Under the pieces are notes generated by a model. The model ran no database searches. It saw only the letters and a list, made by a program, of their open reading frames with translations, and had not been told where the DNA came from. DNA of 64,000 bases, from contig OZ024742.1 in assembly GCA_964016885.1 (NCBI GenBank), positions 117,800,001 through 117,864,000 on the forward strand, written 5' to 3'. Shown here piece by piece: positions 1-64,000 of the stretch (positions within the stretch are counted from its first letter, which is position 1; every line of letters begins with the position of its first letter). This DNA is from Eledone cirrhosa (taxonomy: Eukaryota). A program made the position numbers and the translations under genes.

Positions 1-467
1 AAATGCGCCAGAGCAGTGTCATTAAATACACCAGCTGCACGACCTCTAGATACTTTTTCAGGATGATTTTTTCTACAAATTCAGAAACATCCTGCCACTT
101 TGCAAACACTGCCTTTATGTCACCCGTAGAGATAGCAGTCTCCGCTAAAATGTCCTTCACGGGGGAACAAATCTCTTCCACTATTTACTATAAAATAATA
201 GCAAAAAACACCCAAAATAAAAAAAAATCACTGGGAAAAACCCATTAGTGATGCTGCCACAACGAGATAAACACGTGAACTGAGTGAGCGGAGGCTGCGC
301 TTATTTGAAGAGCGTGTGCGAACTCAGCGTCGACTTACGGTCGCTTGAATGAAAGTCGCTCGTACTGCCGATTTCCACTCGTATTACAAGACAAAAATTC
401 GCACGAGTCTCGACTCGTGCAGCAACTTACTCGTACAAGGGGGCACTCGAACTGCGAGGTTCTACTG
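1..467 (-). mobile_element. Tigger/pogo-like DNA transposon, internally deleted, running off the window start
   Basis: Terminus CAGTAGAACCTCG on the minus strand at 455-467, followed by TA at 468-469. The minus strand of about 1-180 translates, across a frameshift, to ISTGDIKAVFAKWQDVSEFVEK.HPEKVSRGRAAGVFNDTALAHF, which resembles Tigger transposase C-termini. Confidence 0.7.
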
Positions 468-827
468 TACTTGATTCATATTCGCACTAAACGGAACTCA
501 TAGCTTAGTTTCCACCTTACAGTTCTCTAGTGCTGCCCACATATTTGAGAGAAATATATTACGGAAGATTTTAGTGTATTCAAAAGCCAAATATGATTGT
601 TGATTTCATATAAACGATCATCATGATATAAGAGAAGAATGCATTGCAAAAGATTGATTGATCGTAAAAAAAAATCGCCATAGGATACGCAGACTTATTG
701 TATGCATATAAAAGTGAAATATTGCACAAGTTACTGATGATTAAAACATTTTTCGATTATGACATCACCACTATCTCACTTTTGAAAAGTACGCCTGGAA
801 ATTGTTACAAAAAATAATGTTTTCTTA

Positions 828-980
828 TATAGGCACAAGGCCAGTAAGTTTGGGGAGGGGAAAGCCCATTGAATCGACCCCAGTACGAGACTGGTACTTT
901 ATTTTATCGATCCCGTAAGGATGAAAGGCAAAGTTAACCTCGGCGGGATTTGAACTCAGATCATAAAGGGCCGTAACTCT
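828..980 (-). mobile_element. 5'-truncated tRNA-derived SINE (Meta-domain-like core)
   Basis: B-box GAGTTCAAATCC followed by GCCTTTCATCCTTACGGGATCGATAAAATAAAGTACCAG. Near-identical to the copies at 3.7-4.4 kb, 23.9 kb and 56.8 kb. Confidence 0.85.
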
Positions 981-1009
981 AAAAGATGAATTGAGTAAAA
1001 CTATCAGAG

Positions 1010-1081
1010 TTCCCACGCCGGGAATCGAATTCGGGACGGCTGGCTGAAAGCCGGGAACCCTAACCACTAGACCACATGGGA
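1010..1081 (-). pseudogene. tRNA-Glu(TTC)-like pseudogene
   Basis: Minus strand TCCCATGTGGTCTAGTGGTTAGGGTTCCCGGCTTTCAGCCAGCCGTCCCGAATTCGATTCCCGGCGTGGGAA follows the eukaryotic tRNA-Glu layout with a TTC anticodon, but the anticodon stem and T-stem contain mismatches. Confidence 0.75.
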
Positions 1082-1555
1082 AGCTATTGCTCTATTTTGC
1101 AGATAGTTCACTTTTAAATGTCACAATATATTAATAAACTGTAGCAAATGTATTTGCACAAGCAGGCATAACATCACATGCACAGCATTAATTTATGTAT
1201 AAGTATCGCTAGCAATTTCTTCAATACGTTGCTTTACTAAAGGTCCCGGGTCATTCTGCTAGTATTAAATATATTACATATGTTTGTGCGACATCATATA
1301 CGATCGATTACTATTGTATTGAAAAAAGGATTGATAATTTCGCATATCACTATGATATGGATCAGGATCTCTACTGGTTGTTTGATGAATTTCAATCTTT
1401 ATAGAACATACTTAGCAGTTTTGTCCGAGGGCGCAGCCCAAACACCACCATCCTTAGGCCCAGAGCTCACCACTCTCTCCCTTACTTCTGTGGCCCAAGA
1501 GTCCTTGCTTTTTTCTTCCTTTTCCTCTCAATAATAGTCTATAACAAAATACTGG

Positions 1556-1909
1556 TGTGTATGAATATAACAAAAGACTCAGTTGTGTATATAAAGTTTA
1601 ATTAACAAGTTGAAGTTATGTAGTATAGAATTGTTGACATGTCAAGATAAGATGAAATATGAAGTAAAGTTATTTGTTACCGTTTTGAAGTTAGCTCGCA
1701 AGAGACCATGTTAGGGTTGCCAGAGAGTAGAGACTCGGCGAACGCGCCTGGCCGAAAGGGCAAATGAGAGAGAGATCGCTCTGAGTATCCCTTTTATAGG
1801 GTCTCAAGACGGAAGTGACAAAAAGGGTTCTGCCACCCCAACGGGAAGTAACTCCAGCTACTTCCTGTCTAGAGAGCGTTAATCTATTGGTGATGTGATC
1901 GTCACAACA
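1556..1909 (-). mobile_element. Probable solo LTR (left boundary uncertain)
   Basis: The minus strand starts TGTTGTGAC at 1909, then shows CCAAT (1886-1890), several GGAAGT/ACTTCC motifs, TATAAAA (1792-1798) and ATTAAA (1597-1602), in LTR order. No TSD was identified. Confidence 0.4.
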
Positions 1910-2111
1910 AGGGAGGCAACTCTTGCTACAAGTCCTTTCCTCTACTTCCCCATACAGCCAGATCAGCCTTTCTTTACCCCTTACCCTTTTTCTCATTACT
2001 TAATTTTGTTTTGTATCTTTCTTTTTCATATTTATGTAATTAACAGTGATTTTAACACCAACTTTGTTTAGTTTAATTTGAATAAGATTTTTATTTATAT
2101 AATGTAAATGT

Positions 2112-2270
2112 AGGCGTTAGGAAGGGCATCCAGCTGTAGAAATCAAGCCCCAACCAGTTCTGTATGAGCAAGACATGGTCACCTGACCTAGATTTGCCCA
2201 CAACAAGACAAATCATCTAACCCATGTTAGCGTGGAAAAATGGACGTAAAATGGTGATGATGATGATGAT
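2112..2270 (+). mobile_element. SINE/non-autonomous retroelement 3' fragment with (GAT)n tail
   Basis: GGCGTTAGGAAGGGCATCCAGCTGTAGAAA ... GTGGAAAAATGGACGTAAAATG followed by (GAT)n. Confidence 0.55.
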
Positions 2271-3707
2271 GTAGATACGTTTTAAAAGAGCAAAAATGGA
2301 TGCGTGCTCCTACTCTCCACCTCTTTTCTGTGTTGCTTATCTCTTCTTGCTAACAGCTGAACCCACAGAATAACTACATATAAATGTATAATGACAATGA
2401 CCCAACGATTCATGCGAATACGGTATGATAACCTTGAAGAGAGGAAACTTGATATTAATCAATACAATAATAGGAACTCTTGGATTGTTTCTAAAAACAG
2501 TCATATAAATATTCCAAACCCCAAGACTAACACACCTATACAACACAGTAAGTAGCACAACTAATCACAGTACTTTTAATGCAACAAAAGACACCAAATC
2601 AAACGAAATCCTCCGTATATACCTAAATTACAGAGCTACGTTAATAATAATTTACTAAAGAATACTCTTTGAATAGTTCATTTATGATTGTAAGAAAATA
2701 ATAGTTAAATCTGGAGATTAAATTGAAATGACAACTCAGTCATCTGCAAGCAATCTAATATTTCAGCTTCAATTTAATACTATTAATACATATGCGATCA
2801 AGCTATTATGATGAGAAATTCCCTGTTAACAAAACAAAAACAGCAATGACAAAATCTGCAAACAGAAACAAAGAAGACTCATTTAAAAGTCATATATCTA
2901 TTCTTAAATAAGTCAAATAAGTAAGGTTAACATCCGGCAAGACATATGACTACTAACAATATGGTTGATAGTATAACGAGAGCCGCCGAGCGAGAGGTAA
3001 TTGACCTGAGAATTTAGTCAGCAATGCAGTTTGGATTTGCAACTGATACTAATTCGTTTGACATATACATTTGAAAAACAAATCCAACGTTACTTCTCAT
3101 TATGTCCAATAGTCCAAGTAACATTATTTTGAAAAGCCAAGAGCTATTAACTGGCAGAAATGACAAATGTTTCGTAGAATTCGACACATGTCGGTCTAAA
3201 ACTTGCCTTTCAAAGATTTAAATGCTATTGTTGCAAGCGATGTTTTATAATCTGTGATTATTCTGCCTGCAAAACACCTTACTGAATATAAATACTTACC
3301 TTAATATATAACGCAGTAGTTCTAAAACAGCCTGCCTTGACAGGGTAGTGGGTTGCGATACCATTCTCTATGTGAAGCAAATATTTTCTCTTTTTTAAAC
3401 AAAAGACATTTGTAAAATAAATAGCCAAACTGTAGCCCAATGATATAATCAACAAAAATTCTATATGACGAATACTGAGCCAACCAGTGAACAAACGATA
3501 AACAAATAACTCCAGTAAAACATACCACAGATTAGAGAAACAGGATGTAATTACACCACAGACTAGCAAAGACAAAATAACTACAAAAATTGATCAAGCA
3601 GGAAATGATGTATAAATAAACAATAAAAAAAAAAAAAAAAAAAAAGGGAATAATATATGAAAAACAACATACAAATAAATAATAACAAAACCGACCTTAA
3701 ATAATGA

Positions 3708-3921
3708 TTTTTAGTATAGGCACGAGGCCAGTAATTTCAGTGGAGGGGAAAGTCGATTAAATCGACCCCACTACGTTACTGGTGCTTTATTTTATCGACC
3801 CTATAAAGATGAAAGGCAAAGTTAACCTCGGCGGGATTTGAACTCAGATCATAAAGGGCCGTAACTCTATGTTGCAAAGCATGGTGTCTGACTCTACCGA
3901 TACTGCCAATCAACCGCCCTT
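3708..3921 (-). mobile_element. Full-length tRNA-derived SINE with 21-bp TSD
   Basis: A-box TGGCAGTATCGG, B-box GAGTTCAAATCC and the Meta-like core. TSD AAAACCGACCTTAAATAATGA at 3687-3707 and 3922-3942. Confidence 0.9.
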
Positions 3922-4034
3922 AAAACCGACCTTAAATAATGAAAATAGAACAACAAATTAACAAATATATCGACGACTATCGTAAACAACACTAAATATC
4001 AGCCAAGGAAAACGATCGCCATAGATAAAATAAT

Positions 4035-4437
4035 TGTTTCTACTTTAGGCACAAGGCCAGCAATTACCCAGTGCATTACTGGTACTTTATTTTATCGACC
4101 CCGTAAGGATGAAAGGCAAAGTCAACCTCGGCGGGATTTGAACTCAGATCGTAAAGGGACGTAACTATGCTGGAAAGCATGGCGTCCGACCCTCTACTGA
4201 TACTGCCAATCCACCCACCGCCATAGATAAAATAATGGTTTCTGATTTAGGCACAAGGTCAACAATTTGGGGGAGGGGACAGTCGATTAAATTCACCCCT
4301 AGTGCATTATTCTATTAACCTAATAAGGATGAAAGGCAAAGCTAACCTCTGTGGGATTTGAACTCAGAACGCAAAGGGACGTAACTATATGCCACAAAAC
4401 GTGTCCCCCCGACGCTCCACCAATACTGCCAATCCAC
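4035..4437 (-). mobile_element. Two tandem copies of the same SINE family
   Basis: Two diverged copies (about 4035-4218 and 4237-4437) are bounded by three copies of CGCCATAGATAAAATAAT. Confidence 0.85.
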
Positions 4438-6475
4438 CGCCATAGATAAAATAATGAGCCCGATGCAATGTATATAATAACAAGCGAGCATTCCTAAAAA
4501 AAAGAGTTCTCGCACGAAATCGAAGTGACGTGAAACTTGCACTGCAAGGAGAAAGTGTTTTCTTGTCTTTTAGACAGAAATTATTCTTGATGGTATTTAT
4601 ATATACTTCTTTCTTCTATTAAGTTTTGATGAAACTGTTATTTATTTATTTCGTAAACGTCTTATTACTGCGTCGCTGAGAACATTTTAATTGTATTTAA
4701 TTATTTTTTTGCAACATTTTAATTGTATTTAATTATTTTAATTGCAAAAATTAAAGATTAATCTTTACTGAATAATTCTTGCCAAAATCAAACATGATTT
4801 TTATTATTATTCAAAAATGTACCAAAACACGTGCAGTGTGTTTGATATTAATTCAAGAAACACTTTCTTTTTCAATCTACCAATTTTCAGTATTCCTAAT
4901 AAACAATGTCACAGAAAAAATTCTTTTTGATGTTTTCTAAGAAGATATGTTAAGTCATTAATCAAAAAGAACGTATCATACTAAACTTCAAAGCTAGCCA
5001 TCCTTTTGCTGCAAATCTATCGTAGCCGTTAACTCACAGGTTCCAGTATTTAATTATAAAGATTTCACTTTGTATCCTATGTGTCAGTTGTATATCTTAA
5101 TTTATCTCCATCTTAATTCACCCTTTCCACATCTTTTCTTTTATTATTATTATTTTAAGATGCTCACGTTTTTCTTCAAATACAACTTGTATGTGGTTTT
5201 TTCATTCTAAGACATATATTCAAACATAGGCAATAGATACGCACACAGTACAAAAATGTGATGAGTTCGTATGTAAAATTATGTGTGCAAAGTTATATTT
5301 GATTTTAAATATTGACTTTTTGTTCAAGGCAAATATTAATTTATAACGATACAGGATCTGCTAAAGCAGACACACACGGATATATCTGATAGCTCACAGC
5401 AATGGACTATTACACAAGTGTACATATCAACGCAACTAAGTGTGCATATATGTATTGGTAAATGTATATTTATTGAATAAGGTGTCATAAGCAGGCGGAA
5501 ATATATCTGTGGGATATAAAATTATAGCAACCTTATAAAAACGTGTTTATACAGTCTATGTAGAGATGCGCGCGAGCACACGTACTGTCACACGCACCAC
5601 ACACGCATGCAAGTACACACAATGAGGTAGACGAAAAATTCAATACAGTTAAAAGTCTGAAAATAATGATCTGTTCGTATAAGACAAGGCAACAACGTAT
5701 ACGCATTTCAATGTATTGAAACATTTTTACATAACACCCGAAAGATAGCAGACATTTCTTAATAAATTTTAATTATTGGTGCATTCTGGTTCTACTTTAT
5801 GTATGTAGTGACTATTTTCTCTCAAGGGTCACCAATACCAACATGGATGAATCATCAGCTTTTTAACTGAAATATACTGAGTTCGTCAGTTGGAAAGCCG
5901 AGACCATGGTATTCTTTGAATCTTTAACCGAATTCATTATATTTACACCATCATTGCTCTCATTTACACTGTCGGTTACTGTTTAGACTAGTGAAACGTA
6001 CCACACTATATCTCTTTTTAGACAAGTGGTCAATTTATTACTTTGAGCACGGGCATGTGTGTGTTTGAGAGCATACGATATGCCAACCCTTCTGTTACTT
6101 GTTCAGACTCAATCAAACCGGCCATTTGACATTCCAGAGATCTTGAAAGAATGCCAACAATTTGAATTGGTTTTGAACTTGCAAAATATTAGAAATTTTG
6201 CAGGCATAATATCCTGACACATTTTTTTACAAAAGGATTTGGTCTTTGATTTAAAAGATGCAGAAAATATAGCGATTTGGCATCAATACATTTCTTGAGA
6301 GCATCAGTAATATAAGTGAAGTGAAATGGCTGGAACAATGAATCAAATGAAGGGTGTTGTCTGGGATGGATTAGGCTTGCATGGAGCTCCTGGATAAACA
6401 TTTCATCTAGGTATAATATATTAGTTATGGTAGCAAAAAAAAAAAAAAATTATTTGGGGCCCTTTATATATGAAT

Positions 6476-6635
6476 GTAGGCGGCAAATTGGTAGAGTCTT
6501 CAGAACGTCGGATAGAATGCTTTGCGGTATTCGTTTCGGCTTTTTGCCCTCTGAGATCAAATCTTGCCGAGGTCACCTTTACCTTTTATCCGGCTGAGGT
6601 CGATAAAGAAAGTACCAGTCTAGTGTTGGGGTTGA
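6476..6635 (+). mobile_element. Degenerate SINE copy
   Basis: GGCGGCAAATTGGTAGAGTC ... GAGATCAAATCTTGCCGAGGTC ... GGTCGATAAAGAAAGTACCAG. Confidence 0.7.
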
Positions 6636-6683
6636 TTCTTCATCTATATCTCTATTTCGCCCCCCCCTCTCTGACTCTCTCTC

Positions 6684-6742
<59 letters not shown>

Positions 6743-7471
6743 CTTTCTATCCTTCTCTGGGAAAAAAATCTGCTGTATTTAAACCTGGAGATGGATAGGT
6801 TCCGCCAGGCTTAAAATGCCGCCAGAAAGGCTGTATGTCACTACGGCGCCCCTACGACTCCATCAGAAGATACAGGTATAGATGTAGGAATGTAGCCTCA
6901 GTTCTATGTTGCACACTACTATTGTTTGTAGTATCCTCCTTCTTTGAACATTGTGTACACTGTTTCTCGTTCAAGATCCTATACAAGTTGAAGATGATCT
7001 GAAGACCTTTCATATGCAGTATCTCTATATAACGAGAAATTCTAAACTTATATCTCAATTTAATGCAAAAGCTACATCTTTATATGTCGAAAAGCTGCAT
7101 ATTTATATCAGAGATTCACTTAGAGTAGACGATATAACTGGAGAATGATATTAATTCAACGAATGGTATTCTGTCATTTTAGTAACAGGATCGAAAATAC
7201 TTCCATTATAGCGAATTACAAACAATTGCTTACATCATTTTCTTATAAAGCGCTATGAATTATATACTCCCAGCTGTCAATCTGTCTATAAACTATTCAA
7301 CTCTAAACTATTTAACCCTAACCCTAAACTAAACATACTTACGTATCTTCCTCCCATATCACCTGTCTATAGCTAGCTAACTACTAGCTACCCACTCACT
7401 TACAAATAAACTACCTATTTGCTTACATATTATTTATTCGTATGCTAACATTCTATCTAAATTAACTACCT

Positions 7472-7580
<109 letters not shown>

Positions 7581-7996
7581 ATATATAAATCTAGCTGTCG
7601 TCTGTTCTACAGCGTAGATGTAATTCACTTCGCGCAGAAGTTTTGTTCAAATTTATTGCGAAAATTTTGTAAGTTCAATTTTAATTTTGATACTATTGTG
7701 TAGCTTGACCCCCCGTCTGAACTGTCAGGCGGTGGTTCAGCTCATCTTTACCCCTCCTAGGGGTGAAAAACCTGTTTTTAAAAATTTTGTGGCATAAAAA
7801 AATTTCAATCGTCTGACAGAAATGTTAAACGAAGCTAACGTAAATAGTGGTGGGGGGACAGCGGTAAGAGTTGTAAGCTCGCACGCTTTAGTCCCCCCCC
7901 CCTTCCTTCCCAACTAACGTCATAGAGAAGGAAGGAAAAAATAAAATAAAAATAGACGAATCTGCGGAGAAAAATGACGAAAACACAAATCTGGAC

Positions 7997-9738
7997 ATGG
8001 ATTCCAACAACGAAAAAAAAAAATTTGAAAAATTGCATGACAATATTAATACCACAAACAAAGACACAACAAACACAAAAATAACATTTGAAAACAACAT
8101 CATAACAGAAAGCAAAGCAGACGACAAAGTCAACACCAACAAGATTTCATTTGCACAAACAACAAAGAAATCTTTGACATATATACCTGAAAATATTTCA
8201 GATGTGGCACAAAGAATTGCAGACGCCAAACAATATATAACTGAAGGAGAGAATGGTATTTTATCGGTAAAAATGCCTCAAGAACTCACCAAAGACATTG
8301 AAAGTCAAACGGTCGTTTTCCGCACCATCAACAACACTTCTAAAAAACCTGAACAGCCAACTCAAACAGATATCAAAACAGTACTCACAGAAGTACTTAA
8401 TGAAACCACTTTCATAAGAAAAGACAGACTGTATGGAAGCCTAGCGATTATTATGAAGAACGAATCGCCGGCAAAAAAAAGTGCTTTGTCACGGATTCGT
8501 TCGAAAAATTTTACCTTTTATCCATCTTATATGGGTAAAAGAACTCAACGCATATGGCTGGATGCAATGATGCCAGATGTGGACTACTGCTGGCTCATAG
8601 CTGGCTTCATCGATCCAGCGAATGACAACGTGATTTCCATTTGGAAAACCACAGGCAATGCGTTCAGTGGAACAGGTATAGAGCTTGTAGTGCAAATGAA
8701 GCCTGAACGCATCGCCCAAATACCCGACAGAATCCTATTAGAGGGCCACGGGTATATAAACATTAGCGTGGAGGGGAGAAGACCGTCCTGTCATATCTGT
8801 GCAGGCAGAGGGCACCTGAAGGCGGCTTGTCCCCAACTCAACAAAAAGAAAACCCTGCTACCAACACCAGCTCCACCACCACCACCACCACAACAGATAA
8901 ACAAACAACAAAACTCAGTCCCACCCAACCCGTCCCTCAGTAAAACTACACCACCACCACAACACAAACAGTCACAACACATTACCCCAAAACAAAATAC
9001 AGGCCCACCCAACCCCTCACTCAATAAAACAACACAACCACCGCAGCCACAACACACAACACAGTCTAACATAGTGACATCCATCTCCCCCACAAAGAAA
9101 ACCAACACGGAAACATTACCAGCAAACATACCTCTTCCCTCCAACACTGAAGATAACCCAACGAATTCGGAGGAAGAAACGGAGTCCTTCAGACAGATTA
9201 AAAGGAAAAAAAGAAAACATGTGCAAAACACACAAGGCCAAACAACCCCACCCAAATGTCAACACAATCCAACAAAACACAAAACACCCCTCCAGCAACA
9301 AACAAAACCAAACCTGCCCCTCCCCTCTTCGAAACACTCACACCATCGGAAAAAAAGACATTACCCTATACTTACATCAACAGAAACAATAATAAATTAA
9401 ATGAACTCATAAACAATAATCCTTCGGTACAAACCGAAGGTGTAAACTTTGTTTCTTCAGAAAACTACCCACATTTAAAATTAATAAAGATCCCAATGAA
9501 CCTCTACCAAAAACTAAAAAAGGATTTTAAGGAGGACGTAGGACCACCCTCTGTCAAACCCATAAACCGCGTCCTACTAAAAAGCTTTCCCCCTCCCCTT
9601 CCCCTCCCCAACACAACTCCAAACACCCCAACCCCACCACACACTGACGACCCCACACCACCACAAGACACCCCTTCACCCAACACCCCCGACCCCATGG
9701 AAGTCGTGCGACCCGAACCCCGGGAAGCAGAAAGGTAG
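7997..9738 (+). CDS. Tx1 ORF1 (gag-like nucleic-acid-binding protein), one apparent frameshift between about 9250 and 9350
   Basis: ORF 7997-9400 contains the zinc knuckle CHICAGRGHLKAAC and a Pro/Thr-rich linker. The overlapping ORF 9256-9738 carries the C-terminal block (PYTYIN...NRVLLKSFP) that is also seen in copies B and C. Confidence 0.8.
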
Positions 9739-9771
9739 GTCTCTACACTCTCCTTTGGCTCTGCCGCCCAC

Positions 9772-12700
9772 ATGGATGTGTTAAGAGTAGGATGTTTGAA
9801 TGCACGTGGCCTGGGCTCAACTTGGAAGCAAGCAAAGCTTCTAAATAACCTCAGGTCATGTGGTATAAATGTAATGGTTATCTGTGAGACTCGGATCAGC
9901 GTCGTGCGGCAGCTGGCCCCCACCTTCGATGACTTTGAGGTGCATGCATCTCTCTGTCAACCTGGAGGTGGGGGTGGGGTTGTCGTACTGCTGCTAAAAC
10001 ACCTGGGTCTTGCCGTACAGGTTGTTCACTCGGACCCGGAGGGTCGTTTGTTGGTGCTAGACGTTGGCAGTAGTGAAGGTACGGCCTTGAGACTGGTCGC
10101 CGTCTTCTCCCCTTTCGGAGCTGAACGGCCCGACTTCTTCCAGCGTTTGGAGACTTTTCTGGGAACGTCGCGTTCCATGCTTCTAGCGGGCGATTGGAAT
10201 GACATCCTAGATGCACGTTGGGACTATGCGGGAGCATGTCCTAATAGAGGGGGGTGTAACATCCTCAAGGGGTTACTCGACCGTTTTAACTTGGTCGATA
10301 GATATCGACTAGATTTTCCAACTGTGCCTACCTGGACTTGGAAAAACCACAGTGGTCAATCTAGATCGTACTTAGATAGATTCTTAGTTAGAAGTAAGGA
10401 TAGGGACATATTAAGCTGTCCAGAAATGCGCACGGTTGGCTATACGGATCACAAATTAGTGACCTGCGTAGTCAATCTCGAGAAAACACATAAACAGGGT
10501 CCCGGTTACTGGAAACTTAATTTGTCTTTACCGGCAAAAGAGACTTACAGAAACCGGATTAGCATATTAGTTAAGGAGAGGTTGACGGGTGCAATCGTCA
10601 ACAACCGATGGAGGGCATCTCTCAAAAGAGAGATTAGAACAGAATCAATAAGTTATAGCAAGATGTTAGCTGCCGATAGGAATAGAAACGGGAAAGAATT
10701 AACAGGTAAATTAGAAGAGGCAATCAAGAGCGAATATGTGGCCAGAGTGCTGGCATCGAGGACGGCCTTGAACCAGTTTTTCGATGCAAAGCACGAAGGC
10801 TGCGTCATTCGAAGTAAAATACGTGCTCTAGGTAATGAGGGGGCCAAAGCCGTTGGCTGGGCCCGCGTGACAGAAACTAAGAGTGGAAATCGATCCACCA
10901 TCCGGTCGTTGCAAGACGAGGATGGACGGGTGATCCGGGAGCCTAAGCAGATGTGCGAGGCCTTTCAAAGGCACTTTGCCCGATTATTCGGGAGAGGCGA
11001 GGGTCCGGGCGGGGATGTGGATTTCGGTCCATACCTCGACGGCCTGCCGCGTCTCTCGAGCGAAGAGGCAGAGTCCTGCGAGGGACCAATCTCGGCTGAT
11101 GAGATCGGAGATGCGCCGAGCCAATACAGCAGACGCAAATCTCCAGGTCTCGATGGTATACCTTACGAACTTTATTTAGCAATGCCGGTCTTCTTCTCCG
11201 AACTCCTCGAAGCGGTCTACTGCAATTGGCAGCAGAACGGGAGAATTCCTTGTTCTGTAGCCAAGGGCGTAGTCTCGCTGGTGAGGAAGGACGAGAACAA
11301 GGGGGATAGTATAAATAATTTTCGGCCCATAACCCTGCTAAACACAGAGTTAAAGATTTTGGCCAAGGTGTTAGCAAAGAGGTTGGCGCTTGTCGTGGGT
11401 AGCCTGGTGGGAGATGCGCAGACATGTGCTATCCCATCCAGGTCCATTCACGATAACCTCCACCTCATGCGATACATCATAGAGAGGGTTGGCAACAAAC
11501 CCGGCTTCGGTGGGGCCCTGATCAACTTGGATCAGTCTAAGGCCTTCGATAGGGTCGACCATGGTTACCTGGATGCGGTGCTAGCGGCGGCTGGGTTCGG
11601 TCCTGTTTTCAGAGGCTTTATAACTGCCTTACATAGCAACCACATCTGTTCTAGGATCAAGGTGAACGGCTACCTTTCGAAGCCGTTCGAAATCACACGA
11701 TCCATTCGACAGGGGTGCCCTCTCTCCTCCCTTCTGTACGTATTGACTCTTGAGCCTTTACTGAGGAAATTGGAGTTGTTGCAGGGTATCCCCCTGGAAC
11801 CAGGATTGAGCAAAGCGGTGTCGGCCTACGCCGATGACGTAACAGTAATGGTATCGACCGACTCGGAGATCGAGGCGATCGGTACCTTACTGGAGGAGTA
11901 CGAAAGGTTGTCAGGAGCGAAACTGAACCGGGAAAAATCCATCGGGCTGCAACTCGGAACGTGGAGAGGCAGACCGATGCCTCCTGACGGTGTCTTCGGA
12001 CACTGGACGGAGGGCCCGGTAAAGTTGCTTGGGGTCTGGTTTGGACCGGACCTCCAGGTGGAAAAGAACTGGAACGAGGTTACGAACAAGGTGTTTGCAC
12101 TAACCCAGAAATGGGCCAAGTGTAAGCTGTCCCTAAAAGGCCGGGAGGAGGTGGCGAACATTTACATAGCGTCCGTCACTTACTACCGCCTGACTGTCGT
12201 GCCTTGCCCTAAGGAAACACTCACCACCATGGAACACATGCTCTTCCAATTTCTTTGGAAGAAGCGCCCTCCTATGGTGAGAAGATCCATCTGCTGCCAA
12301 CAACCTTCGAAAGGAGGGCTGGGGATGCCGTGGTTGATGATGCGTAGGCACGCATTAAGGCTACGGCACCTACAGGTATTCCTCACTGGTCAACCGGTGT
12401 GGGCTCCGTTCGTGAAACGAGCCTTTCCGAGACTCGTCTCGCTCACCGAGCTGCAGTCCTGGGTCAAGCAAAGATCCGGAAAACTGGGAGACTGGCACAC
12501 TGGGTGTGCTCAGGCGCTCAGGGCTCTCTGGCAAGCGGGCCAGGCCATCGGTGGAGAATTCACCTCATCATTCTATAGAGGGCTGGTGGCTAGCAGGGGC
12601 GATGACACCCTTGGAGAGTCGCTGGACATGGAAGAGGACGAACTGGCCAGCCTGTTCGGTAGGACTTTCGGCCCGGGACCAATGGACAACTTCCAGAAGT

Positions 12701-13209
12701 CACTAGCCTGGCAGTGCTACCGGGGGGCTCTACCCGTTCGAGAGAGGCTCTACAGACACGGGCGCCCGGGCAGGGATCCCTCGAAAAAGATTTGCCTTAG
12801 ATGCGTGCGTCACGAAGAAACCGTTGCGCCCGCATTGGTGCAATGTCCGGGCGTGGCTGATCTGTGGGGCTACGCCGAACGACTGCTGTCGCGGGTGGCG
12901 CCGATTCAATTGACCGCCGAGTCCGTGATGACAATCAAACCGCCTCCCCTCTTCACAAAGGAAGCAAAGGCGGTTTTTCTGTGCGTAATAGCCATGTTGA
13001 AAGAGGTTGTTTGGTGGACACGATTGAAAGGTCTGAGGTCAGGCAACTTCCTCTCTGGCCATAGTCTGGTCTACTTCTTCCGATATCACTTCGGAAGAAG
13101 GATAAGAATGAAGAGAGAGGTGCTTGGCCACAGGCAGTTTTATGAAAGGTGGGTGATAGTGGCGAGAATGGCTCGTGTAAATGGGCCTTCTCTGTATACC
13201 ATCCTGTAG
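9772..13209 (+). CDS. Tx1 ORF2: AP endonuclease + reverse transcriptase + C-terminal zinc-finger region (1145 aa, open)
   Basis: APE motifs CLNARGL, CETR, GDWN, LDRF, TDHK. RT motifs FRPITLLN, LDQSKAFDRVDH, RQGCPLS, AYADDV. Confidence 0.95.
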   Translation: MDVLRVGCLNARGLGSTWKQAKLLNNLRSCGINVMVICETRISVVRQLAPTFDDFEVHASLCQPGGGGGVVVLLLKHLGLAVQVVHSDPEGRLLVLDVGSSEGTALRLVAVFSPFGAERPDFFQRLETFLGTSRSMLLAGDWNDILDARWDYAGACPNRGGCNILKGLLDRFNLVDRYRLDFPTVPTWTWKNHSGQSRSYLDRFLVRSKDRDILSCPEMRTVGYTDHKLVTCVVNLEKTHKQGPGYWKLNLSLPAKETYRNRISILVKERLTGAIVNNRWRASLKREIRTESISYSKMLAADRNRNGKELTGKLEEAIKSEYVARVLASRTALNQFFDAKHEGCVIRSKIRALGNEGAKAVGWARVTETKSGNRSTIRSLQDEDGRVIREPKQMCEAFQRHFARLFGRGEGPGGDVDFGPYLDGLPRLSSEEAESCEGPISADEIGDAPSQYSRRKSPGLDGIPYELYLAMPVFFSELLEAVYCNWQQNGRIPCSVAKGVVSLVRKDENKGDSINNFRPITLLNTELKILAKVLAKRLALVVGSLVGDAQTCAIPSRSIHDNLHLMRYIIERVGNKPGFGGALINLDQSKAFDRVDHGYLDAVLAAAGFGPVFRGFITALHSNHICSRIKVNGYLSKPFEITRSIRQGCPLSSLLYVLTLEPLLRKLELLQGIPLEPGLSKAVSAYADDVTVMVSTDSEIEAIGTLLEEYERLSGAKLNREKSIGLQLGTWRGRPMPPDGVFGHWTEGPVKLLGVWFGPDLQVEKNWNEVTNKVFALTQKWAKCKLSLKGREEVANIYIASVTYYRLTVVPCPKETLTTMEHMLFQFLWKKRPPMVRRSICCQQPSKGGLGMPWLMMRRHALRLRHLQVFLTGQPVWAPFVKRAFPRLVSLTELQSWVKQRSGKLGDWHTGCAQALRALWQAGQAIGGEFTSSFYRGLVASRGDDTLGESLDMEEDELASLFGRTFGPGPMDNFQKSLAWQCYRGALPVRERLYRHGRPGRDPSKKICLRCVRHEETVAPALVQCPGVADLWGYAERLLSRVAPIQLTAESVMTIKPPPLFTKEAKAVFLCVIAMLKEVVWWTRLKGLRSGNFLSGHSLVYFFRYHFGRRIRMKREVLGHRQFYERWVIVARMARVNGPSLYTIL

Positions 13210-13423
13210 GTAAAGAAGTGAAGGAGAGGGGAGCACCTTCTCCATGTGCTCCCCGGGAAAAGGATTGCACACTTTTTCGGGGGTGTGTGCAACCCCCATC
13301 ACGTCCCCTCCCTTTTGAGGTTGTTTTCGATTATTTTCATTTTATACCCTTTTTACTCGATTGTATGTAAACTCCCCCTTTGTATTTGTCCCTTCTTTTT
13401 ATGCCTTTATGGTAAATAAAGAA

Positions 13424-13424
<1 letters not shown>

Positions 13425-13493
<69 letters not shown>

Positions 13494-13512
13494 ATATCTA
13501 TCTATCTATCTA
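13425..13512. repeat. (TCTA)n between Tx1 copies A and B
   Basis: Read directly from the sequence. Confidence 0.95.
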
Positions 13513-16500
13513 GAGACACCACAAAACCACAAAAACAACAATCACCAACACAAACATACAACCACCAACACAAATAACAACAAAAACACCACACCTAAAA
13601 CTCATAAGGGTTTCGATAGAGACCTATCAGACATTGAAAGAAAGGTTTTCACAGGACGTTGGCAACTCCTGCCAAAAACCAATAAACCGTGTCCTGTTGA
13701 AATGTTTCCCCACCCCACTCAACACCCCCACCAGAACTGAAATGGAGATTGAACAACCCGATCTCCAGGCAACGAAAAGGTAAGTGCACCTTTTCGTCCT
13801 TTTCTCCAACTCTTCTTCACCAACATGGCTAGTTTATGAGTTGGAAGCGTGAATGTGCGTGGCCTAGGGATGCCCTGGAAACTTTTAAACGACCTTAGGT
13901 CACACGGTATAGATGTATTAGCCATCACCGAGTCCAGGATCCACAACAAGCAGTAACTAACCCCATCTTCAATGACTTTGAGATCAACGCATCTCTCTGT
14001 CAGCCGGGAGGTAGAGAGGGAGTGGCTGTAATGTTTCAGAAGAACCTGGACGTCGAAGTACAGCAAGTACACTTGGACACGGAGGGTAGACTGGTAATCC
14101 TAGACGTGAACCGTATTGGAGGTGGAGCCTTCAGACTGTTGGCTGTTTATGCCCCGACCGGACAATCGCAATCACGGCCAGACTTCTTTAAGCGTCTAGA
14201 GTCTTTTCTGGGAATGTCTCGCTCCTTACTTTTAGTGGGGGACTGGAATGGTATCCTAGATGCACGATGGGACTATGTGGGAGCATGTCCCAGTAGAGCG
14301 GGGTGCAACAGCCTCAAAACTTTAATCGGCCAATTCCAACTGGCCGATAGGTATCGACTAGATTTCCCAACTGCACTACAGTGGACGTGGGCAAACCGCA
14401 GCGGGACATCTAGATTGTATTTAGATAGGTTCTTCATTAGAGAAAGGGACAAGGAAATGTTAAGCTGTCCACGAATGCACATGGTTGCCTATTCAGATCA
14501 CAAGTTAGTCGTCTGCCTAGTCAACCGTGATAGAATACATAGACAGGGACACGGATACTGGAAGCTGAACATGTCGTTGCCGGCACGTAAAGCTTACAGT
14601 GAACGGATAAGTAGACTAGTCAAGCAACAGTTAACGGGAGCCATCGTCAACAATAGATCGTGGTACTCTCTCAAGAAAGCAATTAGAATAGAATCGATAG
14701 GGTATAGCAGAGAGTTAGCCTTAGAGAAAAACAGAATAGAAAGAGAACTAGTAGCCAAGGTAGAGGAGGCACTTAGAAGTGGCAACGCGGCTAGAGTGTT
14801 AGCGTCGAGAACGGCACTGGACCAGTTCTTCGATGCGAAACACGAAGGCTTGCGTGGTCAGAAGAAAAATACGTGCTCTAGGAAACGAAGGAGCGAAAGC
14901 TGTCAGCTGGGCCCGAGTGGCGGAGGAAAAAAGTGGCAACAAGTCCACGATTCGGTCTTTGAAAGACCAAAACGGACGCGTGCTACTTGACCCCAAGCAA
15001 ATGTGCGCGGCCTTTGAGCGGCACTTTGCGCGACTGTTTGAGCAGAACGACGGTGAGCCGAACGGGGCAATGGACTTTAGTTCATACCTCGACGGCCTGC
15101 TGCGTCTCTCGAACACGAACGCCGAGTTCTGCGAAAGACCGATCACGGACACTGAGATACGGGACACTCTGGGCCGCTGCGGGAAACGCAAGTCACCCGG
15201 TCTAGATGGTCTACTCTACGAGCTTTACATAGGCATGCCAGACTTGTTCTCTGGCGTCCTCGAAGCCGTCTACTGCAATTGGCAGCAGAACGGGAGAATT
15301 CCCAGTTCTGCAGGCAAGGGCGTAGTAACGCTGATCAGGAAAGACGAGAACATGGGGGACGAAATTAATAACTTCAGGCCCATAACTCTGCTCAACACAG
15401 AGTTAAAGATTTTGGCCAAGGTGCTAGCGACGAGGTTGGCGCTTGTCGTCGAGAACCTGGTAGGGAAAGCGCAAACGTGTGCAATCCCGATCAGGTCCAT
15501 ATACGACAACCTCCACTTCATGCGATACATCATAGAGAGGGTGGGTAGTAAACCCGGCTTCGGTGGGGCTCTGATCAATTTGGATCAGTCTAAGACATTC
15601 GATAGGGTCGACCATCGATACTTGGAAGCGGTTCTTAGAGCGGCCGGTTTCGGTCCCGTGTTCAGAGGATGAATCGAGGCGATGCACACAAGCATCTGCT
15701 CGAGGGTCAAGGTGAACGGCTACCTATCGGAGCCGTTCGCAAACACGCGTTCCATTCGACAGGGGTGCCATCTCTCCTCCATTCTGTTTGTATTGACTCT
15801 AGAGCCACTACTGCGGAAATTGGAGCTGTTGCAGGGCATCTCTCTAGAACCGGGACTGCGCAAAGCGGCGTCGGCTTATGCCGACGACTTGACGGTAATG
15901 GTGTCGAGCACCTCGGAAAACGTGGTGATCGGCAACTTACTGAAAGAATACGAAACGCTGACGGGAGCAAAACTAAACCCGGACAAGTCTGTCGGTTTGC
16001 AAATCGGTACGTGGAGGCAAACCGATGACGTCCGACAGCGTCGTTGGACGCTGGACGGACAGACCGGTGAAATTGCTCGGGGTTTGGTTCGGTCCAGACC
16101 TCCGGGTGGAGAAAAACTGGAACGAGGTCACGGCCAAGGTGTTTGCACTCACCCAGAAGTGAGCAGAGTACAAACTGTCCTTGAAAGGTCGAGCGGAGGA
16201 GGCGAACACTTTCATAGCGTCGGTCATCTACTACCGCTTGACTGTCGTGCTTTGTCCCCGTGAACACCTCGCCAAGATGGAACGCATGCTCTTCCAGTTT
16301 CTGTGGAAGAAGCAGGCTCCGCTGGTGAGGAGATCCGTCTGCTGTCAGCACCCTACCAACGGAGGGCTGAGAATGCCCTGGCTGATGATGCGCAAATATG
16401 CGCTGAGGCTGCGGCATCTCCAGGTATTCCTCACCGACCCCCAACCGGTGTGGGCACCGTGTGAGACAGGCTTTCCCACAGCTCGTCTCGCTGACGGAGC

Positions 16501-17460
16501 TGCAGTCCTGGGTCAAGAAAAGACCGAAAACGATGGGCGCCTGGCACATTGAATGCGCTCAGGCGCTCACAGTCCTCTGACAAGCGGGTGCAGCAATCAG
16601 TGGAGACTCCACTTCGACATTCTATAGAGGGATTGTACGTTACAAGGGCGACGACGTGCTCGGAGAGACTCTGGGCGTCGAAGACGATGAGCTCACCAGT
16701 CTGTTTGGTAGGACATTCCGCCCGTGACCTATGGACAACTTCAGAGGTCCCTGGCTTGGCAGTGCTACCGAGGAGCTCTACCGATTCGTGACAAGATCTA
16801 CAGGCACGGACGCCCCGGCAGGGATCCTTCCAAGATTACGTGTCCAAGATGCGCGCAGGACATTGAAACAGTCCTGCACGCAATTGTACACTGCCCGGGC
16901 GTAACCAACCCGTAGAACTATGCAGAACAACTGCTGTCGCGTATGGGACTGCCGAGTCCATAGTAAGGATCAAACCGCCAGCCTCTTTCAAACACGAAAG
17001 AGAGGCGGTTTTCCTCTGTACGGTGGCTATGGTGAAAGAAGTTATATGGTGGACGAGGTTGAGAGGACTGAGGACAGATGCCTTTCTCTCCGGACAACAA
17101 TTGATTCCCTTCTTTAAGTATCACTTTAGAAGGAGAATCAGGGTGGAGAGAGAGGCACTGCACCCCAGTAAATTTACTGAAAGGTGGGTGAATGAAGCAA
17201 AAATGGCCCGAGTTATAAGCCTGTAGTTTGAAGAAGAGAGCAAAAGGAAGAAAGGAGCACTTGCACAAGACGCTCCTGGAGTTGAGGGTTGTTCTATCGA
17301 CGGGGTATTAAACAACCTATTTGTGGCGCCTCCCCCTTATTGGGGATTTCGATTGTTGTAATTGTTTATTTTTATATTTTTTACACGACTGTATGTAAAA
17401 TCTCCGGCATGTCTTTGTATTGTCCCCTTTTCTTGTGCGCCCTTGTGGCTAATAAAGAAA
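13513..17460 (+). mobile_element. Tx1 copy B, 5'-truncated within ORF1, ORF2 disrupted
   Basis: ORF1 tail (NRVLLKCFP), ORF2 ATG at 13825, frameshifted APE/RT fragments 14022-17226, and a 3' end AATAAAGAAA followed by TATATCTATCTATCT. Confidence 0.92.
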
Positions 17461-17475
17461 TATATCTATCTATCT

Positions 17476-20400
17476 CGGAGCAGATAGACGTGTTTTTGTT
17501 TCGCTCCTGCATTTTGTCGGAATTTATTACGAGAAGCGGTAGGTCTGTTTAAGTAATTTGTTATTTGTTGTGTTTAACCCCTCGCCTGGGCCTGCAGACG
17601 TTGAGTAAAATAAATTTCGCCCCTCTTTGGGGCGAAATTTAATAGTTATAAGTTGTCGATAAAAAGTCGTTTAGTGACAATGGACGCCATTAATACGACG
17701 CATGCCACGCTCCCCAAGGAAAGTGATAGAGAGAAGGTAGCAGAACAACGCTGTAAGCCTTCCTTCCTCACTCCCGCAAAAGATACCACGGAATCAAAAG
17801 AAAAAATTGTGGAAATGGGTGAAAACCCCAAAAGTAACAATTACACAAACAAGAATAACAATGGCAATAACAACACAACCAACAACAGCAACAATGACAA
17901 TAACAACACAACTAACAACAGCAATAATGACAACACCAACAAAGGAAAAAAGCAAGCCAACACGAATAATAACAACAACACTGATAACAACACTAAAGAA
18001 AACGGACCCACAGCTGCAGTCTCCTTCGCTCAGGCAGTCCGAGAAACGCAGACATACAAGGCAGTGGACATCTCGAATGCCAAGAAATTGCTGAAAGAAG
18101 CAAGGAATTGTGTAAATTTCGGGGAAGGTGGGGAATTCACAATTACCTCCCCCGAAGAAATAGAAGGGACACAGTCCTCAGGACTGTAATCTTTAGGACA
18201 GTTTCGAACACGACTAGGAAACCGGCTCAATTGTCCCAAAGCGAAATTGAGCTGGTCCTAAGTAGTGCCTGGAAGGATATCGCTTTCATACAGAAATGGA
18301 AATTGTATGGAAGCATATCTGTTTTAATGCAAGATCAATTGGGGGCACGGAAATATTCTGTGTCGCCAATTGTATCCAAATCATACACCTTTTTCCCCAC
18401 ATAATTGGGGAAAAGAACTCAAAAGATAAGAATCTCAGACATCAGGCCAAATGCGAGCATTTGGTGGGTGCTAACGGGATTCTTAGAAGATGAGGACACA
18501 ATCCTTTCGATAGGCGAATCCACCGGGGGCGTATTCGGCGGCAATAGCCTTGAAGTTCTGGTCCAAATGAGACCAGAACGGATAGCAAGAATAGCGCAGC
18601 GTGTGTCCCTGGATGGAGTCGCCTTCATAAACATTTCTTTTGAGGGCAGGCGGCCTTCATGCTACCACTGTTCAAGAAGTAGTCACCTAAGGGCTTCCTG
18701 TCCCCTTTTAAATCCCCCCCCCAAAAAAAAAGCTGCTTCTGCCCACCCCACACACAACACCACCACCACCACCACCACCACCACCACAACAACAACAACA
18801 ATAACAACAACAACAACACGAAAAAATAACAACACAAGACACTGTCCCACCCAACCCCTCCCCACCTAAAACAAATACAAAAGCAACCACAACAAAACCC
18901 CAAAATATACCCCTCCCCAACAACAACATGGACGAGGACCCCTTATCGACGTCACTCAGTGACGACGAGGGAGAACCCCTTCAACCTGTAAAAAGAAAGA
19001 AAAGAAGGCACCACATTAATAAAAATGCAACAAACACACGACCACCAGCACAAACAGAACAAACATCACAAACAAAAAAACCCACCCCTCCCGAAAACAT
19101 AACACATACTACAAAACGCAAACACACAACAATAACAACAAACAAAAACAAACACAACACAACAAAAACAGTATACATACATCAACACAAACAACAAAAC
19201 ACTTGTGAAAACAATAGACAAAGACCCTTCGGTGGAAACCGAAGGGAAAATGTTCACCAACGCGGCGACTCGACTAAACCGCATTTTAAAATGATTAGGA
19301 TCACAAGGGACACCTACGCAATGCTCAAACAGAACTTTCCCGAGGACGTGAGGAACCCCTGTACTAGACCTAGCAACCGCGTCCTCTTGAAATGTTTCCC
19401 CACCACACAGTGATGTCCCCACCACATCCCAAACAACCCCACCGACACCCCGTGGAAATTGTGCAACCTGGTCCCCAGGAAAAGGACAGGTAGGTGTCTT
19501 TTCCTTTTTCTCCACTCTAAACTCTTCACCACCAACATGGCTGTTATAAGAGTTGGATGTTTAAATGTGCGCGGCCTGGGGATGTCCTGGAAACAGGGCA
19601 AACTCTTAAATGACCTCAGGTCGCACAGAATGGATGTGATAGCTATTTGCGAGCACCAACTTGCCCCCATCATCGACGACTTTGAGATCTATGCATCTCT
19701 CTGTCAGCCGGGGGGTTGGGGGAGGGGTGGTCGTTCTGGTGCGAGAACACCTGGGCCTCGCAACACGGAAGGTACACCTGGACCCGGAGGGTCGACTGGT
19801 GGTTCTAGACGTAGGCAGTAGTGAAGGTGGAGCCTTCAGGCTCGTGGCAGCGTATGCCCCATCTGGGACACCGCGACCGGACTTCTTTCAGCGCCTAGAG
19901 ACTTTTCTGGGAACGTCTTGCTCCTTGCTTTTAGTGGGGGACTGGAATGGTATCCTGGATGCACGTTGGGTCTATGTAGGGGCATGTCCCGATAGAGGGG
20001 GGTGTAACAGCCTCAAACGGTTAATCGGCCGATTTGATCTGACCGATAGATATCGACTAGATTTTCCGACTGTGCCACTGTGGACGTGGATTAATCGTAG
20101 CGGAACATCTAGGTCGTACCTAGATAGGTTCCTAGTTAGAAATAAGGATAGAGACATATTAAGCTGTCCACAAATGTTCATGGTTGACTATTCGGATCAC
20201 AAGTTGGTGACCGGAGTGGTCAACCTTGATAGAACCCATAGACAGGGAGCCGGTTACTGGAAGCTAAACTTGTCCTTACCGACAAACAAAGCTTACAGTA
20301 AGCGGATTAGCACTCTAGTTAAGCAGCGGTTGACGGGGGCAATTGTCAACAGCAGGTGGTGGGGCTCTCTCAAGAGAGAAATTAAAATAGAATCGATAGG

Positions 20401-23199
20401 TTTTAGTCAGGAATTAGCATAAGATAGGAATAGAACTGAAAGGGAATTGATAGATAGAGTAGAAGAGGCGATTAGGAGGAGCAACGTGGCCGGTGTGTTG
20501 GCGTCAAGAACAGCCCTAGATCAGTTCTTTGACGCGAAGCACGAGCGCTGTGTTGTCAGGAGTAAAATACGTGCTCTGGGTAACGAGGGAGCCAAAGCTG
20601 TTAGCTGGGCCCGAGTGACAGAGGCAAAAAGTGGAAACAAGTCCACGATTCGGTCTTTGAAGGACCAGGATGGACGCGTGATCCTTGAACCTGAGCGGAT
20701 TTGCGCGGCCTTTCATCGGCGCTTTGCACGACTGTTCGAGAGGGGCGGCGGGCCGGGTGAGGCCATGGATTTCGGTTCATACCTCGACGGTCTGCCGCGG
20801 CTCTCGGACGGGGAGGCGAAGTCCTGCCAAAGGCCGATTTTAGCCGCTGAAATAGGGGAAGCGCTGAGCCTATGCGGCAAACGCAAATCTCCCGGTCTCG
20901 ATGGTCTACAATACGAACTTTATGTAGCGATGCCGGACTTGTTCTCCGATCTCCTCGAGGCGGTCTACTGCAACTGGCAACAGAACGGGAGAATTCCCAG
21001 TTCTGTGACCAAGGGCGTAGTCACGCTGGTGAGGAAGGACGAGAACAAGGGGGATGACATAGATAACTTCAGGCCCATAACTCTGCTAAACACAGAGTTA
21101 AAGATTTTAGCCAAGGTGTTAGCGAAGAGGTTGGCGCTTGTCGTCGGGAACCTGTGGGAGAAGCGCAGACATGCGCAATCCCGTCCAGGTCCATACACGA
21201 CGACCTCCATCTCATGCGATATATCGTAGAGAGGGTAGGGAACGAACCCAGCTTTGGTGGGGCCCTGATCAACTTGGATCAATTTAAGGCGTTCGATAAG
21301 GTCGACCATCGGTACGTGGATGCGGAGCTCGCAGCGGCAGGCTTCGGATCTGTTTTCAGGGGCTGGATTGCTGCAATGCACAGCAGTAACACCTGCTCGA
21401 GGGTCAAGGTGAACGGCTACCTCTCGGAGCCGTTCCAAAGCGCGCGATCCATCCGACAGGGATGCCCTCTCTCTTTCCTTCTGTATGTGCTGGCTCTTGA
21501 GACACTACTGCGAAAGTTGGAGCTATTGCAGGGAATCCCCTTGGAACCGGGATTGTGGAAAGCGGTGTCGGCCTACGCCGATGACGTGACAGTAATGGTG
21601 TCGTGCGCCTCGGAAATCAGGCAGATCGGCACCTTACTGGAGGAATACGAAAGGTTTACAGGAGCCAAGCTGAACCGGGACAAGTCCGTCGGTTTGCAAC
21701 TCGGAACATGGAGAGGCAAACCGATGTCCTCCGACGGCGTCGTCGGACGCTGGACGGAGGGACCGGTGAAGCTGCTCGGGGTCTGGTTCTGACCGGACCT
21801 CCAGGTGGAGAAAAACTTGGACGAGGTAACGGGCAGGGATAGTTTGCACTCGCCCAGAAGTGGGCCGAGTGCAAACTATCCCTGAAAGGTCGAGAGGAAG
21901 TGGCGTACACTTATATAGCGTCCGTCATCTACTACCGCTTGACCGTCGTGCCTTGCCCAGCGAAAACGCTCGCAAAAATGGAGCGCGCGCTCTTCCGATT
22001 CCTTTGGAAGAAGCGGGCTCCTTAGGTGAGAAGATCCATCTGCTGTCAACCCCCTTCGAACGGAGGGCTGGGGATGCCGTGGCTGACGATGCGTAGACAC
22101 GCATTAAGGCTACGGAACCTCCAGGTATTCCTCACAGGTCAGCCGGTGTGGGCCCCTTTTGTGAGGCGAGCCTTTCCGTCACTCGTCTCACTCACCGAGC
22201 TGCAATGCTGGGTCAAGCAAAGACCGAGAAGGGTGGGCGACTGGCACATTGAATGTGCCCAGGCTCTCACGGCCCTCTGGCAAGCGGATCCAGGAAACAG
22301 TGGAGACTCAACCTCATCATTCTATAGATGGTTGGTGCGCAGCAAGTGCGACGACGCTCTCGGAGAGGCTCTGGGCATGGAGGAAGACGAGCTAGCCAGT
22401 CTGTTCGGTAGGACGTTTGGCCCGGGACCGATGGATAACTTCCAAAAGTCCCTGGCTTGGCAGTGCTACCGAGGAGCTCTACCCGTTCGGGACATGCTCT
22501 ACAGACACGGGCGCCCGGGTAGGGACCCCTCGAAGAAGATCTGTCCGAGATGCGTGCGTGACGAGGAAACTGTCGCGCCCGCATTCTTACACTGCCCGGG
22601 CGTTGCTGACCTGTGGGGCTATGTGGAATGACTACTGTCGCGGGTGGGACAATCCGATTGACCACCGAGTACATTGTCACGATCAAACCGCCTCCCCCCT
22701 TCAAAAACGAAGGAGAGGCGGTTTTCCTCTGTGTGATAGCTATGGCGAAAGAGGTTGTATGGTGGACGAGGTTGAAAGGGCTGAGGTCAGGCACTTTTCT
22801 CTCCGGCCAACAACTGGTCCTTTTTTTCAAGTACCATTTTAGAAGAAGGATCAGAATGGAGAGAGAGGTGCTCTACCCCAGCAAGTTTTATGAAAGGTGG
22901 GTGAAAGTGGCGAGAATGGCCCGAGTGAACGGGCCTTCTCTCTATATCAGCCTGTAGGTGAGAGAGGAGAGGAAGGAGGAGAGGAAGGGAGCACCCGCTC
23001 TTTGTGCTCCTGAGGAGGAGGGTTGCACATTTTTTTCGGGGGTGTGTGCGACCCACGTCAACGCCTCCTTCCTATTGAGGACTTCGATTGTTGAATTTGA
23101 TTTGTTATATGTTTTTACACGTCCCTTGAAATGTATGTAAACTCCCCCTCTTGTATTTGTCCCAATCTTTGATGCCCTGGTGGCAAATAAATAGAAAGT
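17476..23199 (+). mobile_element. Tx1 copy C, full length but decayed
   Basis: 5'UTR homologous to copy A. ORF1 fragments 17680-19493 contain CYHCSRSSHLRASC. ORF2 runs from ATG 19537 to TAG 22957 in several frames. The 3' end runs into (TATC)n at 23200-23221. Confidence 0.92.
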
Positions 23200-23864
23200 T
23201 ATCTATCTATCTATCTATCTATTCAGCTGCCTGCCTGTCAATCTATCTATCTGCCTACATATCTATCTGTCTGTCTGTCTGTCTGTGTACGTGTATGTAT
23301 GTATGTCTCAGTATGTATACACCTTCCACCAGCTCCATATCTGCCAATTATCAACAAATTGAAGAGCTATTGCATTCTATAAAATCGTATTTGTTGCATA
23401 AAAACTCACCTAGTTACAGGCAAGATGTTTTACTTGAATTAAATGTGTACGAACTCTTATAGGGTTTCTACTCGACTCTGTGATTGGCCTTGTGGGAGGA
23501 GAAGAGAAAACAACAGAAAACGAACACTACCAACTGAGCAAACATAAATTGTCGGATCACGTCGTTTCAACCGGAAGTGTTAATGGAAAAATGACAACTG
23601 TAGAGTGATTTCTCTGCACGTTTATTTCGTGGATCTAATTCGATGCGCAACTATATTTATACTGCAGTACCAACAGCAGCAGCAACAACAACAACAAAAA
23701 TAACAACTACTACTACTACTACTACTACTGTGTAGTTTAGTATTCTACTCACTGCCTTAGACAACAACAATAACGTAAACGACGATGACAACGACAACGA
23801 CACAAACCGACGACGTCGACGACGAGGGTAGTGATGGTGATGATGATGATGGTTATAATAATGG

Positions 23865-24120
23865 TTTCTGATTTAGGCACAAGGCCAGACATTTGGGGGG
23901 AGGGGAAATTCGATGAAATCGATCCCAGAATGTTATTGGTACTTTATTTTATCGACCCCGTAAGGATGAAAGGCAAAGCTAACATAGGCGGGATTTGAAC
24001 TCATAACTCTATGCCGCAAAGCTGGGTGTCCGACGCTCTACCGACACTGCCAATCTACCGCCCTTAATAATGTTTCTGATTTAGGCACAAGTCCAACAAT
24101 TTTGGCACAAGGCCAACAAT
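23865..24120 (-). mobile_element. SINE copy plus a short duplicated SINE tail
   Basis: Same A/B boxes and core as the 3.7-kb copy. The tail motif TTTCTGATTTAGGCACAAG recurs at 24073-24091. Confidence 0.8.
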
Positions 24121-24600
24121 TTCGCTTTTGATAGGATCTTCAGGAATGCATAACTAAGAAGAAGAAGAAGAAGAAGAAGAAGAATTTCAATGTGTATGGT
24201 AATAGATTCATTCCACTGTATTTTTTAATATTTGAAAAAAAGATGTCACAAAAAAAAACATCAACAACAACAACAGCAACAACACGAAAAAGATTTTGTC
24301 CTGAAACTTTTGTCTGGTGAAATGTTGACATCCATCCCTAAAACAATAGTCGTAGTGACAGTCATATTAATAGTAACTGTAGTGACCCATCTACATAGAA
24401 GGAGAGCCATTATTGCAGTAGCATCAGAGCATCTCACCAATGTGATAACCTGTTTTGGGAACAGGAGACTAGTATTCTCGAAAGTGACCGTGGAAACTTT
24501 TGTCCCCGGGGGCGCCATAAAGTTTTTCATCCTCTGGGCCGCAATATCACATGCATTGATATACATCTACCATGGTCTTTACCGATAATGTCGTCTAGGT

Positions 24601-24809
24601 CAGGCATGTCAATCACGTGGCCCGCAGGCCGCATGCAGCCCTTTACAAGTTTACCTGTGGTCCGCGCACAAAGGTTGTTACAGCGCGAGCGTAATATAAA
24701 ATAAAAAAAATATTAGTTGTAATGCATGCAATTAGTTGTCATGTGTGGTCCTCAGACAACACATATGTGAGCCATGTGGTCCTCGCGGGATCACAGTTTG
24801 ACATGCCTG
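24601..24809. mobile_element. hAT (Charlie-like) MITE
   Basis: TIRs CAGGCATGTCAA / TTGACATGCCTG and a perfect 8-bp TSD GTCTAGGT at 24593-24600 and 24810-24817. Confidence 0.92.
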
Positions 24810-24859
24810 GTCTAGGTATAATTGTTATTGGTTTCCCCACTTTACTCTCAATCATTAAT

Positions 24860-26000
24860 TAATTCGTTTGTTTTCTCCCAGTTTTAACAAGTGATCGAGC
24901 CAATCCGTGTTCCCTTCCAGGCCACCGTAAAGTGGTGGGCTTATCCGTGTGCCTTTTATCATTTGTGTGTGTGTAGGTGGGGGGGGGGGGGGGTCTTCTG
25001 AGCTCGTTTCTTTCATTTTTGTGTCTTTCTTTCCAGCTGCTTGTTCATCAGTGATGATGTTATTATTTTCAGTGATCTTGGAGGAATAAGTTCAGGCAGG
25101 CTGTATACATCTTATACATCAGGTTCTGGCATGCAATGGGTCGGTAGTTTTTTTGCGAAGTGGGTGTCTTTGTTCTTGGGGACCAGTAATGTTTGTGCTA
25201 ATGTCAACCATTCTGGTATAAGTGTATCTCCCTTAAGAACTTGTTGGTAGAGGTCAGTAAGATACCTCCGATAGAATATCAGTTTTTTGTATCAGTAGCC
25301 GACAATCATGTCTCTTCCTGGTGTTTTCTTATCTTGGAGTTTTCCTATCACAGTCTCAAGGGTACCCTCACTTATTTCGTATGTTTTGTTGTAGTGTAGG
25401 AGCAATAGTTCTTTCGGATTTCTTTTAGCCACACTGCATCTTGGTTGAAATTCTTCTTTTCACCCCATATTTTGCTTCAAAAGGAATCTATGGGGCCTCA
25501 GTGGCACTTATTATTTTGTTCTTCATATCTTTATAGACTGATGTTAGGTTTCGTCTGAATCTTTTATTAAGCACTTTTCTCTCATCTACCTTCTTCAGGT
25601 ATCGGCGTTTTTCGCTAAACAGCTCTCAATTCTTGTTTGAGGGTGATCAGCTTATATTGAAGACTTCTGGTTCTACTGTTACCAAACATCGTCTCTATTT
25701 TATTTTTCACTCTTTGTTGGTGAGGAGTGAGGGTTTTTTGTGTTTGTTTGCATGTAAGGAGCATTGTCACATATCCTATGGTTTTTCGTAGGTCAGCAAT
25801 CTTTTTTTCTATTTTAGTTATATATGATGGCATTTTTGGTGGTGTTCTGTTCTTGTTAATATCTCTGCTATCACCAAGATAATGCTTCTCTGTCGTTGCT
25901 ATGGCATATAAACAGGCGTTGATTTGCCAGAATGTTGGGGGCTTTATCCGTCGTAAATATTAATTTCCTATTTCGTCAATAACACGTAATATTTCATTAT
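24860..26000 (-). mobile_element. Degenerate, internally deleted R4/Dong-like LINE
   Basis: Minus-strand fragments are homologous to the 28.5-31.5 kb element (KTPGRDMIVGY, PEWLTLAQTLLVPKN; ORF 25615-25833 resembles ORF 30639-31517). Confidence 0.7.
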
Positions 26001-26022
26001 TTGTTTTTTTTTTTATTAAATA

Positions 26023-26051
26023 CTAGCAGCCATACCCGGCGTTGCCCGGGT
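26023..26051 (-). mobile_element. Helitron 3' terminus
   Basis: Minus strand ACCCGGGCAACGCCGGGT hairpin, followed 7 nt later by CTAG|T. The 5' extent was not determined. Confidence 0.7.
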
Positions 26052-26629
26052 GTTAGTCTACCATTAGTAAATAATTTTTTTAAAGAGAAAACAACGTAGC
26101 ACGAATCACAAACAAATATTTATTTTTAACCATAAGAAGTATGTGTTGTTCGATGTAAAAACCGTAAAATGTCATGGCATAAGAAAGGTGAATGAGTGTA
26201 AAAGTGTGACGTTGACGCGGAGAAGCTCCAAACGCAAACTATGCCACAAGGACGTCAGCAGCCCAAAAGTGAGTCACATGGAATTTATGACAATAATGTG
26301 AGGTGTTTGGCAATTCAGGGACTGAAGTCGTTGCGGGATGGCGGAGATAATGTATGACGACTTTGAGTGAAAGGTACAAATGAGGGGGGGGGGTCCATAC
26401 GTTTGCTACAGTAGAAACATGTAAAATTTCCGTTATGCATTGCATATATGTAGGCATTCTAATGATTTATGTAGTTTGAAATGCTTACCATTCTGTATAG
26501 TTGTGGCTGCCAATAGAAACTGTGACGTTGCTTTCCTTAGACTGATTGCAGTGACATAGACCAAACACGAAGGACCCTCAAAATTCCTCAACACAAATTC
26601 TGCACCAACCCCGATTGCAAAAGTAACAG

Positions 26630-26911
26630 AGAATAACGAATAGCGATTATTACGCCAAAAGAAAAAATGCTGAAGCAACTTCTATTGCACGAGATGCAGA
26701 AAACGAAACACAACATTCGATGCGACAGCAAATAAATGCTGAGGCAACTGCTGCTGCTTGGGGTGTAGAAAACGATTCTCAACCCTCACTGCGACAGAAA
26801 GCAAATATTGAGGCAACGTCTATTGCAGGAGATGCAGAGAACGAACCACAGCGTTCATTATTGCGGCATAGAAATACTGAGGCAACTTTTGTGGCTGTGG
26901 ATCGCGGATAA
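26630..26911 (+). repeat. Four degenerate 69-bp (23-codon) repeats, STPR-like
   Basis: AATRYTGARGCAAC recurs at about 26667, 26735, 26804 and 26873. The peptide unit is EN..Q...RQ..NAEAT..A. Confidence 0.65.
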
Positions 26912-27190
26912 AATAGCTATCATTTAGTTATCTATTGTTTCTTCATAAGTACATTTGAAACTTATTGCCTCGTTTAATTGATTTTTTATGTGGTTGATTA
27001 TGCTGATTGGGAGAAGAAATGGTGTATATATTTTATCAAATGATTCTATGGACTTACTTTCTTATATATTGCTCTGATTGTTGATTATTTAATTAATTAA
27101 TTCGTCATTGAGCCACACCGTGAATGGTTGCCAAAAACATATATATATATATCTATGGCTCTGTCTAGTTTATGTATATGTAAACCTCTA

Positions 27191-27424
<234 letters not shown>

Positions 27425-28419
27425 TTATAAAAATACATATCTGTAACAACATTCTTTAACGTATGCGCAATAATATATGAAATAAAATTAAAACCGGGCT
27501 TAAATTTGTACAGCAGTCTGTGCGCAGACGCAAACTCACGTCATTTTCCAGTGTTTACGTTTACACACTGTCACAGCTTGTATTTGTGTATTTATCTTTA
27601 AGTAACGTTCTATCTGTCTATTGTTATGTATTGTAATTCTTACATACGAAAGTAGATCTTCTACCTGGTTACTGAACCTGTTAGAAATAGTAATTAAATG
27701 ACACGCTATTGTCTTAAAAAAGACACAGAATAATCTAATCCTAAATATTCCTTTAGACAGATAGGGATATCATAGCCGGAATAACTCTGATTAAAGACAC
27801 TCTAGCCATGCACCTGCAAAGATGGCTCCAATACACATAACAACTTGTACCTGATTTCGTCTTGAAACTGTTAATATAAATTCTATATAAACATATATTC
27901 ACACACACATACACTCACACGCCCTCACACACACACACCCACACACATATATATATATATATATATACATATGTATGTATGTGTATATGTTATGTGTGTG
28001 TGTATCAATTCATGAATAAATAAAACTGTTCCAAAAGCACCAATATTGCTCCCGAGGGATCACATGCTGCAAATTATCTAGACATTCAGTCTCTTCATTC
28101 TAACTCACATAAACAAACATCCCTCTTAAACACAGCCATAAGGGACTATATTTTTGTTTTTGTTGTCTAGACTTATATAAAAATCTAATTGGTTTGGGGG
28201 AATCCCCGTATATGGGAAGTCGAACCGAAACAATATTACTAAGATCAAAATTATCTGCTGATTCAGGTTCGATAAACTAAGAAGCATAATTCAATTTTGT
28301 TTATTTTAGTTTTATGATCCATGAAAAAGACGCGAACACCCTCCACATACACCTACATACATACACACATATATGCATACATATATACATACATATACAT
28401 ACATATATGCATACATACA

Positions 28420-31400
28420 TGTTATCTCTTTCTCTTAATTTCGAGTATATTTTTTTGACCGGCCACCTTCCTGGTGGCAAGGTTGTAAAAGAAAAGAAAT
28501 TGTCATCCCTTGAATCGCAAGAATGTTTTGCAAATTTTGAAGGTGCCAGCTATCGCAGCCATTTGTAGACTATGAATTAGGGAGCTGCGCTTTTTGTCCG
28601 CAAATCCAAGTTCAGTCATACTTTGGTCCAAGCGGGTTGGTATATAACCCGTAGCTCCAATAATGATGGGTATGAAGCTAAAGGTGTATCTTGGATACTG
28701 GATTTGTAAACTCCTCATCAATGGTCCGTAGATGTCCTCCTTCTCCTGTATTTTTCTGACAACGTTTACACCAAGTGGGCAGCTGATCTCCACAACAGAA
28801 CACGTTTTCAATGTGTGGTCCCAAACAACAATATCAGGCCGGTTGTGCTTTAATTTGGTGGCAGTTTTTATTTTCAGGTTCCACCAGTATTCATTAGTGC
28901 CATCTGTCTCAATATATTCTTCCTCGTTTGTTGTTAATTTTGTTTTCCGAAGTGCGTTCCAGATGGTTCTAGCTATCCCATCGTGTCTCATGGGGAGGTA
29001 GTAGCGAGATGACATTCTTTCGCAGCTGGCAACAATGTGGCTTACATCCTCGATCTTTGTTTTACATAGCCTACATTTATTGTCAGCTGCTGGCCCTCCC
29101 CTTTTGTGCAGCAGATATTTGGTAGGGAGTTCTTGTTCCTGTATTGCATAGAGATATCCCTCAAGGTGTGATGTCATAAACTTGTCGGAACTCCATGCCA
29201 GGCTTTTTGAGTGGTTTATCCCCTCTATGGTCTGTGTTTTACGCCTCAAGTATCCATGCACAACTTTTTCTGTAAATTGGTCAATTTTTTTATCTTGTTT
29301 GAACATTGAATAGGATCTTCCGATTTCTCTGGGTGAAAGATTTATATCAGGCTTTATTCCATATCTCTCCTCCAGATCAGTCGCTATTCTAATGATATTT
29401 TTTTTTTCATGCTCATAAACCTGGGCAAGATGGTTACCAACCTTTTTCCTCTGTTGAAGGTGTTGCTTCAGTGTTACTATCCGAGTCTCATATGTTGTTA
29501 ATATTGATTTTAGACCCCGGTCACCTTCCTTGCGTGAGAAGTATAGCCTATCCACATCACCATTGATGTTAAAGTTCCCAGTAACACTGAGAAGTTTTCG
29601 AGTTCTAACATCCATCTCACTTAGTTCTTGCAATGACCAGTTCAGCAGGCCAAATGTTGGCATTAGAATTGGCACAGCATAAGTATTGTGGGCAATGTAT
29701 TTGTTGTACGATGACAGTTCTGATGACCATATTTTCTTTACTCTTCTGAGGTATTCAGTTCTGGTTTTCTCCTTATTTATGGGTCCATCATATCTGACAT
29801 TCTCATACTGTCCAAGATATCTGTAGTTGTCACCTGACTGTAGAGGTTGTATTGTCAGGCCGTTCATCTCTAGATTTCTAGAGGAGGGCACAGCTCTTCC
29901 ACGTTTTACTGCCAAATATGCACACTTAGACTTACCAAATTTCATTTTGATGTCGGTTGAAAATTGTGTAATGAGGTCCAATTGTTTCTTGATGTCATTG
30001 ATATTTGGCCCATACAACTTCAGGTCGTCAACAAAGAAAAGATGGGAGATACTTCTGGGCCCACTGCTTTGTCCACCTTGTTTCCTGAGTAGGTAAGATA
30101 GTGGATTCAGTGAGAGAACGAAGAGTAGCACTGACAAACTGTCACCCTGAAAGATGGCCTTCTGGTAATGTATCTTATCAGTCTTAACTTGCTCCTTCTC
30201 ACCTCTAAGGATCAAATTGGTGTACCAGTTCTTGGTCAGGGGTTCAACAGCAGCTACCAATGGTTGTGGGACTTTAGCTAACTGTAAAGCCTTAATAATC
30301 CACCCATGAGGTACACTATCAAATGCTTTTTGATAGTCCAGCCACACCACAGTCATGTTTCTGCGATTCTTTGTTGTTTTTTCCTGAATCATTTTGTTAG
30401 TTAGTAGGTGATCTATGCATCCCACACCTCCCTCTTTCCACCAGGTTGCTCAGGTGTTATGATGTTGTTGGTAGCACAGTGATCCTGTAAGAACAGGTTA
30501 AGGCACCCAGTATATAATTTATACATGATGTTTTGGCAGGCTATTGGGCGGTAATTTTTAGCAAGGGTGGTTTGGCTATTTTGGGGAATGAGGAGAGTAG
30601 TGGCAGTTGATAACCATCTGGGCAGTTCTTGTGTACCTTTAATGGTTTCTGTAAACAGCCGTATGAGATCTTGCCGATAGAAAGTGAAATTCTTCAACCA
30701 GTATCCTGTAATGAGGTCTGGGCCTGGCGATTTCCTGTAGAGCTGTTTCCAGTATTGACCCATCTATGTCATATTGTTTTGTCTGGACATGTTGGCAGTA
30801 GTCCTGTTCCAGTTCTTTTAGCCAATTAGTTTGTCTGTTGAATCCGTCATCCTTTTCCCATACAGATCTCCAGTAGCTCTTAACCTGTTCTTTTGAAGGG
30901 GTGTCATTTACAGGGATTGAGCTTTTGCCACCGAAGCTGCGATAAACTGATTTAGGATCTCTGGCAAACAATCTATTTAGCACTTGTCGTTTATGTGCTG
31001 TTAACTTATATTTTAGTCTTTCTGTTGTAGCTGTGAGTTGTTGTTTCAACTGGTGTAATTTGGAGTTCAAAGTTTTAAATTTTGTATCTCCAAACCGTCT
31101 CTCTAACTTTTTTTTTAGGTCTTCCTGGTGTCGTGTGAAGTTGCTCTCTATGTTGCATTTCATAACGACTGCGATGTGTGAGATACTTCGTCTCAGGGAC
31201 AAAATTTTGCTTTTTAAATTTCGCATCCACGCTGGTTCAGGCTTTCTGTTTGTATCTTGATTGCGTGGTTTTAGATGTGTGTTATATGATAGCAATGTGA
31301 CAGCTGAAACATATAACAAAACATTAAGCGTTTCAAATGTCGTTTCTACACCTTTAGATCGTATAACCTTCAGATAATTGCCAGCTATTTCGTTCACCGC

Positions 31401-31586
31401 TTCTAATTCCAATTTAGTGGGTTCTTTACTGATTCTGGTGTTGTATGGTCTGTCACTCACATTAAGGCTGTGTATCTCTTGAAACATATCGTTCCATATC
31501 ACTTGTAGGGTGTCCACAAGTTTTTGGTGTTCTTTTTGTTCAGTAGAGTCATGAATTTCAGCCTCGTTGTTGATGTGGTGACAATT
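28420..31586 (-). mobile_element. R4/Dong-clade non-LTR retrotransposon (RT + restriction-like endonuclease), 5'-truncated, two frameshifts
   Basis: ORFs 30639-31517, 30413-30763 and 28503-30425. RT motifs NYRPIAC, WLDYQKAFDSVPH, IFQGDSLS, FVDDLKLY. CCHC CRLC..HIVASC, RHD, and RLE motif KHNRPDIVVWD..VEISCP. Confidence 0.9.
28503..30425 (-). CDS. RT-RLE C-terminal portion of the R4/Dong-like ORF (pseudogenised)
   Basis: 640-aa open frame with the RT, CCHC and PD-(D/E)xK-type motifs listed above. Confidence 0.85.
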   Translation of the reverse strand: MGCIDHLLTNKMIQEKTTKNRRNMTVVWLDYQKAFDSVPHGWIIKALQLAKVPQPLVAAVEPLTKNWYTNLILRGEKEQVKTDKIHYQKAIFQGDSLSVLLFVLSLNPLSYLLRKQGGQSSGPRSISHLFFVDDLKLYGPNINDIKKQLDLITQFSTDIKMKFGKSKCAYLAVKRGRAVPSSRNLEMNGLTIQPLQSGDNYRYLGQYENVRYDGPINKEKTRTEYLRRVKKIWSSELSSYNKYIAHNTYAVPILMPTFGLLNWSLQELSEMDVRTRKLLSVTGNFNINGDVDRLYFSRKEGDRGLKSILTTYETRIVTLKQHLQQRKKVGNHLAQVYEHEKKNIIRIATDLEERYGIKPDINLSPREIGRSYSMFKQDKKIDQFTEKVVHGYLRRKTQTIEGINHSKSLAWSSDKFMTSHLEGYLYAIQEQELPTKYLLHKRGGPAADNKCRLCKTKIEDVSHIVASCERMSSRYYLPMRHDGIARTIWNALRKTKLTTNEEEYIETDGTNEYWWNLKIKTATKLKHNRPDIVVWDHTLKTCSVVEISCPLGVNVVRKIQEKEDIYGPLMRSLQIQYPRYTFSFIPIIIGATGYIPTRLDQSMTELGFADKKRSSLIHSLQMAAIAGTFKICKTFLRFKG

Positions 31587-31640
31587 ATGTATGTATGTAT
31601 GTATGTATGTATGTATGTATGTATGTATGTATGTATGTAT

Positions 31641-32252
31641 TATGTCAGGTCACCAGTTGGTGCTACTGGTAACATGTATCCCAGTACAACCTGTCCCATG
31701 GTCGGGTCGTTGGCGACTAAACTGGCAACCCCACCAAGGTTTCTTGGTGAGGAGGGTGACTTTGGACATCCTGCAGGACTAAAAACAAAACCTGTCAAAG
31801 GGCAAAGGAGCTCTTAAGAGTCAATGGCCATCCAAAATCACCGGGAGAGATGACCCCTTAACCTTTGTCAAGGCAGAATTCTAGGAGAAGGAAAACTCTG
31901 ATATAACACCTGCAACCCTGATGGTATCCAATGATGTTGACTTGTTCTTCTTTTTGGTAAATATCATCTTGGTTAAGAGAGTGGGACTGGCTTTGTGCAG
32001 TGCCTTTGCTCACTATAAAAGCTTCACGGCACAGGCATTGCTTTATATCTGGAGATCTCTCTGCACTTGTCGTCACATGGTACCATGGGCCCAGCACTAT
32101 GTGTCAGTAATTGTCACAAGTGTAGTGTTTGTACCAGAGTTTTCAAGTCGCAGGCTGGACTAAAAAGTCACACTCGTTCAGCGCATCGGTAGGGGTTCTC
32201 CTACATGGATATAAAGTAGTGGCCGTACTCGAAAACGAGTTGGCAGCCACCA
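31641..32252 (+). mobile_element. Non-autonomous RTE derivative flanked by (TATG)n
   Basis: Ends in CSVCTRVFKSQAGLKSHTRSAHR*, a C2H2 motif like the C-terminus of the RTE at 57.6 kb. Its 3' motif GGCCGTACTCGAAAACGAGTTGGCAGCCACC is shared with 56712-56746 and 57380-57417. Confidence 0.7.
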
Positions 32253-32421
32253 TGTATGTATGTATGTATGTATGTATGTATGTATGTATGTATGTATGTA
32301 TGTATGTATACATGTATGGTATGTGTATATGTATGTATGGATGCATGTGCATACGTATGTATGTATATATGTATGTATGTTCTTCTGGTTTTATAATTTT
32401 ATAATTTTTTACCAATAGATA

Positions 32422-32719
32422 TATTTCTTTATTAGCCACAAGGGCGCACAAGAAAAGGGGACAATACAAAGACATGCCGGGGATTTCACATGCAGTCGTG
32501 TAAAAAATATAAAAACAAAAAATTACAACAATCGAAATCCCCAATAGGGGGGAGGCGCCACAAATAGGTTGTTTAATACCCCGTCGATAGAACAACCCTC
32601 AACTCCAGGAGCGTCTTGTGCAAGTGCTCCTTTCTTCCTTTTGCTCTCTTCCTCAACCTACAGGCTTATACACAGAGAAGGCCCAATCACTCGGGCCATT
32701 TTCGCTTCATTCACCCACC
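32422..32719 (-). mobile_element. 298-bp 5'-truncated Tx1 (copy-B family) with 16-bp TSD
   Basis: Near-identical to the reverse complement of 17180-17460. TSD TTTTTACCAATAGATA at 32406-32421 and 32720-32735. Confidence 0.92.
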
Positions 32720-33344
32720 TTTTTACCAATAGATAGAGAGTCAGTTTCTAACATAGATGTAAGACTCTCTCATTGGGATTTACACATCATCAACTAGGTA
32801 GATATGTACGCATGTCTGCATGCATGCATGCATGTGTGTGCAGGTATGGATGTTAATATAAGTGTGGATGTGTATGTTTTGAGTTATATGTGTGCATGGG
32901 CACATGCTTTGTATCTGTACATGTGCACATGCAGTTATTAGATGTAGAATGTTTTTAATGAATTACATATTTTACATGTTCCATTAATGGATTGTACTTG
33001 TTATTTCCTAACTAGTCGTGTTCTTTCTGTTTCTGTGAAGCCCAGCTTCTCAATATTTGTATTGAGGCAGTTACTAACATATCCTAGTGCCTCAATAATC
33101 ACAGGCATAAATCTGAAAGTATAGTCAGGCTGGAGTATCTACAGATTTCTCATTAGTTCTGCGTAGATATTCTCCTTTTCGCTAATCTTTAATATTATAT
33201 TGGCATCTGCTGGGCAGTTAACTTCCACTACTGTGAATTCCTTCTTTTTCCTGTCCCATATCATTATACCTGGTCTGTTATGCTTGCATTTTATTTGGGT
33301 TTTGACTGGAATATTCCACCAGTACTCTTTCATATTACATTAGT

Positions 33345-33522
33345 AAGGATCTCAGTCTCACAAATGTGTGGTAAAATGACAAATCAGTCAATCATATTGG
33401 TGGCCTCCCCACAGCCCCGGTGGACAGAATAGAGAAGGCGTTTCCCCGGAGGACGGTAAGGAAGACGCGCTGGAAAAGCCATTCCAACTCGCGGTGCTCG
33501 TATGCGTATGTCTCCCGCATTG
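33345..33522 (-). mobile_element. CRE-like RLE LINE 3' fragment
   Basis: Translates to WLFQRVFLTVLRGNAFSILS, resembling the Q-R-x-S/T...RGNA C-terminal motif of CRE-type elements. Confidence 0.55.
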
Positions 33523-33738
33523 CTTTTGATGAGTTTAATGTCTGGGCTATCTTTTCTACGGATTGATTGTACAGTGTTTTGGCCACTAGACCACTCGTGA
33601 TCCATTGGGTCACATTCACTTCAAAATATTTTTTTTAAAAATTATGTTCACTTAAAAAACAATTTTTAAATAATTAAAATATACTTAGACATGTATATAA
33701 CGTAAAATGAAATTGTAAGGCCCATGTATATATATATG

Positions 33739-34170
33739 GAAAAAAATGGAATTGAAATTTCATTTCTCACTCTTAGTACGGCTGATACTTAAATATAAGT
33801 ATGTGTACGTACATACATATATGTATACAGACGTACAGTAGTATGTATATACATAAATATATATGTACGTATGGGTTTACCGAACATTTATTATCATGTT
33901 CAGTTTGTTTGTAAACAAACAGCCCAAATAAAGCCGTACAGTGTTCATAAACCATCGTTGTCCTTTTGTTTAACAATGACAAAGGAATGATGAACTAGTT
34001 TCTAGCTTCTTAGCTGTCATCAGCACCGTATACCTTCCAGTCAATCGATTGAACGTTTGAAAGTATATACTTTCCTTATGCATATTAACGGCTGAGTAGC
34101 CTAATTTGCATATCGAGTGAGTTAGTCGGCCGGGCGCACCGTAAACGATAAATGAAAAAAAATGAATTTT
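33739..34170 (-). mobile_element. Non-coding hammerhead-bearing repeat monomer (retrozyme-like)
   Basis: Homologous to 55994-56525 and contains the hammerhead at 33986-34030. Confidence 0.75.
33986..34030 (-). ncRNA. Type I hammerhead ribozyme motif
   Basis: CGGTG CTGATGA cAGCT aaga AGCTa GAAA CTAG TT CATCA: intact cores and a palindromic stem III (ACTAGT). Confidence 0.8.
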
Positions 34171-34178
34171 TTTCTTTT

Positions 34179-34505
34179 CTAAGGCGGGTAAAATTCCCGA
34201 GATCCATGGACGAGTTCTCTCCAGCGGTCTCTGTCCCTCATTATCGCTGCCATGTCCTGCGTCTCCAACAGACCAGTGTCTGTCCTTAGGGCATCAACAT
34301 ACGTTAACCTTGGTCTTCCTCTTCTAGTGTGTCCTTGTAGGGGATCCCAAGGGAGCACTGAGTGCAATGTCAACTCTGGATGTCGGTGAGCATGTCCAGC
34401 TAACCCCAGTCTCCTCTGTGTCACTTTTGAGCTGACTTTTGGGATGCTCCCATACAGCTCTGAGTTTTTCATCCTCAGTGTATACTGATTAATGTTCAGA
34501 GCCAT
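34179..34505 (-). mobile_element. RTE/RTEX-like LINE 3' fragment
   Basis: RRLGLAGHAHRH...WDP...RRGRPRLTYVD...RDRWR, a typical RTE-group C-terminus. Confidence 0.75.
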
Positions 34506-34534
34506 ACATACTTATATATATATATATATATATT

Positions 34535-34860
34535 CCTTACTCACATTTCGACCAGGTTTGATGGTCTTTATTCTCTCTCGTCCACGATTTCACAGAACTT
34601 ATGTTCATCGATTTCAGGGACTTTACTCCTTCTTCCTCACTTTTCGTTGCATTACCATCTTTGTTTGTTTACTGTCTCGCTCGTTCCCCCTATTTTTACG
34701 TGTCCCAACGACTTTCTTTAGCCGTTGCTCGCACCAACCAGAGGTATATGGTCTTTAAAGCGATGAAATACCAATGAAGGCTGGAAGATCACTGATGAAG
34801 GACTAAATTTATTCATATGTAACCCATTTGCAACCACGCACCACGCCATGTTTTCATATT

Positions 34861-34865
<5 letters not shown>
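34535..34865 (+). mobile_element. Non-coding repeat related to 37079-37740, between (TA)n tracts
   Basis: Shares TTGCTCGCACCAACC.GAGGTATATG...GCGATGAAATACCAATGA...ATCACTGAYGAAGGACTA...CATATGTAACCCAT.TGCAACCACGCA. Confidence 0.7.
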
Positions 34866-34952
<87 letters not shown>

Positions 34953-35154
34953 GTGTGTGTGTGATAAATATATGTGTGTGTGTGTGCGCGCGTATGTGGG
35001 TGTCTGCGACCTATAAACACTGGTCACACGCAGACACACACACACATACACACACTTAGAAACCCTAGCAGGAAATATTCGCTACAGACATAGATACAAT
35101 AATGCTGCATTCGATTCTTTAAAGTCACTTGTTATAATTTTATTCAACAACACC

Positions 35155-35224
<70 letters not shown>

Positions 35225-36157
35225 ACTTCCATTTTCCTTCTCTCTTTCTATGTCTATCTTTCAATCTACTCTCTCAGAACCACTATCTGTTTCTCTCTAT
35301 CTTCTATCTTTCTCTCTTTCCTTCTCTATTTATGAATCTACCCGGAAAAATCCCGTATCTCTCGGGAACCCGTGCTCCGATTTACGCGAAACTTGTTTTA
35401 TTCCATTTGTATTCCCATTTCAGATTCAACTTCCTCTCAAAGTATTTTCCCATTATGCGCCGTTTTGGCTGTATTAAATTACAGACAAGCACACAATCAC
35501 AGAGTTTTAGATATGGCCCCTTCAGTTAATTTTGATTATATATATGATCTCGAAGTGGATTTAGTTATTACGATCTAGTGGGGCTTTTTTTCAACTAGAG
35601 TTTCATTATATAATTCCGTGAAATGATATGATATCACCTATGTTTGAGCTACATTGTTAGGCATGTACTTAGATTTGTATAGTTTTCATCTCTAGCATAT
35701 AAAAAAGTAAAATTCCCCTCTGCATAAGCCTTGGTAATGACTAATTGTGGTGTCTATCTCACCCAGTTTTGGTTGAAATATTTGTAGTTTTGGTTAGAGA
35801 TAACATTGTACGCGTGTTACGTTTCGTGCGTAAATTACTGCAATCGACCTACCTCTGTTTTCAATTTCTATACAGCTGCAACTAATTTATCGTTAAACAT
35901 GGTGAAAGTTTGATTTAAATTACTCCTTATCTCATTTATTGAGTTGTAATTTGGTTTTCTAGTAAAACGTTCATGCACACACACACACGCAAATACACAC
36001 GAACACACACACATACAAACGCATAAATATATATATATATAAAGTATTTCCGTAAAAAAAGGTAAAGTAAAGAAGAGTGCTCCATGCATAGTACAGAGCT
36101 ATTTAATTATGTAATAAACTACATAATACAATTATATTGTGTTGTTTATTACATAAT

Positions 36158-36193
<36 letters not shown>

Positions 36194-36444
36194 AAAATGT
36201 ATGACCCCCACGGCAGAGCTCAAGCCGTTTCGACGGCTATTTCTGGACTATTACCCACTCTACTACCCTAAGTATTGAGTACTCTGTTGCGTTATAGTCC
36301 ACCTGGTTCCTTACCACAACTCCTTCGTTATATATATATATATATTTCAGGAACGATCGACTTTCGTCAAATCGGACCGAAGAAACAATGTTTCCATTGG
36401 TCTTTCCAATTGCTAATACTATCTATCGGTCGCAAATCCAGGTA

Positions 36445-36561
36445 GAAGGAGCAACGTGAAATAAAGTGTCTTGCACAAGGACATAACGCATCGCCTGGTC
36501 CAGGAATCGAACTCACAACCTCACGATTGCGAATCCAATTCTCTAACCACTCAGCCACATG

Positions 36562-36565
<4 letters not shown>
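36445..36565 (-). mobile_element. tRNA-headed SINE 5' part (second SINE family)
   Basis: A-box TGGCTGAGTGG and B-box GAGTTCGATTCC, then TGTCCTTGTGCAAGACACTTTA. Confidence 0.75.
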
Positions 36566-37078
<513 letters not shown>

Positions 37079-37084
<6 letters not shown>

Positions 37085-37740
37085 AACATGAGAAGAAAGA
37101 AGAATACTGCGTGGTTGCACATGGGTTACATATGATAAAAATAGTCCTTCGTCAGTGATTTTCCAACCATCATTGGTATTTCATCGCATTAAAAATCATA
37201 TACCTCAGGTTGGTGCGAGCAATAGCTAGATAAAGCTATTGGGACAAGTAAATCGCGTAAAGCGAGTGAGACAAGTAAACAACATAGAAGGATGAAAGCA
37301 ACGCAAAGATAGGAATAAACAAGCAACATGGTTATCCGGTCAGCATAAGCTGGGTGGATTTCATGAGCGATCGGGATACAGACCGTCCGACGTGAGTGAG
37401 ATGTGAGCAAGAAGAGAACCCACTACAAGCCAAACGGGAGGAAGTGAGAAGGGGAGAAACAGAGAGTGAGTGAGTGAGTGGAAGTGCGAGGAAGAGGTCA
37501 GTCGAGAGAAAGTGTAACTGACAGAGGGGAGAAATAAGGTGAGAGCAACATATAGAACGGAGAAGCAGTAAGAGAGAAACAGACAAACGCAGCCGAGGTA
37601 AATATATATAAAAAACATGAGAAGAAAGAAGAATACTGCGTGGTTGCACATGGGTTACATATGATGAAAATAGTCCTTCGTCAGTGATTTTCCAACCATC
37701 ATTGATATTTCATCGCATTAAAAATCATATACCTCAGGTT
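37079..37740 (-). mobile_element. Non-autonomous element with about 130-bp terminal direct repeats (partial tandem)
   Basis: 37079-37210 is near-identical to 37609-37740. Each repeat contains CTGACGAAGGAC, and the element abuts (TA)n. Confidence 0.75.
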
Positions 37741-38587
37741 ATTAAAACTTTAGTTCTTGTCTGATAACCCTGTGATAAACAGGCCTACATAAAATGGTGG
37801 GGAGAGTAAACTCTCTTCGATTTTCGCGAATCACACTGGTGATCCCGTCAAAATGTCATCTGGAGTGTATCTAATGGTAGTGATATTGGACAGAGAGTGA
37901 CTTAAGGATGTAAGCTGGAATTATAATCCCGCGTATAATCAAATATTCATGTATGTGTGTGCGTGTAATATACAGATATTCTGAGGAAAGCAAGCTGAGG
38001 ATACAAACGTGATGCTTGTTTATTATTAATGTCAAAGAATATTTCATCAGACAGGGACTCGATGTTTATTTGAGATAATTGTATATTTGGATTAAGCCGT
38101 TTATTAAGCGACTTGAACTGAGTATATAATAAACACACACATCCACCCACACATCCACCCACACAGTAAATATGATCTTATCAACATACAGGCATTACAA
38201 ATTCATAAGGTGTTTTACTGAATTACACACTCAGCACCCCTATATATATATGCGTGTATATGTATAGATGCATATATATATATATATATGCATTTATACA
38301 TATACATACGCATATATATATATATATGTGTGTGTGTGCATATATACATACACACATACAAACACAGATATTATTCATATAGACATATGCTCCCGGCTTT
38401 TAAGCATGAATACAAAATAAACAAAGGAGATATTGGCATTAATTGTTAAAATACCTTTTGTGTGTATGAGGTGTAGGCATTTAGAAACCGGAAAAGGAAG
38501 TTTGCGGCAAGAGAGACAACTGACACATAAACAGGGATATTTTGAAGAAAGTTTTCATGGCTGACGTAGTCTTAAGTTATGTGTAGT

Positions 38588-38648
<61 letters not shown>

Positions 38649-38652
<4 letters not shown>

Positions 38653-39136
38653 TATTGGTGCTCTGAAATAGCGATGTATAGTATATTTGGCAATATACCG
38701 TATGTTTAATTAAAAACATTTAGATCATTCGCTATCGGTTTTAAAGTAGTGACTATGTCACTTAATTATTTATTTACGGCAAAGGTAGGGAGATAGGCTG
38801 ACTGTCTGTTTCTCGCTGGTTGGCGTTTATCAAAATCACTCACTACCCTGCCTTTCGGCAATCGCTCTGTGTAATCACCTCCTGATTATTACTGGAATGC
38901 TATAAGAATCCAGCTTCTATAATTCTCGACAAAGGCAGGGGAGTGCGTGGTTTTGATAAACGCCAACCAGTGAGAAACAGACTGTCAGCCTCTCTCCCTA
39001 TCTTTGCCGAAAATAAATGAGTAAGTGACATAGTAACTACTTTAAAACCGATTGCGAATGGTCTTCTAAACGTTTTTAATTAAATATACGGTATATTGCC
39101 AAATATACTATATATACATCAGAGCAACAATACTAA
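38649..39136. mobile_element. Foldback MITE with about 200-bp imperfect TIRs, in (TA)n
   Basis: TTAGTATTGGTGCTCTGA...CCCTGCCTTT is mirrored by AAAGGCAGGG...TCAGAGCAACAATACTAA. TA runs flank both sides. Confidence 0.88.
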
Positions 39137-40245
39137 TATATATATATATATATATATCAATGAACAATTATAATTCTCATCATCATCATTTCCCGTATAA
39201 ATACAATAGAACCTCAGTGTCTGAATATGGCTTTCATGGAAAATAAAACTGCAGTCAATCAAATCTATCCTCACAATTTCACGACCGAAAATTCCTTTAA
39301 TGATGCTCGGTCATGAAAGCAAGCAAGGGAAGTAACTGATATACTTGGTTGATCGAAACTTTTTCAGACAATTCAGAGGGAATGTGCCTTCTCCATAATC
39401 TAACGGGTTTCGATCGTATTAGGTCTCCCTCAGCGAATCATATTCACTGGGCAAGTTGGCCTTACAAGAAAGGTCAAATAGGGAAAGAGATAAAATTAAT
39501 GCGTTGATTATGCATATATATAAATTAAAGTGGTAGAAAAGCCAGGAACCACCATAAAATCCCTGATCAGCAAAACCTACCCTTTTAAGAAAACCAACTG
39601 TACCAATAGGAAATGTATCATATGTAAGGTAAAGCCCCGGATAAACTGTAAAACTAGAAACGTAGTCTATAGCATAAGATGTACAGAGGGTACTTGCAGA
39701 AACATGACAACAACATACATAGGTGAGACAGCTCGTAGCATAGGTGAAAGGATAGACCAACACTGGGGGAATTAAAAGGACGAAAAAACGGATCAGTACT
39801 ATACGAACATGCTAGACAACAACATGACGGTAACATAGACAACATAGAAATTAGAATAATATCTAAACATAGAAATGACCCAGCAGATAGGCAAATCAGA
39901 GAGGCCAGTGAAATAGAAATTAGAAAACCAAGACTAAACAGAAAGAATGAATGGAATAACAACAACACCCAAACAAACAACACTGACCTAAGAGAAGTAT
40001 AAATAAGTAAATAAAATAAAATAAATAAATAAATAAATAAATAAATACACAAGCACAATAACAACAAGCACATAAACACACACTAGTCACCCATCACACA
40101 GCAAACAAAACACTATACACACACGCAAACGCATGCGCAAAGAAGACAAAATAAAATAAACAAACAAGCAAATAAATAAATAAATATATAGACAGACTGA
40201 ATAAAAATGGCGTAGACATACAATACAACAGGAGGAAACGATAGC

Positions 40246-40287
40246 ACCACTGACGATGTTGCAGATGTGCAACGAAAGATTTATGAT
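40246..40287 (+). ncRNA. Minimal type I hammerhead in the 5' pseudo-LTR
   Basis: ACCA CTGACGA t GTTGCA gatg TGCAAC GAAA GATT TA TGAT. Stem I is weak (one mismatch). Confidence 0.7.
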
Positions 40288-40470
40288 AAACTATATATAT
40301 GTGTTTGTGTCTATATTGTATCTGTATTATTTTTGACCGTCGGTCAGTCAATGGCAACATTGAGGACCGAGTAAGTTAGATTACCGATATAAAAGACACA
40401 GAAGCGAGAAGCGAAAACCAACCAAACAATGAGTGTGTTCTGTTATTAATTCTGGCAATATTACACAAAT

Positions 40471-43400
40471 ATGACCCTCCCCAAGTATAACAATATTTGT
40501 TTCGACACACGATTTCATATAAAAAACCTCGCAAAACTAATTCATCGCCGCTATGGCATTAACTTGTGCCAAGCTGAAAGGTTATTGAAAGACACTGTTT
40601 TCTGTTATATAAAAACTACAATAACAACAGAACAAATCCGCTTCTTAAAACACTGTGTTTCCTCCAAAATATACACAACAAACATATCAAAACAAGTAAA
40701 TAATTTATTATTGAACAAAACACAAGCTGAACGACTAAAACACACAATAACAGTTAATATGAAAAGAACAACATACACAAAAGTCAACGAACTTTACAGA
40801 CAGAAACGCATTAACGGTAAGGAAGTCCGAAATCTCACCACACCGAAACGAATGCAATAGGCATTTCAATAAGAAATTAGAATGGATGAATAAGAAAAAA
40901 CTACAAGAAAGGAAAATAGAATATTCTCAAAAATACCCACATCAACAATATCCGTATGACTGATGTAAAACTACCGGAAGAATTTACCAATGACCACACA
41001 GTAAATATTTATGGGAACACTTTAATCAGTGAACAAGAACAACAGATCCTGCGGCTACCACCAAAATTTGCCATCTACAAAAAGATTAACCCTATGGAGT
41101 GCAAAACGGAGCTGGAAAGTGTTTCACAAAAATACGTTGGAATGCAAAGGTTAACAACAACAACAACAACAACAATAATAACGGTAGTAGTAATATAAAC
41201 AATAACTCTGAGTATAGAAATAACAGCCATAACAATAACAATAGCAGGAAAGTGAGAAATAGTAATAATGGTAATAATACTAACGATAGACAGAACAACA
41301 ACAACCACAATAATAATAATAATAGAAACATTAACCACAGACACAGCAGCAGCGACCACAGTAGTAATAACGGTAACAATACGAACAACAACAACAATAA
41401 CCACAGTGGTAATAATGGAAATAGTACATGTAGCAACATCAATGATAGACACAACAAAAACAAGAAACATAATAAAAGTAACAACCACAATGGTAGAAAT
41501 AACAGTAACAACAACAATAACGGTGAAGTAAACAACAATACATCTAGCAATCATAACAATAATAATAATGCTAATGATAGAAACAACAACAACCACCATG
41601 ATAACAATAATAGCAACACACACAACTATGACGATAGATATAATGACAACCCCTTAGAGAAACTATTTTTCAACCCAGCTGACAAAACATATAAGATGGG
41701 TAATATCTATCCTACGAGGTTACCCTTTAATAAAAGAGTTTGCATACCACAACAAATAGATGACGAGACAGAGGCACAGTTCACCATAGCTAGAAATAAG
41801 ATTAGACAAATAGTAGACAGGTATACTAAGAGACAGAGCAGACCAGAGGCCCAACAACTTGGGAGGAAACCTGTAGAAGGCTTGGTTAGCCTCAAGCAGC
41901 GCACAAGGGATGGTGAGGTTTGTATGTCTACCCACGGATAAGTCTGGTAGGATGTCAATAGATAGCATGCCGAACTACATCAAGGCTATGCAACCCCACA
42001 TTACCAACACGAGCGAAATTGCACAACAAACACACGATGGGAGAGAGAAAATCCTCAACGCTCACATGATGATGTGGACTGACATCCTAAAGCCAAGCAG
42101 ACGCACTGCCAACAACTTCCAGGCGTCTAACAATGGCATACCACCCTTGTATGGGCTCTGCAAAGACCACAAGATAGTCGACGACCCGACAACAGGACCA
42201 CCAACAAGACCCGTATGCGGAGCTAATATAGCTAGTAACTACAGGATCTCCTACTTCCTCTCAATGGTTATACGCCCATAATCAAGATGTCCCCAGATGT
42301 ATGTGACAGTACAGAGGACCTCCTCAGCAGAATCAGTGAGTGCAACAAAAACAGGAACCTATCCAACTGCATAATAGGCAGCATGGATGTGGTGTCACTG
42401 TACCCATCCATTAACATTGATTTTGCTGTGAAAAGATGTGTGGAGGTGATCATTGAGAGTGAGGTGGAGTTCTGCGACGTCGACACAGACGAACTGGGCC
42501 TCCTACTTAGACTTACCTACGACACTGACCACCTAGACAGCCATGACCTTAGACGTTTCTGCCCTAGTAGACCTATAAGAGGTAGACCCCCCACCATAAC
42601 CTCAATGGCAAAAAAGACTCCCATGGGAAGGTGGATTGGGTGGACCAAAGCTATACGGACCCCCCAAAACAATGATCAGGTAAGAAAAATGGTCGCACAT
42701 GCAATAGGGGCTAGTATCAAAACTACCCTAAAGGGCCACCTATTTAAGTTCAACGAGAAGATCTACACCCAAAATGAGGGAGCAGCCATTGGCGTCAGCA
42801 TAGCTGGTGATGTTGCCAACCTTTTCATGGTATGGTGGGAAAGGAGACTTAAAGATCTCCTTAATGAGAGCTCCATAGACCTCATCATGTACTCTCGTTA
42901 TGTAGACGATATCAATATAGTTATAAGAACATCCCCACTAGAGAGCACTAACAAGTTTGATTTAGAACGTAGCACGTTGGAAAGCATCCAGCAGATAGCT
43001 AATTCCATACACAGAGTATAACTGTAACTATCGACTTCCCTTCCAAACACCCTAACAATAGACTACCTGTATTAGACACAGAACTCTGGATTAACACTAT
43101 AGACGAGAGAGCCCAAATTCTCCACTCACACTATGCTAAACCCATGGCCTCCAAATACCTGATACTCAAAAACTCAGCAATGTCCAGTAGTGCTAAGTTT
43201 AATATTCTGATCGCAGATTTGGTACGAGTGATGAAGAATGTGTCCCGCATGTGCGACCCAACAGAAATGGAAAGACACATCCAACACTTCATAAACCGCA
43301 TGCAGTTCTCTGGCTACAACCAAAGAGACAGAGTCAGAGTATACGAAGGAGCCATGGAGAAGTATAAGACCCTCATAGAACTGGACATGAAAGGAATTTG

Positions 43401-44055
43401 CCCATTATACAGGAGCAAATCATGGAATAGCTTAGATAGGGCTACACATAAGATAGGGAAAGCCACCTCATGGTACGACAACCAGAGATACCAGAGTGTC
43501 ATGTTTGTGGACGCTACCCCTGGAGGGAAATTAGCTAACCAGTGTAGAAAGGCCCTGAGAAAGACCTACTTAAAAATTAAGGTGGTAGAAAAGCCAGGAA
43601 CCACCATAAAATCCCTGATCAGCAAAACCTACCCTTTTAAGAAAACCCACTGTACCAATAGGAAATGTATCATATGTAAGGTAAACTCCCGGATAAACTG
43701 TAAAACTAGAAACGTAGTCTATAGCATAAGATGTACAGAGGGTACTTGCAGAAACATGACAACAACATACATAGGTGAGACAGCTCGTAGCATAGGTGAA
43801 AGGATAGACCAACACTGGGGGGAACTAAAAGGACGAAAAAATGGGTCAGTACTATACGAACATGCTAGACAACAACATGACGGTAACATAGACAACATAG
43901 AAATTAGAATAATATCTAAACATAGAAATGACCCAGCAGATAGGCAAATCAGAGAGGCCAGTGAAATAGAAATTAGAAAACCAAGACTAAACAGAAAGAA
44001 TGAATGGAATAACAACAACACCCAAACAAACAACACTGACCTAAGAGAAGTATAA
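40471..44055 (+). pseudogene. Penelope ORF (N-terminal domain with poly-Asn, RT, GIY-YIG), several stops/frameshifts
   Basis: PTDKSG, LYGLCKDHK, PTRPV, SMDVVSLYPSI, GAAIG, YSRYVDDI. Cys linker followed by RNVVYSIRC...YIGET...EH...REA.EI...LN. Confidence 0.9.
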
Positions 44056-44298
44056 ATAAGTAAATAAAATAAAATAAATAAATAACTAAATAAATACATA
44101 CACAATCACAATAACAACAAGCACATAAACACACACTAGTCACCCATCACACAGCAAACAGAACACTATACACACACGCAAACGCATGCGCAAAGAAGAC
44201 AAAATAAAATAAACAAACAAGCAAATAAATAAATAAATATATAGACAGACTGAATAAAAATGGCGTAGACATACAATACAACAGGAGGAAACGATAGC

Positions 44299-44340
44299 AC
44301 CACTGACGATGTTGCAGATGTGCAACGAAAGATTTATGAT
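44299..44340 (+). ncRNA. Minimal type I hammerhead in the 3' pseudo-LTR
   Basis: Identical to 40246-40287. Confidence 0.7.
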
Positions 44341-44760
44341 AAACTATATATATGTGTTTGTGTCTATATTGTATCTGTATTATTTTTGACCGTCGGTCAG
44401 TCAATGGCAACATTGAGGACCGAGTAAGTTAGATTACCGATATAAAAGACACAGAAGCGAGAAGCGAAAACCAACCAAACAGTGAGTGTGTTCTGTTATT
44501 AATTCTGGCAATATTACACAAATATGACCCTCCCCAAGTATAACAATATTTGTTTCGACACACGATTTCATATAAAAAACCTCGCAAAACTAAATATATA
44601 TACATATATACATATAGTTTGTTGATCAAGGAGTACAACTTGAAAAGCAACAAAGGATTAACTAACGCCGAGCTCTTTCCGTTCCGACAGCAATATTATC
44701 CCAAGTATCGTGTTCTCTGGTGAATAATGTGCTTACTAGTTTAAAACTGGTAAAATCCCG

Positions 44761-44843
<83 letters not shown>

Positions 44844-44972
44844 GTAGTTTAGAAAGCCACAACAATGCAGATGGGAAATCTCGAGGTAAGAAGTGAGTGA
44901 GAAATAGGAGAAAAGTGAAAATGAAAATGAAAACAAAACAAAGGTAGAAGGGTTACCGTAGTGGAGATTTAA

Positions 44973-45008
44973 TCCCAATATTTCGGGCTAACGCCCATCA
45001 ACGGGGGA
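44973..45008 (-). ncRNA. Degenerate type I hammerhead
   Basis: TCCC ccgttga t GGGC gtta GCCC GAAA TA TT GGGA: stems intact, CUGANGA core mutated. Confidence 0.5.
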
Positions 45009-45353
45009 AAGTTCCATATATAATGAACACAAGAATTCATTCTCCAGTCTCCTTCTTAACAAGGAAGATGAAAAAAAACTTACCTCTTAATTTTGAATCT
45101 TTAATTTTTAGTTTTTAATTCTTATTAATTATTTTTAATTGTAATACTCAATATTTGATAAGATGAATTTTAATAATACACCGAAACCGGTAATACTTTA
45201 TATACATTATAAAACTCTTTTTTAAACGAATTGTCCCTTTCATTTTTTCAATAATGTCATCTTTTCAATAATGTCACTTTGACGAATAAAAGAAAGGAAA
45301 AAAAAGAAAACAGACCCTAAAAATATAATATTTTCCGTGCTATTTCCAACTTC

Positions 45354-45482
<129 letters not shown>

Positions 45483-45531
45483 TAATAAAGTAATGAATAA
45501 ACAAAGAAACAGTTCCTTATATTAAAAAAAT

Positions 45532-45673
45532 TCATCATTTTACGATCGTTTCTAGGATTTATATGTGTTAGTGTTGGTATGCATATTCTATAGATCTATG
45601 TAAAATATTTATACAAACTATCAGAGGGAATATACATACTTACACATATATATGCTGTCTTCAGAAATAATGA
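45532..45673 (-). ncRNA. Type I hammerhead with an approximately 100-nt stem II
   Basis: TCATTATTT CTGAAGA [long hairpin] GAAA CGATCG TA AAATGATGA: 9-bp stem I and a palindromic stem III (ACGATCGT). Confidence 0.7.
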
Positions 45674-46360
45674 TATTTGTTTATTGAAAAGACAAAGATT
45701 TAATACAATAGGTCTGTATGGGAACAGGTTTTGAATTGACCAATAGAAAGAAAGTGAGGGTCAAGATAGCAATCTAGTAGTAAGAGAACCTTAATTTATG
45801 GGTAGAGGAAGGTAGATTTCAGTTTTGGATGGAAAAGAATATTATGAATGAAAGAATATTTTAGGGATGAAAATAGGTCGTATGCTGACCTCAGAAATAA
45901 TTATATTTGTTCATTGAATAAAACCAACAAAGATTTGATATAGTCTGTCTGTTTGGTAACAGGTTTAGAATTAACCAATAGAAAGTTAATAATTGGCCAA
46001 ATGGTAAAATAGTAGTAATTGAAGTTTATTTTAGGGGTAGATGAAGGTAGAATTCAGTTTTGAATGGAGTGTGAAGAATGAGAAGGTTATTTTAGGGGTT
46101 AAAATAGGTCAGGTCAGTAAAAGGTATACGAACAGTTGCTGTTATAAAATAGTAATGCCAATGCAAATATCTAAGGAGACTAAAATTTTACGATAAGAGT
46201 GTTAGTGAAAAAAATACATCCATGAAAAGAATATAAATTAATTTAATTGATGGGTATATTTATATTGATAAAATTATACTAATGCATATAGATATGATAA
46301 ATAAGAGTTAGATGTAGTTGAAGAGTGCTGTTAAAGATGAGGGGAAATTAAAAGAATACA

Positions 46361-46415
<55 letters not shown>

Positions 46416-46451
46416 TTATATACACATATATACATACATATACACACACAT

Positions 46452-46484
<33 letters not shown>

Positions 46485-46771
46485 CATATATATACACACA
46501 TACATACATTTATATATACACACATACATACACATACATATAATTATTGGGGGGGGGGGGGAATTAAATTTATAATAAATATATAGAGATTTCAATGAAC
46601 ATAGAGTCATACCCTGAAATTAAAACATTATATGTTTACTTAATGGTATCAGTTTTAGGAAATGATATTTGTAAGAAGGAAAGTAAAATTATGTAGTTCG
46701 TCAGTAGTAGAATATTAATTATAGGTTAACTAAATTAAAAACAGTTTATATGTTAATTTCTAAGATGTATA

Positions 46772-47296
46772 TTAATTAGGTTTATAATATTTAAAGGTTT
46801 TTCTCAGTTTGTGATTACACGATATTATTAATTCCTGTAACTTATTTAATAGGATATCCTTAGATTTCATTATTTCAAAAAGTTCTTGGGAACATAATCT
46901 ACATTCATATCTATTATTTTGATAAGGGGTGGCCCTTTTGAGCACACTCCAGGTCAGGTCATAATTTATATTCCTCTTTCTATAATTATTAATTAATTCA
47001 GCTAGAGATGTTGTATTAGCTAGTGCGGCATTTTTAAAGCTATGTTTGTGGGTATTAAATGTTACCTTAAATTTGTTAGAGGTAGCTCCTATATATGAAT
47101 AAACTGAGTCTTTAGTGTTAACTTTACATTTATATACTATGTTATTAACAAGGCAATTTCCTTTTAATGGGCAGTTTGCCTTGTTTCTACAGTTACAACT
47201 TTTCTTGAATCCTGTATCCGAGGAGATATTATGGTTAGTTTGATGTACTGGTGGTATACTCATGGTTTTTTTTACATTTATATGCATTGTAGGCAC
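46772..47296 (-). CDS. Penelope-type GIY-YIG endonuclease domain (fragment)
   Basis: CNCRNKANCPLKGNCL..NIVY...YIGAT...CRLC.QE...LN. Confidence 0.8.
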   Translation of the reverse strand: MPTMHINVKKTMSIPPVHQTNHNISSDTGFKKSCNCRNKANCPLKGNCLVNNIVYKCKVNTKDSVYSYIGATSNKFKVTFNTHKHSFKNAALANTTSLAELINNYRKRNINYDLTWSVLKRATPYQNNRYECRLCSQELFEIMKSKDILLNKLQELIISCNHKLRKTFKYYKPN

Positions 47297-47686
47297 TTAT
47301 ATTTTGTTTTATGTTTTGGGTTGTTGAGTAGGAGAATTTAACCGTTGATCTATTTAAAATTTATATATCCTAGAAACGATCGTAAAATGATGAATTTTTT
47401 TAATATAAGGAACTGTTTCTTTGTTTATTCATTACTTTATTAATTTATCTTGACTCTGTTTTCCGTTAATTTTCACCGAAAATAGTTTTTGAATGCATCT
47501 TCTCTTTTCATGATATCCGGATTACATTGAGTTCTACATACGGATTGGACACTACCGTAAATTTTTGGTAGATTTATCTACATATATATATATATATATA
47601 TATTTATTCAGGTTTGTGGTTCACCACTGTATAGAGCTGGTCTATTCCGTATGGATTTACACAAATCCAGCCTCCTGTCATTTCAT

Positions 47687-47773
<87 letters not shown>

Positions 47774-47825
47774 AGTGAAGTTACAGGAGCACAAAAATGT
47801 TGAATTTCCTTAATTATATATTTCT

Positions 47826-47895
47826 GCAAATACTATGCACATTTCAGTGGCCAGGTTGCGTAAGAACCTGGTGACATCTTCAGATGTAAATTGCG
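47826..47895 (-). ncRNA. Degenerate hammerhead-like motif
   Basis: CTGAAGA tgtcaCCAGGTT cttacgc AACCTGGccact GAAA TGTGCA TA. Stem I is imperfect. Confidence 0.45.
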
Positions 47896-48374
47896 TAATA
47901 GATGTATACCAACGGAAAAAAGGTAAACTTTAAGGAAACACCGAAAAAAAACAAAGAAAAATAGTGAAGAAAAAATGTGCTTTGTTTTTGTTTTTTGTAT
48001 ATATATATACCGTATCAGATGGCATAAGACGCATTTTTTTCAAAAGATTTCCCAGAAAATCACTCTGCATCTTATAAAGTCATGGGTAAGTTTGGGTTAC
48101 TGGCTAGTGGAGTTCTAGCGCTGCAGTTGCCCTTAAATTAAACAGCAAAAAACTCTGTAAATGTAAACAAGGTGTGAAGAAAGAGAGGTGAAAATGAGGA
48201 GTGGGAGGATGAAAAGGCGGAGGAGAAAAGAGAGAGACACACATTCATTCAAATACAAAAAATATACATACGTTCAGCCACAGACCTTCAAAATACATAT
48301 ACATACATATATATCTACACACCCATGTATACACACCCACCCATATATACATATATATAGATATAGCGAAATTG

Positions 48375-48550
48375 ATAGAGGTTCGGATAAAATGTCATTG
48401 GGGTATTTATTCTGTCTCTTTACATTCCGAGTTCAAATCCAGCTGAGATCATCTTTGCTTTCATCTTTTCGAGGTCGATAAAATAAAGTTCTGAGGTTGA
48501 TTTAAACAACCTTTTCCTTCTACACAATGTCTGGCCTTAAGCCTAAATTA
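48375..48550 (+). mobile_element. Degenerate SINE copy
   Basis: GAGTTCAAATCC...TTTGCTTTCATCTTTTCGAGGTCGATAAAATAAAG. Confidence 0.65.
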
Positions 48551-48861
48551 GAAATCAACATAAGAATATTAGACGTTATATATTTGTAAACAACTGTTTT
48601 TAGATAGAAGCCCCCGCACCACACATACACACAAAAACAATCAACGGACCAACTAAACAAGCGACAAGAGGAGAGCGTTGAGTTAAGTGTCAATATGGCA
48701 GATAAACATTTATATAAAGTTTATAGAAAGCAGCTGCAAACATAGTGAAGTGTAAATAGTTGCATTTTTCCGGGCAGGAAAGAAATTTGCGTGTTAATTC
48801 CCATGTATGTACTTGTACACTTTCATTCTTATTTTTTTTATAAATGTATAAAGTTTATCAT

Positions 48862-48927
<66 letters not shown>

Positions 48928-49052
48928 CATACATACATACATACATACATACATACATACATACATACATACATGCATACATACATACATACATACATAC
49001 ATACATACATACATACATACATACATACATACATACATACATACATACATAC

Positions 49053-49738
49053 GTACAATGCAATCCGTAGAAAAGATAGCCTCGACAATAAACACATTAA
49101 AAGCTACAGCTGAAAGAGTACTGGTGAAATGTTAGAGTCAAAACCCCAATAAAATACAAGCATAGCAGACCAGATAAAATTATATGGGACAGGGAAAAGA
49201 AGGAATGCACAGTAGTGGAAGTTAGTTGCCCAGCAGATGCCAATATAATACTAAAGATTAGCGAAAAGGAGAATATCTATGCAAAACTAATGAGAAATCT
49301 GCAGATACTCCACCCTGACTATACCTTCAGATTTATACCTGTGATTATTGGGGCACTGGGATATGTTAGTAACTACCTCAATACAAATCTTGAGAAGCTG
49401 GGCTTCACAGAAACAGAAAGAACACGATTAGTTAGGAAATTACAAGTACAATCCATTAATGGAACAGTAAAAATATGTAAAACATTAAAAAAATCCTGCA
49501 TATAATAAGTGTATGTACATATGTACAGTTACAAAACATGCACATGCCCACATATAATTCAAAACACACATCCACACATACAATAACATACATACCAGCA
49601 CATACGAAGGCATGCAGACATGCATACATATCTACCTAGTTGATGTGTAAATTTCAATGAAAGAGTCTTGTGTCTGTTAGAAACCGACTCTTTCTCTCTC
49701 TATTGGTAAACATTTATAAAACCAGATGAACATACATA
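49053..49738 (+). mobile_element. R4-like 3' fragment between (CATA)n tracts
   Basis: VEVSCPADANI...VIIGALG...TVKICKT, with 3' end ACCAGATGAA CATACATAC. Confidence 0.8.
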
Positions 49739-49774
49739 CGTACAGTTACACCCACACACAAACTCACACACGTA

Positions 49775-50094
49775 TGTATGTTCTTCTGGTTTTATAATTT
49801 CCCAATTTTTTTCCCAATAGAGAGAGAGTCGGTGTAATCAGGGTGGAGTATCTGCAGATTTCTCATCAGTTCTGCATAAATATTCTCCTTTTCGCTAATC
49901 TTTGATATTATATTGGCATCTGCTGGGCAGCTAATTTCCACTACTGTGCATGCTTTCTTCTCCCGGTCCCATATCATAATATCTGGTCTGTTATGCTTGT
50001 ATTTTCTGGGGGTTTTACTGGAACATTCCACCAGTACTCTTTCATATTATGTACATGGATGTCTTCCACATTGTAGCTTTTAATGTGTCTAATA
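49775..50094 (-). mobile_element. R4-like 3' fragment, internally deleted, split by Chapaev3 (continues at 52376-52400)
   Basis: KHNRPDIMIWD..VVEISCPAD. The sequences on the two sides of the Chapaev3 rejoin to match about 49067-49108. Confidence 0.75.
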
Positions 50095-52375
50095 CACTGG
50101 TCAACAAAAAAATATTCATTTCATGGTTCTGGTATAATTTAGTATGATTCTAGGGTAATCAAGTGTGCAGAATCTGAATATGACAATGGTTAAGCTGTAT
50201 CGGGTCTAGTTTTCGAGAACCAGCATATCCATGTTTATGACCCATAGCTATGTGGCTTATATTACTTCATCCAATTGTATCCACTATATTTAGTTGTTAA
50301 CTAATTTATACTTACTGCTTTTGTTTCAGATCACAGAATTGTAACTATCCTCAGTTATTCTTGGATAATTCACAACAACTTTGACTAGTGGGAGAGATGG
50401 AACGCCGGAAATGTGTAAATGACCCGGACCGATTTTGCTATATTTGTGGACTCTTTACCCCAGAAAGCATAAAAAAAACAATCACAAAAGCAGTTCGAGT
50501 AAACTACAAATGCTACTTCAAATGTCCATTAGGAGACCAGGACAAGAAATGGGCGCCTCATATAGCGTGTAGGTCATGTGTTAATGACCTAAGTGAATGG
50601 AAGAATGGGAAACGAAGCTCTGGTTTGCCATTTGCCGTACCAATGGTGTGGCGAGAACCAAAAGACCACAATAACGATTGCCACTTCTGTCATATAAACA
50701 TCCAAGGAATAACTGTGAAGACACGAACTATACTTCAATACCCCGATATCTCGTCAGCAATCCGACCTGTACTTCACAGGGACGAATTACCTGTTCCAGT
50801 TCCACCTGCTGAACACGAGCTAATCCCTGATTCTGATTCCAGTAGCACCCCTATTGATGTTGACTATCAAGACTAACATGAGACAAGTGAACCCATACCA
50901 TTTAACCAGGAAGCTCTTGACGATCTCATTAGAGACCTACATTTGTCTAAAGAAAAGGTACAGCTCCTGGGATCAAGACTGAAGCAACGAAACCTGCTGG
51001 AACCTGGCGTCCGCATTACAACCGCTCGTCATCGTCATAAACAAATTTCAGCATTTTTCAAAATGGAAAATAACCTTTGCTATTGTCATAATGCAGATTC
51101 TCTCATGCAACAACTCTGTAAATCTGATTCATACAAACAAGATGAGTGGAGGTTGTTCATTGATTCAGGAAAAAATACTCTAAAAGCAGTCCTTCTCCAC
51201 AATGGAAATCGGCTTCCCTCCGTACCAATTACACACGCAACAAATATGACTGAGAATTATGAAACTATGAAGACTTTGTTTTCCTCAGTTCAGTACCAGA
51301 AGCACCAGTGGAAAATTTGTGGAGATCTCAAAGTAATTAGTCTACTTCTACGTCTTCAGACTGGTTACACAAAGCATATGTGTTTTCTATGTTTGTGGAA
51401 TAGTAGAGCAGATGCGGAGCACTACATGAAGAAGGATTGGCCAACAAGACCAAAGGATGCACCCGGTAGATTCAACTGTCTGTACAAACCTCTCGTGGAT
51501 CTAGAAAAAGTATTCCTCCCTCCATTACATCTCAAATTAGGCTTGGCCAAAAACTTTATTAAAAGCATGGATCATACAGGTAATAGGTTTCAGTACTTGT
51601 GTAAGAAATTGGGTAGAGTGGTATCTGAAGCAAAGTTAAAAGCAGGGGTTTTGAATGGTCCTCAGATTCGTATGCTGGTTAATGATAGTGAGTTTACGAA
51701 AATACTAAACCCTTTGGAGACTAATGCATGGAAATCATTTGTAGATGTGACACAGAACTTTCTTGGAAACCACCGTGCAGACAACTATAAAGAAATTGTT
51801 GAAAAAAAGATACAAAATTATCGCGCTCTGGGTTCACGAATGTCGTTGAAGCTTCATTTCTTCCATTCTCATCTGGATTTCTTCCCAAGTAATCTAGGAG
51901 ACATCAGTGATGAATATGGAGAGAGGTTTCACCAGGACATTGCCATAATGGAGAGTAAGTATCAGGGTCAGTTCAATCCCAACATGATGGGCAACTACTG
52001 CTGGACACTGCAACGTGAGGAGAGCCAGCAAAACAAGCGTAAAAGCAAAATCCAGAAATTGTTTTAGAAATGTTTTGAAATATTTTGTTATGTTCAGAAT
52101 GTTGTTCAGAAATGTTTTGTTAATATACTAAGTGTTACAAAAATAAATAAAAATATCTTTATATATTTTTTATTAATAAGTTAATATGTTTATATCTAAG
52201 TCATCATATGTTACACAATGGATAAATAATGCAATACGAGAAACATATTTTCGATCCCATATTAAGGTATTCTGGTCTGATAGCAAAAAATGAATATCAA
52301 AACTAAATTTAGTGCTATGAAATTAGTAAGATGCACATATTCACATGTAAGAACCAATTTGGCTGTTGACCAGTG
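50095..52375 (+). mobile_element. Chapaev3-type (CMC/CACTA superfamily) DNA transposon, full length
   Basis: TIRs CACTGGTCAACA / TGTTGACCAGTG with 3-bp flanks ATA/TTA and an internal transposase. Confidence 0.85.
50397..52067 (+). pseudogene. Chapaev3-like transposase with one in-frame TAA at 50874-50876
   Basis: FCYICG, WAPH..C..C, PMVWREP.DH..DCHFC, WRLFID, GDLKV, CFLC, PPLH.KLG, SDE.GERFHQD. ORFs 50388-50876 and 50943-52067 are in the same frame. Confidence 0.88.
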
Positions 52376-52404
52376 TTATCAGGGCTAACATTTTTACGAA
52401 ACTA

Positions 52405-52680
52405 AGCACACAACACACACACAAACAAGATGGCGTAGGACAGAACAAAGGAGAGGCACAAAAACAAAGAAAAGAATCCCCAGTCACTGAAGAGGTCACA
52501 GAATGTGTGACGAAAGAACTTTGACAATATATGAACAATCATCTGGTTGTGGAACCAACCAACCAACCGGAAATTTATAAATTCCTAAATTTATAAATTT
52601 AATTTATAATAAATTGAAGTGAAAGCAACTGGTGCGTGTGTTTCTTATTGTCAACATGACCCTCCCAAAGTATAACAATA
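52405..52680 (+). mobile_element. Solo Penelope pseudo-LTR related to the 39.5-44.6 kb element
   Basis: ATGGCGTAG motif, a hammerhead, and an end just after ATGACCCTCCCAAAGTATAACAAT (ORF start MTLPKYNN). Confidence 0.8.
52483..52525 (+). ncRNA. Minimal type I hammerhead
   Basis: GTCA CTGAAGA g GTCACA gaatg TGTGAC GAAA GAAC TT TGAC. Confidence 0.8.
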
Positions 52681-52687
52681 TATATAT

Positions 52688-52988
52688 TCATCAGAAGAAA
52701 GAATGAGAAATTAGAAAGATTGATGGGACGGGCAGGGCGGAATCGGAAAAAATGTTTTTAATGTTTTTAAAATGTTTTTTTAAAATAACAGGTCCATTCA
52801 TTTTACTATCTCTTAGAAAACTGTCGATGCTGGCGTTTCGTGTATGATATACTTTTTTTAGAAAAGTGGATGATGGAACGCGTCTACATGAAATGGAAAA
52901 AAAAAAAACGTTTTGTATATAAAACTATACGTGTGTGCGTGCTTATGCGCGCGCGTGTGTGTGTATGTGTTATTATACGTCCGTACAA
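52688..52988 (-). mobile_element. Truncated copy of a hammerhead-bearing repeat (same family as 53920-54285)
   Basis: Shares CAGAAGAAAGAATGAGAAAT...ACAGGTCCATTCA...GTGGATGATGGA.CGCGTCTAC...TACGTCCGTAC. It breaks right after TCTTCTGATGA. Confidence 0.7.
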
Positions 52989-52990
52989 AG

Positions 52991-53638
52991 CTCGTTACCT
53001 TGTCCCAGCTTTTGTCTATATGCAGGTCCGGTCCAAACTAGACTCCGAGTAATTCAACCGGTCCGTCCGTCCGTCCGGCGTCCGACGACGCTGTTGGACG
53101 AAATGGACCTGCCACTCCAGGTACCGAGCTGCAGGCCCACCGACTTGTCCTGGTTAATCTTTGCTCCTGTATTCTCTTAGTGTGCTGCCGATTGCCTCGA
53201 TGTGTTTGGCGTTCGACACCACTACGGTGACGTCATTGGCATAAGCTGACATGGTTCTCCTGCATCCCAGTTCGCGCGGGATGCCCCTCAAAGTCACCAG
53301 TTTGTGCGGTAATGGCTCCAGAGTCAATACATACAACAGGGACGAGAGGGGACAATTTTTGCGGACAGAGCGCATGAGGTTGAAAGGTTCCGAAAGGTGA
53401 CCGTTCACTCTCACTACAGAACATATGTCGCTGTGCATGGCAGCAACCCACCCTCTGTAAACGGGCACAGAAGCCGGCCGCCATGTACTGCTCATCGACT
53501 CTATCGAAAACTCTCGATTGATCTAAATCGATCAGCCGCCCCCCCCCTTCCGTGCCAGGTGCTTTAGTTATCCTCTCCACAATGTATCGCATGAGGTGGT
53601 GGTTGTCTTGGATGGATCTCTTGGGAATGGCACATGTG
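52991..53638 (-). mobile_element. Internal RT fragment of an older Tx1 element
   Basis: TCAIPKRSIQDNHHLMRYI, DLDQSRVFDRVD, CPLSSLLYVLTLEP, AYANDV. Confidence 0.85.
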
Positions 53639-53845
53639 AGCACACAACACACGAAAAGAAGATTGTGTAGGACAGAAGAAAGTAGAGTCACGAAATAACA
53701 AAGAGGTCATAGAATGTGTGACGAAAGAGATTTGACAATAACCAACAGGTTATTCAACCAACCAATCGGAAATTTGTAATAAATTTAAGTGAAAACCAAC
53801 AGGTGCTTGTGTTTTTATCGGCAGCATGACCCTCTCAAAGTATAA
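53639..53845 (+). mobile_element. Second solo Penelope pseudo-LTR (hammerhead core disrupted)
   Basis: AAGAGGTCATAGAATGTGTGACGAAAGAGATTTGAC ... ATGACCCTCTCAAAGTATAA, then (TA)n. Confidence 0.75.
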
Positions 53846-53853
53846 ATATATAA

Positions 53854-53919
<66 letters not shown>

Positions 53920-53922
<3 letters not shown>

Positions 53923-54285
53923 AAAGGTAAACAGAAATAACAATACGATCGGTACAGTATATGGAAGGAATATATTAGGTTAACGCTTGAAATAGCGGGA
54001 AGAGGGTCTTAACGTTTCGGACGCTAGTCCTTCACCAGAAGAAAGAATGAGAAATAAGATAGATTGAGGTGACGGGTGGGTTGGAATTGGAAAAAATGTC
54101 TTTTGATAAAAATTACAGGTCCATTCAGGTTGACATCTCTTGCATGATTTATTCTTTAGAAAAGTGGATGATGGAGCGCGTCTACCTGAATTGGGAAAAA
54201 ACCGTTTTGTAAAAAGAACTATACTTGTGCACGTACGTAAGCATGTGTTTGTCTGTGTGTGTGTTATCATACGTCCGTACGAAGC
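53920..54285 (-). mobile_element. Hammerhead-bearing non-coding repeat
   Basis: Homologous to 52688-52988 and contains the hammerhead at 54007-54042. Confidence 0.7.
54007..54042 (-). ncRNA. Minimal type I hammerhead (core variant CTGGTGA)
   Basis: TCTT CTGGTGA a GGAC tagc GTCC GAAA CG TT AAGA. The paralogue at 52688-52698 retains CTGATGA. Confidence 0.7.
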
Positions 54286-54647
54286 GAAGAAGAAATGTGT
54301 GTGTATATGTAAGTAAACGAGTGTGTGTGCATGTAAGTACGAAGCTATGAGCAAAAGTATGTTAATATAAGGGTGTGTATGTGTGTATACAGAGCAGTGA
54401 AGGGAAAATCGGAGTGTGCATCTTTTGTCGGTCTGTATATATATATATATTTATATTGTCACTTTATGTATATATATATAAAGTGACACTAAGAATTGCA
54501 GCAATTCATATTGTCACTTTATATACACTCTGCAAACTACAGCCGTCTTAAACTTGGAGCACAACCCAACAAGAGACGGACCCCGTAACATCATTGAGTG
54601 CTTCGACTAGCGTCACCGCTAGTAAGCACAAGTTACTCACATAATAA

Positions 54648-54694
<47 letters not shown>

Positions 54695-54698
54695 CAAA

Positions 54699-54814
54699 GG
54701 AATTGTGGTAAGGGACCAGATGGACCATAACGCACCAGAGTACTCAATACTTAGGGTAGTAGAGTGGGAAATAGGAAAAAGTATGACCCCGACGGCAGAG
54801 CTCAAGCCGTTTCG

Positions 54815-54819
<5 letters not shown>
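54699..54819. repeat. About 120-bp dispersed repeat embedded in (TA)n; rearranged copy at 36189-36324
   Basis: GGAATTGTGGTAAGG...GAGTGGG followed by AGGAAAA.GTATGACCCC.ACGGCAGAGCTCAAGCCGTTTCGACGGC. Confidence 0.7.
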
Positions 54820-54889
<70 letters not shown>

Positions 54890-55752
54890 AGACATTCCAC
54901 CCAAAACATGCCAGTGTAGAAAGTGAAAATCGTAAGAATTTTTTTCATTTAACATCTGTATGTTTAGCTTGACAATTCCAATTACATGCGCCAAGCCGAC
55001 TTTGAAATGCAAACTTGGGGGTTTGTTTTATATTTTGATTTTTTGTGTATGAGATCCACTACCACCACAAAAAGTAAAAAAAAACAAACTCTGAAGTGTT
55101 CCTCACCCCAACCAAGTTCTGAATCCGACCCTGAATATGAAACCGAAACCCTATTCTTGTATCTTTTTGTACATAAGGTGTCAGAGCTTTCAAAAGAGAA
55201 ATAAATGTTTTAAGCAGACTGCTGAATGATATGAAATAATTAAATAGTAATTCGGAAAACACATAATCTTTAAAGCAGTTTGGTAATGGATCATGCATTT
55301 AACATATTTTCGTCATTTATATACGTATAAAATGTGTACCAATATGATATATATATGATGTATATGCATTTAGTTGTATATGTTACATAAATAAGTATAT
55401 ATATATATATATATATATCTATATATATATATATATATATACCTAAGCTAAATATTGATGCAATTCAATTCAAGCACTCAACGTACTTTTTCCACATAGG
55501 AGTGACGGAGTATATTTAGAATAAGAAAATGCGAAGTAGTTTCAGGTGTTAAAGTTCTTTAATGATAATGCTGTGATACATATTTCAATGACGACATTGA
55601 CCACACGCTTCGGTGTACCCAGTGCCGTGACATCATCAGACAGCTTCTTACATAATAGGGTTATGTTCCCGAGGCAATCCGAATTGAATCGACAAGGGAA
55701 CAGACAAAGCGGGTGTTCTTGAATCATTCGCCCGTATATATATACACACAAA

Positions 55753-55793
<41 letters not shown>

Positions 55794-55798
<5 letters not shown>

Positions 55799-55910
55799 TT
55801 GAAAAAAAATGAAAACGAAATTTCATTTCTCACTCTTAGTATGGCACTTACTTAAATGTAAGTATGTATGTATACGTACATACATATATGTATACAGACG
55901 TACAGTAGCA

Positions 55911-55996
<86 letters not shown>

Positions 55997-56112
55997 TGCT
56001 ACTGTACGTCTGTATGCATATATGTATGTACGTATACATACATACTTACATTTAAGTAAGTGCCATACTAAGAGTGAGAAATGAAATTTCTTTTTCATTT
56101 TTTTCAACTTAT
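55794..56112. repeat. About 320-bp near-perfect palindrome centred on (TA)n
   Basis: 55794-55912 is the reverse complement of 55994-56112 with very few differences. Confidence 0.92.
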
Positions 56113-56428
56113 CGTTTTCGGTATGCCTGACCGATTTAACTCACTCAATATGCAAATTAGGCTGCTCAGCCGTTAATTTTCATAAGGAAAGTATATACTT
56201 TCGAACGTTCAACTATCTGGCAGATGGGTAAACGGTGCTGATGATAGCTAACAAGCTTGAAACTAGTACATCGTTCCTGTGTCAGTGTTGAACAAAAAAG
56301 TGACGTGGTTGCCTTAACACCGTATGGCATAAATTCAGGCTGTTCAGTTTGTTGACAAACGAACAAAGCGGCGTTATAATAAGCGTCCGCTAAACTGATG
56401 CGTGCATATATGTATGTGTACCTGTATG

Positions 56429-56466
<38 letters not shown>

Positions 56467-56525
56467 TGCTACTGTACGTCTGTATACATATATGTATGTA
56501 CGTACGTATACATACATACTTACAT
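55994..56525 (+). mobile_element. Retrozyme-like repeat, a little over one tandem unit
   Basis: Unit start GCATGCTACTGTACGTCTGTAT recurs at 55994 and 56464. Hammerhead at 56231-56275. Confidence 0.75.
56231..56275 (+). ncRNA. Type I hammerhead ribozyme motif
   Basis: AACGGTG CTGATGA tAGCT aaca AGCTt GAAA CTAG TA CATCGTT: 7-bp stem I and a GUA cleavage triplet. Confidence 0.85.
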
Positions 56526-56552
56526 ATATATATATATATATATATATATACT

Positions 56553-56631
<79 letters not shown>

Positions 56632-56766
56632 ATATGTGTGTATGTATGTACGTTTGTACATACACATATACATACATATATACATTCATACATGCATACA
56701 AACATCATGATGATGGCTGCCACCTCGTTATCGAGTATGGCCATTGCACGATATAATATTATTTAT

Positions 56767-56885
56767 TCTGAGTTCAAATCCGCCGAGGTTGACTTTGCCT
56801 TTCATCCTTACGGGGTCGATAAAATAAAGTACCAGTAATGCACTGGGTAATTGGTGGCCTTGTGCCCAAAGTAGAAACAATTATT
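56767..56885 (+). mobile_element. 5'-truncated SINE copy
   Basis: TCTGAGTTCAAATCCGCCGAGGTTGACTTTGCCTTTCATCCTTACGGGGTCGATAAAATAAAGTACCAG. Confidence 0.85.
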
Positions 56886-57232
56886 TATAATTATCAATTA
56901 ATTCTATCGTGCAATGCCTGTGCGTGAATATTTTTTTTAAAGTGAGGAAAGACTGTGCACTGAGCCTATCCCACTCCTGAGCGACAGTAGCAATATACAG
57001 AAAAGAAGAAAAGGTCAACATTATCGGTAACTACTGAGTTGCTGGTTTTATGTTGGAGTTATCCCAGTTTCCTGAGTTGCCTTCTCCTAGAAGAATGCCC
57101 TGACAAAGGCTAGGGGTCCTTCACACCCAGTGGTTTACCGTGCAATCGGGTATCCAGCTCGATTATTTATGTGTCCCCGCGCATATACATACACATGCAT
57201 ATATATATTCAAACGCACACACACACACACAC

Positions 57233-57265
<33 letters not shown>

Positions 57266-57299
57266 TGTATGTATGTATGTATGTATGTATGTATGTATG

Positions 57300-57356
<57 letters not shown>

Positions 57357-57579
57357 CCATACATACATACGTACATATATGATGGCTGTCCCCTCGTTAT
57401 CGAGTATGGCCATTGCTCGAGGAAAAAAAAACAAATATATATACATATGTATTAATAACAATAATAATAATAATAACAACAATAATAATAACGACAACAA
57501 CAATAATAATATACATATACATATATATATACACACACACGCACACACAGAAACATACCTATACACACACACACACACG

Positions 57580-60500
57580 ATTGCAACTAACAGCACTGCG
57601 ATCGAATGTGGCTTTTTGGCCCAGCCAATGATCTAAAATGTCTTGCACAGAGTCGGCAACCAACCAAAACATTCACTGGGAATAGCCGGCTGTGGTTGGA
57701 GTTCATGTACTTTTGCATGTCGCTTGAGCCCTCCTGCTGATTTACATTCTCTACCACATGCTTGGCAAGCATGATGAGTAGCATCTCCAACAGCATCCTG
57801 GTAGTTAACCACTGGTCTTACTTTATGACTGCGAAGATGACTTTAGTTCAGCTATGCTTAGGCAGAGTCTCGCACAGACGCTGCATGTCAGCACCATAGG
57901 AGGACCCTCTCCGTCTGGAAGTGCAACAGCAATGCCCTTCCTCACATCCCGTTTTACTTTCTCGTATGCGATTCGAAATGCCCCAAAGGCAACTTTTCCC
58001 TCAAATACAGTCTTTCTCCATTTATTACGATCAGCAGTAATATTTTCCCATGTATCAGCAGAGATGTTAGCATCTTTCAAAGAGGCTTTCAAGGAATTCT
58101 TATGCCTCTTTTTTGGTTTATGTGGCGGTCGTTTTCCTTTAACTAACTCTCCATAAAAGAGTTGTTTTGGTATTCTAGAATCCTTTATCCTAGCAAGGTG
58201 ACCACTCCAACGGAGTCGTTGCTTAAGCACGAGAGCTTCTATACTGTCACACATAGAGCTTTCCAAAATCTGGATATCACTGATGTCGTCCCTCCAGGGA
58301 ACGCCATGGATCCGTCTGAGACACATCTGATGGAAACGCTCCAATTGCTTAAGGTGGTGTCGATATGTGACCCAGGTCTCGCAGGCATAAAGAAGAGAAG
58401 AGAGCACACATGCCTTGTACACCTTTACCTTTGTCTTCTTGCATATGTCTCGCCGACCCCAGAGTCGCCTTTCTAGCTTTCCGAAAGCATCACTTGCTTT
58501 CCTAATCCTAAGTGAGATTTCACTATCAAGGTTGCCGTATCGATTGACAGTGCTTCCCAAGTAGACAAACTGATCAACCACTCTAAGTCGTTTACCATAC
58601 ACATAGATATTTGGTTCACTGTACTGCTTACCAGGGGCAGGTTGGTACATGACGACGGTTTTCTTGAGACTGACAGTCAATCCTAGGGCAGTGCAAGCGT
58701 CAGAAAATGCATTCAAAATGTGCTGCATACCACCCTCTGTGTGCGCTACAAGATCGCAATCATCTGCATACAAGAGGTCTCTTATGATTTATGTAAATAC
58801 TTTTGTCTTTGCAGCAAAGCGCCTGATATTAAATATGCTGCCTGAGGTTCGATATCGGATGTAAACACCATGCTCGCAATTCCTGAATGCAATACAGAAA
58901 ACCATTGCAAAGTATATGGCAAACAGGGTCGGTGCTGGAATATCCCCCTGTTTCACTCCATTCTTTACTGAGATAGGCTCCGACATGTTACCTCCGACAT
59001 TAACCCAAGCCTTCATGTCGTCATGGAAAGACTTAACTAAAGCAAGGAACTTATCAGGGCAACCAAGTTTCTGGAGAACCTTCCATAATGCATTTCTGTT
59101 AACAGTATCGAAAGCTTTTGTCAGATCGACAAAAACCTGATACAGATCCAAACTTCTCCTGGAGCTGTCTAGCTGAGAAGATCATATCAGTAGTGCCGCG
59201 TCCAGCACGAAAACCAGATTGACTTTCAGGAAGAACACAATCTGCAATGTGTGTCAGCAGACGGTCCAGAAGCACCCTACATAAAACTTTCCCTACGACA
59301 GAAAGCAATGATATACCTCTGTAGTTCCCACAATCATTCCTGTTACCTTTTCCCTTGTACAAGACCACCATTACTGCATCTCTCCAGTCCTCAGGTACGG
59401 ATTCATTAGCCCATATCCTGCCAAACAAAGAGTGAAGATGTTGCAGGAGTCTCTCACCACCATATTGTAGGAGCTCAGCATGTATGCCATCCATACCTGG
59501 AGACCTTCCACTGTTCAGCTTCGAGATAGCCACTGCAACCTCCACAAGCGTCGGAGGTTCTGCGAGAGCTACTTTCACAGGACTTTCTGGAATGAGATTG
59601 AGGAAATCTTCATTGACGACAGACGGCTGATTCAAAAGATCATCAAAGTGCTCTCGCCACCTTCGTAGAATTCCTTGTGAATCACGAAGAAGTTCTTTGC
59701 CATCCTTGCTGCGAAGCGGTGTCACCAGAGAAGAAGACGGTCCATAAACCTCACGCAAGAGACTGTACAACAGATTTGTGTTATTGGAATCTGACGCAGC
59801 TTGTATCTCACCAGCCTTCTCACTCCACCACTGATCCTTCATATGAGAAGGACTCCGCCTAACACGTGATTTTACATCCTTGAGTTCCTCATGCAACGTA
59901 TTCCTCTCCTGTGGTTTTGCCGTCAAGTAGCGTGACAGAGCACGCCTCTTATCAGCCAACAAGTCTTCTATATGTACATCATTCTCATTAAACCAGTCCT
60001 GATGTTTTCTCTGCACCAGTCCCAGAACACGCCTGCCTACACCATAAACCGACTTTTTAAGGGTCGGCCAATTCTCACCAAGATCTGCAACCTGCATCTC
60101 TTTTTCCAATGTCCTCTTCACATTTTTATCCTTAAGACGAGCAGCATTCAATCTTTTGGGCAGGGCAACACCAGGAGCCCGCATTTTACGTTTAGTGATT
60201 AGTTTCACTTTTGCGCGTACCAGGCGGTGGTCCGTCCAGCACTCAGCTCCACGAAGAGCACGAACACACTGCACATCCTGTCTGTCACGTATTCCAAAAG
60301 ATGCCATTCCTTAGATGCAGGATGCATCCATGTGGTCTTGAATTTGTTCTTTTGTTGGAACATGGTGTTGGTAACACGCAGATCCAACTCCTCACACATA
60401 TGCAACAGGTGCATACCATTGTTGTTACACTTTCCCACCCCATGCCTTCCGATTACATTCCATATGTTAAAATCCCTAACCACTCTAGCATTAAAGTCAC

Positions 60501-61103
60501 CAAGCACGATGACTTTGTCTGCCTGAGGGATATTTCTTAAAACACCTTTCAAGGCATGGTAAAAGGACACTTTTTCTTCATCGACAGAATTCATAGTTGG
60601 AGCATACACACTCACCAGGGTCGCCTATCTTCCTTTGTCCAGCAGAACTCCCATGGAATTAAGACGCTCACTAATCCCTACGGGGAATTCTTCTAATTTA
60701 TTCACATGAACAGTCTTAACAGCAAATCCTACCCAAGCCTCTCTACTGGTTCCTTCATCTCTTCCTTTCCAGAAGAATGTATATTCTCCACAAAATTCTG
60801 TAAGATGACCATCTCCAGCTAACCTCGTCTCAGATAAAGCCACGTGTCGAGATCGTAACGTCGAAGCTCCTTTGCAACAAGAGCGGTCCTTCGTTCAGGA
60901 CGCTCCAAGGAATCCCTGTCAAGCAGCATCTGTACGTTCCAGCAGCCAAGACTAAATGACTTGTTTGGCTCTATTACAATGGCACGATGACGAGCGGGCC
61001 CAGACTGTGATAACATAGGGCCCCTGCCCTTATTGCCAATTATCTTTTTTGTTCCAGAACCTAAATTGCCAATTATCTCTTTTATATTGTTCTGGAACAT
61101 CAT
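57580..61103 (-). mobile_element. RTE-clade LINE (APE + RT), near full length, frameshifted
   Basis: GCWNV, ALSETRL, SVYAPT, LGDFNARV, WTDHRLV, NYRGISLL, PESQSGFR, FVDLTKAFDTV, GVKQG, YADD, RLRWSGH, and terminal C2H2-like motifs. Confidence 0.92.
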
Positions 61104-61161
61104 TGAATTGGGGGGAAAAAAAAAGTAATAATAATAGTAACAATAATAATAATAATAATGA

Positions 61162-64000
61162 TTTCATTTATTAGCCACAAGGGCCGACATGTAGGGGACA
61201 ATACAAAGACAAGCACGGTGGGGTTTACAATAAGGTTGAGTAAAAGTGCACAATGACAAGACTAATTTAACAATGAAGATATAAAAATAAAAAATAAACT
61301 ATGCATAAATATAACAAAATAAATTCCCCGATAGGGGGTGGACGACTCGGGTACCCCAACAATCCTGAACCACCCTGCGCTTCTAGGGCACCCAGGGAGA
61401 GCACCCCTCTCCTCAAGTTAGCTAGCCTATAGGTGCATGGTCAGAGTAAAAGATAGGTGCATGGTCAGAGTAGGCCCATTCACACGAGCCATTCTCGCCA
61501 CATTCACCCACCTTTTAGCAAATGTACTGGGGGGAAGCACTTCTCTCTCCACCCTCACCTTCCTTTCCAGGTGAAACTTGAAGAAGTTGATGAGGGATTG
61601 GCCGAATAGAAAAGTGTCTGTCTTCAGTCCTTTTAACCTTGTCCACCATATAACCTCTTTCGCAACTGCCACCAGACAGAGGGAAATTTCCTGCTCTTCC
61701 TGACCTAAGGAAGGCGGTGGGTCGATCTTCACCATGGAGTCGGCCGATAGCCGGATTCGTTCCACACGCGACAGTAGCTGTTCGACATAACTCCACAAGT
61801 CAGTAATGCATGGACATTGGACAAGTGCGTGCAGAACGGTTTCGTCGTTCTGTGCGCATCTTGGGCAGGTCCGTATGACAGCACTTCCGTGCCTGCAGAG
61901 TTTATCCCGAACCGGCAGAGCCCCCCTGTAGCACTTCCAAGCGAGGGATTTCTGGAAATTGTCCATCGTCCTCCGCTCAAAAGTCCTCCGGTACAGAGTG
62001 GCCAGTTCGACTTCGTCGAGGCCCAAAGCTTCTCCGAGTGCGTCATCGCACTTGCCCACCACTAATCCTCTATAGAACTCGAGAGTGGAAGTTCCACTGA
62101 TCCCATTGCCCGCTTGGTAGAGGGCAGTGAGTGCCTGGCAACATTCCAGGTGCCGGTCACCCAGTCTCGGTCTCTTCTTAACCCAGGACTGCAGTTCAGT
62201 CAAAGAAATGGGCGGAAAGGCCCGTCTGATAAACGGTGACCACACCTGTTCACCGTTGAGGCAGAATATCTGGAGATGTCGCAGCCTCAACGCATGTCTG
62301 CGCATCATTAGCCACGGCATGCCCAGCCTTCCGCGTAGAGGGTGCTGGCAGCAGATGGACCGCCTCACCAACGGAACTTGTCCACTCCACAAGAATTTGA
62401 AGAGGAGCCGTTCCAACTTGACGAGGCGCGGACGGGGGCAAGGCACGACGGCCAGGCGGTAGTAGATGACAGACGCGATGTACGCATTCGCCACCTCCGC
62501 GCGACCTTTCAGTGATAGCTCCCTCCCAGCCCATTGGGTGAGCCTGGCTACTCTGCTCGTTACCTCGTCCCAATTCTTTTCCACCTGGAGGTCTGGTCCG
62601 AACCAAACCCCGAGCAACTTTACCGGTCCGTCCGTCCAGCGCCCTACGACGCTGTTGGACGGCATGGGCTTGCCTCTCCAGATTCCGAGCTGCAAGCCCA
62701 CCGACGTTTCCGGTTTAAGTTTGGCTCCTGTCAACCTTTCATATTCCTTCAATAAGGTGCCGACCACCTCAATTTCTGAGGTGTTCGACACCATTACGGT
62801 GATGTCGTCCGCGTAAGCCAACACCGCCCTTCCACGTCACGGTTCGAGCGGGATTCCCTGCAACAGCTCCAGCTTCCGTAGTAAAGGCTCGAGAGTCAAT
62901 ACGTATAGAAGGGTAGAGAGAGGGCACCCTTGACGGACCGATCGGGAGAGCCGAAATGGTCCCGAGAGGTGGCTATTAACCTTGACCACCAAGCGTGTGC
63001 CGTTGTGCATTGCAGAGATCCAGCTTCTGAAGACAGGGCGGAAGCCAGCTGCTTTGAGGACAAACTCCAGATACCGATGGTCGACCCTATCGAATGCTTT
63101 TGATTGATCTAAATTGATCAGAGCCCCACCGAAGCCAGGTTAACACCCTACCCTCTCTATGATGTATGGCATGAGGTGGAGATTGTCGTGTATGGACCTG
63201 GCTGGGATTGCACAAGTTTGCGCCTCCCCAACCAAATCCTCGACGACAAGCGCCAATCTCTTTGCTAACACCTTGGCCAAAATCTTAAACTCTGTGTTGA
63301 GCAGAGTTATGGGCCTGAAGTTGTCTAATGTATCCCTCTTGTTCTCGTCTTTCCTTATCAGCGTCATCACTCCCTTGCTAACAGAACTGGGAATACTCCC
63401 ATTCTGCTGCCAGTTGCAGTAGAGTGCTTCGAGGAGATCGGAGAACAAGTCTGGCATATTTACGTAAAGCTCGTAGGGCCGGCCATCCAAACCGGGTGAC
63501 TTGCGCCTCATGCAGACGACAAGGGCGTCCTGAATTTCGGCTGAAGTAATCGGCCTTTCGCAGCGCTCAGCGTCGACCGTCGAGATGCGCGGCAAGCCGT
63601 CAAGGTAGGGACTGAAATCCGCTACTCTCTCTGACTCGCCACTCTCCCCGAACAACCGATCAAAGTGCTAGCGAAAGGCCTCACACATCCGCTTGGAATC
63701 GCTTATCTTGTGTCCGTCTCGGTTCGCCAAAGACCGAATTGTGGTTTTATTACCACGCTGCGCCTCCGCCACGCGGGCCCATCGGACATCTTTGGTTCCT
63801 TCGTTTCTCAACGCACGCGCCTTAGCTCTGACAATGAAACCTTCGTGTTTCGCATTGAAGAAATGGTCTAATGCCATTCTCGCCGCTAGAACGCCAGTTG
63901 CAATCCACTACAAATAGCCTCGTCTAACTCATCTACCAGCTCCCCCTCCTTTCCATTTTTCTCTGACGCTAGTTCTTTGTTGAATTCTATCGAAGTTACT
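61162..64000 (-). mobile_element. Tx1 copy E, runs off the window end; 3' end abuts (ATT)n
   Basis: ORF2 fragments 63668-63877, 63140-63655 and 61427-62824 (AYADD; CPRCAQNDETVLHALVQC). The 3' end GCCCTTGTGGCTAATAAATGAAA is followed by TC(ATT)n. Confidence 0.92.

Follow-up and report, generated by a model that had tools for sequence, protein, structure and literature searches.

The closest known counterparts of the element analysed here are microsatellite-targeting members of the Tx1 clade (Kibi, Koshi and crocodilian Tx1; PMC4494074), which likewise have two ORFs, a CCHC-bearing ORF1, an ORF2 for endonuclease and reverse transcriptase (RT), and ends adjacent to microsatellites; L1-Tx1 families have been counted in Octopus vulgaris (PMC13282606). 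The available portions of these two accounts describe no splice donor, RNA clamp or splicing, and that of PMC13282606 does not mention splicing at all. Searches of an open-access library yielded no description of such a clamp, or of ORF2 excision, in a Tx1 element.

Three systems outside the LINEs offer partial parallels. Ty1/copia elements, including Arabidopsis EVD, make a gag subgenomic RNA by splicing and, like the present element, have a conserved donor where the structural gene ends; in EVD, U1 at this donor in addition keeps the full-length RNA from terminating too early (PMC5580714). EVD differs in being an LTR element whose short intron is coupled to early termination and whose spliced RNA has been demonstrated (PMC5580714), whereas the candidate intron here is an entire ORF2, with a long-range clamp predicted across it. 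In HIV-1, U1 at the major splice donor silences a poly(A) site that lies about 200 nt upstream, and in foamy virus an RNA structure presumably bars U1 and so permits 3' end formation; unlike the present case, these are retroviral LTR sites with known acceptors, and the structure is local rather than a 3.5-kb pairing (PMC3694450). The tombusvirus PRTE-DRTE interaction, which controls polymerase expression and involves mutually exclusive local structures, resembles the predicted clamp in pairing RNA just past the first stop with the 3' end over about 3.5 kb (PMC3234231). It drives in-frame readthrough, whereas here the frame of ORF1 and ORF2 varies and the helix would span a donor and an AUG.

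Among the LINEs themselves, human L1 RNAs can be spliced and retroposed as SpIREs, but that splicing lies within the 5' UTR and ORF1 and is a dead end (PMC5860796). In the termination-reinitiation of SART1 and L1, translation of ORF2 is influenced by RNA structure around its start; the SART1 structure is described downstream of an overlapping stop-start, not as a helix between spacer and 3' UTR (PMC3894237, PMC5972666).

A full-length L1/Tx1-type LINE in Eledone cirrhosa

The window is a 64,000-nt stretch of Eledone cirrhosa contig OZ024742.1 (positions 117,800,001 to 117,864,000), and the features of its copies A, B, C and E are collected in Table 1. The element is an L1/Tx1-type LINE, with an endonuclease-RT ORF2 and a separate upstream CCHC ORF1; the Tx1 label is that of the initial annotation, the tree of relatives containing only unnamed elements. 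The solved structure closest to ORF2 is human L1 ORF2p (E 1e-47). ORF1 of copy A has no informative Pfam or PDB match, and its translation reads as containing a CCHC knuckle near 8790-8831 (C-X2-C-X4-H-X4-C). Rfam matched nothing within 7500-23400, nor did a plasmid search return any match. An own-genome search with the end of copy A's ORF1 gave 1,260 candidates. TATC or ATT repeats follow 18 of 30 3' ends, with TTC at one and other sequence at 11, counts that take the tail of the element and its target together.

Table 1. Positions in the window of the element copies and of their observed and predicted features; a slash marks the splice position.
Feature	Position	Strand	Remarks
Copy A, full-length L1/Tx1-type LINE flanked by (TATC)n arrays	7590..13423	+	5' boundary approximate
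ORF1 of copy A, ending Arg-TAG	7892..9738	+	translation read; 1-nt frameshift near 9245
5' splice-site motif AAG/GTAGGT of copy A, on ORF1 stop	9732..9740	+	GT at 9735
Clamp 5' arm (predicted): donor, 37-nt pyrimidine spacer, ORF2 AUG (9772), first codons	9734..9804	+	limits approximate
ORF2 of copy A, 1,145 aa, open	9772..13209	+	Pfam: N-terminal AP-like endonuclease (PF03372), reverse transcriptase (PF00078)
Clamp 3' arm (predicted): last ORF2 codons, stop, purine tract, stretch opposite donor	13174..13244	+	limits approximate
Candidate 3' splice site ending on ORF2 stop, copy A	13184..13210	+	AG at 13208-13209
3' UTR of copy A	13210..13423	+	AATAAA at 13415; predicted local hairpin, about 13223-13243, a rival of the clamp
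Donor of copy B, AAG/GTAAGT	13777..13785	+	GT at 13780, spanning Arg-stop
Copy B ORF2 stop, context decayed, TAG/T	17224..17226	+	sequence read
Donor CAG/GTAGGT and 47-nt spacer, copy C	19487..19536	+	GT at 19490, spanning Arg-stop
Copy C ORF2 end, stop (22955-22957), purine tract	22930..23000	+	predicted spacer partner, -58.5 kcal/mol
Copy E ORF2 end and 3' UTR start	61380..61460	-	CCTATAG/G, 61429-61427

A 5' splice-site motif between ORF1 and ORF2

In copies A, B and C the Arg-stop that ends ORF1 falls within a consensus 5' splice site, exactly where the initial annotation had placed it, and that of copy A is joint top among the 293 GTs of the element. A genome scan anchored solely on the ORF2 start listed 100 junctions, in 91 of which the donor position was readable; by hand count the donor is present in 84 of these, more than chance would give, and the seven departures are each confined to a single junction. 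The donor lies in phase 2 in families A, B, C, D, F, J and K, in phase 1 in E and G, and in phase 0 in H, whose ORF1 continues 12 codons beyond it; the phases of the decayed copies (D_L114, D2, I, L273 and L277) were read by hand from a shared Met-Glu motif, or the copies were excluded. It is retained with each of TAA, TAG and TGA as the ORF1 stop, and is kept also in the F/G group, which is about 55% identical within the same genome. Since it is found in all three codon phases, the coding of Arg-stop is not its explanation. Sequence comparison gives good support, stronger than the initial annotation could offer, to a conserved 5' splice-site motif at the boundary of the two ORFs: the motif persists beyond coding need, across phases, stops and diverging flanks, and the sister families hold to it rather than departing from it freely. 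Farther afield, the clade of P0002, one of five relatives (P0001-P0005) with 37-66% identity, was absent among the 40 best own-genome matches, and 20 distant relatives from other organisms (80 metagenome loci, of which 60 without a whole ORF2 plus flanks were dropped) have neither the donor nor a clamp feature.

One use of such a donor would be a mini-intron in the spacer, removing the ORF1 stop and fusing ORF1 to ORF2; the stop might alternatively be read through. Family D and some E copies do have a pyrimidine tract and AG right before the ORF2 AUG, and ORF1 is in frame with ORF2 in A and K, but such an AG is missing from A, B, C, F, G, H, J and K, the intron would be merely about 28-37 nt long, and the ORF2 frame offset is 0, 1 or 2 depending on the family. 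We consider either event very improbable and, on the eight families with no spacer AG and the variable offset, both were rejected as general mechanisms.

The ORF2 stop as a candidate acceptor

A perfect donor usually means splicing, and the initial annotation had proposed that the whole of ORF2 is spliced out as an intron. The donor would be joined to the AG of the ORF2 stop, or to an AG 7 nt upstream, giving an ORF1-only mRNA; in the version considered here, the clamp described below would set the ratio in a race during transcription. We regard this as possible but rather unlikely. The acceptor-like letters are as first described, CCTGTAG/G closing ORF2 at 13209 in A and at 22957 in C, and CCTATAG/G closing it in copy E (L111, whose junction lies outside the window, donor phase 1). 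Copy B itself carries a short deletion and has TAG/T, but TAG/G is present in another fragment of family B, near 32.7 kb. On an ad hoc, crude score, uncalibrated on host introns, the stop AG of copy A ranks first (a tie of two) among 251 AGs, and that of nine out of nine TAG families ranks 1-7 among 251-270, which favours excision. This high rank in nine families counts against the reading that we prefer below. A hand count of 100 listed ORF2 ends gave TAG/G in 75, TAA in 15 and other endings in 10.

The candidate acceptor is not shared by every family. The F/F2 group, which makes up 51 of the 100 listed junctions, has open ORF2s and retains the donor, yet it ends ORF2 with TAA and has no AG there (20 of 20 open-ORF2 copies and 10 of 10 F2 copies); the AG nearest to the stop ranks only 53-81. 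A high-ranking candidate YAG acceptor at the ORF2 stop is a feature of the nine TAG families, missing in F/F2.

The consequences for ORF1 also vary. In A, C, E2, G and H, which cover three donor phases, joining the donor to the stop AG would end the frame within 1-3 codons, and the regenerated stop first noted in A and C does follow after one codon. In B, J and K the same joining lengthens ORF1 by 19 or more codons, an extension of which the initial annotation had warned for family B, and which speaks against excision there. The AG 7 nt upstream that it reported in B and C is present, and an upstream AG in B, D, J and K would rescue the stop, ending ORF1 at the ORF2 stop. Most families have, in addition, a stop triplet 2-3 nt past the ORF2 stop; these triplets and the rescuing AGs are again what ORF2 as an intron would lead one to expect.

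HAL1-like is the name for ORF1-only non-autonomous derivatives, and retroposed copies of this kind had been envisaged. Genome-wide exact-match patterns, which decayed copies can escape, found no ORF2-less copy (0 of 18, 0 of 2 and 0 of 7 matches to the patterns, and no match at all for E or F), against a comparison set of 6,452 intact junctions and 19,393 ORF2 ends. In family A, five of 30 loci without the exact key were judged by alignment alone, and all five run on into ORF2. The absence of ORF2-less copies from these searches argues against functional excision, although a cis preference could excuse it. Among the 20 internal deletions listed (197 loci) a GT-AG fit was seen in one, the 720-nt deletion of locus L011; it has 5 nt of microhomology and is present at a single place in the genome, and was therefore rejected as a trace of retroposed spliced RNA. 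No donor-to-ORF2-end joint was seen among 15 of 142 listed (four contig runs, type unrecorded), nor any loose end at the donor among all 12 listed (two of these four runs), results that carry no weight either way.

Copia gag subgenomic RNA would be a precedent for an ORF1-only mRNA (PMC5580714). The analogy, drawn in the initial annotation, loses force since L1 ORF1p works chiefly in cis, so that an ORF1-only mRNA would be less useful than a gag-only RNA (PMC5860796).

Predicted pairing between the two ends of ORF2

Family by family, the stretch from donor to AUG is complementary to the end of ORF2 and the start of the 3' UTR, with 30-49 predicted pairs. This complementarity of spacer and 3' UTR start was not remarked on in the earlier annotation. 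Because the arms are complementary within a family, ORF2 is predicted to be closed into a long helix joining its two ends, here called the clamp. Over 17 pairs of arms the duplex energies are -31 to -58 kcal/mol, and in 11 of the 17 none of 300 shuffles was as strong, the shuffle means of -20 to -35 kcal/mol reflecting how readily pyrimidine and purine tracts pair; the duplex of family E is weak and was matched by 17 of 300. In eight of ten families the own-family partner outranks all others along the row and down the column, a result equalled by none of 200,000 permutations, though such p-values overstate independence, given the readiness of the tracts to pair and the relatedness of the families.

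Within the element the best pairing site is the ORF2 stop in seven of seven cases, a competing site elsewhere scoring within 1 kcal/mol in A and B, and in all 14 cases compared the clamp is predicted to be more stable than local folding, by 13-34 kcal/mol. The minimum-energy fold of the whole RNA contains 26 clamp pairs in an F2 copy and zero in copy A. As to a strand asymmetry that would mark pairing at the RNA level, the sense-strand duplex is the stronger in 15 of 17, and G.U stands to A.C at 63 to 44, short of significance (p=0.08). Spacer length correlates with the length of the purine tract (rho 0.79, n=14). There are also compensatory changes: immediately past the AUG, family F has G-C versus A-U, and at the next pair along A has A-U versus C-G, while in D, A and C the partner of the donor changes along with the donor. 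Of the marks of a tombusvirus-like mechanism, family-specific complementarity with compensatory change was thus found and in-frame readthrough was not. Families E2, H, I, J and K show poor pairing across the donor core (+2 to +4), so that masking would be partial there.

That all this is passive, the product of common ancestry together with low-complexity tracts and the demands of coding (Arg-stop, Leu-stop), would suit the relatedness of the families and the ease with which such tracts pair. We give it scarcely any credence, as the donor outlasts changes of phase and stop amid diverging flanks, and the pairing is specific to each family and compensatory.

The clamp also bears on ORF2 as an intron. 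The predicted helix takes in the acceptor letters as well as the stop triplets that follow them, and pairing with the ORF2 start would account for most of the acceptor letters; family F keeps both clamp and donor with no AG at its stop. Of the proposed splicing out of ORF2, then, the conserved donor has stood, while the stop AG is not general, ORF2-less copies did not appear in the exact-match searches, and most of the acceptor-like letters have another likely explanation. A gated version, which we likewise hold to be doubtful, would have an ORF1-only subgenomic mRNA made by splicing out the whole RT gene, the choice being gated by a 3.5-kb RNA clamp that, with the 3' UTR in place, would conceal both splice sites as well as the start of ORF2 and allow the copying of unspliced RNA alone. 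Such licensing would explain the absence of retroposed spliced copies.

Alternatively, the clamp might serve translation or copying only, as a gate on ORF2 reinitiation, a limit on ORF2p or a mark of intact RNA for the RT, with the donor spliced elsewhere, for example to host exons or to an AG about 250 nt upstream of the ORF2 stop. In 11 of 14 the AUG faces the final codon of ORF2 exactly, in the same register, family H has AUA at the position of the AUG, tombusvirus polymerase translation is under long-range pairing control (PMC3234231), and the AG at about -250 is the top-scoring one in F, F2 and E2. We nevertheless find this improbable: the helix is anchored at the donor as well, its partner shifting with the donor in several families, and the -250 site codes for a proline-rich motif and in A-D does not come top of the ranking.

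The explanation we prefer, tentatively and at somewhat short of even chances, is that the donor is a U1 site and that the RNA clamp, as modelled, masks donor, AUG and acceptor in the finished RNA. Binding of U1, and with it every function given here to donor or clamp, is something we infer. While the 3.5-kb ORF2 was still in transcription, U1 snRNP would sit on the donor and likely shield the intronless, A-rich RNA against early polyadenylation; a poly(A) hexamer lies 74-472 nt upstream of the donor in nine of nine copies, a frequency no higher than composition predicts, in a geometry like that of HIV-1, where the donor suppresses an upstream poly(A) site (PMC3694450). The emerging 3' UTR would then pair across donor and acceptor, so that, as we propose, the full-length RNA escapes splicing and is free to be completed and copied. 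Once in the cytoplasm, the helix would link initiation at ORF2 to an intact 3' end and to ribosomes coming off ORF1. The resemblance of the ORF2 stop to an acceptor would be largely a side effect of its pairing with the surroundings of the AUG, and any excision of ORF2 a leak or a family-specific extra.

How LINE ORF2 is translated across a spacer, how a long intronless RNA is kept unspliced and uncut, and how an element's own intact RNA is favoured are open questions (PMC3894237), and a helix linking the ORF2 start to its stop over a conserved U1 site would offer one testable structure for all three. The dozen natural families are ready-made compensatory variants, with natural controls in family F (clamp and donor, no acceptor) and family H (no AUG), and excision of ORF2, if confirmed, would be the LINE counterpart of gag-only splicing.

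LINE copies in the window and size of the clade

LINE copies A, B and C and the minus-strand copy E are flanked by (TATC)n arrays. Endonuclease and reverse transcriptase (RT) domains are found in ORF2, whose nearest relative among solved structures is human L1 ORF2p; the element is an L1/Tx1-type LINE, with strict Tx1 membership a candidate assignment from sequence. The clade is large, since 19,393 ORF2 ends and 10,044 ORF2 starts (control 240) in the Eledone cirrhosa genome fit tight patterns. At loci L081-L110 the 3' end consists of AATAAA and some 10 nt more, followed by a microsatellite, poly(A) being absent; the repeats are TATC in families A-D and H-K (informal labels) and ATT in the E, F and G groups. 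The window also contains unrelated RT-encoding LINE fragments and a direct repeat around another RT-containing region.

Features of the window, in window positions
Feature	Position	Strand	Remark
LINE copy A	7590-13423	forward	head-to-tail array
LINE copy B	13513-17475	forward	head-to-tail array
LINE copy C	17476-23200	forward	head-to-tail array
LINE copy E		minus	
LINE fragment	28503-31649	minus	RT-encoding
Direct repeat	39519-40540 and 43571-44593		1 kb, 98.6% identity
RT-containing region	42239-44055		
LINE fragment	57823-60310	minus	RT-encoding

The donor at the ORF1/ORF2 boundary

All the splice-like motifs named by the initial annotation lie where it placed them. In a scan anchored solely on the ORF2 start, with the region visible in 91 of the 100 rows listed, hand counting gives G|GTRRGT in 84 of those 91. 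Across families the site reads GTAAGT, GTGAGT or GTAGGT, so that all three stop codons are represented, and +5G and +6T are constant although the stop codon varies. ORF1 is read across the donor in phase 1 in families E and G, ending two codons downstream, and in phase 0 in family H, where it continues for 12 codons beyond; the family of locus L274 has CAG|GTAATT. Because the donor is kept in phases 1 and 0 and with all three stops, Arg-stop coding cannot, on this sequence comparison, be the cause of its conservation, and the donor is evidently selected as sequence. The site resembles the U1 consensus, and U1 binding would therefore be the natural inference.

Family H, a common one with about 10 of the 100 ORF2 ends listed, has ATA in place of the ORF2 ATG of its sisters (L139:2790-2835, L150:2735-2780; genome-scan row G000:C1:5846486). 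Its ORF1, having passed through the donor, stops at a TAG overlapping that ATA, and the ORF2 frame offers no upstream Met, which suggests either reinitiation at a non-AUG codon or slippage by -1 on the A-run that precedes the stop. In families D (L113-L129) and E (L154, L155, L111) alone, the ORF2 ATG is preceded at 7-8 nt by a pyrimidine tract and AG, and splicing of an upstream donor to this AG could yield an ORF2 mRNA. Among the 20 distant relatives with whole ORF2, out of 80 fetched, a single one carries a donor-like motif where ORF1 stops: the metagenome contig L206, with GGG|GTGAGT about 74 nt 5' of the ORF2 start, read across in phase 1 at the ORF1 end like the donors of families E and G.

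The candidate acceptor and the search for ORF2-less copies

The initial annotation proposed that ORF2 is removed as an intron, leaving an ORF1-only mRNA. Its best support is the AG at the ORF2 stop, which ranks 1-7 of 251-270 AGs in nine of nine TAG-ending families by our own crude score; this acceptor is weaker than the donor. The acceptor stands in those families and fails in the F/F2 group, which, despite a perfect donor, supplies the TAA ends (15 of 100 listed ORF2 ends). F/F2 has open ORF2s and tandem copies and accounts for 51 of 100 listed junction rows; its sister G ends ORF2 in TAG, then T or A. Joining donor to stop AG restores a stop within three codons in families A, C, E2, G and H; in B, J and K it lengthens ORF1 by at least 19 codons, as had been cautioned for B, and the AG 7 nt upstream would be required.

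A spliced RNA would retain the 3' UTR and place the junction some 200 nt before its end, where even truncated insertions would reveal it. Pattern searches of the E. cirrhosa genome found no retroposed copies precisely deleted for ORF2: those for family A matched 18 and 2 times genome-wide, in every case a point variant of an intact copy; a degenerate pattern covering families A-D and H-K matched 7 times, each at an intact copy, as against 6,452 intact junctions that share its upstream motif; and patterns for E and F gave zero. This absence lowers rather than eliminates the intron model, because cis preference, documented for L1 (passages in PMC5860796), could by analogy conceal such copies. 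One copy in the genome has a 720-nt in-frame ORF2 deletion (L011:2095-2099), GT-AG compatible but also bearing 5-nt microhomology.

A predicted helix around ORF2 and its possible roles

A long-range helix, here called the clamp, is predicted between the donor-spacer-AUG arm (from the donor to a point 15 nt beyond the AUG) and the ORF2 end (its final 15 nt) together with the stop and 50 nt of UTR. The predicted pairing energy of the arms lies between -31 and -58 kcal/mol across 17 copies, and the 12 tabulated have 30-49 pairs; in 11 of the 17 the native energy was reached by 0 of 300 shuffles, and in E, the weakest, by 17 of 300. With row and column effects removed, the own-family partner ranked top in both directions for 8 of 10 families, a ranking matched by 0 of 200,000 permutations, which is no true p-value as the families are related. 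The best partner site within the element is the ORF2 stop in 7 of 7, by a narrow margin in A and B. With wide flanks the inter-arm helix is predicted to be more stable than local folding in all 14 cases, by 13-34 kcal/mol, and in 11 of these folds the AUG faces the final ORF2 codon. Paired changes occur on both arms, within coding sequence and at the donor itself, and spacer length follows purine-tract length (rho 0.79, n=14). The G.U excess test for RNA-level pairing was not significant, whole-RNA folding recovered part of the clamp in one F2 copy and none in copy A, and pairing at the donor core is poor in five families. Such pairing is missing from the 20 distant relatives examined (z -2.5 to +2.3; L206, +1.8). 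In some copies (L141, L140, L149, L276), apparent recombinants or nested insertions, spacer and 3' end come from different families, and the predicted clamp is often weaker or bulged.

Since the predicted helix spans the entire candidate acceptor, whose pyrimidine tract faces ORF2 codons 5-7, most acceptor letters would be explicable without splicing. With this added to the TAA ends and the missing ORF2-less copies, we hold excision of ORF2 to be doubtful for all the high rank of the stop AG; it is compatible with the clamp as a regulator.

We regard the feature as real and its function as a proposal from sequence and modelling. Tentatively, we lean towards a reading in which the 5' arm, free through 3.5 kb of ORF2 transcription, could bind U1 at the donor and so suppress early polyadenylation. 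A poly(A) hexamer lies 74-472 nt 5' of the donor in nine of nine copies checked, a frequency that composition predicts. Donor-bound U1 suppresses early polyadenylation in EVD (PMC5580714) and an upstream polyadenylation site in HIV-1, and RNA structure has been proposed as a block to U1 in foamy virus (both in passages of PMC3694450). Once the 3' UTR is made, donor, AUG and stop AG would all lie within the clamp; full-length RNA would then stay unspliced, and its ORF2 translation would require melting of the helix. The nearest structural analogue appears to be a 3.5-kb tombusvirus interaction (PMC3234231); it involves readthrough, whereas readthrough of the ORF1 stop is excluded here because the ORF1/ORF2 frame offset varies. 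That the clamp serves translation alone or copying alone, the donor splicing elsewhere, seems to us quite improbable.

The open-access papers searched contained no description of ORF2 excision or of a spacer-3' UTR helix in L1/Tx1-type LINEs. What is new is that pattern searches across the genome yield no spliced copy, that the junction group seen most often has lost the acceptor, that the clamp has been tested for family specificity, and that the donor is kept in three phases.
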